In this document: positions 1 through 64,000 of the stretch, in pieces | How positions within the stretch are numbered: position 1 is the stretch's first letter | Layout of the letters: each line of letters starts with the position of its first letter | Assembly (NCBI RefSeq): GCF_963921235.1 | Contig: NC_086123.1 | Location: 37,200,001-37,264,000 of the forward strand | DNA: 64,000 nt | Source: Mobula hypostoma | Taxonomy: Eukaryota | Direction: 5' to 3' | The notes under the pieces: model-generated | Told to the model about the DNA's origin: nothing | The model's database searches: none | The model's input: the letters and a program-made list of their open reading frames with translations, nothing else | Program-made: the position numbers and the translations under genes

Positions 1-282
1 TCTTAAATATAGTTCATAAAGTAGCCTCCACTGCTTCATTGGGCAGAGAAATCCACCTATTGCCTACTCTTTCAGAAAAGCATTTTCTCCTCATCTCCAT
101 CCTAAGTATATTCCCCAGAACCATGAGACCATGGTCCCTCGTTCTAAACTCACCTACCAGTGAAAACAACTTTCCTGTCTCTATCTTATCCATCCCTTTC
201 ATAACATTACGTGTTTATGTAACACATGTTTGCTTTGGATACTGCTTTAATAAGACCAGGTGCTTTTAACAAAGAAGGAAAC

Positions 283-288
283 TTTATT
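283..288 (-). terminator. CRYBA4 polyadenylation signal AATAAA
   Basis: tttatt on + strand, ~57 nt past the stop codon. Confidence 0.6.
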
Positions 289-344
289 TGCAGTTTTTTC
301 CCTGTCACTTTGCAGGTTAAAAAGGCACAGCTGGTGGTGCGTCG

Positions 345-492
345 CTACTGTTGGATCCTGCGGATGGATTGGATCTGGAAGGTGTGGGCGTGGGAGCCCC
401 ATTCTCGCCAGTGCTTGTACTCTCCACCGTGATGGTCACACTCCATGATGAATTGGTAGCCCCGGTAACCAGGGTACTGGTAGCACACCCAC
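345..492 (-). CDS. CRYBA4: CRYBA4 last exon (Greek key 4)
   Basis: ttttag|G TGG GTG TGC...; [48 protein letters not shown] then TAG at 347-345. Confidence 0.95.
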
Positions 493-3400
493 CTAAAAGG
501 GAGGGTAAGAAAAATTATTAATTGAGGCCGAGCATCTCAATCATTACTGTGGCATTGATTCTGAGGGGAAGAAGGTGGTGGTTATGTGGAACAAGCTACA
601 AGGTGAGGTGACAGAGGCAGATACTGTCAATACAATACAATACAACTTTTGACAAGGTCCCACACAGGAGATTAGTGTGCAAACTTAAAGCACACGGTAT
701 TGGGGGTAAGGTATTGGTGTGGGTGGAGAATTGGTTAGCAGACAGGAAGCAAAGAGTGGGAATAAACGGGACCTTTTCAGAATGGCAGGCGGTGACTAGT
801 GGGGTACCGCAAGGCTCAGTGCTGGGACCCCAGTTGTTTACAATATATATTAATGACTTGGATGAGGGAATTAAATGCAGCATCTCCAAGTTTGCGGATG
901 ACACAAAGCTGGGTGGCAGTGTTAGCAGTGAGGAGGATGCTAAGAGGATGCAGGGTGACTTGGATAGGTTGGGTGAGTGGGCAAACTCATGGCAGATGCA
1001 ATTTAATGTGGATAAATGTGAAGTTATCCACTTTGGTGGCAAAAATAGGAAAACAGATTATTATCTGAATGGTGGCCGATTAGGAAAAGGGCAGGTGCAA
1101 CGAGACCTGGGTGTCATTATACACCAGTCATTGAAAGTGGGCATGCAGGTACAGCAGGCGGTGAAAAAGGCGAACGGTATGCTGGCATTTATAGCGAGAG
1201 GATTCGAGTACAGGAGCAGGGAGGTACTACTGCAGTTGTACAAGGCCTTGGTGAGACCACACCTGGAGTATTGTGTGCAGTTTTGGTCCCCTAATCTGAG
1301 GAAAGACATCTTTGCCATAGAGGGAGTACAAAGAAGGTTCACCAGATTGAGTCCTGGGATGGCAGGTCTTTCATATGAAGAAAGACTGGATGAACTGGGC
1401 TTGTACTCGTTGGAATTTAGAAGATTGAGGGGGGATCTGATTGAAACGTATAAGATCCTAAAGGGATTGGACAGGCTAGATGCGGGAAGATTGTTCCCGA
1501 TGTTGGGGAGGTCTAGAACGAGGGGTCACAGTTTGAGGATAGAGGGGAAGCCTTTTAGGACCGAGGTTAGGAAAAACTTCTTCACACAGAGAGTGGTGAA
1601 TCTGTGGAATTCTCTGCCACAGCAAACTGTTGAGGCCAGTTCATTAGCTATGTTTAAAAGGAAGTTAGATATGGCCCTTGTGGCTACAGGGGTCAGGGGG
1701 TATGGAGGGAAGGCTGGGTTCTGAGTTGGATGATCAGCCATGATCATAATAAATGGCGGTGCAGGCTCGAAGGGCCGAATGGCCTACTCCTGCACCTATT
1801 TTCTATGTTTCTATGTTTCTATTCTTTAAATGGCATTTGGACAGATACACGGATAGGAAAGGCAGAGAGGGATATGAGTCAAACGTTAACAAAAGTGATT
1901 GGTGTAGGCGGGTATCACAACAGGAGGGTCAGTAGGGCCTGCTTCTGTTCTGTATGATTTAATCACTCTGAGAAGAGAACAGAGGTGGAGGGTAGCAGGG
2001 AGGATAATTGATTTGCTTTTGTAAAAGGCTAGCATGGGAAAGATGGGCTAGGTGGCCTTCTTCTGTGCCATATGATTCCACAATGAGGTAAACAGAATCG
2101 ATTAGTAGGTGTAAGAGACAGGATCTGGGACATCAAAATTAAAGCAGATGTGTCTAGTCCACCAGAAAGACCGGAACCTGGAGGAACACTTACGCGCCAG
2201 AGTGGATACGGAAGGAACCAACTTCATTGTTGCACCAACCCATGGCCTGCAGGGAAGGGTAGTCATCGCTCAGCTCCCCCTTCCTGCCCAGGAAGTTCTC
2301 CTTCTCGAATATGGTCATCCTGCATTCACGATGGTTCTGCAGAAGGGAGAGACCACATCAGCTCTTCAGGTAATTTCTTTCCACTGGACTCAAAGCAAGT
2401 CTTTCACCTGGAGCAGAAAGGCCGTGGTCCAGCTTTTTTGTTCACCATTGCAGTTCTCACTCCCAACATATGAAAGAATCTAGGTACCAAGACAATGGTT
2501 TTTGCTTGCCGATGACATAAATGTAATGGGAATGTTGATGTTCAGAGTTCAGGATGTACTTAAGCCTCATCACATTCACCCTCATTACATCCTCCAATAA
2601 TTCATCCAACTAAACCACAAGACCATAAGACACAGGAGCAAAATTAGGCCATTCGGCCCATCTCAACCCCATTCTCCTGCCTTTTCCTGTGACCTTTGAC
2701 ATGTTTACTAATCAAGAATCTATCAACAGCCACTTTAAGTATACTCAGTGACTTGTGGCAACAGATTCCACAGATTCACCATCCTCGGGCTAAAGGAACT
2801 CCTCATCTCCATTCTAAATGGACGTCCCATATTCTGATGCTGTGTCCTCTGGTCCTTGGCACCCCTACTATAGGAAACATCCTCTCCACACCTACTCTAT
2901 CTAATCCTATTAATATCCAATAGGTTTCAGAGGTAACCTCTCATCCTCAAACTCCAGCATTTACAGACCCAGAGTTATTAAAAGCTACTCATACATTAAC
3001 CATTTCATTCCCAGGATCATTCTTGTAAACCTCATCTGAACCCTCTCCAATGCCAGCATAACTTTTCTTAGATGTGGGGCCCTAAACTGATCACAATACT
3101 CCAAACGTAATCTGACCAATGTTTTATAGACCCTCAGCATTACATCCTTGCTTTTATATTCTAGTCCTGTGGAAATGACTGCTAACACACTAATTTCCTC
3201 CCTTACTCAATCCTGATGAAGGGTCTTGGACCGAAACATCAACTGTTTACTCTTTTCCATAGATACTGTCTGGCCTGCTGAGTTCCCCCAGCAGTTTGTG
3301 TGTGTTACTTCGATTTCCAGCATCTGCAGATTTTCTCATGTTCTCATAACCTGCAAGTTAAGCTTTAGGGACTCCTGCTCCAGGATGCCTAAGTCTCTTT

Positions 3401-6400
3401 GAACTTCCAAATTCTGAACTTACTTCCCTTTTTGAACACCCTGTTTGTTTAATTGACTTTACTTGCAAATCCCAACTGCAGAACCCTGCCTGGGTAAAGG
3501 AGTCTCCTCTGGACCGGATGGCTGTGTGCACAGGGACACAGGTGCACTTGTGAAAGTACTTACGGCGCAGGCGATTGGCCGGAAAGAAGTCAGCCTCTCG
3601 GTGTGGTAAGAATTGCTGCCACTCCAGCTGTCCCAGCGTGGATACTCGCCTCTCTCCAGGACGAACTGCTGACCCTGGAAGCCCGAGTGTTCATAACCCA
3701 CCCAGCTGTGGAGGAAGCATAGGAGTGTCAAAGGGGCTCCAAAATGGTGCGGCGGTCGCCCTGAGGCTCTCGGGGTAGTGTTGATCACCTTCAGTGGTGC
3801 AACGTAGTGTAGCGGTTAGCAAACCACTTTGTACATGACAAATAAAGATTATCTGTCCAATCTATCTCTCCTTTCCTCTACCCTCACACAGACCTTTTCT
3901 CCTCCCTTTTCCCCATCTCAAGACTTAGTCCTGCCTTGAGCTTGCTCTAGAACTGGGAAACTTTAAGTCAATCTAAAATATTATTTTCACTCCACATAGT
4001 TTCTCTCTGTTCATATGGTTTGAGTCTACTTTTGATTGCTCCTTTCACTGGTAATGAATTACATATCCCTGAGAATGTCCTAGCAAAATCATTTACTTGG
4101 ATTGCTTGTTGAGGGAAGAACATTGTCCAAGATTCTTGGGGCATTCTGTAATCTCCATGCAAAGGAGATTCTAATAACCACCTGAAATCCTGGACAAATG
4201 TGGAAGGAAAAGGGTAAAATCTCTCAGCCAATGCAGCTCTCCTTCAGAAGTATAATTGAGATTCAGCTCTGGCCTGGGAAAAATCCTTAAGCATCATACC
4301 CACCATTGAGCACATTTACACAGTACGTGGCCATGAGAAAGCAGCATCCATCAAAGACCCCACCATTCAAGCCATGCTGTCTTCTCACTACTACCATTGG
4401 GAAGGAGGTACAGGAGCCTCAGGTCCCACACCACCAGGTTCAAGAACAGTTATTACCCCTCAACCATCAGGAAGGAGGCACAGGAGCCTCAGGTCTCACA
4501 CCACTAGGTTCAGGAACAGTTATTACCCCACTACCATCAGGAAGGAGGTACAGGAGCCTTAGATACCACACCACCAGGTTCAGGAACAGTTATTACCCCA
4601 CAATCATCAGGCTTCTGAACCAACGTGGATAACTTCACTCACCTCTGCTCTGAACTGAGTCCACAGCTAGTTCCACAGCTACGAACTCACTTTTCAAGAC
4701 ACAACAAGTCATGTTCTCAGTATTATGTATTTAATATTTATTATTATTATTATACTTTTTGTATTTGCATAGTTTGTCTCTTTTTCACATTGGTAGTGTT
4801 TGTTTTTATGTAGTTTTTAATTGATTCTATTGTAGTTCTTTGTTCTACTGTGAATGCCTGCAAGAAAATTATCTCAGGGAGGTATATGATGACATATACA
4901 TACTTTGATGATAAATCTATTCTGAACTTTGTATGAGGAACCCATCCAGTGAGACCACAGTGATATACAGGGAGCCAGGATGGGAGGGATGGGGAGCTCC
5001 AGGACTTGTCGTGCTGGAGGGTGTTGATGCAAAAGGGAGGGCTGAGGATGTTGAAGGATTTAATTGTGAGTTTGAGAATTTTAAGTTCAGGATATTGAAC
5101 ATGTGGAACCAGTGAAGAAACGAGTGGCTGAAAGAACATAGAGGATGACTGAAATGATCAGCTTGTGGAGTGTTAAAGGTTTTCAAGGCTCAGAGGCTGT
5201 AAGGCTGGGATCATGGGAACCACTTCTGCCAACCTACTGGTTGACATTGTGAATCCAGGAGTGGGTTGGGGCTTTCTTTCTGCCTGTATTCATCCAGAGA
5301 TGGCTCTGCAGTGTCTGGGACCTTGGTGATTTTCATAAATTACTGGAGACTTCTGATCAGACCCAGAAAGTTGAACTTTGAAAGTTGCAGAACAGTTTTT
5401 GTTATGCTGAACAGTGTTTCAGGCTGATGGACTAAAAGCTGTGATTTGATCAATGTTGCCATCACCTTAATCAAGGTAACCTCACTGAGAGGTGTGCGCA
5501 GAGCTGGTTGCAGCTGTTGACAGGTGTTAACAGTGCAGATGCTGTTCCTGAGAACCACTTGTGTTTTCTAGTTAACCACACGAGCTGGTCCTCTCCTGAT
5601 TCACCATCTGTGTGAACCGTAGCCAGCATCTGCAGAAATCCATCAGTCAGAAGCTGTCTGATACAATTGCTATGCTGCTTTGGTTTACTTGGAATGTGGG
5701 TGACATTAGATCACTGCACAGTGTCCCTGAAAAGTGGTGGCTCGGGAACAACTGTGGCCTCCTCAGTACTGGAACAGCTGAAGTGTTGCTGCATTAGGAA
5801 TATCAATGGCTCAGAACATGCTGAAAACAACATGGAAGTTCTTCACAGAGTAAACCCAAGATCTGAAAGTGTCTGGGCTTTGAAATCAAGCGCCACCGCC
5901 CCAACCAAAGCCCAACTTTCAAAGGTCCAACTCTGGATTTTGTAGTGTCGAAGCACAGGGTGGGAATATGGACACATGAGTGAAGGTTCAAAGATGTGAA
6001 GGAAAACTAAAAAGAAACTACTTCAGAACATAGGACCCAGGGTATACAAGTTAGGACCGGGGTGGGGTTTGGGGTGGAGTTAGCAAGCACCTCTGCATGC
6101 ACCGGTCATTGTTAGTTTTTAGGAAAGAACAAGGTGCTAGAGCAACTCAGTGGATTAGGCAGCATCTGTGGAGGGAAATGGACAGACGATATTTTGGGTC
6201 CACACCTTCACCGAGACTGATTGGGTCCAAAACATTCCTCCACAGATGCTGCCTGACAGGTTGAGCTCCCCCAGCATCTTGTCTGTCATTCCACATTCCA
6301 CCCTCTGCAGTCCCTTGTGTTTGTATTGTTAGTTTCAAGTTTGAGATTGATAAATATTCGATACAGCACATTGGGTAGACAAGAGTGAGATAGGTCACAG

Positions 6401-9400
6401 ATCAGCCATGATCTCACTGAATCCAGGAACTGGCCAGTGGCAGCAATAGGCCTCTTCTCAGCCCTACTTTGTGCTTCAAAACATTTGTTCAATGGGTAAT
6501 CTACCTACAGGTTTGTTAGATGTAATGGAACTATAACAAGAGCCTCCGACAGATGGTCAGGTGCAGGTTAACTTAATTGTTTGAGTGTCCAGAATGTCAT
6601 ATTTCATAAATTAAGCCAAGAGTCTCAGGGTTGTCCTACTATTGTAAGTGCACTATTGCTCCTGTTGGATGGGGTTTGTCACATTCTTCACAATGTATTA
6701 TCTGTGCAGAGTTACCATGGGACATCTTGTTGCTTCAAGATTCTTGTTGCTGCCGTTGGTTTGAGGCCAGCTTGATGGATATAAAGAGCTGATGGGTGCT
6801 GGTCCACTCACCTCTCACCGGTACCTGTCATGGTGGAGCTGGTGAAGACTCTTGCTGGAATAATACAATAAACCAAAAGGGGCCTGTGCATGGCTTGAGA
6901 ATGTTTCTGTCGGGTCATGTGCCTCTCCCTCTGGTGGGAAAAAAGGTGCTGGTAATGAGAAAACATTACTCCAAGCACTTCATTGGAAGAAGGAACCTGT
7001 GGGAGTTACTGTTCCTTTCTCCATTCTCATTAAACACCCTTACCAGAGCATGGCGTAGTCCATCACCCTGACCAGGATCACCAAGGAGCATCAGCTTGAT
7101 ATGGGTGTCCTTGGCTCCAACCAGTCCACATGTTGCTACCCCAGAATGACAAGAGTTTGAAGGAGTTCTTAGGTCAACCACCTGCCCTGTTGGGTGCTGT
7201 CTTTCATTGATTCTATTTTGGTCATTGGATTTACTGAGAATGCCTGCAAGAAGGACAAATCTCAGGGTTGTACATGGTGGCATATATGGTATGTACTTTG
7301 ATTTGCTTTAAACTATGCACTTTGCTGAGATATGGGCTCTCCACAACAAATAGCTCAAAGCACTGGAGAGGTACCATCAACATCTCTGCAAAAGTACTTC
7401 TGGCAACTTCTACCCCTCCCTTTCTCTCTTTCTCCATCCCCATGTTGGTTCCTGTCTCACCCCTTCTCTTCCTCTCACCTGCCCATCACCTCCCTCCGAT
7501 GCCCCTCCTCCTTCCCTTTCTCCATGGTCCACTCTCCACATCTTTCAGATTCCTTCTTCTCCAGTTCTTGACCTTTTCCCCTCATCAGCTCCCAGCCTCT
7601 CAGTTCACCCCCTCCCCCACCCACACAACTCCCCCCCTCACCTGGTCCCACCTATCACCTCCCACCTTGTATTCCAACCCCCTTCCAGTCCTTATGAAGG
7701 GTTTTGCCCTAAAATATCAGCTGTTTAGTCTTCTTCACAGATGCTGCCTGGCCTGCTGCGTTTCTCCAACATTTTGTGTGTATTACTCTGAATATGCAGA
7801 ACCGCTTTTTTTCTAATCAAACAGTAAATGAAGTGAGCCGAGTCAGCGGGGTGTCTAGGGCAGCGGTCCCAGCAGGAAAAATCCAGTTACTCTTCTCCCT
7901 CTAGCGAGCCATCCATGTTGTCCAGAGATCTGACAAAAGACACAGACTCTGTTCCAGGTTTGGTAATGTTAAGACATCAACAGGAGGACAGGGAAGGGAT
8001 TCGCCTGGACGGACAAATCCAACATCCTGAGCAAACCCCGGTCCCATGATGGAGAAGGATGGTCCCATCTGAGAATGAAGAAGCAGCAATGTGAAGGCAT
8101 TGAGAGCTTCGGATCGTTTTGTCAGGAGGACAGGATGCAAATTGCAGAAGCACCATCCCACATCCCAGACTAATCCCTGCCCAGCTGAGCTCCTTTCACC
8201 CCTTGGCTCCTCAACCCTATCAGACTGCCTTCTGGTTCCATTCAAGCACTATTGTCTTTGAGCTGGATAATGAACTCATTGTCCCGCTCAACCCCACAGA
8301 AGTAGGATGGAACCAAGGCCTCCTCAATCCTGTGGGACTGCCTCAGAAGACGAAAATCTTTCCTGTGCGGAGCAGTCCGGTTTTTCCCGGGGGCTCAGAT
8401 ACTCACGCTCCACTTTCCACCTTCATCGAGCGCACGGTTTCAAATCCGAACTCCATGACATTGTAACATTCCGCTGTGAACTCATGCCGGCGGCCCTGGA
8501 AGCACTCCTCATCCCAGATGATGACCTGCAGGAGAGAGGAAGCCCTTGTAAGATCATTCTTCACCGAACCCTGCTCTGCGGTTTGCGAGGATGAAAGTGA
8601 TGCGAACGTCACCGTGGCAGAGATCTGCTGAACTAAACGGCTCGCTGGACCCTTTGAGAGGGAGCACACTCCCACTTCATGGCTACGGCAGATCGCTGCC
8701 AACTTCCAGAGAGTAATTAGAACTCAGTGCAGCCCAGGATCAGGCCCTTCGGCCCGCGATATCGGTGCTGACTGGGTACCAGTTCAAGCCGCATGTAGGA
8801 GCCACGGATCTATTTTGAGCGTTTTCATGATGGGTTTCAGTAATTTGTTATGTGGCTGGGGCGTGGTAGAAGCAAATATTCATATTCACACCTTGTCTTA
8901 AATTTGTTAGTTTAGTTGAACTAACAACCCGGTGAACCGGGAATGATATTTTAGTTGATCGCTTAATTATGCTAATTTGAATGCTAATTACTCTTATTTT
9001 GCATTATTGCTAATTAAGTTTTGTTAATTGTTTTTATCGCTATAAGATTATTAATTTTTGCTGGTTTGTTAATGAGGATCGAACGTACACTTTTCGACGG
9101 AACTCGGTTATTCGGAAGCGTGTTACACAGCGTTAACTCTCTCACTCGTCTCTCAGCAGTCTGGTTTTTTTAAATCAAGTAACCGCTACACCGCACATTC
9201 ACCTGTCCATTAAATTTGGGAATTAAATTCTGGACGTTGCCAGCAATGTCTAATAAATGAATAAATAATAATAAAAACACTAATTAGAAGGCAATCACAT
9301 TGCCGTGAGCTTGTGGTTTACACAGAGATCGGAACTGCTTTAGCATGGCAGGGTTCTTTCCCTGAAGGACAAATGGAACTGAATGTTTTGTTTTGACAAA

Positions 9401-11574
9401 CCAGCAATTTTACGGTTACGATTATTGATGAAGAATTTCTATTACTGATTATTTAATTAACTTAAATGAGATTCCCCAGTTGCCATGGCAAGGTTTTAAA
9501 TCGCGATCATTGTCCCGGTCTCTGCATTACCAGCCCCTGCTCTGGTTCAGACCCTGTTCAAGAATCCTACTGCAGGGCAAGTAGTAAGAAGTGAGGATTT
9601 AGAAATTTCAGAAGAGGAAGATCCTCAGAAATTCATTGGAATGAAATGTGCTGTAATCATTTAATGCTACTTTTAGAGTGTGTGAGGCCCAGGCTGTGCG
9701 GGAACGGCGCAAGACCGCGAACAGTAGGGCCTGTCTTGCATGTCTGTCTCGCTTTGGGCTGCAGGTGACTGGAGCCACCGAGCCCGACCTTGCAAAGAGT
9801 GAAAAGTAAAATAACGCAACTTTAAGAAACCGCAATCAAAAGCAAAAGACCTTGACTAGAGGGTTTCTCTATTGTTATCCGCACAGTGGGTAGACTGGCT
9901 TGAAAATTAAACGAAGAATTGTGTTACGAGACTCCATGGTAACTGTGGAGCTGAGAAACACTCACCGTGGAAATCCCACAGGGCCATCACAGCATACAGC
10001 ATCATATTGATGAAAGCTGTCACAAGAACTCCAAAATGATCGCCAAAGATTATATTATTGCAGGGTATGCCCGCTAAAACATCAAAGAGAACGTACTTTG
10101 AGTGAAAATCCATTTACTGTGGGTTTTAGCTTAGTTACTTGAAACAATTCGCTTTCTATGCTAGATATTATTTACCTCCAGATGCCTGCTGCCTGTGTTT
10201 ACATTTCATTCTGTGACTATTATTAAAGACTCAGCTGATGCTAATGCCCAACACTGAGCTTAAAAGAAACATACAACTGAGTGTCTGTATTTGTTATTAA
10301 CAATGGCTATTTCTTCCAGTAACACTCTGGGTCTGCAGAGGAAGGCAATGCTCGTTGGATGCTAACAAGAGGATGCCTTATCAAAATTAATCTTCGTAAA
10401 ACAGAAGTAATGCAAGAGGAATATCACCTAATAATGGTAAGTTCCCAGGACCAGATCATTTCCATTGTTGGGTATGAAGGAGTAGAAGAGAAGGTTGCAG
10501 ATACTGTGACCAATGTCTGAAAAAAGTTCCCTTCATTCAAAGGTTGTTCATTTAGGGAACCTTTGGGGTGTCCAGGTGACATGCTTCTTGTGTCCATTCT
10601 GGGGCAGCTCACTCACCTTTACCCCCAATGGATACTCAGCTCTCACCTGTGTCTCCAAGTAGCACGTGACAGTGGGCACACCCTGGTATGCCACTTTGTA
10701 AGGCGGGCTAAACCAGGTGAGGATAAACGATGGGCCTCATAGCCCAGCAAGATAGGAACGTGCCTGTCCTTGCATACAAAGTTAGCTCTGGTGGACTGGG
10801 AGGATGAGATCAAAGTTGAAATCCAACAGCCAGGAAGGCCGGTCAGAGCGAAGGGCATGGCAAGGCAAAAAAGAGGTCATATCACCCCCTACAACCAAGG
10901 AGAAATCCAGTTGTGACGACTACTCGTACCAAGGAGAACTCCAGTTATGACGACTACTCGTACCAAGGAGAACTCCAGTTGTGACGACTACTCGTACCAA
11001 GGAGAACTCCAGTTGTGACGACTACCCGTACCAAGGAGAACTCCAGATGTGACGACTACTCGTACCAAGGAGAACTCCAGATGTGACGACTACTCGTACC
11101 AAGGAGAACTCCAGTTGTGACGACTACTCGTACCAAGGAGAACTCCAGTTGTGACGACTACTCGTACCAAGGAGAACTCCAGTTGTAACGACGACTCGTA
11201 GTGCCAGACCTGGGCTTCTGCGGTCAGGAAAGTGGAACTATCCCATTATAAAGGCTTTTCCACGTAGATTGCTAAAGTGTCATTGCCAGATATCAATCAA
11301 TGAATGTTCATTTAGATTGGAATGTTGTTCACTTTGACTAGAAAGGCAAGGGGGAGAGTAGCCCAGAGAACTACCTTACCTCCATTGGAAGGAAATAACT
11401 AGAGGCTATATTACACGCTGACATCGTTTCTTTGCGGAAATGGTACCTGCTGTCAGGGTCTCACTACCGGCCGCTTTTTGATATGCAACAGACTTTTAAC
11501 ACCATAAATCAGCAAGTTGTTTTGTAATGTCTCCCCTTTCGCTGTGAAACGGGGACATCTCTTTTTCCCTTAAT

Positions 11575-11618
<44 letters not shown>

Positions 11619-13086
11619 TGTGTGAATTACTGGGTGAACGAGTAGTCTTTGGGGTACTGCAAGTCTTGTCTTTATTGATGATTTGCTGCACGCTTGAGTA
11701 CTTGGTGGGGGGTGCTGTAGGATGTATATTGTATACATTTCACTGACATTAAATGTACCAATTGAAACCTATAATTAAGGATAGAGTACCTGAAATGTTT
11801 TAGAGAGAGCAAACTAAACATCTTAATGATGTGACTAACTTTATCTATGGGGCATGTTTGACTTCTGGAAAACACTGAAGCCTCCGACGAGAGTGTCAGC
11901 AGAAGTTGCTCTAGTAGTTGAGGGTAGGTGAATTACCCAGCTGCAAAGTTGGCTGAGTGCAAGTGACATCAGATATAACAGAAAGGTGCTCTATTTGGCA
12001 GGATGAGACCTGTGATGTACAGAAGGATTTGCATTGTTGAACCATTTAGGCTGTGGGGAGGACAGTCTGCTAATGTCATCATGGTGTGTGGCGTTCTGAG
12101 TATTTAGATGGCCACATTAAATGGTTGAAATATGCAGAGAAGAAATGGGATGAATGAGATTTCTTGCAAGGACCTAGCATGGATCTGTAAGGCCGAATGG
12201 ACTTTCTCTGTATGAGATAAATAATGGTGAATGGATTTCAATGTGATGCCATTTTCTTCAGACTTTTAAAGTGAGCAATTCTTCAGTGGTGAAGATCTCA
12301 AACAGGGAAGATCCAAAGGAACTTCAGGGTCCATGTGCATGGATTGCTAAAATGGATCAACGAAAATTGGAGTGAGGACTTTCAGGTTTTAAGTACGAGA
12401 TGCAAAGGGCTGAGGTTAAGCCAGCCCTGTCCAATATTTTGTATACTGTAGGAAGGCTATTTCACTGAGGTGGGATTGCTTCATTCATTTACCAGACCGG
12501 TACCTGAAGGTTCATGATGAGATATTGAGAATAAGGCAGCAGGGGAAAATCGCCCATCAGCTGTGATCTGTTCGAATAACAGAGCCGGCGCAAATGGCTA
12601 AATACAGTAGCCTGTACAGAGACAAGTTTAGATCAACAACAGTTTCCACTCATAAAGCAGCTTTAGTGTGAAGAGCAACATCACAAAAACAGATCTTTTG
12701 ATTATTAAAGCACAAATCAGCTGCTATTTCCACATTACTCTTTTCAACTTGAGTCTGCAATTAAGGTTAAAGCAACAGAAAATCACCCATTACTCTGCTA
12801 CCTACGGGTCTGCGTACGCACGCTGATTGTCACCAGCATGAAATAATGCTGCTGGAAACTCTTTGGACTTTCAAAGTTAGGTTGCCACGAACACATGCTG
12901 GTTTGATATGGGACCCCAGTGAATATACTTTTGGGTTGTAACTGGGTGCATGAGACTTGAAATTGATAGAGAAAGATTCTGAAGCAATATGTACCACTGA
13001 AACCACAGCATCCAGGTCAAAAATAGCACATCCAAGTTCTGTCTACTTACCTTCCAGTGGTGGGCAGGTTTTGTACAATAAGACAT
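345..13086 (-). CDS. CRYBA4: Beta-crystallin A4, spliced CDS join(13086-13051, 8525-8407, 3705-3564, 2336-2194, 492-345), 195 aa
   Basis: Five exons with GT-AG boundaries and compatible phases (36+119+142+143+148 = 588 nt) give [32 protein letters not shown]...[17 protein letters not shown]. One Greek key per exon. [10 protein letters not shown] and [20 protein letters not shown] are betaA4-type. Head-to-head with betaB1. Confidence 0.95.
648..1822 (+). mobile_element. CR1 LINE, 5'-truncated, young (open RT C-terminal ORF), nested in an older CR1 3' fragment
   Basis: ORF 675-1724 contains [10 protein letters not shown] and KFADDTK; ends in a (TTTCTATG)n tail. Confidence 0.92.
2194..2336 (-). 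CDS. CRYBA4: CRYBA4 exon 5 (Greek key 3)
   Basis: ctgcag|[48 protein letters not shown]|gtaagt. Confidence 0.95.
2617..3420 (-). mobile_element. Degraded CR1 LINE 3' region with an inserted Penelope-type repeat
   Basis: [17 protein letters not shown]...RFTRMI translation; CR1-type 3' tail. Confidence 0.75.
3564..3705 (-). CDS. CRYBA4: CRYBA4 exon 4 (Greek key 2)
   Basis: cacag|[47 protein letters not shown]|gtaagt. Confidence 0.95.
4300..4930 (+). mobile_element. Rex1/Babar-like LINE 3' end containing a 70-bp x3 internal tandem duplication (about 4393-4610)
   Basis: [23 protein letters not shown] translation; gaaggagg recurs at 4401, 4471 and 4541; tactttgatgataaa-type tail. Confidence 0.7.
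5995..6555 (+). repeat. Copy 1 of a ~570-bp local direct duplication (copy 2 at 22502-23075)
   Basis: Collinear, highly similar sequence from tgtgaaggaaaactaaaa to gacagatg. Confidence 0.9.
8407..8525 (-). CDS. CRYBA4: CRYBA4 exon 3 (Greek key 1)
   Basis: ctgcag|[40 protein letters not shown]|gtgagt. Confidence 0.95.
10565..10722 (+). ncRNA. Candidate HDV-like self-cleaving ribozyme
   Basis: P1, P2, P3, P1.1, P4 and J4/2 (CTAA) found by eye in canonical order; see findings. Confidence 0.6.
10895..11200 (+). repeat. Minisatellite, 34 bp x 9 (CCAAGGAGAACTCCAGTTGTGACGACTACTCGTA)
   Basis: Unit starts at 10895, 10929 ... 11167; copies are nearly identical. Confidence 0.97.
11578..11616 (+). repeat. 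(GA)n microsatellite
   Basis: About 19 perfect GA units. Confidence 0.97.
13051..13086 (-). CDS. CRYBA4: CRYBA4 exon 2 coding part (N-terminal arm)
   Basis: ATG at 13086; [12 protein letters not shown]|gtaagt resembles the betaA4 arm (mammalian MTLQCTKSAGPWK). Probable acceptor ccccag| puts the exon start at 13117. Confidence 0.88.
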
Positions 13087-13154
13087 CTTGAAATTTGTTT
13101 AAACTTTAGACTAAGACCTGGGGATTTAAACAGAAAGGAACAAGATTAAACTTT

Positions 13155-13535
13155 CATAGAAACATAGAAACATAGAAAATAGGTGCAGGAGTAGGCCATT
13201 CGGCCCTTCGAGCCTGCACCGCCATTTATTATGATCATGGCTGATCATCCAACTCAGAACCCCGCCCCAGCCTTCCCTTCATACCCCCTGATCCCCGTAG
13301 CCACAAGGGCCATATCTAACTCCCTCTTAAATATAGCCAATGAACTGGCCTCAACTGTTTCCTGTGGCAGAAAATTCCACAGATTCACCACTCTCTGTGT
13401 GAAGAAGTTTTTCCTAATCTCGGTCCTAAAAGGCTTCCCCTCTATCCTCAAACTGTGACCCCTCGTTCTGGACTTCCCCAACATCGGGAACAATCTTCCT
13501 GCATCTAGCCTGTCCAATCCCTTTAGGATCTTATA
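13155..13535 (-). mobile_element. CR1 LINE 3' end, same young subfamily as 648-1822
   Basis: [13 protein letters not shown]...GYEGKAG translation; (CATAGAAA)n tail on + strand. Confidence 0.9.
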
Positions 13536-15159
13536 AGGTCAAGAGTGCCTCTGATTGTACCTGGGGACCATTGAATAGTCTAATAACAGCAGGATAGAAG
13601 CTGTCCTTGAGCCTGGTGGTAAGTACTCACAGGCTTTCGTCGATCTGCACCAAGTTTTCTCTGTAACTGTAATACTTTATTCTGCACTTTATTTTTGTTT
13701 TCCCTTGAACTACCTCAGTGATCTGTATGGATGGCATGAAAAACAAAACTTTTCACTCGATCTCAATACATTTGACAATAATGAACCAATAATGAACCAA
13801 TTCATCAAAGGTACTTTTATTGCTAATTCTCTCCATCAATATCTTGAAGACGTTGGGGTGATCACTATTGATAGAAACTAAACCGGACTAGATACATCAA
13901 TGTTGTGGATACATGATAGATTCCATACTGGATCATTCTGAGGTGTGACCTGAATCCTGACACCCCGAATTCTTCCCTCCATCTACAAGAAAGAAGTAAA
14001 AAGTCAGATGCTTTTCTATCCACTTCCCCGGAGCTCCAGTTATTCCCAAGAGGCGCGACCATGAGACGAAGGCAAATGAAGCCCCTCTGCCTGGAACTCC
14101 ATTCACCATCCGAGATGATTATTCCACAAATCCTTTGTGTACAGAAGATGCCGTGTGTAACATCCCTCAGATGCATGGGAGTTTCTTAACTACTCTGACA
14201 ACACCTCCAAAGCCCACAAGACGGACAAAGCCAGCAGCCAGTGAGATGAGGATGAGCCGACATTTGGTTGTCACAGGCTCAGTTATTACAGTCACTACCT
14301 CTCACTCCAATCTTTTTATGCCATGGACAAATACCATTAAACAAATGGTTCATGGACCCCAGGCTGGGAACCCCTGATCTCGAGGCTCAGAGTGAAAGGG
14401 AAGGAGCCTGGACAACACACAAAGTGATAGTGATGCCCTAGACACAATGAATCAATGTCCAGAGTAGAGGGCAGCATATCATTCCCATTGAAAACAATCT
14501 CAGTGAAGATGAAAATGAGTTTACTGCCAAACAAGAAATTTGGGGCAGCATAATTTTCCAAAGATGTACAGGTTAGCGGGTTAATTGGTCACATTGGGCT
14601 TGTTGGGCCTGAAGAACGTGGTATTGTGCTGTATCTCTGAATTAGAATTAATAAGATGTGGCCTTAGTTGCTATGAATCAATGTTCTGTGTAGCGAGCAG
14701 AGCATTATTGCCAATGAAAATAATCTTAGTGAAGATGAAAATGAGATTACTGCCAAACAAGTGATATAACCCTGACCCTATGGAGCTGAGGTAAGTAATG
14801 GAATCACATTTCCTGGCACCACGCAGTGGCTAATCAACACATTATAGACAAGGACAGGAGAAGTTCTGGCTACAACGTTCCACTGAAGTTGAGATGACCC
14901 AGTTGAGTGACTGTAAGTATTGTATTATATAGGTGTGGGCCCAGAGAAAGGAATAAAATCCATTTCAGATTCCTCTTTGAAGATTCAATTCTAACTCCAG
15001 TCAGCTGGGAACTGAGCAGTTGTGTGGCTCCCAACACATTCCTGCCACGTTAACAGGGCTATCTGTGGTTTTTTCCTGCCGAGGTGGTTGGTCAAAGAGC
15101 CACAGAGTAACACAACACAGAAGCAGAACCTTTGGCCCAAGGTGACCATCTAAGCTGCC

Positions 15160-15253
15160 CACACAAAATGCTGGAGGAACTCAGCAGGTCAAGCAGCATC
15201 TATGAAGGAGAATATATAGCCGATATTTCGGGCCAAGACCCTTCATCAGGACC
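15160..15253 (-). mobile_element. Penelope-type short repeat carrying a minimal hammerhead motif (15218-15253)
   Basis: Minus strand reads GGTC CTGATGA AGGGTCTTGGCCC GAAA TATC GGCT. Related copies near 3208, 7686, 23289, 26370, 29990, 41561 and 53701. Confidence 0.6.
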
Positions 15254-16345
15254 AAGCCCACATCTGGTCCAAATTCTTATAAACCTTTCCTATCCACGTA
15301 CTTGCCCGAATGTCTTTTAAGCATTGTAATTGTAAACCACTTCCTTTGAAAGCCTGTTCTATCCACACTGACCTCTCCAAGAAGGAGTTGCTCCTCAGAT
15401 CCCTTTTGAATCTTTCACCTTAAACCTGGTGGTGGATGGTCATATGAGCAACTGGTGCACATCACAAATCCTGGTTATGTGACCATGCAGACGATCTCTG
15501 TGGAGTATTGATAATGGCTGGGCTCACCCGTCTTGTAAAGACACTGCCCAGAAGAAGGCACTGGCAAACTACTTCTGTAGAAAGAATTGCCAAGAACAGT
15601 CACGGTCACATTGCCTGGCTTTTCTCTAACAGGGGCACAAATTCCCACCAGTGCTGTGAGAGTACGATCACCAGATGGACTGCAGGTTGCTGCTAGTTAA
15701 TCAAGGGTGATAAAGATGTTCACGTTATGTAAATGAATTAAAAATCAGCCGATGAGTTAAAATCTGCCTAAGTCCCATGTGGTTCCATCCTGTCAGCTTC
15801 CTGGTATCCATGTATTGGTCTCAAACCTCAAAGAAATTGCAAACATATATTCTTGAATGTTAGCCCTTTGCTCACAAAATCAGATATTTTTTGCAGAAAA
15901 TTACATAGAAACTCCAGGCCCTTTGGCTGTGCAGCTCAGTGCTGTTCTCTATGATCCACACAAGCCTGTTTCCAGTGTCCTTCATCACACTCTATCGCCA
16001 TAGATTTCTATTCCTTCCCCCCTCCCCACCACATCCAACCTTTATTCACCTTCTCCTCTAACATGTCTACCTCCAACCACTTCCGGTAGCACTGAGTTCC
16101 TTGTTCCAATTCTTTTGTTTAGGTAAAGAGGTTTCACACCAGATACATCAGTCAACAACTTTGACTCCCTTCAAGGAGAAACATCTCCTCTATAGTTCCC
16201 CCATCAGTCACCTCTATCATTTTAAAGGCCTCAGTCGTGCTTCTTGAGATGAGAACTCCTACCTCATTACACTTTTCTGATGACTAAAACTTCCCAGTTC
16301 TGGTATCATTCCAATAAATATTTGCACCATCTCTACCTACTTCAT

Positions 16346-16800
16346 GGGGTGTATGGAGAGTCCAAGGAAGGGTAACACTTCTGGTGAAGGGGCTTGTCCT
16401 ACCCATTTTGGGGCAGCTCACTCATCTTTGGTCCCCACTAGACACTCAGCTCTCACCTGTGACTGAGTAGCTGTTTGCATGTGGCAGCAGCCACACCCCG
16501 GTACACCACTTCACCAGATGAGGGTAGCTGTTGGCCTCTTTCCCCGGTGAGACAGGGAGATGCCTGACCCAGCATGCGATTCAGCTCTGGCAGACTGGCT
16601 GGATGAGATCTACAGTGAGATCCAACGGCTAGTAAGGTGGTTCTGTCACAGTTATCCACTGTAACAAAGGAAGACCCCAGCTTATTCGTACCACTGGACC
16701 CAGACCTTTGATCTCGGGAGAGTGGAACTGCCCCAGTTCAATAGCTTTTCCACTTTAAGGCTTCCTGTCATCATTGGACATCATGGACAACCACCACCAC
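16346..16800 (+). mobile_element. Second, degraded copy of the 10565 element
   Basis: Shares GGGGTGT, ggcagctcactca, ctcagctctcacctgtg, acacccc-ggta and gtggaact...gcttttccac. Confidence 0.65.
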
Positions 16801-17291
16801 CCACCCAGCTGCTTCACACACCTTCTGTATTGTGGAAACCAGAACACTGCAAGATGCTGCACCCAAAGTTCTATCTGACATTATCAGTTACTACAATGCT
16901 CATAAGTCCTTTCCCACCAAGTAAAACTTTTACTTAGTTCAGATTCCATCACACCTCCCCCTTCAGTTATTGAGAACCAGCAGTTCTGATGTACTCTGCC
17001 CAAGACTCCAACGGTGGAGCTGGCGGGAGATGATGACACGTCAACGGCAGTGAAGGCGAAGGAAGGCTGCAGCAGTGAACGGCCCCCAGTCGTCTTCAGC
17101 GCTGTACCATGGGACGCTGACCCCGATCTGTCAAGGACTGTGTGCTGGCTGCCGGTGCATCAGACTCCCCATGTTAAACAAAATCACACACAGCTGTTGT
17201 CCATTAAAGCATTAATCCCTTGGGAGAACATCATACTTGACTCGAGATCGCATGACTGCAGGACAGTATCACAATATATTTTCTCACTTAC

Positions 17292-17325
17292 CTTGCTGCA
17301 CTGCACTGGGACTGAGAGCCCTGAG
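17292..17325 (-). other. CRYBA4: Probable non-coding exon 1 of CRYBA4
   Basis: Short segment about 25-30 nt downstream of a TATATAAAAG box, ending in the strong donor AAG|gtaagt. Beta-crystallin genes typically have a short non-coding first exon. Confidence 0.7.
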
Positions 17326-17349
17326 AGCAAAGTGTGCTTCCTTTCTGGG

Positions 17350-17535
17350 CTTTTATATAGTCACTTTACATAGTCACTTGCTGAGATGCATATTCTTTAA
17401 ACCCCTAGGTCAGCATGAGGGAGGGGATTTAATGAGGGTTTATTGTGCTTACAACAATATATGACAAAGTCCCGATCTATAGAGAAGAGAGCAAGGCCTG
17501 AAGGAAACTGCATGCACATCACGTTAGCAAAAATA
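17350..17535 (-). promoter_or_regulatory. CRYBA4 proximal promoter
   Basis: TATATAAAAG (17359-17350, minus). Maf half-sites TGCTGAG (17379-17385) and TGCTGAC (17415-17409, minus). Sox-like ATTGT/ACAAT near 17443-17458. Confidence 0.65.
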
Positions 17536-20500
17536 ACTTTGGTATTAACCCTTTGACCCAGGAATGTAACACATGAATCCTGTAATCAGAATCCAGCCCC
17601 TGAACAACCATTTACACAATCTGGCAATGCCCTGAACATCACAGAGGTCAAATATTGTGAAATGGATTTTCAACTTACCCGCAAAGGGAAACATCTTCTC
17701 TACTTCCAGCCCATCAAATTCTTTCATAATATTCTCTGTCACACTACTCAAAGTCTCGCTTTGTTCAGAGAGCCTGAGTCTATATATTATTAAATCTCAC
17801 CAGCATTAATCTTTTTTACAATGTTATCACTCATTTTTAGTTACAAGTGAATGGTCCACAACCATCCGACTGTGCTCTGCTTGAGAGACACGGGAGATTG
17901 CCAATGCGGGAATCCAGAGCAACAGATCGTCTGCCGGGGGAGCTCCTTGGGTTGAGCGGCATCTGTGGGGGTCCCAACTCAGCTGCTGAGTTCCACCAGC
18001 AGATTGTTTGTTGTGTAATACTCTACCTGTGAACCACATTTCTGTATCACCACCAAAGTGGCCTGATACCACCCGAGGAGCTTCAGCTGTTGAAAACCTG
18101 TGTTCCTCCATTTAGAGATTTATAGAAAGTTTGGCTTTATTTGTCACATGCACTTCGAAACATGCAGTGAAGTGCATCATTTACAACAAATCAAAGCAGC
18201 GAGAATGTGTGGGGGCAGCCCACAAGTGTTGCCAGGCTTCCAGTGCCAACATAGCATGCCTGAAACTTCCGAACCATAACCTAAGTGGTTGCCAATTGGG
18301 GCCCATGGACCCTTGCTTAATGCTATTGGTGCTTGGCATAAAAATGATTGGGAAGCTCTGCCCTAACCCATACAACTCTGGAATGTGGGAGGAAACTGGA
18401 GTACCCAGAGAAAGCCCACATGGCCACAGAGAGAACATACAAACTGCTTACAGATAGCTGTGGGAATCGAATCCCAGTTGGTGGTTTGGCATGTAACCCC
18501 TCCCCCCAGCCCCCACAACTGCCTTCATATCTTTTGGACTTGATTTTTCCAGTGTATACGTGGCAGGCCTTGTTCAAACTACTCCCTGTATACATGAGCC
18601 TGTCCAAATCTCAGATCATGTCCTAACCTATACTAAGATAGATTGGTAGTGAAGGTTTAGAAGGCCAAACATTGGTTTAGTTGGACATCTTGGTTGGCAT
18701 ATACCAATTGGGCTGAAGGTCCTGTTTTTGTGTTATATGACTCAATGCCTCTAAGACAAGGCACTGGTGGCTGACAGGGGAGGGAGGTGGAGTCTTTTCA
18801 CCCCACATGCAAAGCCCCTGTGTCCTCTGAGGCATGACTTTGAGCTTCTCAATACTGTCCAGAATGTTCCTTCTCCACATGGTCCACAGATTCCGAGGAG
18901 TCAGGAGGGAATTTGCATTCCTTCATGGAGAGTGTTCCCGAACCGTTTCCTCCATCCAGCTTGGGACATTTTCCCAAAGGCCATTTCATAATGCAGTGTC
19001 TTCTTGAGAGTCTGGTGCCAGGCATGTTGGAGTGACGAGGATGGGCTGCTGTAGTTGATTAAGTGGAACTAGGGCCTCAGTGCACTCATGTCATATTTTT
19101 GCACAGTCTTCCTTCTCTCTCCCTTTTCAGTCTTGTATAATTTACATATAATTTATATTCTGTGTGTTGTCTGTTCCTCTGTGCCTGTGATTCTGCTCCA
19201 AGCAAGTTTCTCTTTATACCTGTACCTCACCGTGCTGGTGCACATGACAATAAACTTGACTTGACATTGTTTGCTTATCCTTCCAGTGGATCTGAAGGAT
19301 TCTGTGTAGTATCCTTCCAGGGTCTGCTGTAGGTTATCTCGGTCTTGGAGAAGGGTGATCATTCTAAAGTGAAGATACTGCTTAATCGGGAGCCAAAATT
19401 ACTCAGTGAGAACAGGAGTGATGGGTGAAGATTTCGTCATCTCTCAAACAGTAGCGATTACTGATGTCCTTTACACATTTATTAAGGGCATCTTCAAAGT
19501 TCAAAGTACATTTATTATCAAAGTATGTATACTATATAAAACCTTGAGATTTATCTCCTTACAGTCAGCCACAAGACAAAGATACCCAAAATAGCCCATT
19601 AACAAACAAAAGACCGTCAAACACACACTGTGCAGAGAGAGAAAAAAACAAATCATGCAAACAGCATTCAGAACTGAAGGCCGCAGAGCCTGGCATCACT
19701 GCTCCTGTTCGAGAAGCCCAGTAGTTTCAGGCCATAGCCTCATCCAGCACAGAGACAAACAACAGTGCAGCAGCGAGCTGAACCGAACTGTCCCTCATCT
19801 CCATCCCGGCACCCCGACCATTTCAATCTGGGCAGGCACGTAAATCGTCCAAACCTTGCTCTCTGCTACTTCAATACCCCCTCAGTCTCGGGCACTTCAA
19901 TTTGGCCAGTTTGGTTCGGCTCTACAATTGATCAAACCATGGACCTTACCTTGACTTTGCCTTGCCTTGGCTCCACTGCATCGAATTGCCTCCAAGTCCA
20001 GCCTCCAGCAACTCCAGCCCAGACATAGTGCAATCATCCTATCTCTCCGAGACCCCAGCCCACACTCCAGAATGGCAGGTAGTACAGCTCAATTCTGAAG
20101 GGAAAGCCACAGGCTGCTGTTTTCAGTGATCGTTTACTGGAAAAGGTGTGAATAACAAAGTATTCAGTTGCTTTCTTTGTTTCATTGCCACCAGGAAGTA
20201 TTTGCTGAACTTCAGCAACAAAGGAGGTGTAAGGTGCTCCTTTCCTCTGCTAGCCCACAGGACACCCATGGGCAAGGTGTTTAGTCCCCCGATCAGGGTC
20301 AAGTGAAGTCACGGGAGCAAACGGTAGGTAGTCACAAGTGACCACTGATGCCAGGCAGACAATGCCTGATGAGTATTGACAGTGGCCAAGAAAAATTTGC
20401 CAAGAACAATCATGGTCATGGAAAGATCATGATCGCCCACGTCATACGACATGGGATATAACAAACGAACAAGAGGGCATCAGTAATCACTACTGTTCAG

Positions 20501-21283
20501 GAAACTACAAGATTTTCACCATCACTCCTGTTCACACCGAACTACGTTGGCTACTGAATAAGCAATATCTTCACTGTAATGTTCATGCCCCTCAGGGTCT
20601 CTGTAAGTGCTGTAATGTATCACAACTGTTCCCACTCTGGAAACTCAGAAGCAATTACCCTACTATTGGCAGCTGTTCCTTCAAGTGTCAAATACCCAAA
20701 TTCTACAGTGCCCACAACTTACTAACCTGTTTGTCTTTGGGATGTGGGAGGAAACCCACATGGTCACAGGGAGAACGTATAGACAGCAGTGGGAATTGAA
20801 CCCTGCTCGTTGGAGCTGTAAAGTCTTACACCAGCTGCTACACTACCAGCGATTGAGAAACCGGGTGAAAATCGGATTGTTGTGTTGGCTGTCTCGGGTG
20901 TGAGATGGAGCAACGGCTACTTGATTTTCAATGAATGAGGAAGGAAAATAGTGGATACGAAGGAATTCCACAGCTTGGGTCTCAAGGAAAGAACAAAGTG
21001 AAAAATATGGTTCAGACACAGCACATAAACACTCACTAGCTTTCACCCCACTCCCTCCCAATTCCGATTTGATGGAGAATCTTATATTTGTTTTTGTGTC
21101 GTATCTGTGTAAGAGAGGTTCACAGTCAAATTTGAAATGTTGTCACTGCTGGAATGTCGTGCTAGTCGCAGATGGCACAGCAAGATCCCACAAATTGCAA
21201 TACAATAATAATATCAGGATCGCCTATCAAAGTGGTCTTATTTGAAGTTTGAATGTTGGCCAGAACTTTGCTCTAGAATGTAG

Positions 21284-22198
21284 GCTATAGAACACTACAA
21301 TAATAGTACAGACACTTCACTCATGATTGTGCCAACCTTTTAACCTACTCGAAGATCAATCTAACCCATCCCTCTTACATAGTTCTCCATTTTTCTCTCA
21401 TCCATGTGCCTATCTGAGCGTCTCTTTACCAGCCCAGCAATGCATTCCACACATCCAACACTCTCTGTGTAAAATAACCCACCTCTAACATCCCTCCTAT
21501 ACTTTCCTCCAATCACCTTAAAATGATGTTCTGTTGTAATAGTTATTTCTGCTCTGAAAAAGCCTCTGGCTGAGCAATGTATCTATGATTCTTATCATCT
21601 TGTACACCTCTGTCAAGTCACCTCTCATCTTCCTTCGCTCCAAAGAGAAAAGCCCTAGTTCACTCAACCTTCCCTCATAAGACATGCTCTTTAATCCCGG
21701 CAGCATCCTGGTAAATCTCCCTCGTTCCCTCTTTAAAGCTTCCACATTCTTCCTATAATGGGATGACCAGAACTGAACACAATACTTCAAGTGTGGTCTA
21801 ACCAGGGTTTTATAGAGTAACAACATTGCCTAGCAGCTTTTGAACTCTTTCCCCAACTAATGAAGGCCAGTGTGTTATATGTCTTCTTAACCGCCCTCTC
21901 AATTTGCATGGCAACTTTGACACAGAGCCTGAAATCCTGCTGTTCCTCAACACTGCTAAGAATCCTACCATTTACTTTGGACTCTGCTTTCAGATTTGAC
22001 CCTGTAAGGTGAATCACTTCTCACTTCTCCAGAATGAACTCCATCTGCCACTTCTCAGCCCAGCTCTGCACCCAGTCAGCGTCCTGCTGTAACTTGAACC
22101 ACCTTCTACACTATCCATAACACCACCAACCTTTGTGTCATCTGCGAACGTACTAACCCACCCTTCCACTTCCTCATCCAAGTAAGTTATTAAGATCA
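21284..22198 (-). mobile_element. Degraded CR1 LINE RT/3' end
   Basis: STFADDTKVGG and LYKTLVRPHLKYCVQFW fragments. Confidence 0.85.
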
Positions 22199-22501
22199 CA
22201 CTCTAGTTTGAAGTGTTGCCACAGACTGTCACACATTCATTAGAAGAGACAGAGAGGGCCTCAGAATAACTTGTAATGCCAACCAAAACAGCAGGTCTGA
22301 AATTGCAGCCTGATGTTGAAGTCAGATTTGAACCATCTATTTTATTAGCTCATTGCAACTTCCACTAAGCCATATAATGATTCAGCTCCATGCCCACAGG
22401 AAAATGAATCTCAGGGTGAGATATAAGTATGGTATGTACCTTGATAATAAAATTTACTTTGAACTTTGATACTGAACTCACTCAGGTACTTTGCAACTGG
22501 T

Positions 22502-23075
22502 TGTGAAGGAAAACTAAAAGGAAACTACTTCGGAATATAGGACCCCAGGGTGTACAAATTAGGACTAGGGGTGTTTGGATTGGAGCCAGCAAGCACCTCT
22601 GCGTGCACCGGTCATCGTTCATTTTAAGGAAAGAACAAGGTGCTAGAGGAACTCAGTGGATTAGGCAGCATCTGTGGAGAGAAATGGACAGTCAACATCT
22701 TAGGTTGCAATCCCTCACCTGGACTGATTGGGTCCAGATAAAAGATCTCAACCCAAAACATTCCTCGACAGATGCTGCCTGACTGGTTGTGCTCCCCCAG
22801 CATCTTGTCTGTCATTCCACATTCCACTCTCTGCAGTCCCTTGTGTCTGTATTGTTAGTTTCAAGTTTGAGATTGATAAATATTCGATACAGCACATTGG
22901 GTAGACCAGAGTGAGATAGGTCACAGATCAGCCATGATCTCATTGAATCCAGGAACTGGCCTGGGGCAGCAATAGGCCTCTTCTCAGCCCTACTTTTGTG
23001 CTTCAAAACATTTGTTCAATCTACCTACAGGTTTGTTAGATATAATGGAACCATAACAAGACCTTCTGACAGATG
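22502..23075 (+). repeat. Copy 2 of the ~570-bp local direct duplication
   Basis: Matches 5995-6555 with small indels. Confidence 0.9.
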
Positions 23076-24240
23076 CCCCTTCCCTCCTCTCATTTCCCAC
23101 CCCCTTTGCTTCTGTCCTCTTCTAGATTCCTTTTTCACTGCCCTTTGCCTCTTCCTCTATCACCCAACCAGCATTTTTATCATGACCACTCTCCCTTCCT
23201 TCCCCACCTACACACCTTCCCCCTTTCACCTGCACTCACCCATCACTCCTTCCCACGCCCCCAACCCTTCTGCTCTCTTATTTTCCAATCCTGATGAAGG
23301 GTTTTGGCCTGAACTGTCAACTGACCATCTTCCTCCATAGATGCTGCCTGACCTGCTGGGCTCCCCCAGCATTTTGTGTGTGCTACTCCAGATTTCTAGC
23401 ATCTGCAGAATCTCTTGTGTGACACCACAAGAGCGACAACTTTTCAATATTATTTCATTTGTGAGATCCTCAGGGACAGGTGGTCAGTCAAAGTGTAATA
23501 GAATTGTCGTCTTTCTTTCACTGAAGTTCTGCCAGTAAAGGGCACAACTGGTTTGGAGTGTTTGCCTGGCTTCTTGGTAGTGGTTTCTGAGTTTACATCG
23601 TGTGACTTAGTGCTTCCCTCTGACCCACACCTGATACCTTATAGATTACAGATCAGTCCACATATGTTTTACTTATGTCAACACTGAACTGATTCCACAA
23701 CCTACAGACTCAATTTCAAGGACTCGACAACTCATGTTCTCAGTTTTTATTGATTTATTTATTAGCTATACCTATCTATATACCTGTTACGTTTTGGAAC
23801 TTCAAAACATTAACTTAATTTCAAAGAAGAGTCTGAAATACAGATATAGCTTCGTTTTTATTTTAAGTGAGGTGCGCGTGTATCACAAGGTAGTGTGATA
23901 ATGAATGCAATTAAGGTATTTTGCATATATCTCGTAATGAATTATTTAAATGAACATGAATGCTTAATCAGGCAATATATACACAAAATTACTGAAATAT
24001 TATTGAAATATTAAATACACAACACGACCCATCTATTTATCTACACAATTTGTCTTTTGCACATTTGTTGCCAGTCTTTGGTTCTGTATAGTTTTTGTAA
24101 TGTATTTATTTTCCTGTATAAGCCTGCAAGGTAGTGAATCTCAGGACAGTATATGGTAAAATATACATAATTTGATAATAAATTTACTTGAACTTTAACT
24201 TTGACAGATCACACATTGTTACTTGATTAACAAAACTCAC

Positions 24241-24253
24241 AGGTCAGTGACCT
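24241..24253. promoter_or_regulatory. Perfect nuclear-receptor inverted repeat IR1 (AGGTCAgTGACCT)
   Basis: Exact motif about 240 bp upstream of the CRYBB1 TSS; function untested. Confidence 0.4.
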
Positions 24254-24367
24254 TCTCTTTGTGTGGGTCAGACAACAAGTAAATCACTTTCAACAAAGCA
24301 ACGTGCTTGATTCAGCTGTCAGTGAGTTCAGATTATTCCACCTCATTGCCTGGGAAAAGTACTTTGA

Positions 24368-24460
24368 TGTGATGACCAGTAAGTTTGGACAGCAGACTCT
24401 GATGAGCTGTCAGATCCATTGTCCGCTTTAGTTCGAGGGCTGCATTTGCCAGGGTATAAA
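24368..24460 (+). promoter_or_regulatory. CRYBB1 proximal promoter with PL1/PL2-like elements and TATA
   Basis: TGTGATGACCAG (24368), CTGATGAGCTGTCAG (24399), CATTGT (24417), TATAAA (24455-24460). Order and spacing resemble the chicken betaB1 PL1/PL2 elements as I recall them. Confidence 0.75.
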
Positions 24461-24483
24461 TTAAACACCGAGTGCTTGTCAGG

Positions 24484-24509
24484 CATCAGGTTGGACGAGC
24501 GATCCACAG
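24484..24509 (+). other. CRYBB1: Probable non-coding exon 1 of CRYBB1
   Basis: About 25-30 nt after the TATA box, ending CAG|gtagga; start position approximate. Confidence 0.65.
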
Positions 24510-25094
24510 GTAGGAGACTCTGGGAGTCAGAGAGAGGAGAGAAAGAAACAGAAGGCCCGAAAGGGAAAAGGCCAAGCAGAAAGAGCTTTGTAAATGAAGG
24601 ATCAACGAGAAGCAATAGATAGAAAATATTGAAAGAAGCTTTGATCAAATGCTTTTGTTAAATATAGAGGTTGGGTGAAGAAATTTTGGTATGATGCACT
24701 AGCACCAGCACACCTATCTGGTTTGAAAGGAGTCAGAGAAGAGGCAGAGGGTTATCAGTGGTTGGAGTATTAAAAAGTTCTTGTGTGCAAGGGATGTTAA
24801 GAGTAATTTTGGTTCCATACGTTAGGGTCATCTACCCTGAGGGAAAAAGTCATGAATTACTAAGAATAACAGAATGATGAGAACACTCAGAACTCGAAAA
24901 AATGAGATAGAAATTCCAATATTTGCTGATTCTCAATTCAATTTGAAGCTGTTTGTGTTGCAAATTGATGAGCTTGATAAATTATTATTTGAGGTGTGAG
25001 GGTATTGATTTAGTTAGTTTTTCTGCCTTGGATTGGGAATGTGTTATATTTCTGTCTCGTTTTCTCAGCTTCACATCGTACTTGAGGGTGCAGA

Positions 25095-25211
25095 ATGTCT
25101 CAGACCACAAAGAGCCCCACCCAGGAGAAGAAAAACCTCGGGACGGGGGAGGTTTCCACTCCAGGCTCCAAGAGCCCGAAGACCAGAGAACCAGGAATGG
25201 GCAACTTCAAG
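25095..25211 (+). CDS. CRYBB1: CRYBB1 exon 2 coding part (N-terminal arm)
   Basis: Acceptor ttctcag| at 25068; [39 protein letters not shown]|gtgagt. Confidence 0.88.
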
Positions 25212-28200
25212 GTGAGTGTAACATTGTGCCCCAAGTAACAGTGATTTGCTTAGATCTGGTTTATTGTTGAATTCATTTTGGAAATGGGTAAAAGCTCCTG
25301 TATGTGCCAGACTCATCCCTCCTGTAGTGGGTTAAATTCCTTGTCATCATTTGGCTGAGATACACTCATAGAGGCAGGAGGAGGAGAGATAATAGGTCCT
25401 GACTGATGAGTTAACCAGTTATGAAGCCACACAGAATGGGAACAGGCTTGTCAGCACCTCAATTTGCTCTGACCATTAAGGTCCCAGTTTATACCAAATC
25501 CTAGTTTACTTTTCCATCATCCCCATCAATTCCCCTCTGATCTGACCATTCCTTCTACATGGCCATTTAAAGTGCACAATTAACCTAGCAAATCACTTCT
25601 TTGGGATATGGGGAGAGTCTAGAGAATGCGCAGAGTCCCCACCAGTCACGATTGAACCCAGGGCCCCTCCCTCCCTCCTTTTAAAGGCAATTGGAGATGA
25701 AAGATTAGCATTACAATATCTGTCACATGAATATTGAAACTTTGAAGCATGCAGTGAAAGACATCGTTTGCATCAAAAAAAAACATTCCGAGGATTACGC
25801 TGGAGACAGCTGCAAATGCAGCCCGTTATGTCTGGCACTAACATAGCATGTGCACAACACATGGACCCCAACTCCTGCGTTCTTTTTTTTGGAATGTGGG
25901 AGGAAACTAGAGCATCTGGAGGTCATGCCAGATCGCTCCAATTCTGAAAATAAATATAAAAAATAATCTTGAAAATAATTGTCAAGTCTTCATTTAACTT
26001 TCTAAAATGCAGTTTGTATAATTCCCTCTGACATGTAAATATTTGCAGCAGTTATTAAGACCAAGTCAAGTTGAGATTCTTGTCAGGTGCAGGTGCAATG
26101 AAAAACTAGTTTGCAGCAACACCACAGGCATGTAGATTGAGACAACATACATGAATCATACATACGTCATACAAGGTACTGAACTTCTGACCATTGTTCA
26201 TGAAGACTGATCCATAGACTAGCGTCCCTACATTGTGGTCCAAGGAACTTAAATTCAAGTAATCACATAAACCTGGAATTAAGTGCAAAGTAGTCTCGGT
26301 CACTGTAACACACACACATTACTGGAGGAACTCAGCAGGCCAGGCAGCATCTAGGGAATGCAATAAAGAGTTGACATTTCGGACTGAGACCTTACATTAG
26401 GAATAGTAATGGTAAAGCTGTTGTAAAAACCCTACTGGTTAGCTATTGTCTTTTAGGGAAAGAAATCTGCTACTCTTACCCCATCTGGCTAGTAGTTGAC
26501 TCTAAATTTACCAATGTGATTATCCCTTTACTGCCTCCTCAGTTCAGAGCACCTCAAGTGAGACAATAGCTTCCAGGATTGCCTGTGATGGCACTTTCCA
26601 TAAATGGATATATTACAGGTTCATTTGAATGCTCCTTAGCATAACAAGCAATGACCTTTATTTGCAGGCAAGCTTGTAAACACATCATTAGTTATGAAGA
26701 TGTGCAGAGAGGCAGATACCACAGAGCCCTCCTCCTTCCTTGGTTTCTGTGCACTGTGGAAGCTGGTAATATGGCCAGCTTCAGGAATTGCTTTAATTGA
26801 CTCCCTGGGCAGGAACCTTGCAGCCTAAGTAATGCTACAAAAATATTTGTGGAATTGTGTACCATTGAAATTTGTGAGTCTAACTGAATGGGCCTGGGTT
26901 CTGAGCCAGTGTGGTGGTGCAGTAGTTAGCACATCACCCCACCCCACAGAGCCAGCTTTCAGCGGTCGGTGTTCAATTCCCACTGCTGTCTGTGAGGAGT
27001 TTGTATGGTCTCCTCATGACCATGTGGGTTTCCTTCCACGTTCCAAAGACATGCGGCTAGAGCTGGTGAGTTATGAGCATACCATGTTGGTACTACAAAC
27101 ATGGCGGCACTTGTCAGCTGCCCAGCTCAATCTTTGCTGGTCTGATTTGATGCAAACAACGCATTTCACTGTTTGTTTTGATGTACATGTGACAAATAAA
27201 AAACATCTCTTTCTTTAATATTATCTGGATTTCCCAAAGCTCACTTGATGGAAATGCCAGAAGAGTAGTGTAAGTGGCTGCTTTACCATTCATATTGTAT
27301 TTCAGGGTGCGAACCTTGGACATTTCCATGTTAGTGCATGGTGTTTGGCTGTCTTTATCAGCCATTCAGCGGCGTTAGAAATGCAGAGTAATGATTTATT
27401 TATTTAGACATCAGCACGGTAACAGGAACTTCTGCATCATGCGTTGCCCAATTGCACCCATTAATTGCACTTGGAACATGGGAGGAAACCGGAGCACCCG
27501 GAGGAAACCCACGTGGTCACCGGGAGAACGTACAAACTCCTTACAGACGGTGGCAGGAATTGAACCCAGTCTCTGGTGCTGTGAAGGCGTTCCTAACCAC
27601 TACACTACCTTGCTTCCACTGAGGCAGGGGGTTGTGCATCAACGAGCCCAGCTTCCATTTACCAGTCTGGTCCATTACAAGTGATCTCAGGTGAGCAAAT
27701 CCTATCACATTCATCTGAAGATAATTAGCAGATCAGTGCCAACAGTCTTGCTCACAGGATGAAGGCTAGACAAAGGTTTGGAGCAATGGTTCCAGTGGGA
27801 ATTAGGTTGACACCATTGACGTTTGATGGAAAGTAAATAGTGTGAACTTACCTTACCCAGCACAGTGCATGTCATTGAAAGAAGGAGACAGCTTTAGAGA
27901 TCTCATCAGGTTCAGAAGATTGGTGTTCAATTAACACTGATTATAACAACAAGACTAGTCTCTGATTCATGGGTGAGCAAGATTCAAGATTCAAGATGTT
28001 TAATATCATTTCCAGCACACAAGTGTAAAGGAGAACAAAATAATTGTTACTCTGCATCCGATGCAGCATAAAAAAAACTTACTGCAGATCCACAGTAGCA
28101 CAAAAAACACAAAGAGATAATGAACACAATAATAAACAACACAATAAATATAAATACATAAGATATCTGATAAACACAGATTGATTGTATATCCATAAAG

Positions 28201-31200
28201 TAACTCTAGGCCCAGGAGTGTCTGTACATAAGGTGACTCTGACAGGTAGTGGTGGTGTTGGGGGTGTGGAGGGGTGGGTTATTGAGTGGAGGTGTTGATG
28301 CTTGGGGAAAGTAAGTGTTTTTGAGTCTGCTGGTCCTGGTATGGATGCTGCGTAGCCTCCTCTCTGATGGGAGTGGGACTAACAGTCCGTGAGCATTGCG
28401 GTGGGATCCTTCGTGATGTTGTTAGCTAATTGACTCCATCTTTTGTTGCAGATCGTCATTTATGAACAGGAGAACTTCCAGGGCCGATTCATGGAGTTCT
28501 CCGGCGAGTGCGTTAACCTGTGTGAGCAAAACTTTGACAGAGTGGGCAGCGTCCGTGTGATTTGTGGACCGTAAGTTACCCTTCAAAGAGCTGCTAGGTC
28601 CATGGAGAGAGGGGAGCAGACACATATGACACCCCCTCATCTGTGTGAAGATATGCTTCACCCAGCTCCCATGTGTTAATTGAAATGTTTCTGGGATAGA
28701 AAAGTGGAACTTCCCCAAGTTCTGAGCAGTGGAGGAAATGGAACCTTGGAGACAGAATATAGAAAAAAGTTTAATCTCCTACTTTGTCATATTGTTTTAA
28801 AACTGCCAAACAGAAGCAAGGCAGAAATCTTATTTTGTGCTGCTAAAATATTTGAGCCATCTCACTCGTGGACTTGTGACTGCAAATCAGACAGTCTGTT
28901 TGAGATTGGACCAATGTGATGTTCTTGGATGCGGGGAAAGCAGGAGAATACAGGGGCATCATCTTCATCATTATGTGCCGTGTGGTATTATAGGGTGATC
29001 ACGGGCTTCTGTCTGTCTTTATTCTGCTTATTCTTTTCTCCATCCATGACCACAATTGCTCTTGGCAAGTTTTTCTTCAGAAGTGTTTTGCCATTGCCTT
29101 CTTCTGGGCAGTGTCTTTACAAGATGGGTGATCCCAGCCGTTATCAATACTCTTCAGATATTGTGTGCCTGGTGTCAGTGGTCACATAACTAGGACTTGT
29201 GATATATACCATCCACTATCTGCACCCATGGGTTCACATGACCCTGATGGGGCGGGGCTAAGCAGGTGCTACACCTTGTCCAAGGGGGACCTGCAGGCTA
29301 GCGGAGGGAAGGTGCACCTTTTACCACCTTTGGTAGAGAGTATCTCTACCCCAGCACCCAAATGATGGGTCAGCTCTTCAAAAAGAGCTGGCCCAGATTA
29401 AATAGGCCAGGTACTATCCTTCTGTCACAGACCAATACAGCATGGAAATAGGTCCTTCAGAGCAACTCGTCCATGCCAATGAAGAAGCCCCTCTGTTAGT
29501 CTCATCTATCTACATTTGGCCTTTGTCCATCAACACCAGGGGTTCCCAACCTTTTTTACTTCATGGACCCCTGCCATTTACCAAGGGGTCTGGTTAGGAA
29601 CGCCTGCTCTGTACCTGTTCAAAGTCTTTAAAATATTGTTATAATGGCCCCCCAACCACTTCCTCTGCCGGCTTGTTCCATACCTGCACTACCCGCTGCT
29701 TGAGGAAGTTGTCCCTCAGGTCATTCTTAAATCTTTACCCTTTCACCTTACTCCTATGCCCTCTAGTTTTGTGATTCCCCTTCCACGGGGAAAAAAGACT
29801 GTGTGGATTTCCCCTATCTATGCCCCTCATGATTTTACATGCCTCTACAAAGCAACCCCTCCAAGGAGTACACATCTGTTCTGCCCAACCTCCCCCAGTA
29901 ACTCAGGCCCACGAATCCTGACTACGTTCTCATAAAGAAAATGCTGGAGGAACGCAGCAAGTCAGGCAACATCCGTGGAGCAGAATACACTGTTGATGCT
30001 TCGGGCTGACCCCCTTCATCAAGACTCAACATTACTCAAGATTTCCAGCATCTGGAGAATATCTTGTGTTTAATATTCTTCTAACTTTCTAATTTAATGA
30101 CATCTTTCCTTCATTAGGGTGACCAAAACTGTACACAATATGCATCACCATTCTATACTTCTACAAACATTCATCTGGAGAAAATAAGAGAAACTTCTTT
30201 ATTACTAGAATCAGAACCAGGTTTAATATCACTGATATATGTCATAAAATTTGTTTTGTGGCAGTTGTACAGTGCAATACGTTAAAAAGCTATAAATTAC
30301 AATTATGTATAAAATAAATTAAATTACATAACTCATATAAAATGAGAGCAAAAATAGTGACGGCAGAGGGGAAAGAACTGTTCCTAAAACATTGAGTGTG
30401 TCTCTTCAGGCTTCGGCACCCCCTCCCTGATTATAGCAATGAGAAGGGGGTATGTCCTGGGAGCTGGTGGGCCTTAGTAATGGATGCTACTTTTTTGAGC
30501 CATCGCCTTTTAAAGATGTCCTCGGTGCTGGGGAGGCTGGTGTCCATGATGGAGCTGGCTGAGTTTTCAGTCCTTTGCAGCTTTTTCTGATCCTGTGCAG
30601 TGGCCCCTCAATGCCAGGTGGAGATGCAACCAGTTAGAATGCTCTCCATGGTACATCTGTAGATATCTGCTAGAGTCACTGATGACTTACTAAATACCAT
30701 ATTACTCTCTGTAACTTGGATTCCAAACTGCTGGGAAAATTGTTCTACCTCTTACCTAAACTTGTTTGTTTCTGCCTCATGTTCCAGCTGGGTTGCTTAT
30801 GAGCAGTCAAACTTCCGTGGAGAAATGTTCATTCTGGAGAAAGGCGAGTACCCTCGCTGGGATTCCTGGTCCAACAGCTACAGGAGTGACCGTTTCATGT
30901 CCTTCCGGCCGGTTTATATGGTACGTTGTCCGCACCTGACCGTGAAGGATGGTGAAACACAAACTCATCAGTCACACAGGCACAATATGCTTGGTGCATC
31001 ACCTCCATCAGCAACTCCTTAATCTCCACTTTGACTCCGCACCAAAACTCAAGGAGGATGTTTTAATACAGCTCTCATGTGCCTAGGCAGAACATGAAAG
31101 ATAAAGATTAGATTAGTTTTATTTGTCACATGTACATTGAAGCATAGGGTGAAATGAGTCATTTGTGTCAACAATCAACACAGTCCAAGAATGTGCTGGG

Positions 31201-34200
31201 GACAGTCAGCACTTATCACCACTCTTCCAGCACCAATATTGTTTGCCCACAACTTGCTAACCCTTAAGAAACCCATATGTCTTTGGAACGTGGGAGGAAA
31301 CTGGAGCACCCGGAGGTCATGGGGCAGAACGTACAAACTCCTTTCAGGCAGTGGTGGGAATTGAACCTGAACACTGATGCTGTAAGTGTAATGCCAGCCA
31401 CTATGCTATTGTGCCTCTCTAAATGAGAGCTCTCCAAACAACAGGTCTCCTTGACCTCAAAGCTCAAGTCTGGTTCTCAGGGCTAACCTTTCTCAGCTTC
31501 TTACTTATAGCCAATGCCTTTGTCCCTTTCTTCAGCTTTGAATATACCTTCCTGTGATGTCTTCTGTGCTTCTGCACCTTCACTGTAAAAACTAGTAGGA
31601 CCTTCTCACCTCGTAACTATTTGCTTCCTGTTTCACTCTATTTCTGAACCCTTTACTTCCCAAGCTTTTACTCCAGAGGCTTTCAAAAACCCAAACCTGA
31701 TGTCTCCCCTTACAATCTCACCTTTCTTTCTATGCTTGAGACTTTGCAGAAGAGTTTTCTGAATGAGCACTGCATCACAAGATGAGGCTGGTGAAATTCA
31801 GCATTGAACAAACCCTTTCTGCTCTCTCTAGATCTGAGGTTCCTCACCTGGCATCCACAGACACCTCAGTTAAAGGTAGGGGTCCATAGCATAAAAAAGG
31901 TTAGGAACCTCCTGCTCTAGTGGGATGCTAAAAATTCCACCCATAACCCAGGCCATTCACTCAGTCCTTCATCTATAGTGTGTACCAACAATATGCATAG
32001 CAATTACCCCCCTAGGGTAATCAAACAACACATGACTCTTCTAACCAAGAGGCAACAATGGCATGGTAGCACTATCCCCTGGAGGATTCCTTCCTGGTCA
32101 TACAGTTTCTTTGTTGTTGTGTCTACGTCCCAGAACTAACTCTCCAACAGCACCATGGGAGCACTTGGACATGAAGAATACTCTCATTTAAGAAAGTGAC
32201 TCACCTTTGCTTGGTCAAACAGCACAGCATACAAATAGGCCATTCAGCCCATTGTATCTATGCTGGCCATCAAATACCCATCTACACTAATCCAATATTC
32301 CAGCAGCTGTCCTGCAGCTTTAAATGCCATAGTGTTTCAAGTGTTCACAGAAACTCTAGAGAGGGTGCAGAAGAGATTTAGCGGATGATGCCTGGATCAG
32401 AGAGCATGTCCTGTTGAGTAAGCTGGGCCTTTTCTCTTTGGAATGAAGGAGGATGAGCTGACTTGATAAAGATGTACAAGATGACAGGAGTGGATTGAGT
32501 GGATAGCTAAAGACTTTTTCTCAGGACAGAAATGTCTTAATACCAGGGGTATAATGTTAAGGTGTCTATAGAGAAGTAGAGGAGGGAATGTCAGAGATAA
32601 ATTTTTTGCACAGATGGTGGTGGGTGCGTGGATAGAGGCAGATACATTAAGCACATTTAAGAGACTCTTAAATAAGTACATGGATGAAAGTAAAACAGAC
32701 GGCTATGTGGGATGGAATGGTTGGATTGATCATGGAGTTGGTGAAAAAGTTAGCATAATATTGTGGGCCGAATAGCCATAGAACATGGTGTTCTATGTTC
32801 TAATGAGTCCTTCCACCTACTTTTGGGTCATTGGTAAACATTAGCACCTTGCATTTCGCTGTCTCCTGCAGGTCACTAAAGCTGATAGTTAACAGTTGTG
32901 AGCTGTTCTCTGCTCTTCCCAATCCCTGGGGCAGTCCATTAGTTACAACAGCACCAATTTTCATGTCATCTATGAACTTAGTAATCATACTTGCCGTTAA
33001 ATTAGGGATGGACAATAAATCCCGTCCTTGCCAGCGGTGCCAAGATCCGAAACACATCAATTAAACTAAGACTACTTTGACAAAATGCACTGAATTCCAG
33101 GCTGCTCCTCCTGTCTCAGTGCCCTCTGCACGAACTCGTCTGGCCAAACCATTTTATTTTGAGATGCAGCACGGTAACATTCCCTTCCGGCCCAACGAGC
33201 TCGCTCTGTCCTATCACACCCATGTGACCAATTAGCCTACTAACCGGTACGTCTTTGGAATGTGGGAGGAAACCGGAGCACCCGGAGAAAACCCTCACAG
33301 TCACAGGGAGAATGCACAAACCTCTGACAGACTGTGGTGGAATTGTACCGGGGTCGCTGGCGCTGTGAAGTGTTACGATAATCACTATGCTACTGTGTGG
33401 TGGAGGCACTATAGGAATACTGGTCTATCATCTGGTGCCTGTTGGTGTCTCCCACTCTGTGCCTCGACCAGTTAGATTCCATTCATTGCTGATCAGTGCA
33501 TCCCCCTGTTAAAAAGCAGCCGTCAATAAAGGCAGTGGAAAAGGTAAATGTCAGATTCCCTAACCGTTTGTTTTAACTCCCTGCTTCACAGGATAATCAG
33601 GAGCACAAAATCAGCCTTTACGAAATGGCTGAATTCCAAGGAAACAAGATGGAGGTCGTGGAAGATGACATTCCCAGTCTATGGGCCTACGGATTCAGTG
33701 ACCGTGTGGGCAGTGTGAGGGTCCACAGTGGCACGTGAGTAACTATCGAGTGGAACTCACAGGGAGAGCCGATCTTGTACACATCACTTGTTCTGGGTGT
33801 ATATGTCTTTGTATCATTGGATTATGAAAGGTGGAGGTGAAACAAGTCCTGAATATCGCCGTACTGAAGTTAAGCATGTAGATTTTCTTCCCTGGAACAC
33901 AGGAGATTGAGGGGTGGCCTGGTAGATCATGGGGGCTGAGCGGCATTCAGGGTGAAGGTAGATAGATTTTTTCCCAGGGAGGGCATGCTAAAAATCAAGA
34001 GGATATAGGTTCATGGTCCGAGGTGAGAAATTTAAGTGGAACTTCAAGTCTAGCCTTTTCTGGAATTGACCTGGTGAACCTTCTCTACACCACCTCCGAA
34101 GTGATTAGATTCTTCACACGAAGGTGAATCAGAATAGAAACTTCCTTGTCTCCAGAATATATCTGGCAAACCTCCTCTACACCACCTCCAGAGAGGTCAG

Positions 34201-36651
34201 CTTCTCCACACAAAAGTTGGTGCATATTGTAATGAGCTGCCAGAAATAATGGCTGAGGTGGCCATCTTGAAAAGCCATCTAGATATGTCCGTGGAAAGGA
34301 GAGTTTTAGAGGGCTACGGACCAAGTGTGGGCAGATGGTTCTAAACTGCTGGGCAACACTGTTGGCACTGACGCGTTGGGCGAAGTGCCTGCTTCCATGG
34401 TGTAATCCTCTATGACTCTGAAACTGCAGGTGATTATGAGACAAATCATGTGAAGGCCTGCAGAGGGTAAGGATTGAGTATAGGAGCCAGGATGTCTTCC
34501 TGTGACAGGACCAAGGGATGGTGCCAGGGAAGAGAGTCAGCAGAGTAACCGGCAAGTGGAAGGACGTCTGATCTCTGCTGGTGGCACGGCCGTGAGGTGG
34601 TTAGTGTAATATTTCACAGCGCTAGCTGTAAGATCAGGGTTCGATTCCCACTGTGGTCTGGAATGTCTGTATGTTCTCCCTGTGAAACCATAGAAACCAT
34701 AGAAACTACAGCACAGAAACAGGCCTTTTGGCCCTTCTTGGCTGTGCCAAACCATTTTCTGCCTAGTCCCACTGACCTGCACACGGACCATATCCCTCCA
34801 TACACCTCCCATCCATGTATCTGTCCAACTTATTCTTAAATGTTAAAAAAGATCCCGCATTTACCACTTCGTCTGGCAGCTCATACCATACTCCCACCAC
34901 TCTCTGTGTGAAAAAGCCCCCCCTAATGTTCCCTTTAAACTTTTCCCCCGTCACCCTAAACCCATGTCCTCTGGTTTTTTTCTCCCCTTGCCTCAGTGGA
35001 AAAAGCCTGCTTGCATTCACTCTATCTATACCCATCATAATTTTATATACCTCTATCAAATCTCCCCTCATTCTTCTACGCTCCAGGGAATAAAGTCCCA
35101 ACCTATTCAACCTTTCTCTGTAACTGAGTTTCTCAAGTCCTGGCAACATCCTTGTAAACCTTCTCTGCACTCTTTCAACCGTATTAATATCCTTCCTGTA
35201 ATTTGGTGACCAAAACTGAATACAATACTCCAGATTCGGCCTCACCAATGCCTTATACAACCTCATCATAACATTTCAGGTCTTATACTCAATACTTTGA
35301 TTTATAAAGGCCAATGTACCAAAAGCTCTCTTTACGACTCTATCTACCTGTGACGCCACTTTTAGGGAATTTTGTATCTGTATTCCCAGATCCCTCTGTT
35401 CCACTGCACTCCTCAGTGCCTTACCATTAACCCTGTATGTTCTACGTTGGTTTGTCCTTCCAACATGCAATACCTCACACTTGTCAGTATTAAACTCCAT
35501 CTGCCATTTTTTAGCCCATTTTTCCAGCTGGTCCAAGTCCCTTTGCAGGCTCTGAAAACCTTCCTCACTGTCTACTACATCTCCAATCTTTGTATCATCA
35601 GCAAACTTGCTGATCCAATTTACCACATTATCATCCAGATCATTGATATAGATGACAAATAACAATGGACCCAGCACTGATCTCTATGGCACACCACTAG
35701 TCACAGGCCTCCACTCAGAGAAGCAATTCTCTACCACCACTCTCTGGCTTCTTCCATCGAGCCAACGTCCAATCCAATTTACCACCTCTCCATGTATACC
35801 TAGCGACTGAATTTTCCTAACTAACCTCCCATGCGGGACCTTGTCAAAGGCCTTACTGAAGTCCATGTAGACAATATCCACTGCCTTCCCTTCATCCACT
35901 TTCCTGGTAACCTCCTCGAAAAACTCCAATAGATTGGTCAAACATGACCTACCACGCACAAAGCCATGTTGACTCTCCCTAATAAGCCCCTGTCTATCCA
36001 AATGCTTGTAGATTCTGTCTCTTAGTACTCCCTCCAATAACTGACCTACTACTGACGTTAAACTCACCGGCCTATAATTTCCCGGATTACTTTTCGATCC
36101 TTTTTTAAACAACGGAACAACATGAGCCACTCTCCAATCCTCTGGCACCTCACCTGTAGACAGCGACATTTTAAATATTTCTGCCAGGGCCCCTGCAATT
36201 TCAACACTAGTCTCCTTCAAGGTCCAAGGGAACAAGGTCCGAGGGAAAACGTGATCTTCCTCTGAGTGCTCAGATTTTCTCCCACATTGCAAAGATGTAC
36301 GAGTTAGTGTTGGTAAATTGTCAGCATGTGGGTGCTGGAAGACAGGTGACCATAATGGGCTGTCTCCAGCACATGCCCAGACTGTATTGGTTATTGATGC
36401 AAATGACACATTTCATTGTATGTTTTCTGTGACAAATCAAATGAATATTAAACCTTATCTTTTCCTCCCGCTGCTGCAGATGGGTCGGATACCAGTACCC
36501 TGGATACAGAGGATACCAGTACCTGTTTGAGATGGGGGATTACAAGCACTGGAATGAATGGTACGCCCAGCAGCCCATGATCCAGTCCATCCGCCGTCTC
36601 CGAGACATGCAATGGCATCAGAAGGGCTTCTTCCAGCTGGCCACCAAGTGA
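25095..36651 (+). CDS. CRYBB1: Beta-crystallin B1, spliced CDS join(25095-25211, 28452-28570, 30788-30920, 33592-33734, 36480-36651), 227 aa
   Basis: Five GT-AG exons with compatible phases (117+119+133+143+172 = 684 nt). Motifs [42 protein letters not shown] and RRLRDMQWH are betaB1-type. Divergent linkage to CRYBA4. Confidence 0.93.
26910..27215 (+). mobile_element. tRNA-derived V-SINE-like element (representative uninterrupted copy)
   Basis: B-box-like gttcaattccc, V-domain core gagtttgtatg...gggtttcc...ttccaaagac and a gtacatgtgacaaataaa tail. Other copies near 18125, 27395, 31100, 33150, 34580, 50490 and 56725. Confidence 0.75.
28452..28570 (+). CDS. CRYBB1: CRYBB1 exon 3
   Basis: ttgcag|[40 protein letters not shown]|gtaagt. 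Confidence 0.95.
28965..29360 (-). mobile_element. Interspersed element with an RTE/BovB-like 3' end
   Basis: ggcaaaacacttctg...ttgccaag tail on minus. Paralogs at about 15430-15610, 20220-20470 and 63120-63300. Confidence 0.55.
29537..29606. mobile_element. Short hAT-like MITE fragment
   Basis: Ends CAGGGGTTCCCAACC ... GGTTAGGAACGCCTG. Related copies near 14310-14375, 18285 and 31835. Confidence 0.45.
30788..30920 (+). CDS. CRYBB1: CRYBB1 exon 4
   Basis: ttccag|[44 protein letters not shown]|gtacgt. Confidence 0.95.
32383..32802 (+). mobile_element. Old CR1 3' fragment
   Basis: CR1 3' region with a gggccgaa...(TTCTATG) tail. Confidence 0.65.
33592..33734 (+). CDS. CRYBB1: CRYBB1 exon 5
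   Basis: tcacag|[48 protein letters not shown]|gtgagt. Confidence 0.95.
34684..36248 (-). mobile_element. Young CR1 LINE (RT region with two disruptions) inserted into a V-SINE in CRYBB1 intron 5
   Basis: [24 protein letters not shown] and KFADDTK motifs; (CATAGAAAC) tail; SINE halves at 34580-34683 and 36249-36445. Confidence 0.92.
36480..36651 (+). CDS. CRYBB1: CRYBB1 last exon
   Basis: ctgcag|[56 protein letters not shown] then TGA. Confidence 0.95.
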
Positions 36652-36803
36652 GGAGGCTCCTCCTGCCATCGCCCTCAGAGTTCGTTCACCCAGTTCAGTC
36701 CCCCAGGGAATCGGTTCGCAACCCATTTTTCATTCACCTGGAGCAGGGCATTCCTCTGCACTTTACAACGTAAAGCAGATTCCAAACTGTACCTTACCAT
36801 GCA

Positions 36804-36809
36804 AATAAA
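36804..36809 (+). terminator. CRYBB1 polyadenylation signal AATAAA
   Basis: First AATAAA about 150 nt after the TGA. Confidence 0.7.
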
Positions 36810-37419
36810 AAAGGTGGAGGAAACATTGGCAGCTTGGTCTGGTTCATAGGATGGGTCAGCATTTGGCGCATTTCCCTGCAGGGGTGGAATTTGTCCTCAG
36901 GACCTATGACAGAGTGGAGCTATAGGGATGTAGATACCTGAAGCTCTGGATCTGAAAGACGGCCCTGTCCATTTAATAGAACTGCTTTCAGAAACAGATT
37001 TCAATGTGCAGAAGCTAAGTATTGTGATTTTGGCATGAAGGCTCAAGGAAGTACTGTTGTGCTCTCCTGTTGGGACAGTGATCCGTGAAATCAGTGGTTC
37101 TCTGTACCTTCATCCACCATACATGACATGGAGGGTGTGGTTGCTCATTACCCACTATGTTTGGCAATGGGGTCTGGATACTGGGAACAATATGGAGTCT
37201 AGGAGATTCTGCACGCTGGTCTCGACTGATATCATGGGTGCTGTCACTAGACGCTGGACCCTATGGATAATATAGGCAGTGGACAGTGGGCACTGGACAC
37301 TTCTGGACATTATGGAGAGTGGACAATATAGATACTCTTGGTGGGTATTGGACACTGTGGACATTGTAGTACCTTAGATACTGGACATGATGGTATTAAT
37401 CACACAGAACACTATGGCC

Positions 37420-38600
37420 ACTGGATACAATGGACACTGAGCTCTATGGACACTGGACACTATGGTATCAATGACACTGGACTCTATGGACACTGGACAC
37501 TATGGTATCAATGACACTGGACCCTATGGTTACTGGACACTGTGGACAATGGACCCTAGGGACACTGTACACTAAGGAATCAATGACACCAGACTCTATG
37601 GACACTGGACACTACAGTATCAATGACACTAGACATTATGGACACTGGACACTGTGAACACTGGTCCCTATGGACACTGGACACTATGGTATCAATGACA
37701 CTGGACTCTATGGACACTGGACACTATGGTATCAATGACACTGGACTCTATGGACACTGGACACTATGGTATCAATGACACTGGACCCTATGGTTACTGG
37801 ACACTGTGGACAATGGACCCTAGGGACACTGTACACTAAGGAATCAATGACACCAGACTCTATGGACACTGGACACTACAGTATCAATGACACTAGACAT
37901 TATGGACACTGGACACTGTGAACACTGGTCCCTATGGACACTGGACCCTATGGTATCAATGACACTGGACTCTATGGACACTGGACACTATGGTATCAAT
38001 GTCACTGGACCCTATGGTTACTGGACACTGTGGACACTGGACCCTAGGGACACTGTACACTAAGGAATCAATGACACCAGACTCTATGGACACTATGGTA
38101 TCAATGACACTGGACCCTATGGTTACTGGACACTGGACCCTAGGGACACTGGATACTACAGTATCAATGACACTATACATTATGGACAAATTGGCACTGT
38201 GACACTGTCCCTAGGGACACTGGACACTACAGTATCAATGACACTAGACATTATGGACACTGGACACTGTGACACTGTCCCTAGGGACACTGGACATTAT
38301 GGTATCAATGACACTGGACATTGTGGACACTGGACACTATGGACATTGGTCCCTAGGGACACTGGACACTATGGTATCAATGACACTGGACCCTATGGTT
38401 ACTGGGCACTGGACCCTAGGGACACTGGACACTATGGTATCAATGACACTGGACATTGTGGACACTGGACACTATGGACATTGGTCCCTAGGGACACTGG
38501 ACACTATGGTATCAATGACACTGGACCCTATGGTTACTGGGCACTGGACCCTAGGGACACTGGACACTATGGTATCACTGACACTGGACACGATGGAGTC
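37420..38600 (+). repeat. Complex tandem array built on GGACACT (40-bp unit; higher-order periods of about 264/224 and 135 bp)
   Basis: GGACACTGGACACTATGGTATCAATGACACTGGACTCTAT repeats; degenerate flanks at about 37170-37420 and 38600-38800. Confidence 0.93.
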
Positions 38601-41600
38601 CGTGGATCAGGGACACTATGGACAATAGACACTATGAATACTGCACATTATGAATATTGGACACTAGATATCATAGATTGCGACTATGCGTAGTGGACAC
38701 AAAAATCACTGGACACTATAAACACTGGACACTGTGGACACAAACACTATGGTACTGGATTCAGAGGACACTATGGATAGTGTACACCATGGACATTGAA
38801 ACTAGTGGTCCTTAAGCCACCCAATGCACAAACTGTGGACCTCCCCACCCTAGATATTGGGCTGCAATATTGGGAGGCTCTTGCACCCAGTCACTGTTGG
38901 CGACCAGAGATGAACTATGGGCAGTGATGGGGCATCTGACCGCCCGAGCATGACTTGGGACCTCTCCCCACACACGTTCCTCACTGGAGAGAGTTAGTGG
39001 GTCTGGCCAATGATCCGGATCCAATCCTGATCTCCAGTGCTGTCTGTCTGGTCTACCTGTGATTGCATGGGGTTACTCCCATGTTCCAATGATGTGTGGG
39101 TTGGAGGTTAATTTGTCACTGTGAATTGTCCTGCATGAGCAGGAGAGCGGTAGAATTTAGGGAGGAGCAAATGAGAATGAAAGCAGAATAAAAGTGGTGT
39201 TTATGTTGGATTAATGAAAAGGGTTCAGCACAGACTCAATGGACCAAAGGGCCTGTTACTCTATTGTATCTTTCCATGACTCTATGACCACCCAGAACAA
39301 AGCAGCCCATCCTCCACCTTAATGATTCCCTCCATCCGGAGTAGTTGTAGTCCATACCATCTATCTGTTGGCACCTCCCGACCTACCATCTCTACCACCA
39401 AAAGCAGCAGGAGAGTGGGAACACCACTGGCTGCACATTCCTCCCCAAGCATCATTCTAACAAAGAAAATATTCCTCCATTGTCACTGGTTCTACATCCC
39501 CAAACTCCCTTACCAACTCTGCTCCTCCATTGTCACTGGGTCCATATTCCCAAACTCCCTTCCCAACTCTGCCGTGGGAGCACTTTCACCAGGAGGACTG
39601 CAGTTGTTCAAGAAAGTGGCTCGTAGTCACTTCTCAAGGACAATTAGGAAATAAATGCTGGGTTTGCTGGCTACCTCTATTGAAAAGCGAATGAAGAGAA
39701 GAGCTGCCACATTCTCGAAGGAAGTCTCTCGGTGGAGAGACGGAACACAGCAGGTGTGTGGCTGTGGCCCTGCCTGGTGTCTTTGTGACTGCCTCAGCAA
39801 CCAGTTCACATGACAACGCTGTGAACAGAGCTGTGACTACTGGGAGGCAGCTGGTAGGGGAGGGTGCATGGCTGGGGGAGGTACCCACAACAATCATTCC
39901 AGAAGGATCCTGCTTTGTGAATCACCCACTGCAGAACTGAAGTCAGCGAGGATCTCCGTTCACCAGATTAGCTGCTGCCGTGCATGACCCTTTCACAGCT
40001 GAAGCTCAAAGCTCTCCAGCTTCCCTCCACAGGGTAGGAACGTGGAATCAGATTGTTTGCGTGTGACAGTACAAAGCAGATGATAGCTGTACACAGCTGT
40101 GTTACACAGTTCCCTCCTGACTTGTGTTTCTGCTGAAGTCACAATCGGGTAAGATATAAAACCTGGCAGTGGATTTTGCTGTTGCCTGGTTGATTCTGTC
40201 ATGCCCGAGGTTACATTGTTTTCAAGGTGATCAAAGAACATCGAACAGTACGGTATGAGCCCTTTGTCCCATGATGTTGAGTTAACCTTTTGACCTATTC
40301 TACAATCAACCTAATGCTTCCCTCCTACACATCCCATAACCCTTCCTTTTCCTATCATCCACGTGCCTATCTAAGAATCTTTCAATTGTCCCTAATGGAT
40401 CAGCATGTTCGGCAGTGCATTCCAGGCACACTCCACCCTCTGTACAAGCAACTGCCTCTGACAGTTCCCTTAAACCTTCGTCCACTCACATTAAATGGAT
40501 GGTCTTTGGTATTAGCACTGCAGCCCTGGGAAAGTCTCTGACTGTTCGCTCTATCTACGCCTCTTATCACCCACTACCAAGTTATCTCTCATCCCTCACC
40601 CAGGCGACCCAGCCAGGGCTGATCAGTAGAAAAGTCAACCTTTCCTCAAGAAGTCAATATTGCGAATTTGTTTATAATATTAGATAAACGTTTATGCCTT
40701 AGGATCTGACAAATGACAAAATGTAAACCTGAAACATGAGAAAATCTGAAGGAGGAGAAATAAATGCTTACCTGATCTTGTTTGAAAGGGAAATGTTGTC
40801 CAGATCACAGGAGTAGTTCCAAGGTTCACCACAGAGCTTTACACATCCAAAGACAAACACCTGTTGCACTGTAATTCATTTGTGTTTTGTACCGTTCACC
40901 AGATAATATGGACAAGGCTCAGACTGTGGCTCCCACAAGGAGCACTGTACTCTCAGCTAGAACGAGTCTACAATTTACTTGCAACACCAGCACCGTAGCA
41001 TTCTATACTTCATTGTGTTTCACCAAGTTACACACTGAGATATCAGAGCAATTGACTAAAAAGTTAGTTGGATGATTAATTGATGGTTCAAGGATTGGGG
41101 ACACAAAATTTGGTACAGAAAATTATGAGGCGTATAGACAAGATGAATACTTGTAGCCTTTTTATCCTCAGTTTGGGTGAGACTAGAACTAGAGGTCATT
41201 GGTTCAGGGTGAAAGGTGATATTTAAGGGGATGGACTTTCAAATGCAGCATTTAAGAGAAGTTTGGATAAGTACATGGATGAGAGATGTATGGTTGGCTA
41301 TGGTCGGTGCAGATTGATGGGACGAGGCAGAAGACAAGGCCAGCACACGCTAGATGGACTGAAAGGCCTTCTCTGTGCTGTATCACTCTATGACTCTAAA
41401 TTCAAAATCTGGAGCAAAACATATAAGGTGGTGTGAGGGAAGAAGTTTTTACTCAGTGTTGTTCTGCTCTGAAACTCACCGCAAGGATGTAATGCTAAAC
41501 AACACACATAAAATGGTGGGGGAACTCGGCAGGCTAGACGGCATCTATGAAAAAGAATAAACAGTCAACGTTTTAGGCCAAGACCCTCCAGCGTCTGCAG

Positions 41601-41919
41601 ATTTTCTCTTGTATGTAATACTGAGGCTTTATAAGGCATTGGTCAGATTGCACATGGAGCATTGTGAGCAGTTTTGGTCCCCTTATCTAAGAAAGGATGT
41701 GCTAGCTTTGGAGAAGGTCCAGAGGATGTTCACGAGAAGGATCCCAGGAACGAACGGGTTAATGTAGAGGAGCTTTTGATGGCCTGGGCCTGTACTCACT
41801 GGAGTTCAGAAGAATGAGGGGGGCATCTCTTTGAAACCTAATGAATATTGAAAGATCTAAATGGAGTGGATGTAGAAAGGATGTTTTCTATAGTCAGTGA
41901 GTCTGGGATCAAAGGAGAC

Positions 41920-43844
41920 TGCTATATCTCTTCATTGATAAGAAGGAAACTAAGAATGTCATTAGGAGGGAAAAGATTAACTATGAAAGGAAGCTAGCAA
42001 ATAATATCAAAGAGGATACTTAAAGCTTTTTCAAGTATATAAAGAGTAAAAGACAGGTGAGAGTAGATATAGGACCGATAGAAAATGATGCTGGAAAAAT
42101 TGTAATGGGAGATAAGGAGATGATGGAGGAACTGAATGAGTATTTTGCATCAGTCTTCACTGAGGAAGACATCAGCAGTATACCGAACACTCAAGGGTGG
42201 CAGGGAAGAGAAGTGTGTGCAGTCACAATTACGACAGAGAAAGTACTCAGGAAGCTGAATAGTCTAAAGGTAGATAAATCTCCTGGACCAGATGGAATGC
42301 ACCCTCGTGTTCTGAGGGAAGTAGCTGTGGAGATTGCGGAGGCATTAGTGATGATCTTTCAAAAGTCGATAGATTCTGGCATGGTTCCGGAGGACTGGAA
42401 GATTGCAAATGTCACTCCGCTACTTAAGAAGGGGGCAAGGAAGCAAAAAGTAAATTATAGACCTATTAGCTTGACATCGGTGGTTGGGAAGTTGTTGGAG
42501 TTGATTCTCAAGAATGAGGTTACAGAGTACCTGGAGACATATGACAAGATAGGCAGAACTCAGCATGGATTCCTTAGAGGAAAATCCTGCCTGACAAACC
42601 TGCTACAATTTTTTGAGGAAATTACCAGTAGGCTAGACAAGGGAGATGTAGTGGATGTTGTATATTTGGATTTTCAGAAGGCCTTTGACAAGGTGCCACA
42701 CATGAGGCTACTTAACAAAATAAGAGCCCATGGAATTACGGGAAAGTTACATACGTGGATAGAGCGTTGGCTGATTGGCAGGAAACAGAGAGTGGGAATA
42801 AAGGGATCCTATTCTGGTTGGCTGCCGGTTACCAGTGGTGTTCCACAGGAGTCCGTGTTGGGGCCGCTTCTTTTTACATTGTACATCAATGATTTGGATT
42901 ATGGAATAGATGGCTTTGTGGCTAAGTTTGCTGACGATACGAAGATAGGTGGAGGGGCTGGTAGTGTTGAGGAAACAGAGAGTCTGCAGAGAGACTTGGA
43001 TAGATTGGAAGAATGGGCAAAGAAGTGGCAAATGAAATACAATTTTGGAAAGTGTATGTTTATGCACTTTGGCAGAAGAAATAAATGGGCAGACTATTAT
43101 TTAAATGGGGAGAGAATTCAAAGTTCTGAGATGCAACGGGACTTGGGAGTCCTTGTACAGGATACCCTTAAGGTTAACTTCCAGGTTGAGTCAGTAGTGA
43201 AGAAGGCGAATGCAATGTTGGCATTCATTTCTAGAGGAATAGAGCGGGGATGTGATGTTGAGGCTCTATAAGGCGCTGGTGAGACCTCACTTGGAGTACT
43301 GTGGGCAGTTTTGGGCTCCTTATTTAAGAAAGGATGTGCTGACATTGGAGAGGGTACAGAGAAGAATCACTAGAATGATTCTGGGAATGAGAGGGTTAAC
43401 CTATGAGGAATGTTTGGTCGCTCTTGGACTGTATTCCTTGGAGTTTAGAAGAATGATGGGAGACCTCATAGAAACATTTTGAATTTTGAAAGGCATGGAC
43501 AGAGTGGATGTGGCAAAGTTGTTCCCATGATGGGGGAGTCTAGTACGAGAGGGCATGACTTGAAGGGTGCCCTTTCAGAACAGAAATTCGGAGAAATTTT
43601 TTTAGCCAGAGTGCGGTGAATCTATGGAATTTGTTGCCACGGGCGGCAGTGGAGGCCAAGTCATTGGGTGTATTTAAGGCAGAGATTGATAGGTACCTGA
43701 GTAGCCAGGGCATCAAAGGTTATGGTGAGAAGGCGGGGGAGTGGGACTAAATGGGAGAATGGATCAGCTCATGATAAAATGGCGGAGCAGACTTGATGGG
43801 CCGAATTGGCCGATTTCTGCTCCTTTGTCTCATGGTCTTATGGT
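41920..43844 (+). mobile_element. CR1 LINE RT region (5'-truncated, frameshifted)
   Basis: ORF 42057-43271 has [29 protein letters not shown] and KFADDTK; CTTATGGT tail. Adjoins an older CR1 fragment at 41615-41920. Confidence 0.92.
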
Positions 43845-44998
43845 AACCTATAGTACCCTGCAGGAGATGGATGGCTCACTCACTGCAGAAAATGCAACTT
43901 CCACTGTACACATTCACCTTTTATGGACCCACGGGTATCAACCTCCTGAATGATGTCTCAGTCCTCATTGGCATAAAGGTTTACGCATGGGATGTTTGTC
44001 AAATGAGAAGCCTGAATGAGCTCTGATGAGAAAGACAGGTGACTGAGCTGCAGCCCTCTGGGATCAGCTGGCTGTCAAACCTGTCAAAAACACTGACTGT
44101 TTCTGACACTCGTGGCCATTCACAAACAATTAAAAACTCCACTGACTGCTTCATTTTAAGCATTAATCAGATACAAAAATCAGAATGATTGAAACATTTA
44201 ATTAACCTCACTAAGTCACTGACTTAATATTTAGCTTGACCCATGTCGCAGTTCCTCTCCCTTCAATGAGATGACAGGTATGAACTGGTGCATGGCTTAG
44301 TTTTGAAACAGATCTCTCTGAGTCTTTCTCTTCTCTAACTTTTTAGTTCATCCTTTGATGGGAAAGAAGCCAGAAGTTACTTTTCAGTAGAAAACGCATA
44401 GGTTTGTGGAATGAGTTATCCATATCAGTGAGAGATTTTATAAATGGTTACTCTAATCCTAATTTCTTTATAGAAATGAAAATATATTGCACAGCTGAGG
44501 GGTCAGTCACCGAACAATGGACCTTCTTGTTGCAAATTATTCTCTTGACTCCCCAGTACGCTTGCATTCAGTGTTTGTAACACTCGCCACTTAAAAGTAA
44601 TTAAAATGCTTTATCACTGCCTGACCTTTCCTGATGGTGAAACCTGTCACCTAGATAAATGCACATTATGTGTCTATATATAATTAATCTTGATTTTTGT
44701 CACTTATGTTACTGTGCCACTGGGCCCAATTCTTTTCAATGCCATTCTCTAAGCTCAGTGTGAGGGAATAGCAAATAGTCTAATGTTATTAAGTGTTGAT
44801 ACTATTCTAAGATATGATTATTTAGTCATGAATCTTATTACCTCCAATCCCGACCCTGACTTCTCCAGTGTTTGGTTGGTTACAAATCAAGAAGGAATCC
44901 TTTCAGCTGACATCCTCAATCACTGTGCAGCCGCGATATTCTGGGCAAGCTTTGACCAGTGTAGGCCTCGGTTAGCAACTGTTGTCAAGGGGACATGC

Positions 44999-47872
44999 TT
45001 ATACTTTATACTTTATTGTCGCCAAACAATTGATACTAGAACGTACAATCATCACAGCGATATTTGATTCTGCGCTTCCCGCTCCCTGGATCACAAACCG
45101 ATAGTAAATATTAAACATTTAAATTATAAATCATAAATAGAAAATAGAAAAATGGAAAGTAAGGTAGTACAAAAAAAACGAGAGGCAGGTCCGGATATTT
45201 GGAGGGTACGACCCAGATCCGGGTCAGGATCCGTTCAGCAGTCTTATCACAGTTGGAAAGAAGCTGTTCCCAAATCTGGCCGTACGAATCTTCAAGCTCC
45301 TGAGCCTTCTCCCGGAGGGAAAAGGGACGAAAAGTGTGTTGGCTGGGTGGGTCGTGTCCTTGATTATCCTGGCAGCACTGCTCTGACAGCATGTGGTGTA
45401 AAGTGAGTCCACGGACGGAAGATTGGTTTGTGTGATGTGCTGCGTGTTCACGATCTTCTGCAGCTTCTTTCGGTCTTGGACAGGACAACTTCCATACCAG
45501 GTTGTGATGCACCCCAGAAGAATGTTTTCTATGGGGCATCCATAAAAATTAGTGAGGGTTTTAGGTGACAGGCCAAATTTCTTTAGTTTTCTCAGGAAGT
45601 AAAGGCGCTGGTGGGCCTTCTTGGCAGTGAACTCTGCTTAGTTGGAGCAAGTCAGGTCATTTGTGATATTGACCCCGAGGAACTTAAAGCTTTTGACGTG
45701 TTCCACTTGCGCACCACTGATGTAAATTGGGTTGTGCGGTCCGCTACTCCTTCTGAAGTCAACAACCAATTCCTTCATCTCGCTGACGTTGAGGGATAGG
45801 TTATTGTCTTCACACCATGCCACCAGGTTCTTAATTTCCTCTCCGTACCCAAACTCATCATTACCCGAGATACGGCCTACAATTGTTGTGTCATCAGCAA
45901 ACTTATATCTTGAGTTCGCTGGAAACTTGGGTACACAATCATGGGTGTACAGTGAGTACAGCAGGGGGCTGAGTACACAGCCTTGTGGGGCACCGGTGCT
46001 CAGAGTAATTGTAGAGGAGAGCTTGTCCCCTATTTTTACAGCCTGGGTCCTGTCTGTGAGGAAGTTGAAGATCCAGCTGCAGATCTGAGTGCTAAGGCCC
46101 AGGTTCCGAAGCTTAGGAATCAGTTTACTTGGAATGATGGTATTAAAGGCAGAGCTGTAGTCAATGAAAAGGAGTCTTATGTATGCGTCTTTATTCTCCA
46201 GGTGTTCTAAGGAGGAATGTAGGGCCAGAGAGATGGCATGTGATGTTGACCTGTTGCTCCAGTAGGCGAATTTGCAAAGCGTCAAGGTTGACCAGTAGGC
46301 TGTGGTTGATGTGTGCCATAACCAATCTCTCGAAGCACTTCATAGCAATTGATGTCAGAGCCACAGGTCGATAGTCATTCAGGCATGCCACCTTGCTCTT
46401 CTTCGGCACTGGGATTATCGTTGCCTTCTTAAAACACGAGGGGATCTTAGACTGAAGCAAGGAGCAGTTGAAGTTGTCCGCAAACGCTCCAGCTAGCTCG
46501 CTTGCACAGGCCCGGAGAACCCGTCCCGAGACGCCATCTGGGCCCGTCGCCTTCCTTGGATTTATCTTCGGGAAGGTCCTTCTAACGTCCTCCTCGGTGA
46601 CGATGAATCTCGATGCCACCAGGTCCGGTTCATCCGGAGGGAGCGGGACGCTCTTCTTCTGTTCGAATCTTACGTAGAATACCTTTAGTTCATTAGGAAG
46701 AGAAGTGCCACAGTTATTGATATTCCCAGCCTTTTCTTTGTGCCCAGTGATCTCATTTAGACGCTGCCATGGTCTACTGGCATCCCTCTGCAGACACCAA
46801 CAGAATCAACAAACTCATTCGTAAGGCCAGTGATGTTGTGGGGATGGAACTGGACTCTCTCACGGTGGTGTCTGAAAAGAGGATGCTGTCTAAGTTGCAT
46901 GCCATCTTGGTCAATGTCTCCCATCCACTACATAATGTACTGGGTGGGCACAGGAGTACATTCAGCCAGAGACTCATTCCACCGAGATGCAGCACAGAGC
47001 GTCATAGGAAGTCATTCCTGCCTGTGGCCATCAAACTTTACAACTCCTCCCTTGGAGGGTCAGACACCCTGAGCCAATAGGCTGGTCCTGGAGTTATTTC
47101 ATAATTTACTGGCATAATTTACATATTACTCTTTAACTATTTATGGTTCTATTACTATTTATTATTTATGGTGCAACTGCAACAAAAACCAATTTCCCCC
47201 GGGATCAATAAGGTATGACTATGACTATGACTATGACTGGTTAGCCTGAGCTTCCAACTTGGCTCGATATTGCCTCTTGGCGCCCTGATGGCTTTCCGGA
47301 GTTCACGCCAGAATTCCGAGTAGTGACTGGTATCCCCGGACCTAAAAGCCGCAGCTCTAACCTTTAAAAGGGACTTGACCTCATAATTCATCAGAGGTTT
47401 CCGGTTAGGGAATACCCGGATCGTCTTGCGAGGCACACAGTCCTCCGAGCATTTCCAGATAAAGTTTAGGCATACTCATCCAGGTTAGCTACCGAGTCCT
47501 TGAATACTAACCAGTCCACCAATTCAAAGCAGTCACGGAGGACCTCATCCGTTTCCTCCGTCCAAAGCGACACTACTTTTGACACCGTGACCTCCCGCTT
47601 CAGTTTCTGTTTGTAAGCTGCGAGGAGGAGTATGGCCTGATGGTCCGATTTTCCGAAGTGAGGTCGTGGGACGGAACGGTAGGCATCCTTGACTGCTGTG
47701 TAGCAGTGGTCAAGTATATTCGGGCCTCTAGTGGCACAGGAGACATGTTGGTATAGCTTTGGTAGCGCCTTTCTGAGGTTGGCTTGGTTAAAGTCCCTGG
47801 CTGCAATGAGCAAAGCCTCCGGATACCTGGTCTCAAGTTCACTGATGTTGGCATACAGTATGTTCAGAGCTA
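44999..47872 (-). mobile_element. Rex1/Babar-clade LINE (APE endonuclease + RT, disrupted)
   Basis: DFNQ...TRG..LDH...SDH (APE); [34 protein letters not shown] and KFADDTT (RT); aataaagtataaagtat tail. Confidence 0.88.
46791..47238 (+). mobile_element. Rex1-like LINE 3' end nested in opposite orientation inside the 44999-47872 LINE
   Basis: NKLIRKAS...HPLH...KSFLPVAIKLYN translation; (TATGAC)n tail; host sequence resumes at ctggttagcc. Confidence 0.8.
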
Positions 47873-48011
47873 GGCCTTTAAAACAGGGCATTCTGGGAGT
47901 TAATATTATTGCTGAGACTGAATATATCGAACTTAATATTGATTACATGGTTGTCCAAGACTTACAAATTAGATCATTTGTTAAGGTTATCAAACTTTGC
48001 ACTAGCACGTT

Positions 48012-49310
48012 ATAGTCATAGAGTAATTGAAAAGGACAGCACAGAAGCAGGCTCTTCAGCCCATCTAGTCGATGCCGAACCATTTAAAATGTCTACTCCC
48101 ATCGACCTGCATGAGGACGATAGCCCTCCATACCCCTTCCATCCATGTACCTATCCAAACTTCTCTTAAACACAGAAATTGAGCTGGCATGCACCACTTG
48201 CTCTGGCAGCTCGTTCCACACACTCACAACACTCCGAGTGAAGAAGTTTCCCCTCATGTTTCTCTTAAACTCTTCACCTTTCGCCCTTAACTCATGACCT
48301 CTAGTTGTAGTCCCACCCAACCTCCATGAAAAAAGCCTGCTTGCGTTTACCCTATCCATACCCCTCATAATTTTGTGTATCTCTATCAAATCTCCGCAGC
48401 ACTTAATCTTCTATATTCCAAGGAATAAGGTCCTAACCCTTTCAATCTTTTCTTGTTACTCAGGTCCTCCGGTCCCACAGACACTTTCTCTGTACTCTTT
48501 CAACCTTATTTACATCTTTCCTGCAGGTAGGTGACCAAAACTGCACACAATACTCCAGATTAGGGCTCACCAGCATCTTATACGATTTCAATGTAACGTC
48601 CCATCTCGTGTACTCGTGAATGGCAATGTACCAAAAGCTTTCTTTACGACCCTATCTACCTGGGACACCACTTTCAATGAAATATGAACCTGTATTCCCA
48701 GATCCCTTTGCTGAACCACTCTCCTCAGTGCCCCACCGCTCACTGTGTAAGACCTACCCTCGTTGGTCCTTCTAAAGTGCAACACCTTGCACTTGTCAGC
48801 ATTAAATTCCACCAGCCACTTTTCAACCATTTTTCTAGTTGATCCACGTCCCTCAGCAAGCCATGACAGTCTTCCTCACTGTCCACTACACCCCTAATCT
48901 TGGTGTCATCGCAAACTTGCTGATCCAGTTAACCACATTATCATCCAGATTGTTGATATTGATGACAAACTGCAACTCAGCACTGATCTCTGTGGCAGTC
49001 CACTAGTCACAGGCCTCCAGTCAGAGAAGCAGCCATCTACTACCACTCTCTGGCTTCTCCCACAAAGGTAATGTCTAATCCAATTTACTACCTCATCTTG
49101 AATGCTGAGCGACTGAACCTTCCTGACCAATCTCCCATGCGGGACCTTGTCAAATGCCTCTCCATATAGACAGCATCCATGCCTTGCCTTCATCATCTTT
49201 CCTGGTAACTTCCTCAAAAACCTCTATAAAATTGGTTAGACGTGACCTATCACACACGAAGCCATGCTGCGTATCCCAAATCAGTGCATATCTATCCAAA
49301 TTTGGATAGG
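48012..49310 (-). mobile_element. Older CR1 LINE RT/3' end
   Basis: [14 protein letters not shown] and DRVNASRLF fragments; (CATAGT) tail. Confidence 0.85.
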
Positions 49311-49720
49311 AACCATAGAAACCATAGAAACTACAGCACAGAAACAGGCCTTTTGGCCCTTCTTGGCTGTGCCGAACCATTTTCTGCCTAGTCCCACTGA
49401 CCTGCACACGGACCATATCCCTCCATACACCTCCCATCCATGTATCTGTCCAATTTATTCTTAAATGTTAAAAAAGATCCCGCATTTACCACCTCGTCTG
49501 GCAGCTCATTCCATACTCCCACCACTCTCTGTGTGAAGAAGCCCCCCCTAATGTTCCCTTTAAACTTTTCCCCCCTCACCCTAAACCCATGTCCTCTGGT
49601 TTTTTTCTGCCCTTGCCTCAGTGGAAAAAGCCTGCTTGCATTCACTCTATCTATACCCATCATAATTTTATATACCTCTATCAAATCTCCCCTCATTCTT
49701 CTACGCTCCAGGGAATAAAG
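49311..49720 (-). mobile_element. Young CR1 3' end, nearly identical to 34685-35095
   Basis: Same translation [29 protein letters not shown]...GQWD and same tail. Confidence 0.92.
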
Positions 49721-51560
49721 GGAATAAGGATCTTATGCTTCGTTAACACACATTAAGGTGTTGGATTCATATTTCACAATAGACTGCAACTAGGAATTTT
49801 CTCGACTTGATCAGAATTTGGGTAACGTAAAAAAACTATTCCATGGCCTTTGGGCTGAAACTCCAGCCGGCCAAGTCATTTAGAACCATGTCCAGTCAGA
49901 AATGCTGATGAAGTGACATCTTCTGGAGGTGCTCTGCTCTCCAGGCAATTTGATTTACTCCATATGATACCAAGAAAAGGCTAAGAGTGCTAGATACTGA
50001 AAGATTATGGGACCAGGCAGAAGTCCTGACTATGTGGAAAATTGCTGTGTTATGTTCTGCCCACAAGAAAAAGGCAAATCCAACCCAGCTAATCGCTACT
50101 GAATGGGACTATTCTTAAACGTCAGTCTTGTTTCTATGAGCCGAAGGGCTTTAGGGAGGTGGGGAAAGGGCCCTTACGGAGCTGGGCTCCAAATCAACTG
50201 GGAGTTCACTCTGTGGCAAAAACGGATCCCTGAGGTCTGATGGCTGCCTCCTGTGGCAACATGCCTGGAATCCTTGCTCAGTCAGTGGTGTTAGTATTGG
50301 AGAGACACACAACAGAGTTGTAGAGCTTGAAAACAGGCTATTCGGCCCATCACACCCAAGATGCCTTGTTGAACTAGTTCCATTTGCCAGCTTTTGGCCT
50401 ATATTCCCACTAAAATTTCCTATCTGTGAACCTGTCTAAATACTGTTCTGATGGTAGTTGGTTATTGTCGATACTTGCTTACAAAGTCAGTAGGGCAACC
50501 CAGTAGCATTTTGATTACAGAATGTTGTACTGTACCAGCGACCTGGGTTCAATTCCTGCTGCTGCCTATAAGGAGTTCGCATGTTCTCCCCGTGACTGCG
50601 CGGGTTTCCTCCGGATGCTCCGGTTTCCTCCCACAGTCCAAAGACGTAGGTTAATTGGTCATTGTGGTTAGGCTAGGGTTAAGTTGGTGGGTTGCTGGGC
50701 AGTGTAGCTCAATGTGCCGGAAGAGCCTGTGCCTCCCTGTACATCAATAATAAGAAATAAAATGCACACAATTTCACAGAGCATCAGTCGATCACCGCAG
50801 CACAGGACAGCCATTTCAGCCACCATGTTGTGCTGACCTTTTAACCCACTCTGAGATCAACCTAACTCTTCCCTTCCACATAACTCTCCATTTTACTTAT
50901 TTTCAGAAATAAAAATGGATCAGTTAACCCTGGGCTGCTGGTGATTAACGCCAGGCTGCTGGTGATTGACTAACAGTGAGTCTGAGATTGGCCTAGGGTC
51001 TCTTTGCTTTCTTCAGCCCTCGTCCCCTACACTGCGTCTCCTTTTTCACAAGCTCTGGTCAGTAGTCCAGACTGTAACCGTCATTGGATGCCCAAACCTG
51101 CAACCAAATAGGGTATTTATAGCAATGAGCATTGCCTAGTCAGCTGTTGACTGCTTTATCACACTTGTGTATGTGTCTGTCTGCCATTCAGTCCTTATCA
51201 CATTTCTCCTGCTCCGTGTGCATAGCCTCCCTGCTGACTGGGATCTGGTAGTGGCTGTTTTTCCAAAAAAACTTCCAAGCTCTTTACGATACAGTCAACA
51301 AAGGTGTGAGCGTCTTTCTCTAGAAGGTACGTTACAAGTTGTGGTGGGGCAAGCGTTCCATTGATCAGGAATTTAGCACATTCTTCCCCATTTCTTCCCC
51401 TCCTTCTCCTTGGTGTTCATCTGCAGGCAGCCTGGGAGAGGGGTTATTTTTAGTGACTGTAGGGGCAGCTGTTACCTTGGTCTTTGGCCTCTTTGCCTGA
51501 GCCCTCGCTGGGACTCTGAAGCTGAACACCACAGCAAACATCAGTGTGGAAACATTTCCG

Positions 51561-51564
<4 letters not shown>

Positions 51565-51632
<68 letters not shown>

Positions 51633-51634
51633 CG
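51565..51634 (+). repeat. (TG)30(CG)5 microsatellite
   Basis: Alternating purine-pyrimidine tract of about 70 bp. Confidence 0.97.
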
Positions 51635-52730
51635 TTGGGGTTCGGTGGTGAACAGCCAGTGAGTTTGGGGAATGATGCTGACAGGGGGAGGGGATGGTGG
51701 AAATCAGGGGTTTAAGAGCAAAACATAGTTGGTTTGTTGTGCTGGGGAGGGATGACTTGTCCTCGGTTATGTTCTGTCACATTCCCATTGGGGAACATGA
51801 GTTCATGAAGCAGCATGTTGGAGGTGGGGACCGAGAGGCCTCTTGTATGGACACTGTCCTTCCCTTCACTTCCTTTCCCAACTCTGTGACCTTTCACTCT
51901 CCCTCCGCATCACCCCAGACTCCTCATATCCAGTTTATTATCCCTCCTTCCCCCTTTCCATCTCCCTTACCCATTCCCTTCCTCCCCATCCCTCATCCTC
52001 TCTTCCCTCCTTTTCATCCCCCCTTCCCACCCCTTTCTCACTCTCCTCCTCCTTCACCTCCCCGCTCTTTCCCAATCCCTGTTTTCCTCCTGTTCCCTCT
52101 CCGACACAATGAGGACGGGAGGTGCATTAACTGAACACCTGTCACGGTGATTTCCTCTGCAGCTGACCTTGGGCTGCACCTGTGAAAACTGCATGGATGG
52201 TGCACTGATAGCCTTGGTTTCATTTACCTTACCTCCCTGGAAGTTGTATTTCACATGTGTAACTCTTCACAGTGGGGCAAAGGGAATCGTGATGCACAGG
52301 CCAATGACAAAGCAGGTTACAGTTGATCCACAACTCAGTGGGGGTCTGTGTGAAGGCCCGGAGTACCGGGTTATGGTGTGAGGAACCAACGTACACAAGG
52401 CTTTAATGAAGGGCTTAATTATTCTGTGGATTGATTGAGCACATCCGCAAGTAAATGAATCTCAGGGTTGTATATGATGACATAGATGTACTCTGACAAT
52501 AAATTTACTTTGAACTTTGAATGGTGCACTGGATCCTGAAACAGCTCGGTGACGTGGGGCAAGGCTTTGAAGTGGTTTTGTGCAATTGAGGCAGGTCCTT
52601 GCAGGAGAAGGCCGGGAGTGAAAATTATCAAACACACTTTGAATCTTTCTGGAAATCTTTATTGATGGAGAGTCATGGAGAAAGGAAGGATTAGATTGAT
52701 CTTGGAGTAAGTTAAGTGTTCAGTATGACA

Positions 52731-52945
52731 TGAAGGGCCTGTACTGTACTGTTCAATGGGCTGAAAGGCCTGTACTGTACTGTTCAATGGGCTGAAGGGC
52801 CTTTACTGTACTGTTCAATGGGCTGAAGGGCCTGTACTTTACTGTTTCATGGGCTGAAGGGCCTTTACTGTAGTGTTCAATGGGCTGAAGGGCCTGTACT
52901 GTACTGTTCAATGGGCTGAAGGGCCTGTACTTTACTGTTCAATGG
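52731..52945 (+). repeat. Minisatellite, 31 bp x ~7 (GAAGGGCCTGTACTGTACTGTTCAATGGGCT), derived from a CR1-type 3' tail
   Basis: Unit starts from 52732 to 52918 in 31-bp steps; preceded by CR1 3'UTR-like sequence. Confidence 0.92.
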
Positions 52946-54029
52946 TTTAGGTGTAAATAGCCTAATTCACAAAATGATTCAATATGAAGCAGGAAGCAGA
53001 AATGGCTCCAGTCCGTGAGCAGCCTGATCACATACTTCAGTTAATAGAGTGTGTTAGACTGCTCTATTAGAGTGTGTTTTTACTTGGAGATGGTTTCCCA
53101 GGAGTTAGCGTGATGAGGCTTTCAGGAGTTCAGGAATACCTTCCCTACTGCTCCCCACCTCATCCTATTTGTATGATTTTCATTCTGTTGTAGGAGACAG
53201 AGAGGAGCTGATGTTATACCCAGTCACTGGTGGGTGACAAGTTCCATACCAGCAGTGCCGCACAATGAACGTGCTTCCCTTCAATTCATTTATTAATTAT
53301 GCCCTGGTTGCAAGGATAACATACAGTATCTTAGAATTATCTATTCCCTTACAAGACATGGGTGTTGTTGGTGGCAAAGGAATTATTGACATTTTGGGTC
53401 CAGATGCAGGGTTTCGACCCAGAACAGACCCAATTCCTTTTCCCCGCAAAATGCTTCTCGAACTGTTGAATTTCACCAGCAGATTGAGTGTTGCCCCATC
53501 GTTCTCGAATTCTGTATGGCTGCGATACACAAAAGGAAATTAAAGATGTGCATAGACATTTCATGGCCAATTGATAATGAAAATTGGAGAGTAGGGAAAG
53601 ATAATCACAAACACAAGAAAATTTGCAGATTCTGGACAAGCAAGCAACACACACAAAATGCTGGAGGAAATCAGCAGGCCAGGCAGCATCTATGGAAAAG
53701 AGTACAGTCAACATTTCGGGCTGAGACCCTTCGCAGGACTTGACGTTCAGCATATGTAGAGTGGACAGAAGAATCTGATTCTGAACTGTAGGACTCTAAA
53801 GCTCTCTGGATTGTGTCAGTCTCTCTGTGGTGTGTGGCTTCAGGGCAGAAACCTCCAATGAAGCTCACTCGATGTACAGATTGTTGAGAGCTGTCTCATT
53901 GGCTTAGGAAATGGGTTCACCTTCTGTCCTGCATGAAAGTGAGTCCAGCATTTACTTTGGAAATGGAATTAAAGCAGTTTGATGACTGGATATTTGACAC
54001 TAATGCTGTGTGACCAGATTTTGCCACTG

Positions 54030-55640
54030 GTACCTGAAACTTTAACCAATTTCTATAGATGCACAGTGGAGAATGTACTAATTGACTGCATCACAGCCTG
54101 GTATGGGAATGTCAATGCCCAGGAACAGAATGGGCTTCAGAAAGTCGTGGGAGAGAGCCTAGTCCATCACAAGCAAAGCACCCTCACTGTTGAGCACATT
54201 CATATGGGGCACTGCCACTACAAAGCAGCGTCCATCATCAAAGACCCTCAGCATCCAGCCCAAGCCCTCTCCTCACTACCATCATCAGGCAAGAGGTTCA
54301 GGAGCCTTTGTTCCCACAGCAACAGGTTCAGGAACAGTTATTACCCTATAACCATCAGGCTCGGAAACTAGTGTGGATAATGTCATTCACCTCTACTCTG
54401 AACTAGTTCTATAAATTACAAGCTCTGTCATACGGGGCGGGGGGGCCTTGATAGTGGACCCAAATGCAAGACACAGACACTGAAGTACTAGGAACAGGAC
54501 TAGGTGTGTAAAGCAAGCAAGGGAAGTGGGGAAGAAATGACGCTGGACAGGACACAGGCCCTGGATGAGGCTAGGATAAGGGCCTGGGTTAGGACTAGAC
54601 TAGGAAAGCGGGACCTGGACGAGGAACTAGGAACCTGGAACCTGGACAAGGACTCTGAGCCAGAGACTGGACAGGGACCCGAAACCTGGGTCTTGACTGG
54701 GGCTCGGACCCCAGATCTAGGTTAGGACAAGACGTGGCTACAGGACGAGGAGTAGCAACAGGACTGGATGTGAGACTCCTGAACTGGACAAGGGAATCCC
54801 AGCACTGGGCTGGGCGAGGTACTCCTGGGCTAGGTGAGGCACATGGGCAGGATGAGAACATGAAGCCTTGACTTGGTCAAGGGAGAACAGGAACGCAGAG
54901 CCTTGGTCTTAGGAGACAGGAATGCAGAACACAGAGCCTTGGTCTTGGGAGACAGAAACATGGAACACAGAGCCGGGACCCCTCCTTGGGAACAGGACAT
55001 AGGGCCGGGACTCATACATAGAACACAGAGCCAGTTCCCAACACAAGGTAGCGGAAAACGGCCAGATCTACCTAGTGAAGGCGTGGACACAGAGACAGTT
55101 CCAAACAATGAAAGACAGTTCCTTATCTAGACACAACAAGGCCCCGATCTTGCCCTGGCGGTTGAACCTGATGGCGTTACAGGCGAGGACACAGGCGAAG
55201 GTAGCAGACAAGGCTACAGAAGGAAGGGGAATGGGAGGGAACAGTCCAGCAACTGAAGCTGAACCCAGGAGCAGTGTATGTAGCCAGCCCAAAATGAGAA
55301 TCATGTGCCTCAATTAAGGCACACAACAGGACAAGGAAAAACCGGAAAACCTGGAATAAGGATCGATGGACCGGACCATGAACCGGAATGCGGACTTCAC
55401 GGACCAGAACATGACAGGCTCACTGTCACAGACTCTGCAACTCCTGTTCTCTGCATTATTTACTTATTTGCACAGTTTGTCTTCTTTTGCACATTGAGGT
55501 TGTTTGTCATTCTGTCTGTTTATGTATCATTTTTCCTAATTTCAATTGTATTTTTTTGGTAAATGCCTGCAAGAAGACAAATCTCAGTGTCGTATATGGC
55601 AACATATACATACTTGGATAATAAATTTACTTAGAACTAA
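54030..55640 (+). mobile_element. Rex1-like LINE 3' end interrupted by an LTR-like insertion
   Basis: LTNFYRCTVENVLIDCITAWYG...LPSSGKRFRSL translation; tail resumes after 55417. Confidence 0.75.
54426..55416. mobile_element. Solo LTR-like element (Gypsy-type)
   Basis: TGTCAT...ATGACA termini; near-perfect 5-bp TSD (AGCTC/GGCTC); internal short repeats. Confidence 0.7.
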
Positions 55641-56439
55641 TCTGACTGCACTGCTGAAATTGTTTCATCTGTCCCTAAGCACAGCAGAGAAGGTCACCTG
55701 CTGCCCCATTTTATGTATGGGTGGTAAAATAAGGCGGGGGGTGTGAATTGACAGGAATGTGAGGAGAAAAGTATCAGTTAGGGTAGAATTGAGTAGCAAT
55801 GGAAGCATGATGGTTAGAACGGTGATCATGGGCCGAATGGCCTGTTTCTGTGCTAAATCTCTTTATACTCCATACTTCATGATGTTACAAAGTGATTTGC
55901 AATCAGATTCCTGTGACAGAAATTTGCAAGAAATGCACCAGCCAATTTCTGCACAGTGATCCCTCGCCCACAAACAATGAGATAATGGTCAGGGTCACCA
56001 TTTTGAGTTGTTGGCTGAGAGAGAAATGATGGCCAGGAGAAGGGAGAAGCCCTCTGTTTCTGGGTAATCTGCTCGGCTGGTGGAGTGTGTGAAGTGATAG
56101 GATGCTATGTAAATACAGGCTTTGGTAGCACACTGCAGAAGCTGAGACCTGTCTGTGTGCTGGCACTGACAAAGTTTGTCACTGAGGCTAAATATATTAC
56201 GGACACCCTTGGTGACCCGATTGCTTGATAAACAATGTGGCTTGTTATGAGAGGGACCTGATCCATTTATACCCCTGCATGGATTTCACAGCCACAGTTA
56301 GTTTACAATCAAAGCGGCAGGGCCAGGTGCCTGTGGCTATGAAGCTTAAGGTCTGCATAAAAGGCAAGGAAAGGGCATATACTGTAGCAAAAGTGAGTGG
56401 GAAGTTGAATGATTGGGAAGTTTTTAAAATCCAACAAAA

Positions 56440-56585
56440 GACTCTGTGTCCACCCCCTTCTCAGACAGTGTTCTGTTTAAATGGGATGACAGTCTCTGTC
56501 TCCACTCCCTTCTTAGTGTGCTCTGTTTAAATGGGGTGAGACTCTCTGTGTCCATCCCCTTCTCTGTGTGTTCTGTTTAAATGCA
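56440..56585 (+). repeat. Degenerate ~50-bp x3 tandem repeat (…gtgttctgtttaaatg)
   Basis: Three ctgtttaaatg-ending units. Confidence 0.7.
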
Positions 56586-56870
56586 GCCCAATTAGCAGAG
56601 AAAGGCTTTTTTCTACATCATGTATGGCGATTGTGACCCCACTCGGAAGCTGCTCACACATTTAGGTGCAGGAGAACGCTCCACAGCCTCCTGAGCAAGT
56701 GTTATGCACTCATATACAATTATGTGGCCGTGTGGCGATTAGCATAATGCTTTACAGTGCCAGTGGTCAAACTTCAATTCACATCACTGTCTGTAAGGAG
56801 TTTGTATGTTTTCCTTGTGACTGTGAGAGTTTTCTCCGTGTGCTCTGATTTCCTCCCACATTCAGAAGAC

Positions 56871-59800
56871 GTCCAGGTTAGGGTTAGTGAGTTGTATGCA
56901 CGCTACGTTGGTGTCCGGGTTAGGGTTAGTGAGTTGTATGCACGCTACGTTGGTGTCAATGTTAGAGTTAGTGAGTTGTATGCACGCTACGTTGGTGTCC
57001 AGGTTAAGGTTAGTGAGTTGTATGCATGCTACGTTGGTGTCCAGGTTCAGGTTAGTGAGTTGTATGCACACTACGTTGGTGTCCGGGTTAGGGTTAGTGA
57101 GTTGTATGCAGGCTACGTTGGTGTCCAGGTTAGGGTTAGTGAGTTGTATGCACGTTACGTTGGAGTCCAGGTTTGGGTTAGTGAGTTGTATGCACACTAC
57201 GTTGGTGTCCAGGTTAGGGTTAGTGAGTTGTATGCACGCTACGTTGGTGTCCAGGTTAGGGTTAGTGAGTTGTATGCACGCTACGTTGGTGTCCGGGTTA
57301 GGGTTAGTGAGTTGTATGCACGCTACGTTGGTGTCCGGGTTAGGGTTAGTGAGTTGTATGCACGCTACGTTGGTGTGCGGGTTAGGATTAATGAGTTGTA
57401 TGCACGCTACGTTGGTGTCCGGGTTAGGGTTAGTGAGTTGTATGCAAGCTACATTGGTGTCCAGGTTAGGGTTAGTGAGTTGTATGCACGCTACGTTGGT
57501 GTCAATGTTAGGGTTAGTGAGTTGTATGCACGCTACGTTGGTGTCCGAGTTAGGGTTAGTGAGTTGTATGCACGCTACGTTGGTGTCCAGGTTAGGATTA
57601 GTGAGTTGTATGCACGCAACGTTGGTGTCCAGGTTAGGGTTAGTGAGTTGTATGCACGCTACGTTGGTGTCCGGGTTAGGGTTAGTGAGTTGTATGCAAG
57701 CTACATTGGTGTCCAGGTTAAGGTTAGTGAGTTGTATGCACGCTACGTTGGTGTCCAGGTTAGGGTTAGTGAGTTGTATGCACGCTACGTTGGTGTCCAG
57801 GTTAGGGTTAGTGAGTTGTATGCAGGCTACGTTGGTGTCCAGGTTAGGGTTAGTGAGTTGTATGCACGCTACGTTGGTGTCAATGTTAGGGTTAGTGAGT
57901 TGTATGCACGCTACGTTGGTGTCCGAGTTAGGGTTAGTGAGTTGTATGCACGCTACATTGGTGTCCAGGTTAGGATTAGTGAGTTGTATGCACGCAACGT
58001 TGGTGTCCAGGTTAGGGTTAGTGAGTTGTATGCACGCTATGTTGCTGTCCAGGTTAGGGTTAGTGAGTTGTATGCATGCTACGTTGGTGCCCATGTAAGG
58101 GTTAGTGAGTTGTATGCACGCTACGTTGGTGTCCATGTAAGGGTTAGTGAGTTGTATGCACGCTACGTTGGTGTCCAGGTTAGGGTTAGTGAGTTGTATG
58201 CACGCTACGTTGGTGTCCGGGTTAGGGTTAGTGAGTTGTATGCACGCTACGTTGGTGTCCGGGTTAGGGTTAGTGAGTTGTATGCATGCTACGTTGGTGT
58301 CCGGGTTAGGGTTAGTGAGTTGTATGCACGCTACGTTGGTGTCCAGGTTAGGATTAGTGAGTTGTATGCACGCTACGTTGGTATCCGGGTTAGGATTAGT
58401 GAGTTGTATGCATGCTACGTTGGTGTCCGGGTTAGGGTTAGTGAGTTGTATGCACGCTACGTTGGTGTCCGGGTTAGGGTTAGTGAGTTGTATGCACGCT
58501 ACGTTGGTGTCCGGGTTAGGGTTAGTGAGTTGTATGCACGCTACGTTGGTGTCCGGGTTAGGATTAGTGAGTTGTATGCACGCTACGTTGGTGTCCGGGT
58601 TAGGATTAGTGAGTTGTATGCACGCTACGTTGGTGTCCGGGTTAGGGTTAGTGAGTTGTATGCACGCTACGTTGGTGTCCAGGTTAAGGTTAGTGAGTTG
58701 TTTGCACGCTACATTGGTGTCCAGGTTAAGGTTAGTGAGTTGTTTGCACGCTACGTTGGTGTCCGAGTTAGGGTTAGTGAGTTGTATGCACGCTACGTTG
58801 GTGTCCATGTTAGGGTTAGTGAATTGTATGCATGTTACGTTGGTGACCAGGTTAGGATTAGTGAGTTGTATGCACGCTACGTTGGTGTCCGGGTTAGGGT
58901 TAGTGAGTTGTATGCACACTACATTGGTGTCAATGTTAGGGTTAGTGAGTTGTATGCATGCTACGTTGGTGTCCAGGTTAGGGTTAGTGAGTTGTATGCA
59001 CGCTACGTTGGTGTCAATGTTAGGATTAGTGAGTTGTATGCATGCTACTTTGGTGTCCAGGTTAGGGTTAGTGAGTTGTATGCACGCTACGTTGGTGTCC
59101 GGGTTAGTGTTAGTGAGTTGTATGCACACTACGTTGGTGTCAATGTTAGGGTTAGTGAGTTGTATGCACGCTACGTTGGTGTCCGGGTTAGGATTAGTGA
59201 GTTGTATGCACGCTACGTTGGTGTCCGGGTTAGGGTTAGTGAGTTGTATGCACGCTACGTTGGTGTCAATGTTAGGGTTAGTGAGTTGTATGCACGCTAC
59301 GTTGGTATCCAGGTTAGGGTTAGTGAGTTGTATGCACGCTATGTTGGTGTCCGGGTTAGGGTTAGTGAGTTGTATGCACGCTACGTTGGTGTCCGGGTTA
59401 GGGTTAGTGAGTTGTATGCACGCTACGTTGGTGTCCAGGTTAGGATTAGTGAGTTGTATGCATGCTACGTTGGTGTAAAGGTTAGGGTTAGTGAGTTGTA
59501 TGCACGCTACGTTGGTGTCCGGGTTAGGGTTAGTGAGTTGTATGCACGCTACGTTGGTGTCCAGGTTAGGGTTAGTGAGTTGTATGCACACTACGTTGGT
59601 GTCTGGGTTAAGGTTAGTGAGTTGTATGCACGCTACGTTGGTGTCCAGGTTAAGGTTAGTGAGTTGTATGCACGCTACGTTGGTGTCCGGGTTAGGGTTA
59701 GTGAGTTGTATGCACGCTACGTTGCTGTCCAGGTTAGGGTTAGTGAGTTGTATGCACGCTACATTGGTGTCCAGGTTAAGGTTAGTGAGTTGTATGCACG

Positions 59801-60047
59801 CTACGTTGGTGTCCAGGTTAAGGTTAGTGAGTTGTATGCATGCTACGTTGGTGTCCAGGTTCAGGTTAGTGAGTTGTATGCACACTACGTTGGTGTCCGG
59901 GTTAGGGTTAGTGAGTTGTATGCAGGCTACGTTGGTGTCCAGGTTAGGGTTAGTGAGTTGTATGCACGTTACGTTGGAGTCCAGGTTTGGGTTAGTGAGT
60001 TGTATGCACACTACGTTGGTGTCCAGGTTAGGGTTAGTGAGTTGTAT
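56871..60047 (+). repeat. 42-bp satellite, block 1 (~76 units; GTCCAGGTTAGGGTTAGTGAGTTGTATGCACGCTACGTTGGT)
   Basis: Strict 42-bp period with no apparent indels. Confidence 0.98.
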
Positions 60048-60860
60048 TGTTATGTACCCCGTAACTGGGTTGCCAAACCAGCAGAAATCGACCACTTAGT
60101 TGGAGTCTGGTTTAACAGAAACTAATGAAGTTTTATTAAAGAAACAAATTACACAGTACTCCAATCGCAAGGATATAAATGCAACAGGTTAGCAATGATA
60201 AAACACACATGTAAACAGAACTAGGGTAATAGGAATCAACCAAGCTCTATCGCAGTCTAGGGGTAAAATGATCAGTCTCAAGTGACGCAGAGTTCGGTTC
60301 AGCTTAGTACAGTTCGCAATAATCGCTGCTGTGCCATTGGAGAGAAAGAGAGAGAATGCAAATTTTGATTCAAACAGACCCTTGATGTTCTTCGCAGTTA
60401 GCTTTTGGGCGAACCCCTTTATGTCTTCTGTGGTCACCGACTGTGACCCCTCCGTTCCGGATACAACCGTTCTTCCACGGTGAACCCGGCACCCAGGCAA
60501 GGGCGGACACACACACCAGGTTCCCGCCAATCGTACCTTTTCACCCTGTGCATCTATGGTCGGTTTCCGCGACCAGATTTCCAAACTGCCACCAAATTTT
60601 GGGTGCACACCGCTCTTTCAGGGTCTCGTTATCACATGATCTCGTGGTGTGTGTTGTGCCTTAGCGAACCTGTTCTTTTTCTCCCCCTGCTGGGGTATCG
60701 TCTGTCCATCAAACTTCAAACAGTTCAGGTTCAAAGCAATCGATCTGTCTTTCTCGTTAATCTCTCTCTTCTCTCTTATTAGCATTTTGTATGTTTCTCC
60801 ATTGTCTCCCTCATCTCTCTCATCAGCATCAATCTTCTGATAATTTGGTTTTTTTTCACA
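60048..60860 (-). mobile_element. Solo LTR inserted in the satellite
   Basis: TGT...ACA termini; exact 4-bp TSD GTAT (60044-60047 and 60861-60864). AATAAA on minus near 60132 suggests the orientation. Confidence 0.85.
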
Positions 60861-62150
60861 GTATGCACGCTACGTTGGTGTCCAGGTTAGGGTTAGTGAG
60901 TTGTATGCACGCTACATTGGTGTCCGGGTTATGGTTAGTGAGTTGTATGCATGCTACGTTGGTGTCCGGGTTAGGGTTAGTGAGTTGTATGCACGCTACG
61001 TTGGTGTCCGGGTTAGGGTTAGCGAGTTGTATGCATGCTACGTTGGTGTCTGGGTTAGGGTTAGTGAGTTGTATGCACGTTACGTTGGTGTCCGGGTTAA
61101 GGTTAGTGAGTTGTATGCACGCTACGTTGGTGTCCAGGTTCAGGTTAGTGAGTTGTATGCACGCTACGTTGGTGTCCGGCTTAGGATTAGTGAGTTGTAT
61201 GCACGCTACGTTGGTGTCCGGGTTAGGGTTAGTGAGTTGTATGCACGCTACGTTGGTGTCCAGGTTAAGGTTAGTGAGTTGTATGTACGCTACGTTGGTA
61301 TCCGGGTTAGGATTAGTGAGTTGTATGCACGCTACGTTGGTGTCCGGGTTAGGGTTAGTGAGCTGTATGCACGCTACGTTGGTATCCGGGTTAGGGTTAG
61401 TGAGTTGTATGCACGCTACGTTGGTGTCAATGTTAGGGTTAGTGAGTTGTATGCACGCTACGTTGGTGTCCGGGTTAAGGTTAGTGAGTTGTATGTACGC
61501 TACGTTGGTATCCGGCTTAGGGTTAGTGAGTTGTATGCACACTACGTTGGTGTCCGGGTTAGGGTTAGTGAGTTGTATGCACGCTACGTTGGTATCCAGG
61601 TTAGGGTTAGTGAGTTGTATGCATGCTACGTTGGTGTCCAGGTTAGGGTTAGTGAGTTGTATGCACGCTACGTTGGTATCCGGGTTAGGGTTAGTGAGTT
61701 GTATGCACGCTACGTTGGTGTCCGGGTTAGGGTTAGTGAGTTGTATGCACGCTACGTTGGTGTCCAGGTTAGGGTTAGTGAGTTGTATGCACGCTACGTT
61801 GGTGTCCAGGTTAGGATTAGTGAGTTGTATGCACGCTACGTTGGTGTCCCGGTTAGGGTTAGTGAGTTGTATGCACGCTACGTTGGTGTCCAGGTTAGGG
61901 TTAGTGAGTTGTATGCACACTACGTTGGTATCCGGGTTAGGGTTAGTGAGTTGTATGCACGCTACGTTGGTATCCGGGTTAGGGTTAGTGAGTTGTATGC
62001 ACGCTACGTTGGTGCTGGAAGGGTTAGGGTTAGGGTTAGGGTTAGGGTTCGGGTTAGGGTTAGTGAGTTGTATGCACGCTACGTTGGTGCTGGAAGGGTT
62101 AGGGTTAGGGTTAGGGTTAGGGTTAGTGACTTGTATGCACGCTACATTGG
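60861..62150 (+). repeat. 42-bp satellite, block 2 (~30 units), ending with (TTAGGG)n tracts
   Basis: Same unit; telomeric tracts at 62021-62063 and 62096-62126. Confidence 0.97.
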
Positions 62151-62284
62151 TGCTGGAAACGTGGCAACACTTGCCAGTTGCCCCCAGTACTGCTTGGAAT
62201 CTGTTGGTCATTGATGTAAACAACGCATTTCACTGTATATTTCAATGTACATGTGACAAATAAATAATCTTTACTTTAAGGCAA

Positions 62285-63040
62285 GACCATAAGATATCAG
62301 AGCCGATTAAGGCCTTTCAGCCCATCAAGTCTGCTCTGCTATTCCATCATAGCTGATCCCGGATCCCACTCAACCCCTCACACCTGCCTTCTCACTATAT
62401 CCTTTGATGCCCTGGCCAATCAGGAAACTATCAACTTCTTTCTTAAATATTCCCACGGACTTGGCCTCCACTGCAGTCTGTGGCAGAGCATTCCACAGAT
62501 TTACTACTTTCTGGCTAAAAAAATTCCTCCTTCCTTCTGTTCTAAAGAGTCAGCCCTCAATTTTGAGGCTGTGCCCTGTAGTTCTGGACACCCCCACCAT
62601 AGGAAACATCCAAACATTCTCTCCATATCCACCCTATCTAGTCCTTTCAAAATTCAGTAGGTTTCAATGAGATCTCCATGCATTCTTCCAAATTCCAGTG
62701 AGTACAGGCCCAAAGCTGCCAAACGCTTCTCATATGTTAACCCCTTCATTCCCGCAATCATCCTCATAAACCTCCTCTGGACTCTCTCCAATGATAACAC
62801 ATCCTTTCTGAGACCTGGGACCCAAAACTGTTGTCAATACTCTGCAGCCTGATTAGTGTCTTATAAAGCCTCAGCATTATCTCCTTGCATTTATATTCTA
62901 TTCCCCTAGAAATAAATGCCTACATTGCATTTGCCTTCTTTGCCACAGACTTAACCTTCTAGGAATCTTGCATGAGGACTCCCAAGTTTCTCTGCACCTC
63001 TGATGTTTGAACCTTCCCCTCATTAAGATAATAGTCCAGC
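62285..63040 (-). mobile_element. Degraded CR1 LINE 3' region
   Basis: CR1 3' RT region and UTR, similar to 2617-3420. Confidence 0.8.
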
Positions 63041-64000
63041 TAGGTAACAAAGGGGAAGTTTGAGGGCCTGTACTGTACTCTGTTCTACATGAGGAGGGGA
63101 AGGGATAGTCTGCCTGGCATTAGTGGTTGCATAACCGGGACTTGTGGTGTGCACCAGCTGCTCCCTTGGCTTCACCTGTTCGGGGGCTGGGGGGCTAAGT
63201 AAGTGCTATACCTTGCGCAACGGTGACCTGCAGGCTAGCGGAGAGAAGGAGCATCTTACACCTTCTTTAGTAAAGACGCATCTGCACTCCACCACCCATA
63301 ATATCAGTGTAAATGGTGAAATGGTAGGAGTCCATTGCATTAGTGTTTAATTGAGTGGTTACCTTTGAGGAGATTTAACTTTTTAATAATTGTTTGTGTT
63401 TACTTTCAGTGGTTTACGTTTGCTTTTTGATGCTTATTGCATGAGCATCAACTGGATTTGAAGTTTTAAAAAGGACCCTTAAATAAATTGTATTTATAAA
63501 TGATATCAACAACATTGAAGAGGTGAAAATGAAATTTTATGTCTTTGCTGCAATAGACACCTCAGAAAATTGTGTGTGAGGGGACATATTGTGTGGTATA
63601 TGGGTATGTTGTGTGTGAGGAGGTATACATGAATTATTTTCAATTTTTTTAGTAAAATTATTTTTATCCTATGTTTCATGAAATATAATATATTTATCCC
63701 TTGTGGATACTTCAATGTTGAAATGTTTAAGCAGTTCTGAAATTTAGAACTTTTTGCTTCTTGGTGTGCTGCCTGTCAGCAATCCAGTGTGATGACACTG
63801 CTTCGCCTACTGGAGTCTGACATCACGGCGCCCACTGCCCCTCAATGGCAAGTTCCTCAGAGGTCAGTGCTGAGAACAATCCAGCCCAGTGCACTTCCCC
63901 TGAGACGCTGTGTCTGCAGTGAGCACACGTCTCCAGGCAGGTACCTAAACAACGTGGGGTAGAGCAGAAGCGACATACACAACACTGGAAGACTCAGCAG

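What the first reader, a model, noticed from the sequence alone, without database searches (positions are those of the whole stretch)
56725..62275. A ~300-bp SINE inflated to 5.5 kb: satellite birth inside a single V-SINE copy
Seen: the SINE 5' half runs straight into unit 1 (…cagaagac|gtccaggttaggg). The last unit runs into the SINE 3' half (…ggtgctggaaacgtggcaacac…gtacatgtgacaaataaa). The unit aligns to the single-copy segment at about 27050-27092 of the uninterrupted SINE. About 105 low-divergence units. A clean case with the source, both boundaries and the later history all readable.
Basis: seen in the sequence. Interest (0 to 1): 0.72.

Follow-up and report, generated by a model that had tools for sequence, protein, structure and literature searches.

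The report
Minisatellite grown inside one SINE copy
A 42-base piece from the middle of one old SINE copy in a ray genome has been copied head to tail about 105 times, swelling a 300-base element to 5.5 kb; it is a very clean example of an already known way that repeat arrays arise.

Summary
Window 56871-62013 carries 103 units of exactly 42 bp, in phase and without a single indel. Two longer terminal units follow (75 and 63 bp, 62014-62151). TRF's "124 copies" is inflated by an 813-bp insertion inside unit 76.

The array lies between the 5' part (56725-56870) and the 3' part (62152-62275) of one tRNA-type SINE. In six other SINE copies of the window the unit aligns to the same single-copy interior site. 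The array was therefore born in place from that copy.

Later events can be read:
- a solo-LTR-like insertion with a 4-bp target duplication (GTAT);
- an exact six-unit block duplication;
- TTAGGG runs of 5-7 repeats in the two last units.

A related organism (about 7% flank divergence) has a contig covering the SINE/unit-1/unit-2 junction, so the array predates that split.

New here: the array is the most CpG-dense stretch of the window (observed/expected about 1.0-1.2 against 0.31).

The mechanism is ordinary. SINE-derived tandem arrays of the same architecture are described in squamates, and TE-derived minisatellites are common in humans. This scan already noted SINE-, LTR- and LINE-born minisatellites elsewhere in this genome.

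"Satellite" and "V-SINE" remain unproven labels. Verdict: real, a new member of a known kind, moderate-to-low interest.

The parts
56725..56870 (+). 5' part of the host SINE: decayed tRNA-like head plus the conserved central segment, ending ...CCCACATTCAGAAGAC
   Evidence: Aligns with the 5' parts of nine other SINE copies in the window. This stretch has a summed contig depth of about 1e5 in every run, so it belongs to a very abundant family.
56871..60047 (+). Units 1-75 and the first 27 bases of unit 76 of the 42-bp array
   Evidence: In-register cutting shows no indels; TRF.
60044..60047 (.). Left copy of the 4-bp target-site duplication GTAT of the insertion; the right copy is at 60861-60864
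   Evidence: Removing 60048-60864 restores an intact consensus unit 76, and units 77-103 stay in phase.
60048..60860 (-). 813-bp foreign insertion, solo-LTR-like: TG...CA ends, no terminal inverted repeat, no terminal poly(A). AATAAA lies 84 nt before the 3' end on the minus strand.
   Evidence: There is no other copy in the window. CpG o/e is 0.72, so it is younger than its surroundings. The 139-aa ORF inside it has no Pfam match.
60865..62013 (+). Last 15 bases of unit 76 and units 77-103
62014..62151 (+). Two long terminal units (75 bp at 62014-62088, 63 bp at 62089-62151). Each is GCTGGA (from the SINE 3' side) + (AGGGTT)5-7 + the 3' 27 bases of the unit. Telomere-like hexamer runs lie at 62020-62063 and 62095-62126.
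   Evidence: TRF rows with period 63 and period 6; sequence; core spacing of 75 and 63.
62152..62275 (+). 3' part of the host SINE: GCTGGAAACGTGGCAACACTTGC ... GTACATGTGACAAATAAA plus a short tail
   Evidence: Aligns with the 3' parts of five other copies.
26905..27200 (+). Uninterrupted reference copy of the same SINE family; its single-copy counterpart of the unit lies at 27055-27091

Best explanation
This is a locally born minisatellite. An old tRNA-type SINE copy of about 310 bp inserted here. A 42-bp segment of its interior, lying between ...CCAAAGAC and GCTGGAAG... of the family, was duplicated in tandem; this step is inferred to be a slippage or misaligned-repair event, and the breakpoints share only one base (G). 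The duplicate then grew to about 105 units by repeated unequal exchange and gene-conversion-type repair between misaligned units, which also scattered unit variants across the array.

Further events at the 3' edge used a different register and dragged in GCTGGA from the SINE 3' side. There the telomere-like hexamer already present in the unit (GGTTAGGGTTAG) expanded to 5-7 copies, most simply by microsatellite slippage. An LTR-type element later inserted into unit 76.

Shown here: the anatomy, the homology to the SINE interior, the order of the insertion relative to the array, and the array's presence in a related organism. Inferred: the molecular mechanisms of duplication and growth. No function is indicated. 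The array is most likely neutral DNA whose CpG density simply reflects 100-fold copying of a unit that carried three CpGs.
For: Anatomy:
- 103 units in perfect 42-bp phase plus two long units.
- The flanks align collinearly with the two halves of other SINE copies, and the unit fills the gap between them exactly once.
- The unit's best local alignment lies at the same interior site in 6 of 6 other copies, z 4.2-6.8 against shuffles.

Real mutational history rather than assembly error:
- 53 unit types; transitions to transversions 131:49.
- The three CpG sites are the most variable positions, with both TG and CA decay products.

Growth by copying of already-mutated units:
- The linked non-CpG pair C4A+G6T occurs in 9 units spread from unit 3 to unit 90.
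- Variants are almost randomly interspersed (adjacent-unit difference 2.77 against 2.88 when permuted).
- Units 4-9 are identical to units 71-76, a 252-bp block.

Insertion later than the array: a 4-bp duplication GTAT, and removal restores unit 76 and the phase.

Independent data:
- Contigs of organism A are identical to the flank.
- Organism B has an orthologous flank contig at 56516-56856 (23 differences and 2 gaps in 343).
- Organism B also has a contig at 56829-56942 (5 differences) that runs from the SINE 5' part through unit 1 and 30 bases into unit 2.
- Contigs spanning two or more units exist in organisms B and D.

Precedent: SINE-derived tandem arrays with SINE termini at their ends (PMC10702118); 23% of human mini/satellites derive from TEs (PMC3389668).
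Against: - No target-site duplication of the host SINE could be found, so 'one copy' rests on collinearity alone.
- The array length is not confirmed by long reads. Read laying cannot lay reads inside the array, and only the left boundary was laid.
- The best holder runs contain only 0.26-0.29 of the sampled words of 56300-62700, about what the non-array parts alone would give. The array's own words are therefore poorly represented in the short-read contigs.
- The founder unit kept three CpGs although the flanking SINE parts and all other copies are CpG-poor (o/e 0.12-0.57). A purely neutral late birth does not predict this well.
- Whether other loci carry the same unit is unknown.
Confidence: 0.88

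Rival explanations
1. Assembly artefact: the array is real but short, and the assembler inflated or mis-joined it. The 252-bp exact block repeat (units 4-9 = 71-76) could be a sign of that.
For: The array's exact words are under-represented in the short-read contig sets of the source species (share 0.26-0.29). There is one exact six-unit duplication that ends at the insertion. No long read was available.
Against: - The window has no N.
- 53 different unit types with a CpG-decay spectrum stay in perfect phase.
- The foreign insert has a clean 4-bp duplication inside a unit.
- Summed contig depth over the array bins is about 100-fold the unique depth in three organisms. This is a rough measure, but it fits about 100 units.
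- Tandem contigs exist in other organisms.
Confidence: 0.04
2. This is one locus of a dispersed SINE-derived satellite family (a true 'sSat'). The unit would have amplified and spread to many loci, or a SINE variant with internal repeats was itself retrotransposed, and this locus is not the birthplace.
For: In squamates SINE-derived satellites occur at many loci per genome (PMC10702118). Array-like contigs occur in four organisms. The rest of the genome could not be searched.
Against: - No other tandem copy of the unit lies in the 64-kb window.
- Summed depth of unit-like contigs is only about 130, 76 and 78 times the unique depth in organisms A, B and C (my arithmetic, rough), which one locus can explain.
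- Both SINE halves are present and collinear here.
- 5.5 kb is far beyond a Pol III SINE transcript.
Confidence: 0.05
3. Retained functional element: a CpG-island-like, G-skewed array that carries TTAGGGTTAG every 42 bp and is kept because proteins bind it (telomere-repeat-binding factors or CpG-binding factors). This does not conflict with the SINE origin.
For: - CpG o/e is 1.0-1.17 over 4.3 kb, against 0.31 in the rest of the window.
- 68 of 103 units keep TTAGGGTTAG.
- The array is present in organisms about 7-8% diverged in the flank.
Against: - The motif is lost in a third of the units, through G-to-A changes at unit positions 11 and 13 and other changes.
- CpG sites are decaying at the usual hot-spot rate: 10%, 25% and 56% of units have lost them, which fits ordinary methylated DNA of about the age of the A/B split.
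- An LTR-like insert is tolerated inside the array.
- The surroundings are dead LINE and SINE copies.
- No binding, methylation or expression data were available.
Confidence: 0.05

Closest known systems
SINE-derived satellites (sSats) of squamate reptiles (Vassetzky, Kosushkin and Ryskov 2023, PMC10702118)
   Same: Tandem arrays whose unit is a portion of a tRNA-related SINE. The terminal units are longer and run on into the SINE's own termini, and a minority of those loci have both SINE termini, as here. Arrays reach up to about 1000 units and are only partly homogenised.
   Different: A different host group (a ray) and a different SINE family. The unit here is 42 bp, much shorter than the units the paper's discussion compares with nucleosome-length satellites. 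Only one locus is known here, whereas sSats are multi-locus and tend to be subtelomeric. The authors state that such arrays had not been looked for outside squamates.
TE-derived minisatellites in the human genome (Ahmed and Liang 2012, PMC3389668)
   Same: A minisatellite initiated inside a transposable element and expanded by local duplication of units. That paper also notes that the proposed initiation mechanisms explain only a small share of cases.
   Different: This case keeps both halves of the parent element, has about 105 units, and has a dated later history: an insertion, a block duplication, and presence in a sister organism.
Classical G-rich hypervariable minisatellites (general knowledge, not tested against a reference here)
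   Same: The unit length falls in the 10-100 bp range. There is strong G-rich strand asymmetry (GC skew +0.43 to +0.45). Variant repeats are interspersed without higher-order periodicity.
   Different: Allele-length polymorphism and germ-line instability, the defining behaviour, could not be examined.
Short interstitial telomeric sequences (general knowledge)
   Same: Perfect (TTAGGG)5 runs lie inside the chromosome at 62020-62063 and 62095-62126.
   Different: Here they sit inside repeat units that already contained GGTTAGGGTTAG. Slippage from a pre-existing seed is therefore enough, and no telomerase-mediated break repair needs to be invoked.
Other TE-born minisatellites noted by this scan in the same genome (s1-142594 SINE head, s1-141961 LTR, s1-142002 Rex1 fragment)
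   Same: The same process in the same genome. One of them also comes from a SINE whose remainder is still attached (unchecked notes).
   Different: Different source segments and unit lengths (30, 33 bp and others). This one comes from the SINE body, keeps both SINE ends, and carries a telomere-like motif.

Membership tests
SINE-derived tandem array (sSat-type) | Head-to-tail repeats of one unit | tested here: met
   103 in-phase 42-bp units plus 2 long units.
SINE-derived tandem array (sSat-type) | The unit is homologous to part of a SINE | tested here: met
   Best local alignment falls at the same interior site in 6 of 6 other copies, z 4.2-6.8; MAFFT collinearity.
SINE-derived tandem array (sSat-type) | Terminal units continue into the SINE's own termini | tested here: met
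   The 5' part at 56725-56870 and the 3' part at 62152-62275 align to the family.
SINE-derived tandem array (sSat-type) | Satellite-like behaviour: many loci, high copy number, heterochromatic or subtelomeric position | not testable with these tools
   The genome cannot be searched. Rough contig depth suggests only about 100 unit equivalents. The chromosomal position is unknown.
V-SINE superfamily (HE1 of sharks and rays) | tRNA-derived head with A and B boxes | tested here: inconclusive
   Sister copies show TAGTGTAGTGG- and GGGTTCAATTCC-type box-like strings. ARAGORN and Rfam find no tRNA anywhere in the window, and the host copy's head is decayed.
V-SINE superfamily (HE1 of sharks and rays) | The strongly conserved central V segment | not testable with these tools
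   No V-domain or HE1 sequence is at hand: Ogiwara 2002 is not held and a text search for the motif found nothing. From memory, the segment GGAGTTTGTA..GGGTTTCCTCCGGGTGCTCCGGTTTCCTCCCAC..CCAAAGAC resembles the one shared by DANA and HE1. This is a lead only.
V-SINE superfamily (HE1 of sharks and rays) | 3' tail shared with a partner LINE (HER1) | not tested
   No partner LINE 3' end was compared.
Hypervariable minisatellite | Unit of 10-100 bp, G-rich strand bias, interspersed variant repeats | tested here: met
Hypervariable minisatellite | Length polymorphism between alleles or individuals | not testable with these tools
Solo LTR (the 813-bp insert) | TG...CA ends, a short target duplication, a poly(A) signal near one end, and other copies flanking an internal region elsewhere | tested here: inconclusive
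   TG..CA ends, a 4-bp duplication and AATAAA 84 nt from the minus-strand end are present. No second copy or full-length element was found in the window or in the scan's notes.

The most novel reading that the evidence does not exclude
The array may be kept rather than merely tolerated. In this reading it is a CpG-island-like, G-skewed block carrying a double-stranded telomere-repeat motif (TTAGGGTTAG) every 42 bp. It has persisted at about 100 units in several ray species and acts as an interstitial binding platform for telomere-repeat or CpG-binding proteins. The (TTAGGG)5-7 runs at its 3' edge would then be traces of telomerase acting at breaks seeded by the SINE-borne motif.
Probability: 0.05. 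Interest if true: 0.6.

Novelty: new member of a known kind. Interest (0 to 1): 0.3.

Why it matters
This is a textbook-quality single-locus record of how a minisatellite starts inside a mobile element. The parent copy, the exact 42-bp source segment, both junctions, a second set of breakpoints at the 3' edge, a dated later insertion and a sister-organism copy are all visible.

It extends SINE-derived tandem arrays, so far documented systematically only in squamates, to a cartilaginous fish and to another SINE family. Together with other notes of this scan, it suggests that this ray genome turns TE fragments into minisatellites unusually often.

It does not reveal a new mechanism or a function. 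The one feature worth following up is the CpG density of the array, which is about three times the local background.

Tried and rejected
Only the left boundary could be laid, so the right boundary, the insert junctions and the array length remain unverified by reads.
- ARAGORN found no tRNA. Rfam at gathering and at permissive thresholds found nothing meaningful.
- No target-site duplication of the host SINE or of reference copy A was found.
- Ogiwara et al. 2002 (V-SINE definition) is not held, and a literal motif search of the paper library returned nothing. V-SINE membership stays untested.
- Hairpin-driven slippage is rejected. Three units fold worse than shuffled controls on both strands (z +3.1 and +2.0), and the long units show nothing.
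- Higher-order repeat structure is rejected. No lag shows lowered divergence except the single six-unit block at lag 67.
- The >1000-aa 'ORFs' over the array are mechanical. The 42-bp unit is stop-free in three of six frames.
- A Pfam scan of ten neighbouring ORFs gave only reverse-transcriptase fragments, and nothing in the insert.
- The insert has no second copy in the window or in the scan's index.
- The bacterial genome and metagenome collections were not scanned, because they cannot hold a ray locus.
Full report
**What is there**

Tandem Repeats Finder reports a 42-bp array at 56871-62089. Its "124 copies, 81% matches" is misleading. Anchoring on the conserved core of the unit gives 105 cores. 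Of the spacings, 101 are exactly 42 bp, one is a gap of 859 bp, and the last two are 75 and 63 bp.

The 859-bp gap is an 813-bp foreign sequence (60048-60860) inside unit 76, flanked by a 4-bp duplication GTAT. After removing it and one GTAT, the region 56871-62013 cuts into 103 units of exactly 42 bp with no insertion or deletion anywhere.

The consensus unit is GTCCAGGTTAGGGTTAGTGAGTTGTATGCACGCTACGTTGGT. Position 5 is split, A in 55 units and G in 47. Units differ from the consensus by 1.75 bases on average (4.2%) and from each other by 6.8%. There are 53 unit types.

**The two ends**

On the left, the array starts directly after ...CCCACATTCAGAAGAC (56870). On the right, unit 103 is followed by two longer units, 62014-62088 (75 bp) and 62089-62151 (63 bp). 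Each of these begins with GCTGGA, continues with (AGGGTT)7 (one hexamer is CGGGTT) or (AGGGTT)5, and ends with the last 27 bases of the normal unit.

Then comes GCTGGAAACGTGGCAACACTTGC ... GTACATGTGACAAATAAA. GCTGGA is the first hexamer of the SINE's 3' part. The 3' edge of the array was therefore built by at least two further duplications in a different register. These dragged six bases of the flank along, and the telomere-like hexamer expanded within them.

**Source of the unit**

BLAST within the window finds about ten copies of the same SINE family:
- a full copy at 26905-27200;
- long copies at 18136-18471, 31110-31385, 36257-36447, 25717-25907 and 20675-20848;
- 5' parts at 27474-27605, 33240-33383 and 50513-50645.

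MAFFT aligns a composite of the host (5' part + one unit + 3' part) collinearly with them. The unit fills the stretch between the family's ...CCAAAGAC and GCTGGAAG..., which every other copy has once.

A local alignment of the unit against each of six copies puts the best match at that same site each time. Identity is 70-85%, and z is 4.2-6.8 against 300 shuffled units per copy.

The unit is thus homologous to the SINE interior, and the array lies in a single collinear copy of about 310 bp. No target-site duplication of that copy could be found. This is unsurprising for a copy only about 65-77% identical to its relatives.

**Family label**

ARAGORN and Rfam detect no tRNA. The tRNA-type head is visible only as box-like strings in sister copies.

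The literature lists HE1 of sharks and rays as a V-SINE with a tRNA head and a LINE-derived tail (PMC3747384). The defining paper is not held, and no reference sequence was available. "V-SINE" therefore remains a plausible label that I could not test.

**History readable in the array**

- *Mutation spectrum.* Substitutions are 131 transitions to 49 transversions. The three CpG sites of the unit (positions 4-5, 31-32 and 36-37) are the most variable, with both TG and CA products. This is the signature of ordinary germ-line decay, not of assembly noise.
- *Shared variants.* Non-CpG variants are shared by non-adjacent units. For example, the linked pair C4A+G6T occurs in nine units between unit 3 and unit 90. 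Units were therefore copied after they had mutated.
- *Mixing.* Variants are almost randomly interspersed. Adjacent units differ by 2.77 bases against 2.88 after permutation (p 0.11), and units within five positions of each other give p 0.02. There is no higher-order periodicity. The only long exact repeat is units 4-9 = 71-76, 252 bp.
- *Interpretation.* This pattern is what repeated unequal exchange and conversion-type repair produce in minisatellites. That step is an inference.
- *No hairpins.* The single strands do not form hairpins and fold worse than shuffles.
- *Strand bias.* The unit is strongly G-skewed, +0.43 to +0.45.

**The insertion**

The 813-bp insert begins with TG and ends with CA, and has no terminal inverted repeat and no terminal poly(A). 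AATAAA lies 84 nt from the end on the minus strand, and the target duplication is 4 bp. This fits a solo LTR in minus orientation.

No second copy was available to confirm that. Its CpG o/e of 0.72 against a background of 0.31 suggests a fairly recent arrival. It entered an already existing array, because its removal restores unit 76 and the phase.

**Independent data and age**

Public runs of five coded organisms hold parts of the locus. The left boundary (56200-57330) was laid on four runs.

- Organism A's contigs are identical to the unique flank, so it is the source species.
- Organism B has an orthologous contig over 56516-56856 with 23 differences and 2 gaps in 343 bases, about 7% divergence.
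- Organism B also has a 121-base contig over 56829-56942 with 5 differences. It runs from the SINE 5' part through unit 1 and 30 bases into unit 2. The tandem junction is therefore present at the orthologous locus. The 30 bases fall one short of the tool's 31-base bridging rule, but the unit-2 sequence is quite unlike the SINE 3' part.
- Contigs spanning two or more units also occur in B (57204-57303) and in D (57223-57308).
- Summed contig depth over the array bins, divided by the unique depth, is roughly 130, 76 and 78 in A, B and C. This is my arithmetic, and the tool warns that such depth is not a copy number. It is compatible with one array of about 100 units per genome and not with a high-copy satellite.

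The array therefore predates the A/B split. The 4% mean unit divergence is of the same order as the per-lineage divergence since that split.

**CpG density**

CpG observed/expected is 1.0 (56871-60047) and 1.17 (60865-62013). The rest of the window gives 0.31, and the other SINE copies give 0.12-0.57. These are the highest values in the window.

The simple explanation is that a unit carrying three CpGs was copied 100-fold more recently than the surrounding DNA has been decaying. The CpGs are being lost unit by unit, in 10%, 25% and 56% of units at the three sites.

One thing is not predicted by that explanation. The founder unit still had CG at positions 31-32 and 36-37, whereas the dispersed copies in the window and most family contigs read TG there. 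Chance, an older CG-bearing subfamily, or GC-biased conversion could each account for it. I cannot tell which.

**Surroundings**

The window is repeat-rich:
- reverse-transcriptase fragments in four of ten ORFs scanned;
- several other minisatellites;
- an interspersed repeat directly downstream at 62283 onward.

The very long ORFs across the array are mechanical, because the unit is stop-free in three frames. I did not establish whether the array is intronic.

**Comparison with what is known**

SINE-derived tandem arrays with exactly this architecture were described in 56 squamate genomes: units from a SINE portion, with longer terminal units running into the SINE termini. Their authors say they have not looked elsewhere (PMC10702118). 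In humans, at least 23% of minisatellites and satellites derive from TEs (PMC3389668). I found no report for cartilaginous fishes.

This scan has already noted a SINE-head-derived, an LTR-derived and a Rex1-derived minisatellite in other parts of this same genome (unchecked notes). The process is evidently frequent here.

**Verdict**

The object is a single-locus minisatellite rather than a demonstrated satellite, and a new member of a known kind. The telomere-motif and CpG-island readings are not excluded, but nothing positive supports them.

Noticed in passing
window 56871-62013: The array is the most CpG-dense stretch of the window. CpG observed/expected is 1.0-1.17 and GC is 48.5-49.6% over 4.3 kb, against 0.31 for the rest. 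It would pass or nearly pass common CpG-island criteria. The founder unit carries CG at two sites where the other SINE copies read TG.
   Followed up: partly
window 62020-62063 and 62095-62126: Perfect telomere-type (TTAGGG)n runs of 5-7 repeats lie inside the last two array units. They grew from the GGTTAGGGTTAG already present in the unit. 68 of 103 normal units keep TTAGGGTTAG.
   Followed up: partly
window 60048-60860: 813-bp solo-LTR-like insert (TG..CA ends, 4-bp duplication GTAT, AATAAA near the minus-strand end). It has no other copy in the window and a relatively high CpG o/e of 0.72.
   Followed up: partly
window 56346-56440: A 95-bp stretch just upstream belongs to an extremely abundant interspersed repeat. 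Summed contig depth is about 1e5 against a unique depth of about 9 in three organisms, comparable with the SINE itself.
   Followed up: no
window 56442-56583: A 50-bp tandem repeat of 2.8 copies lies 140 bp upstream of the SINE. The orthologous contig of organism B stops aligning at 56516, inside this repeat, so copy number may differ between species.
   Followed up: no
window 18281-18370 (minus-strand SINE copy 18136-18471): This SINE copy has an extra stretch of about 88 bp inserted at the same GGTTAGGG site that forms the start of the amplified unit. The extra stretch is flanked by GGTTAGGG and GGTTATGG.
   Followed up: no
window 10894-11200, 37380-38666, 52731-52945, 4393-4611: Four more minisatellites in the same 64 kb: 34 bp x 9, a complex 16/40/112-bp array of 1.2 kb, 31 bp x 7, and 70 bp x 3. 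The region, or the genome, is minisatellite-prone.
   Followed up: no
window 56757-60125 and 60791-62263: Mechanical ORFs of 1122 and 490 codons, and others on both strands, run across the array because the 42-bp unit (14 codons) lacks stops in three of six frames. They are not genes.
   Followed up: yes
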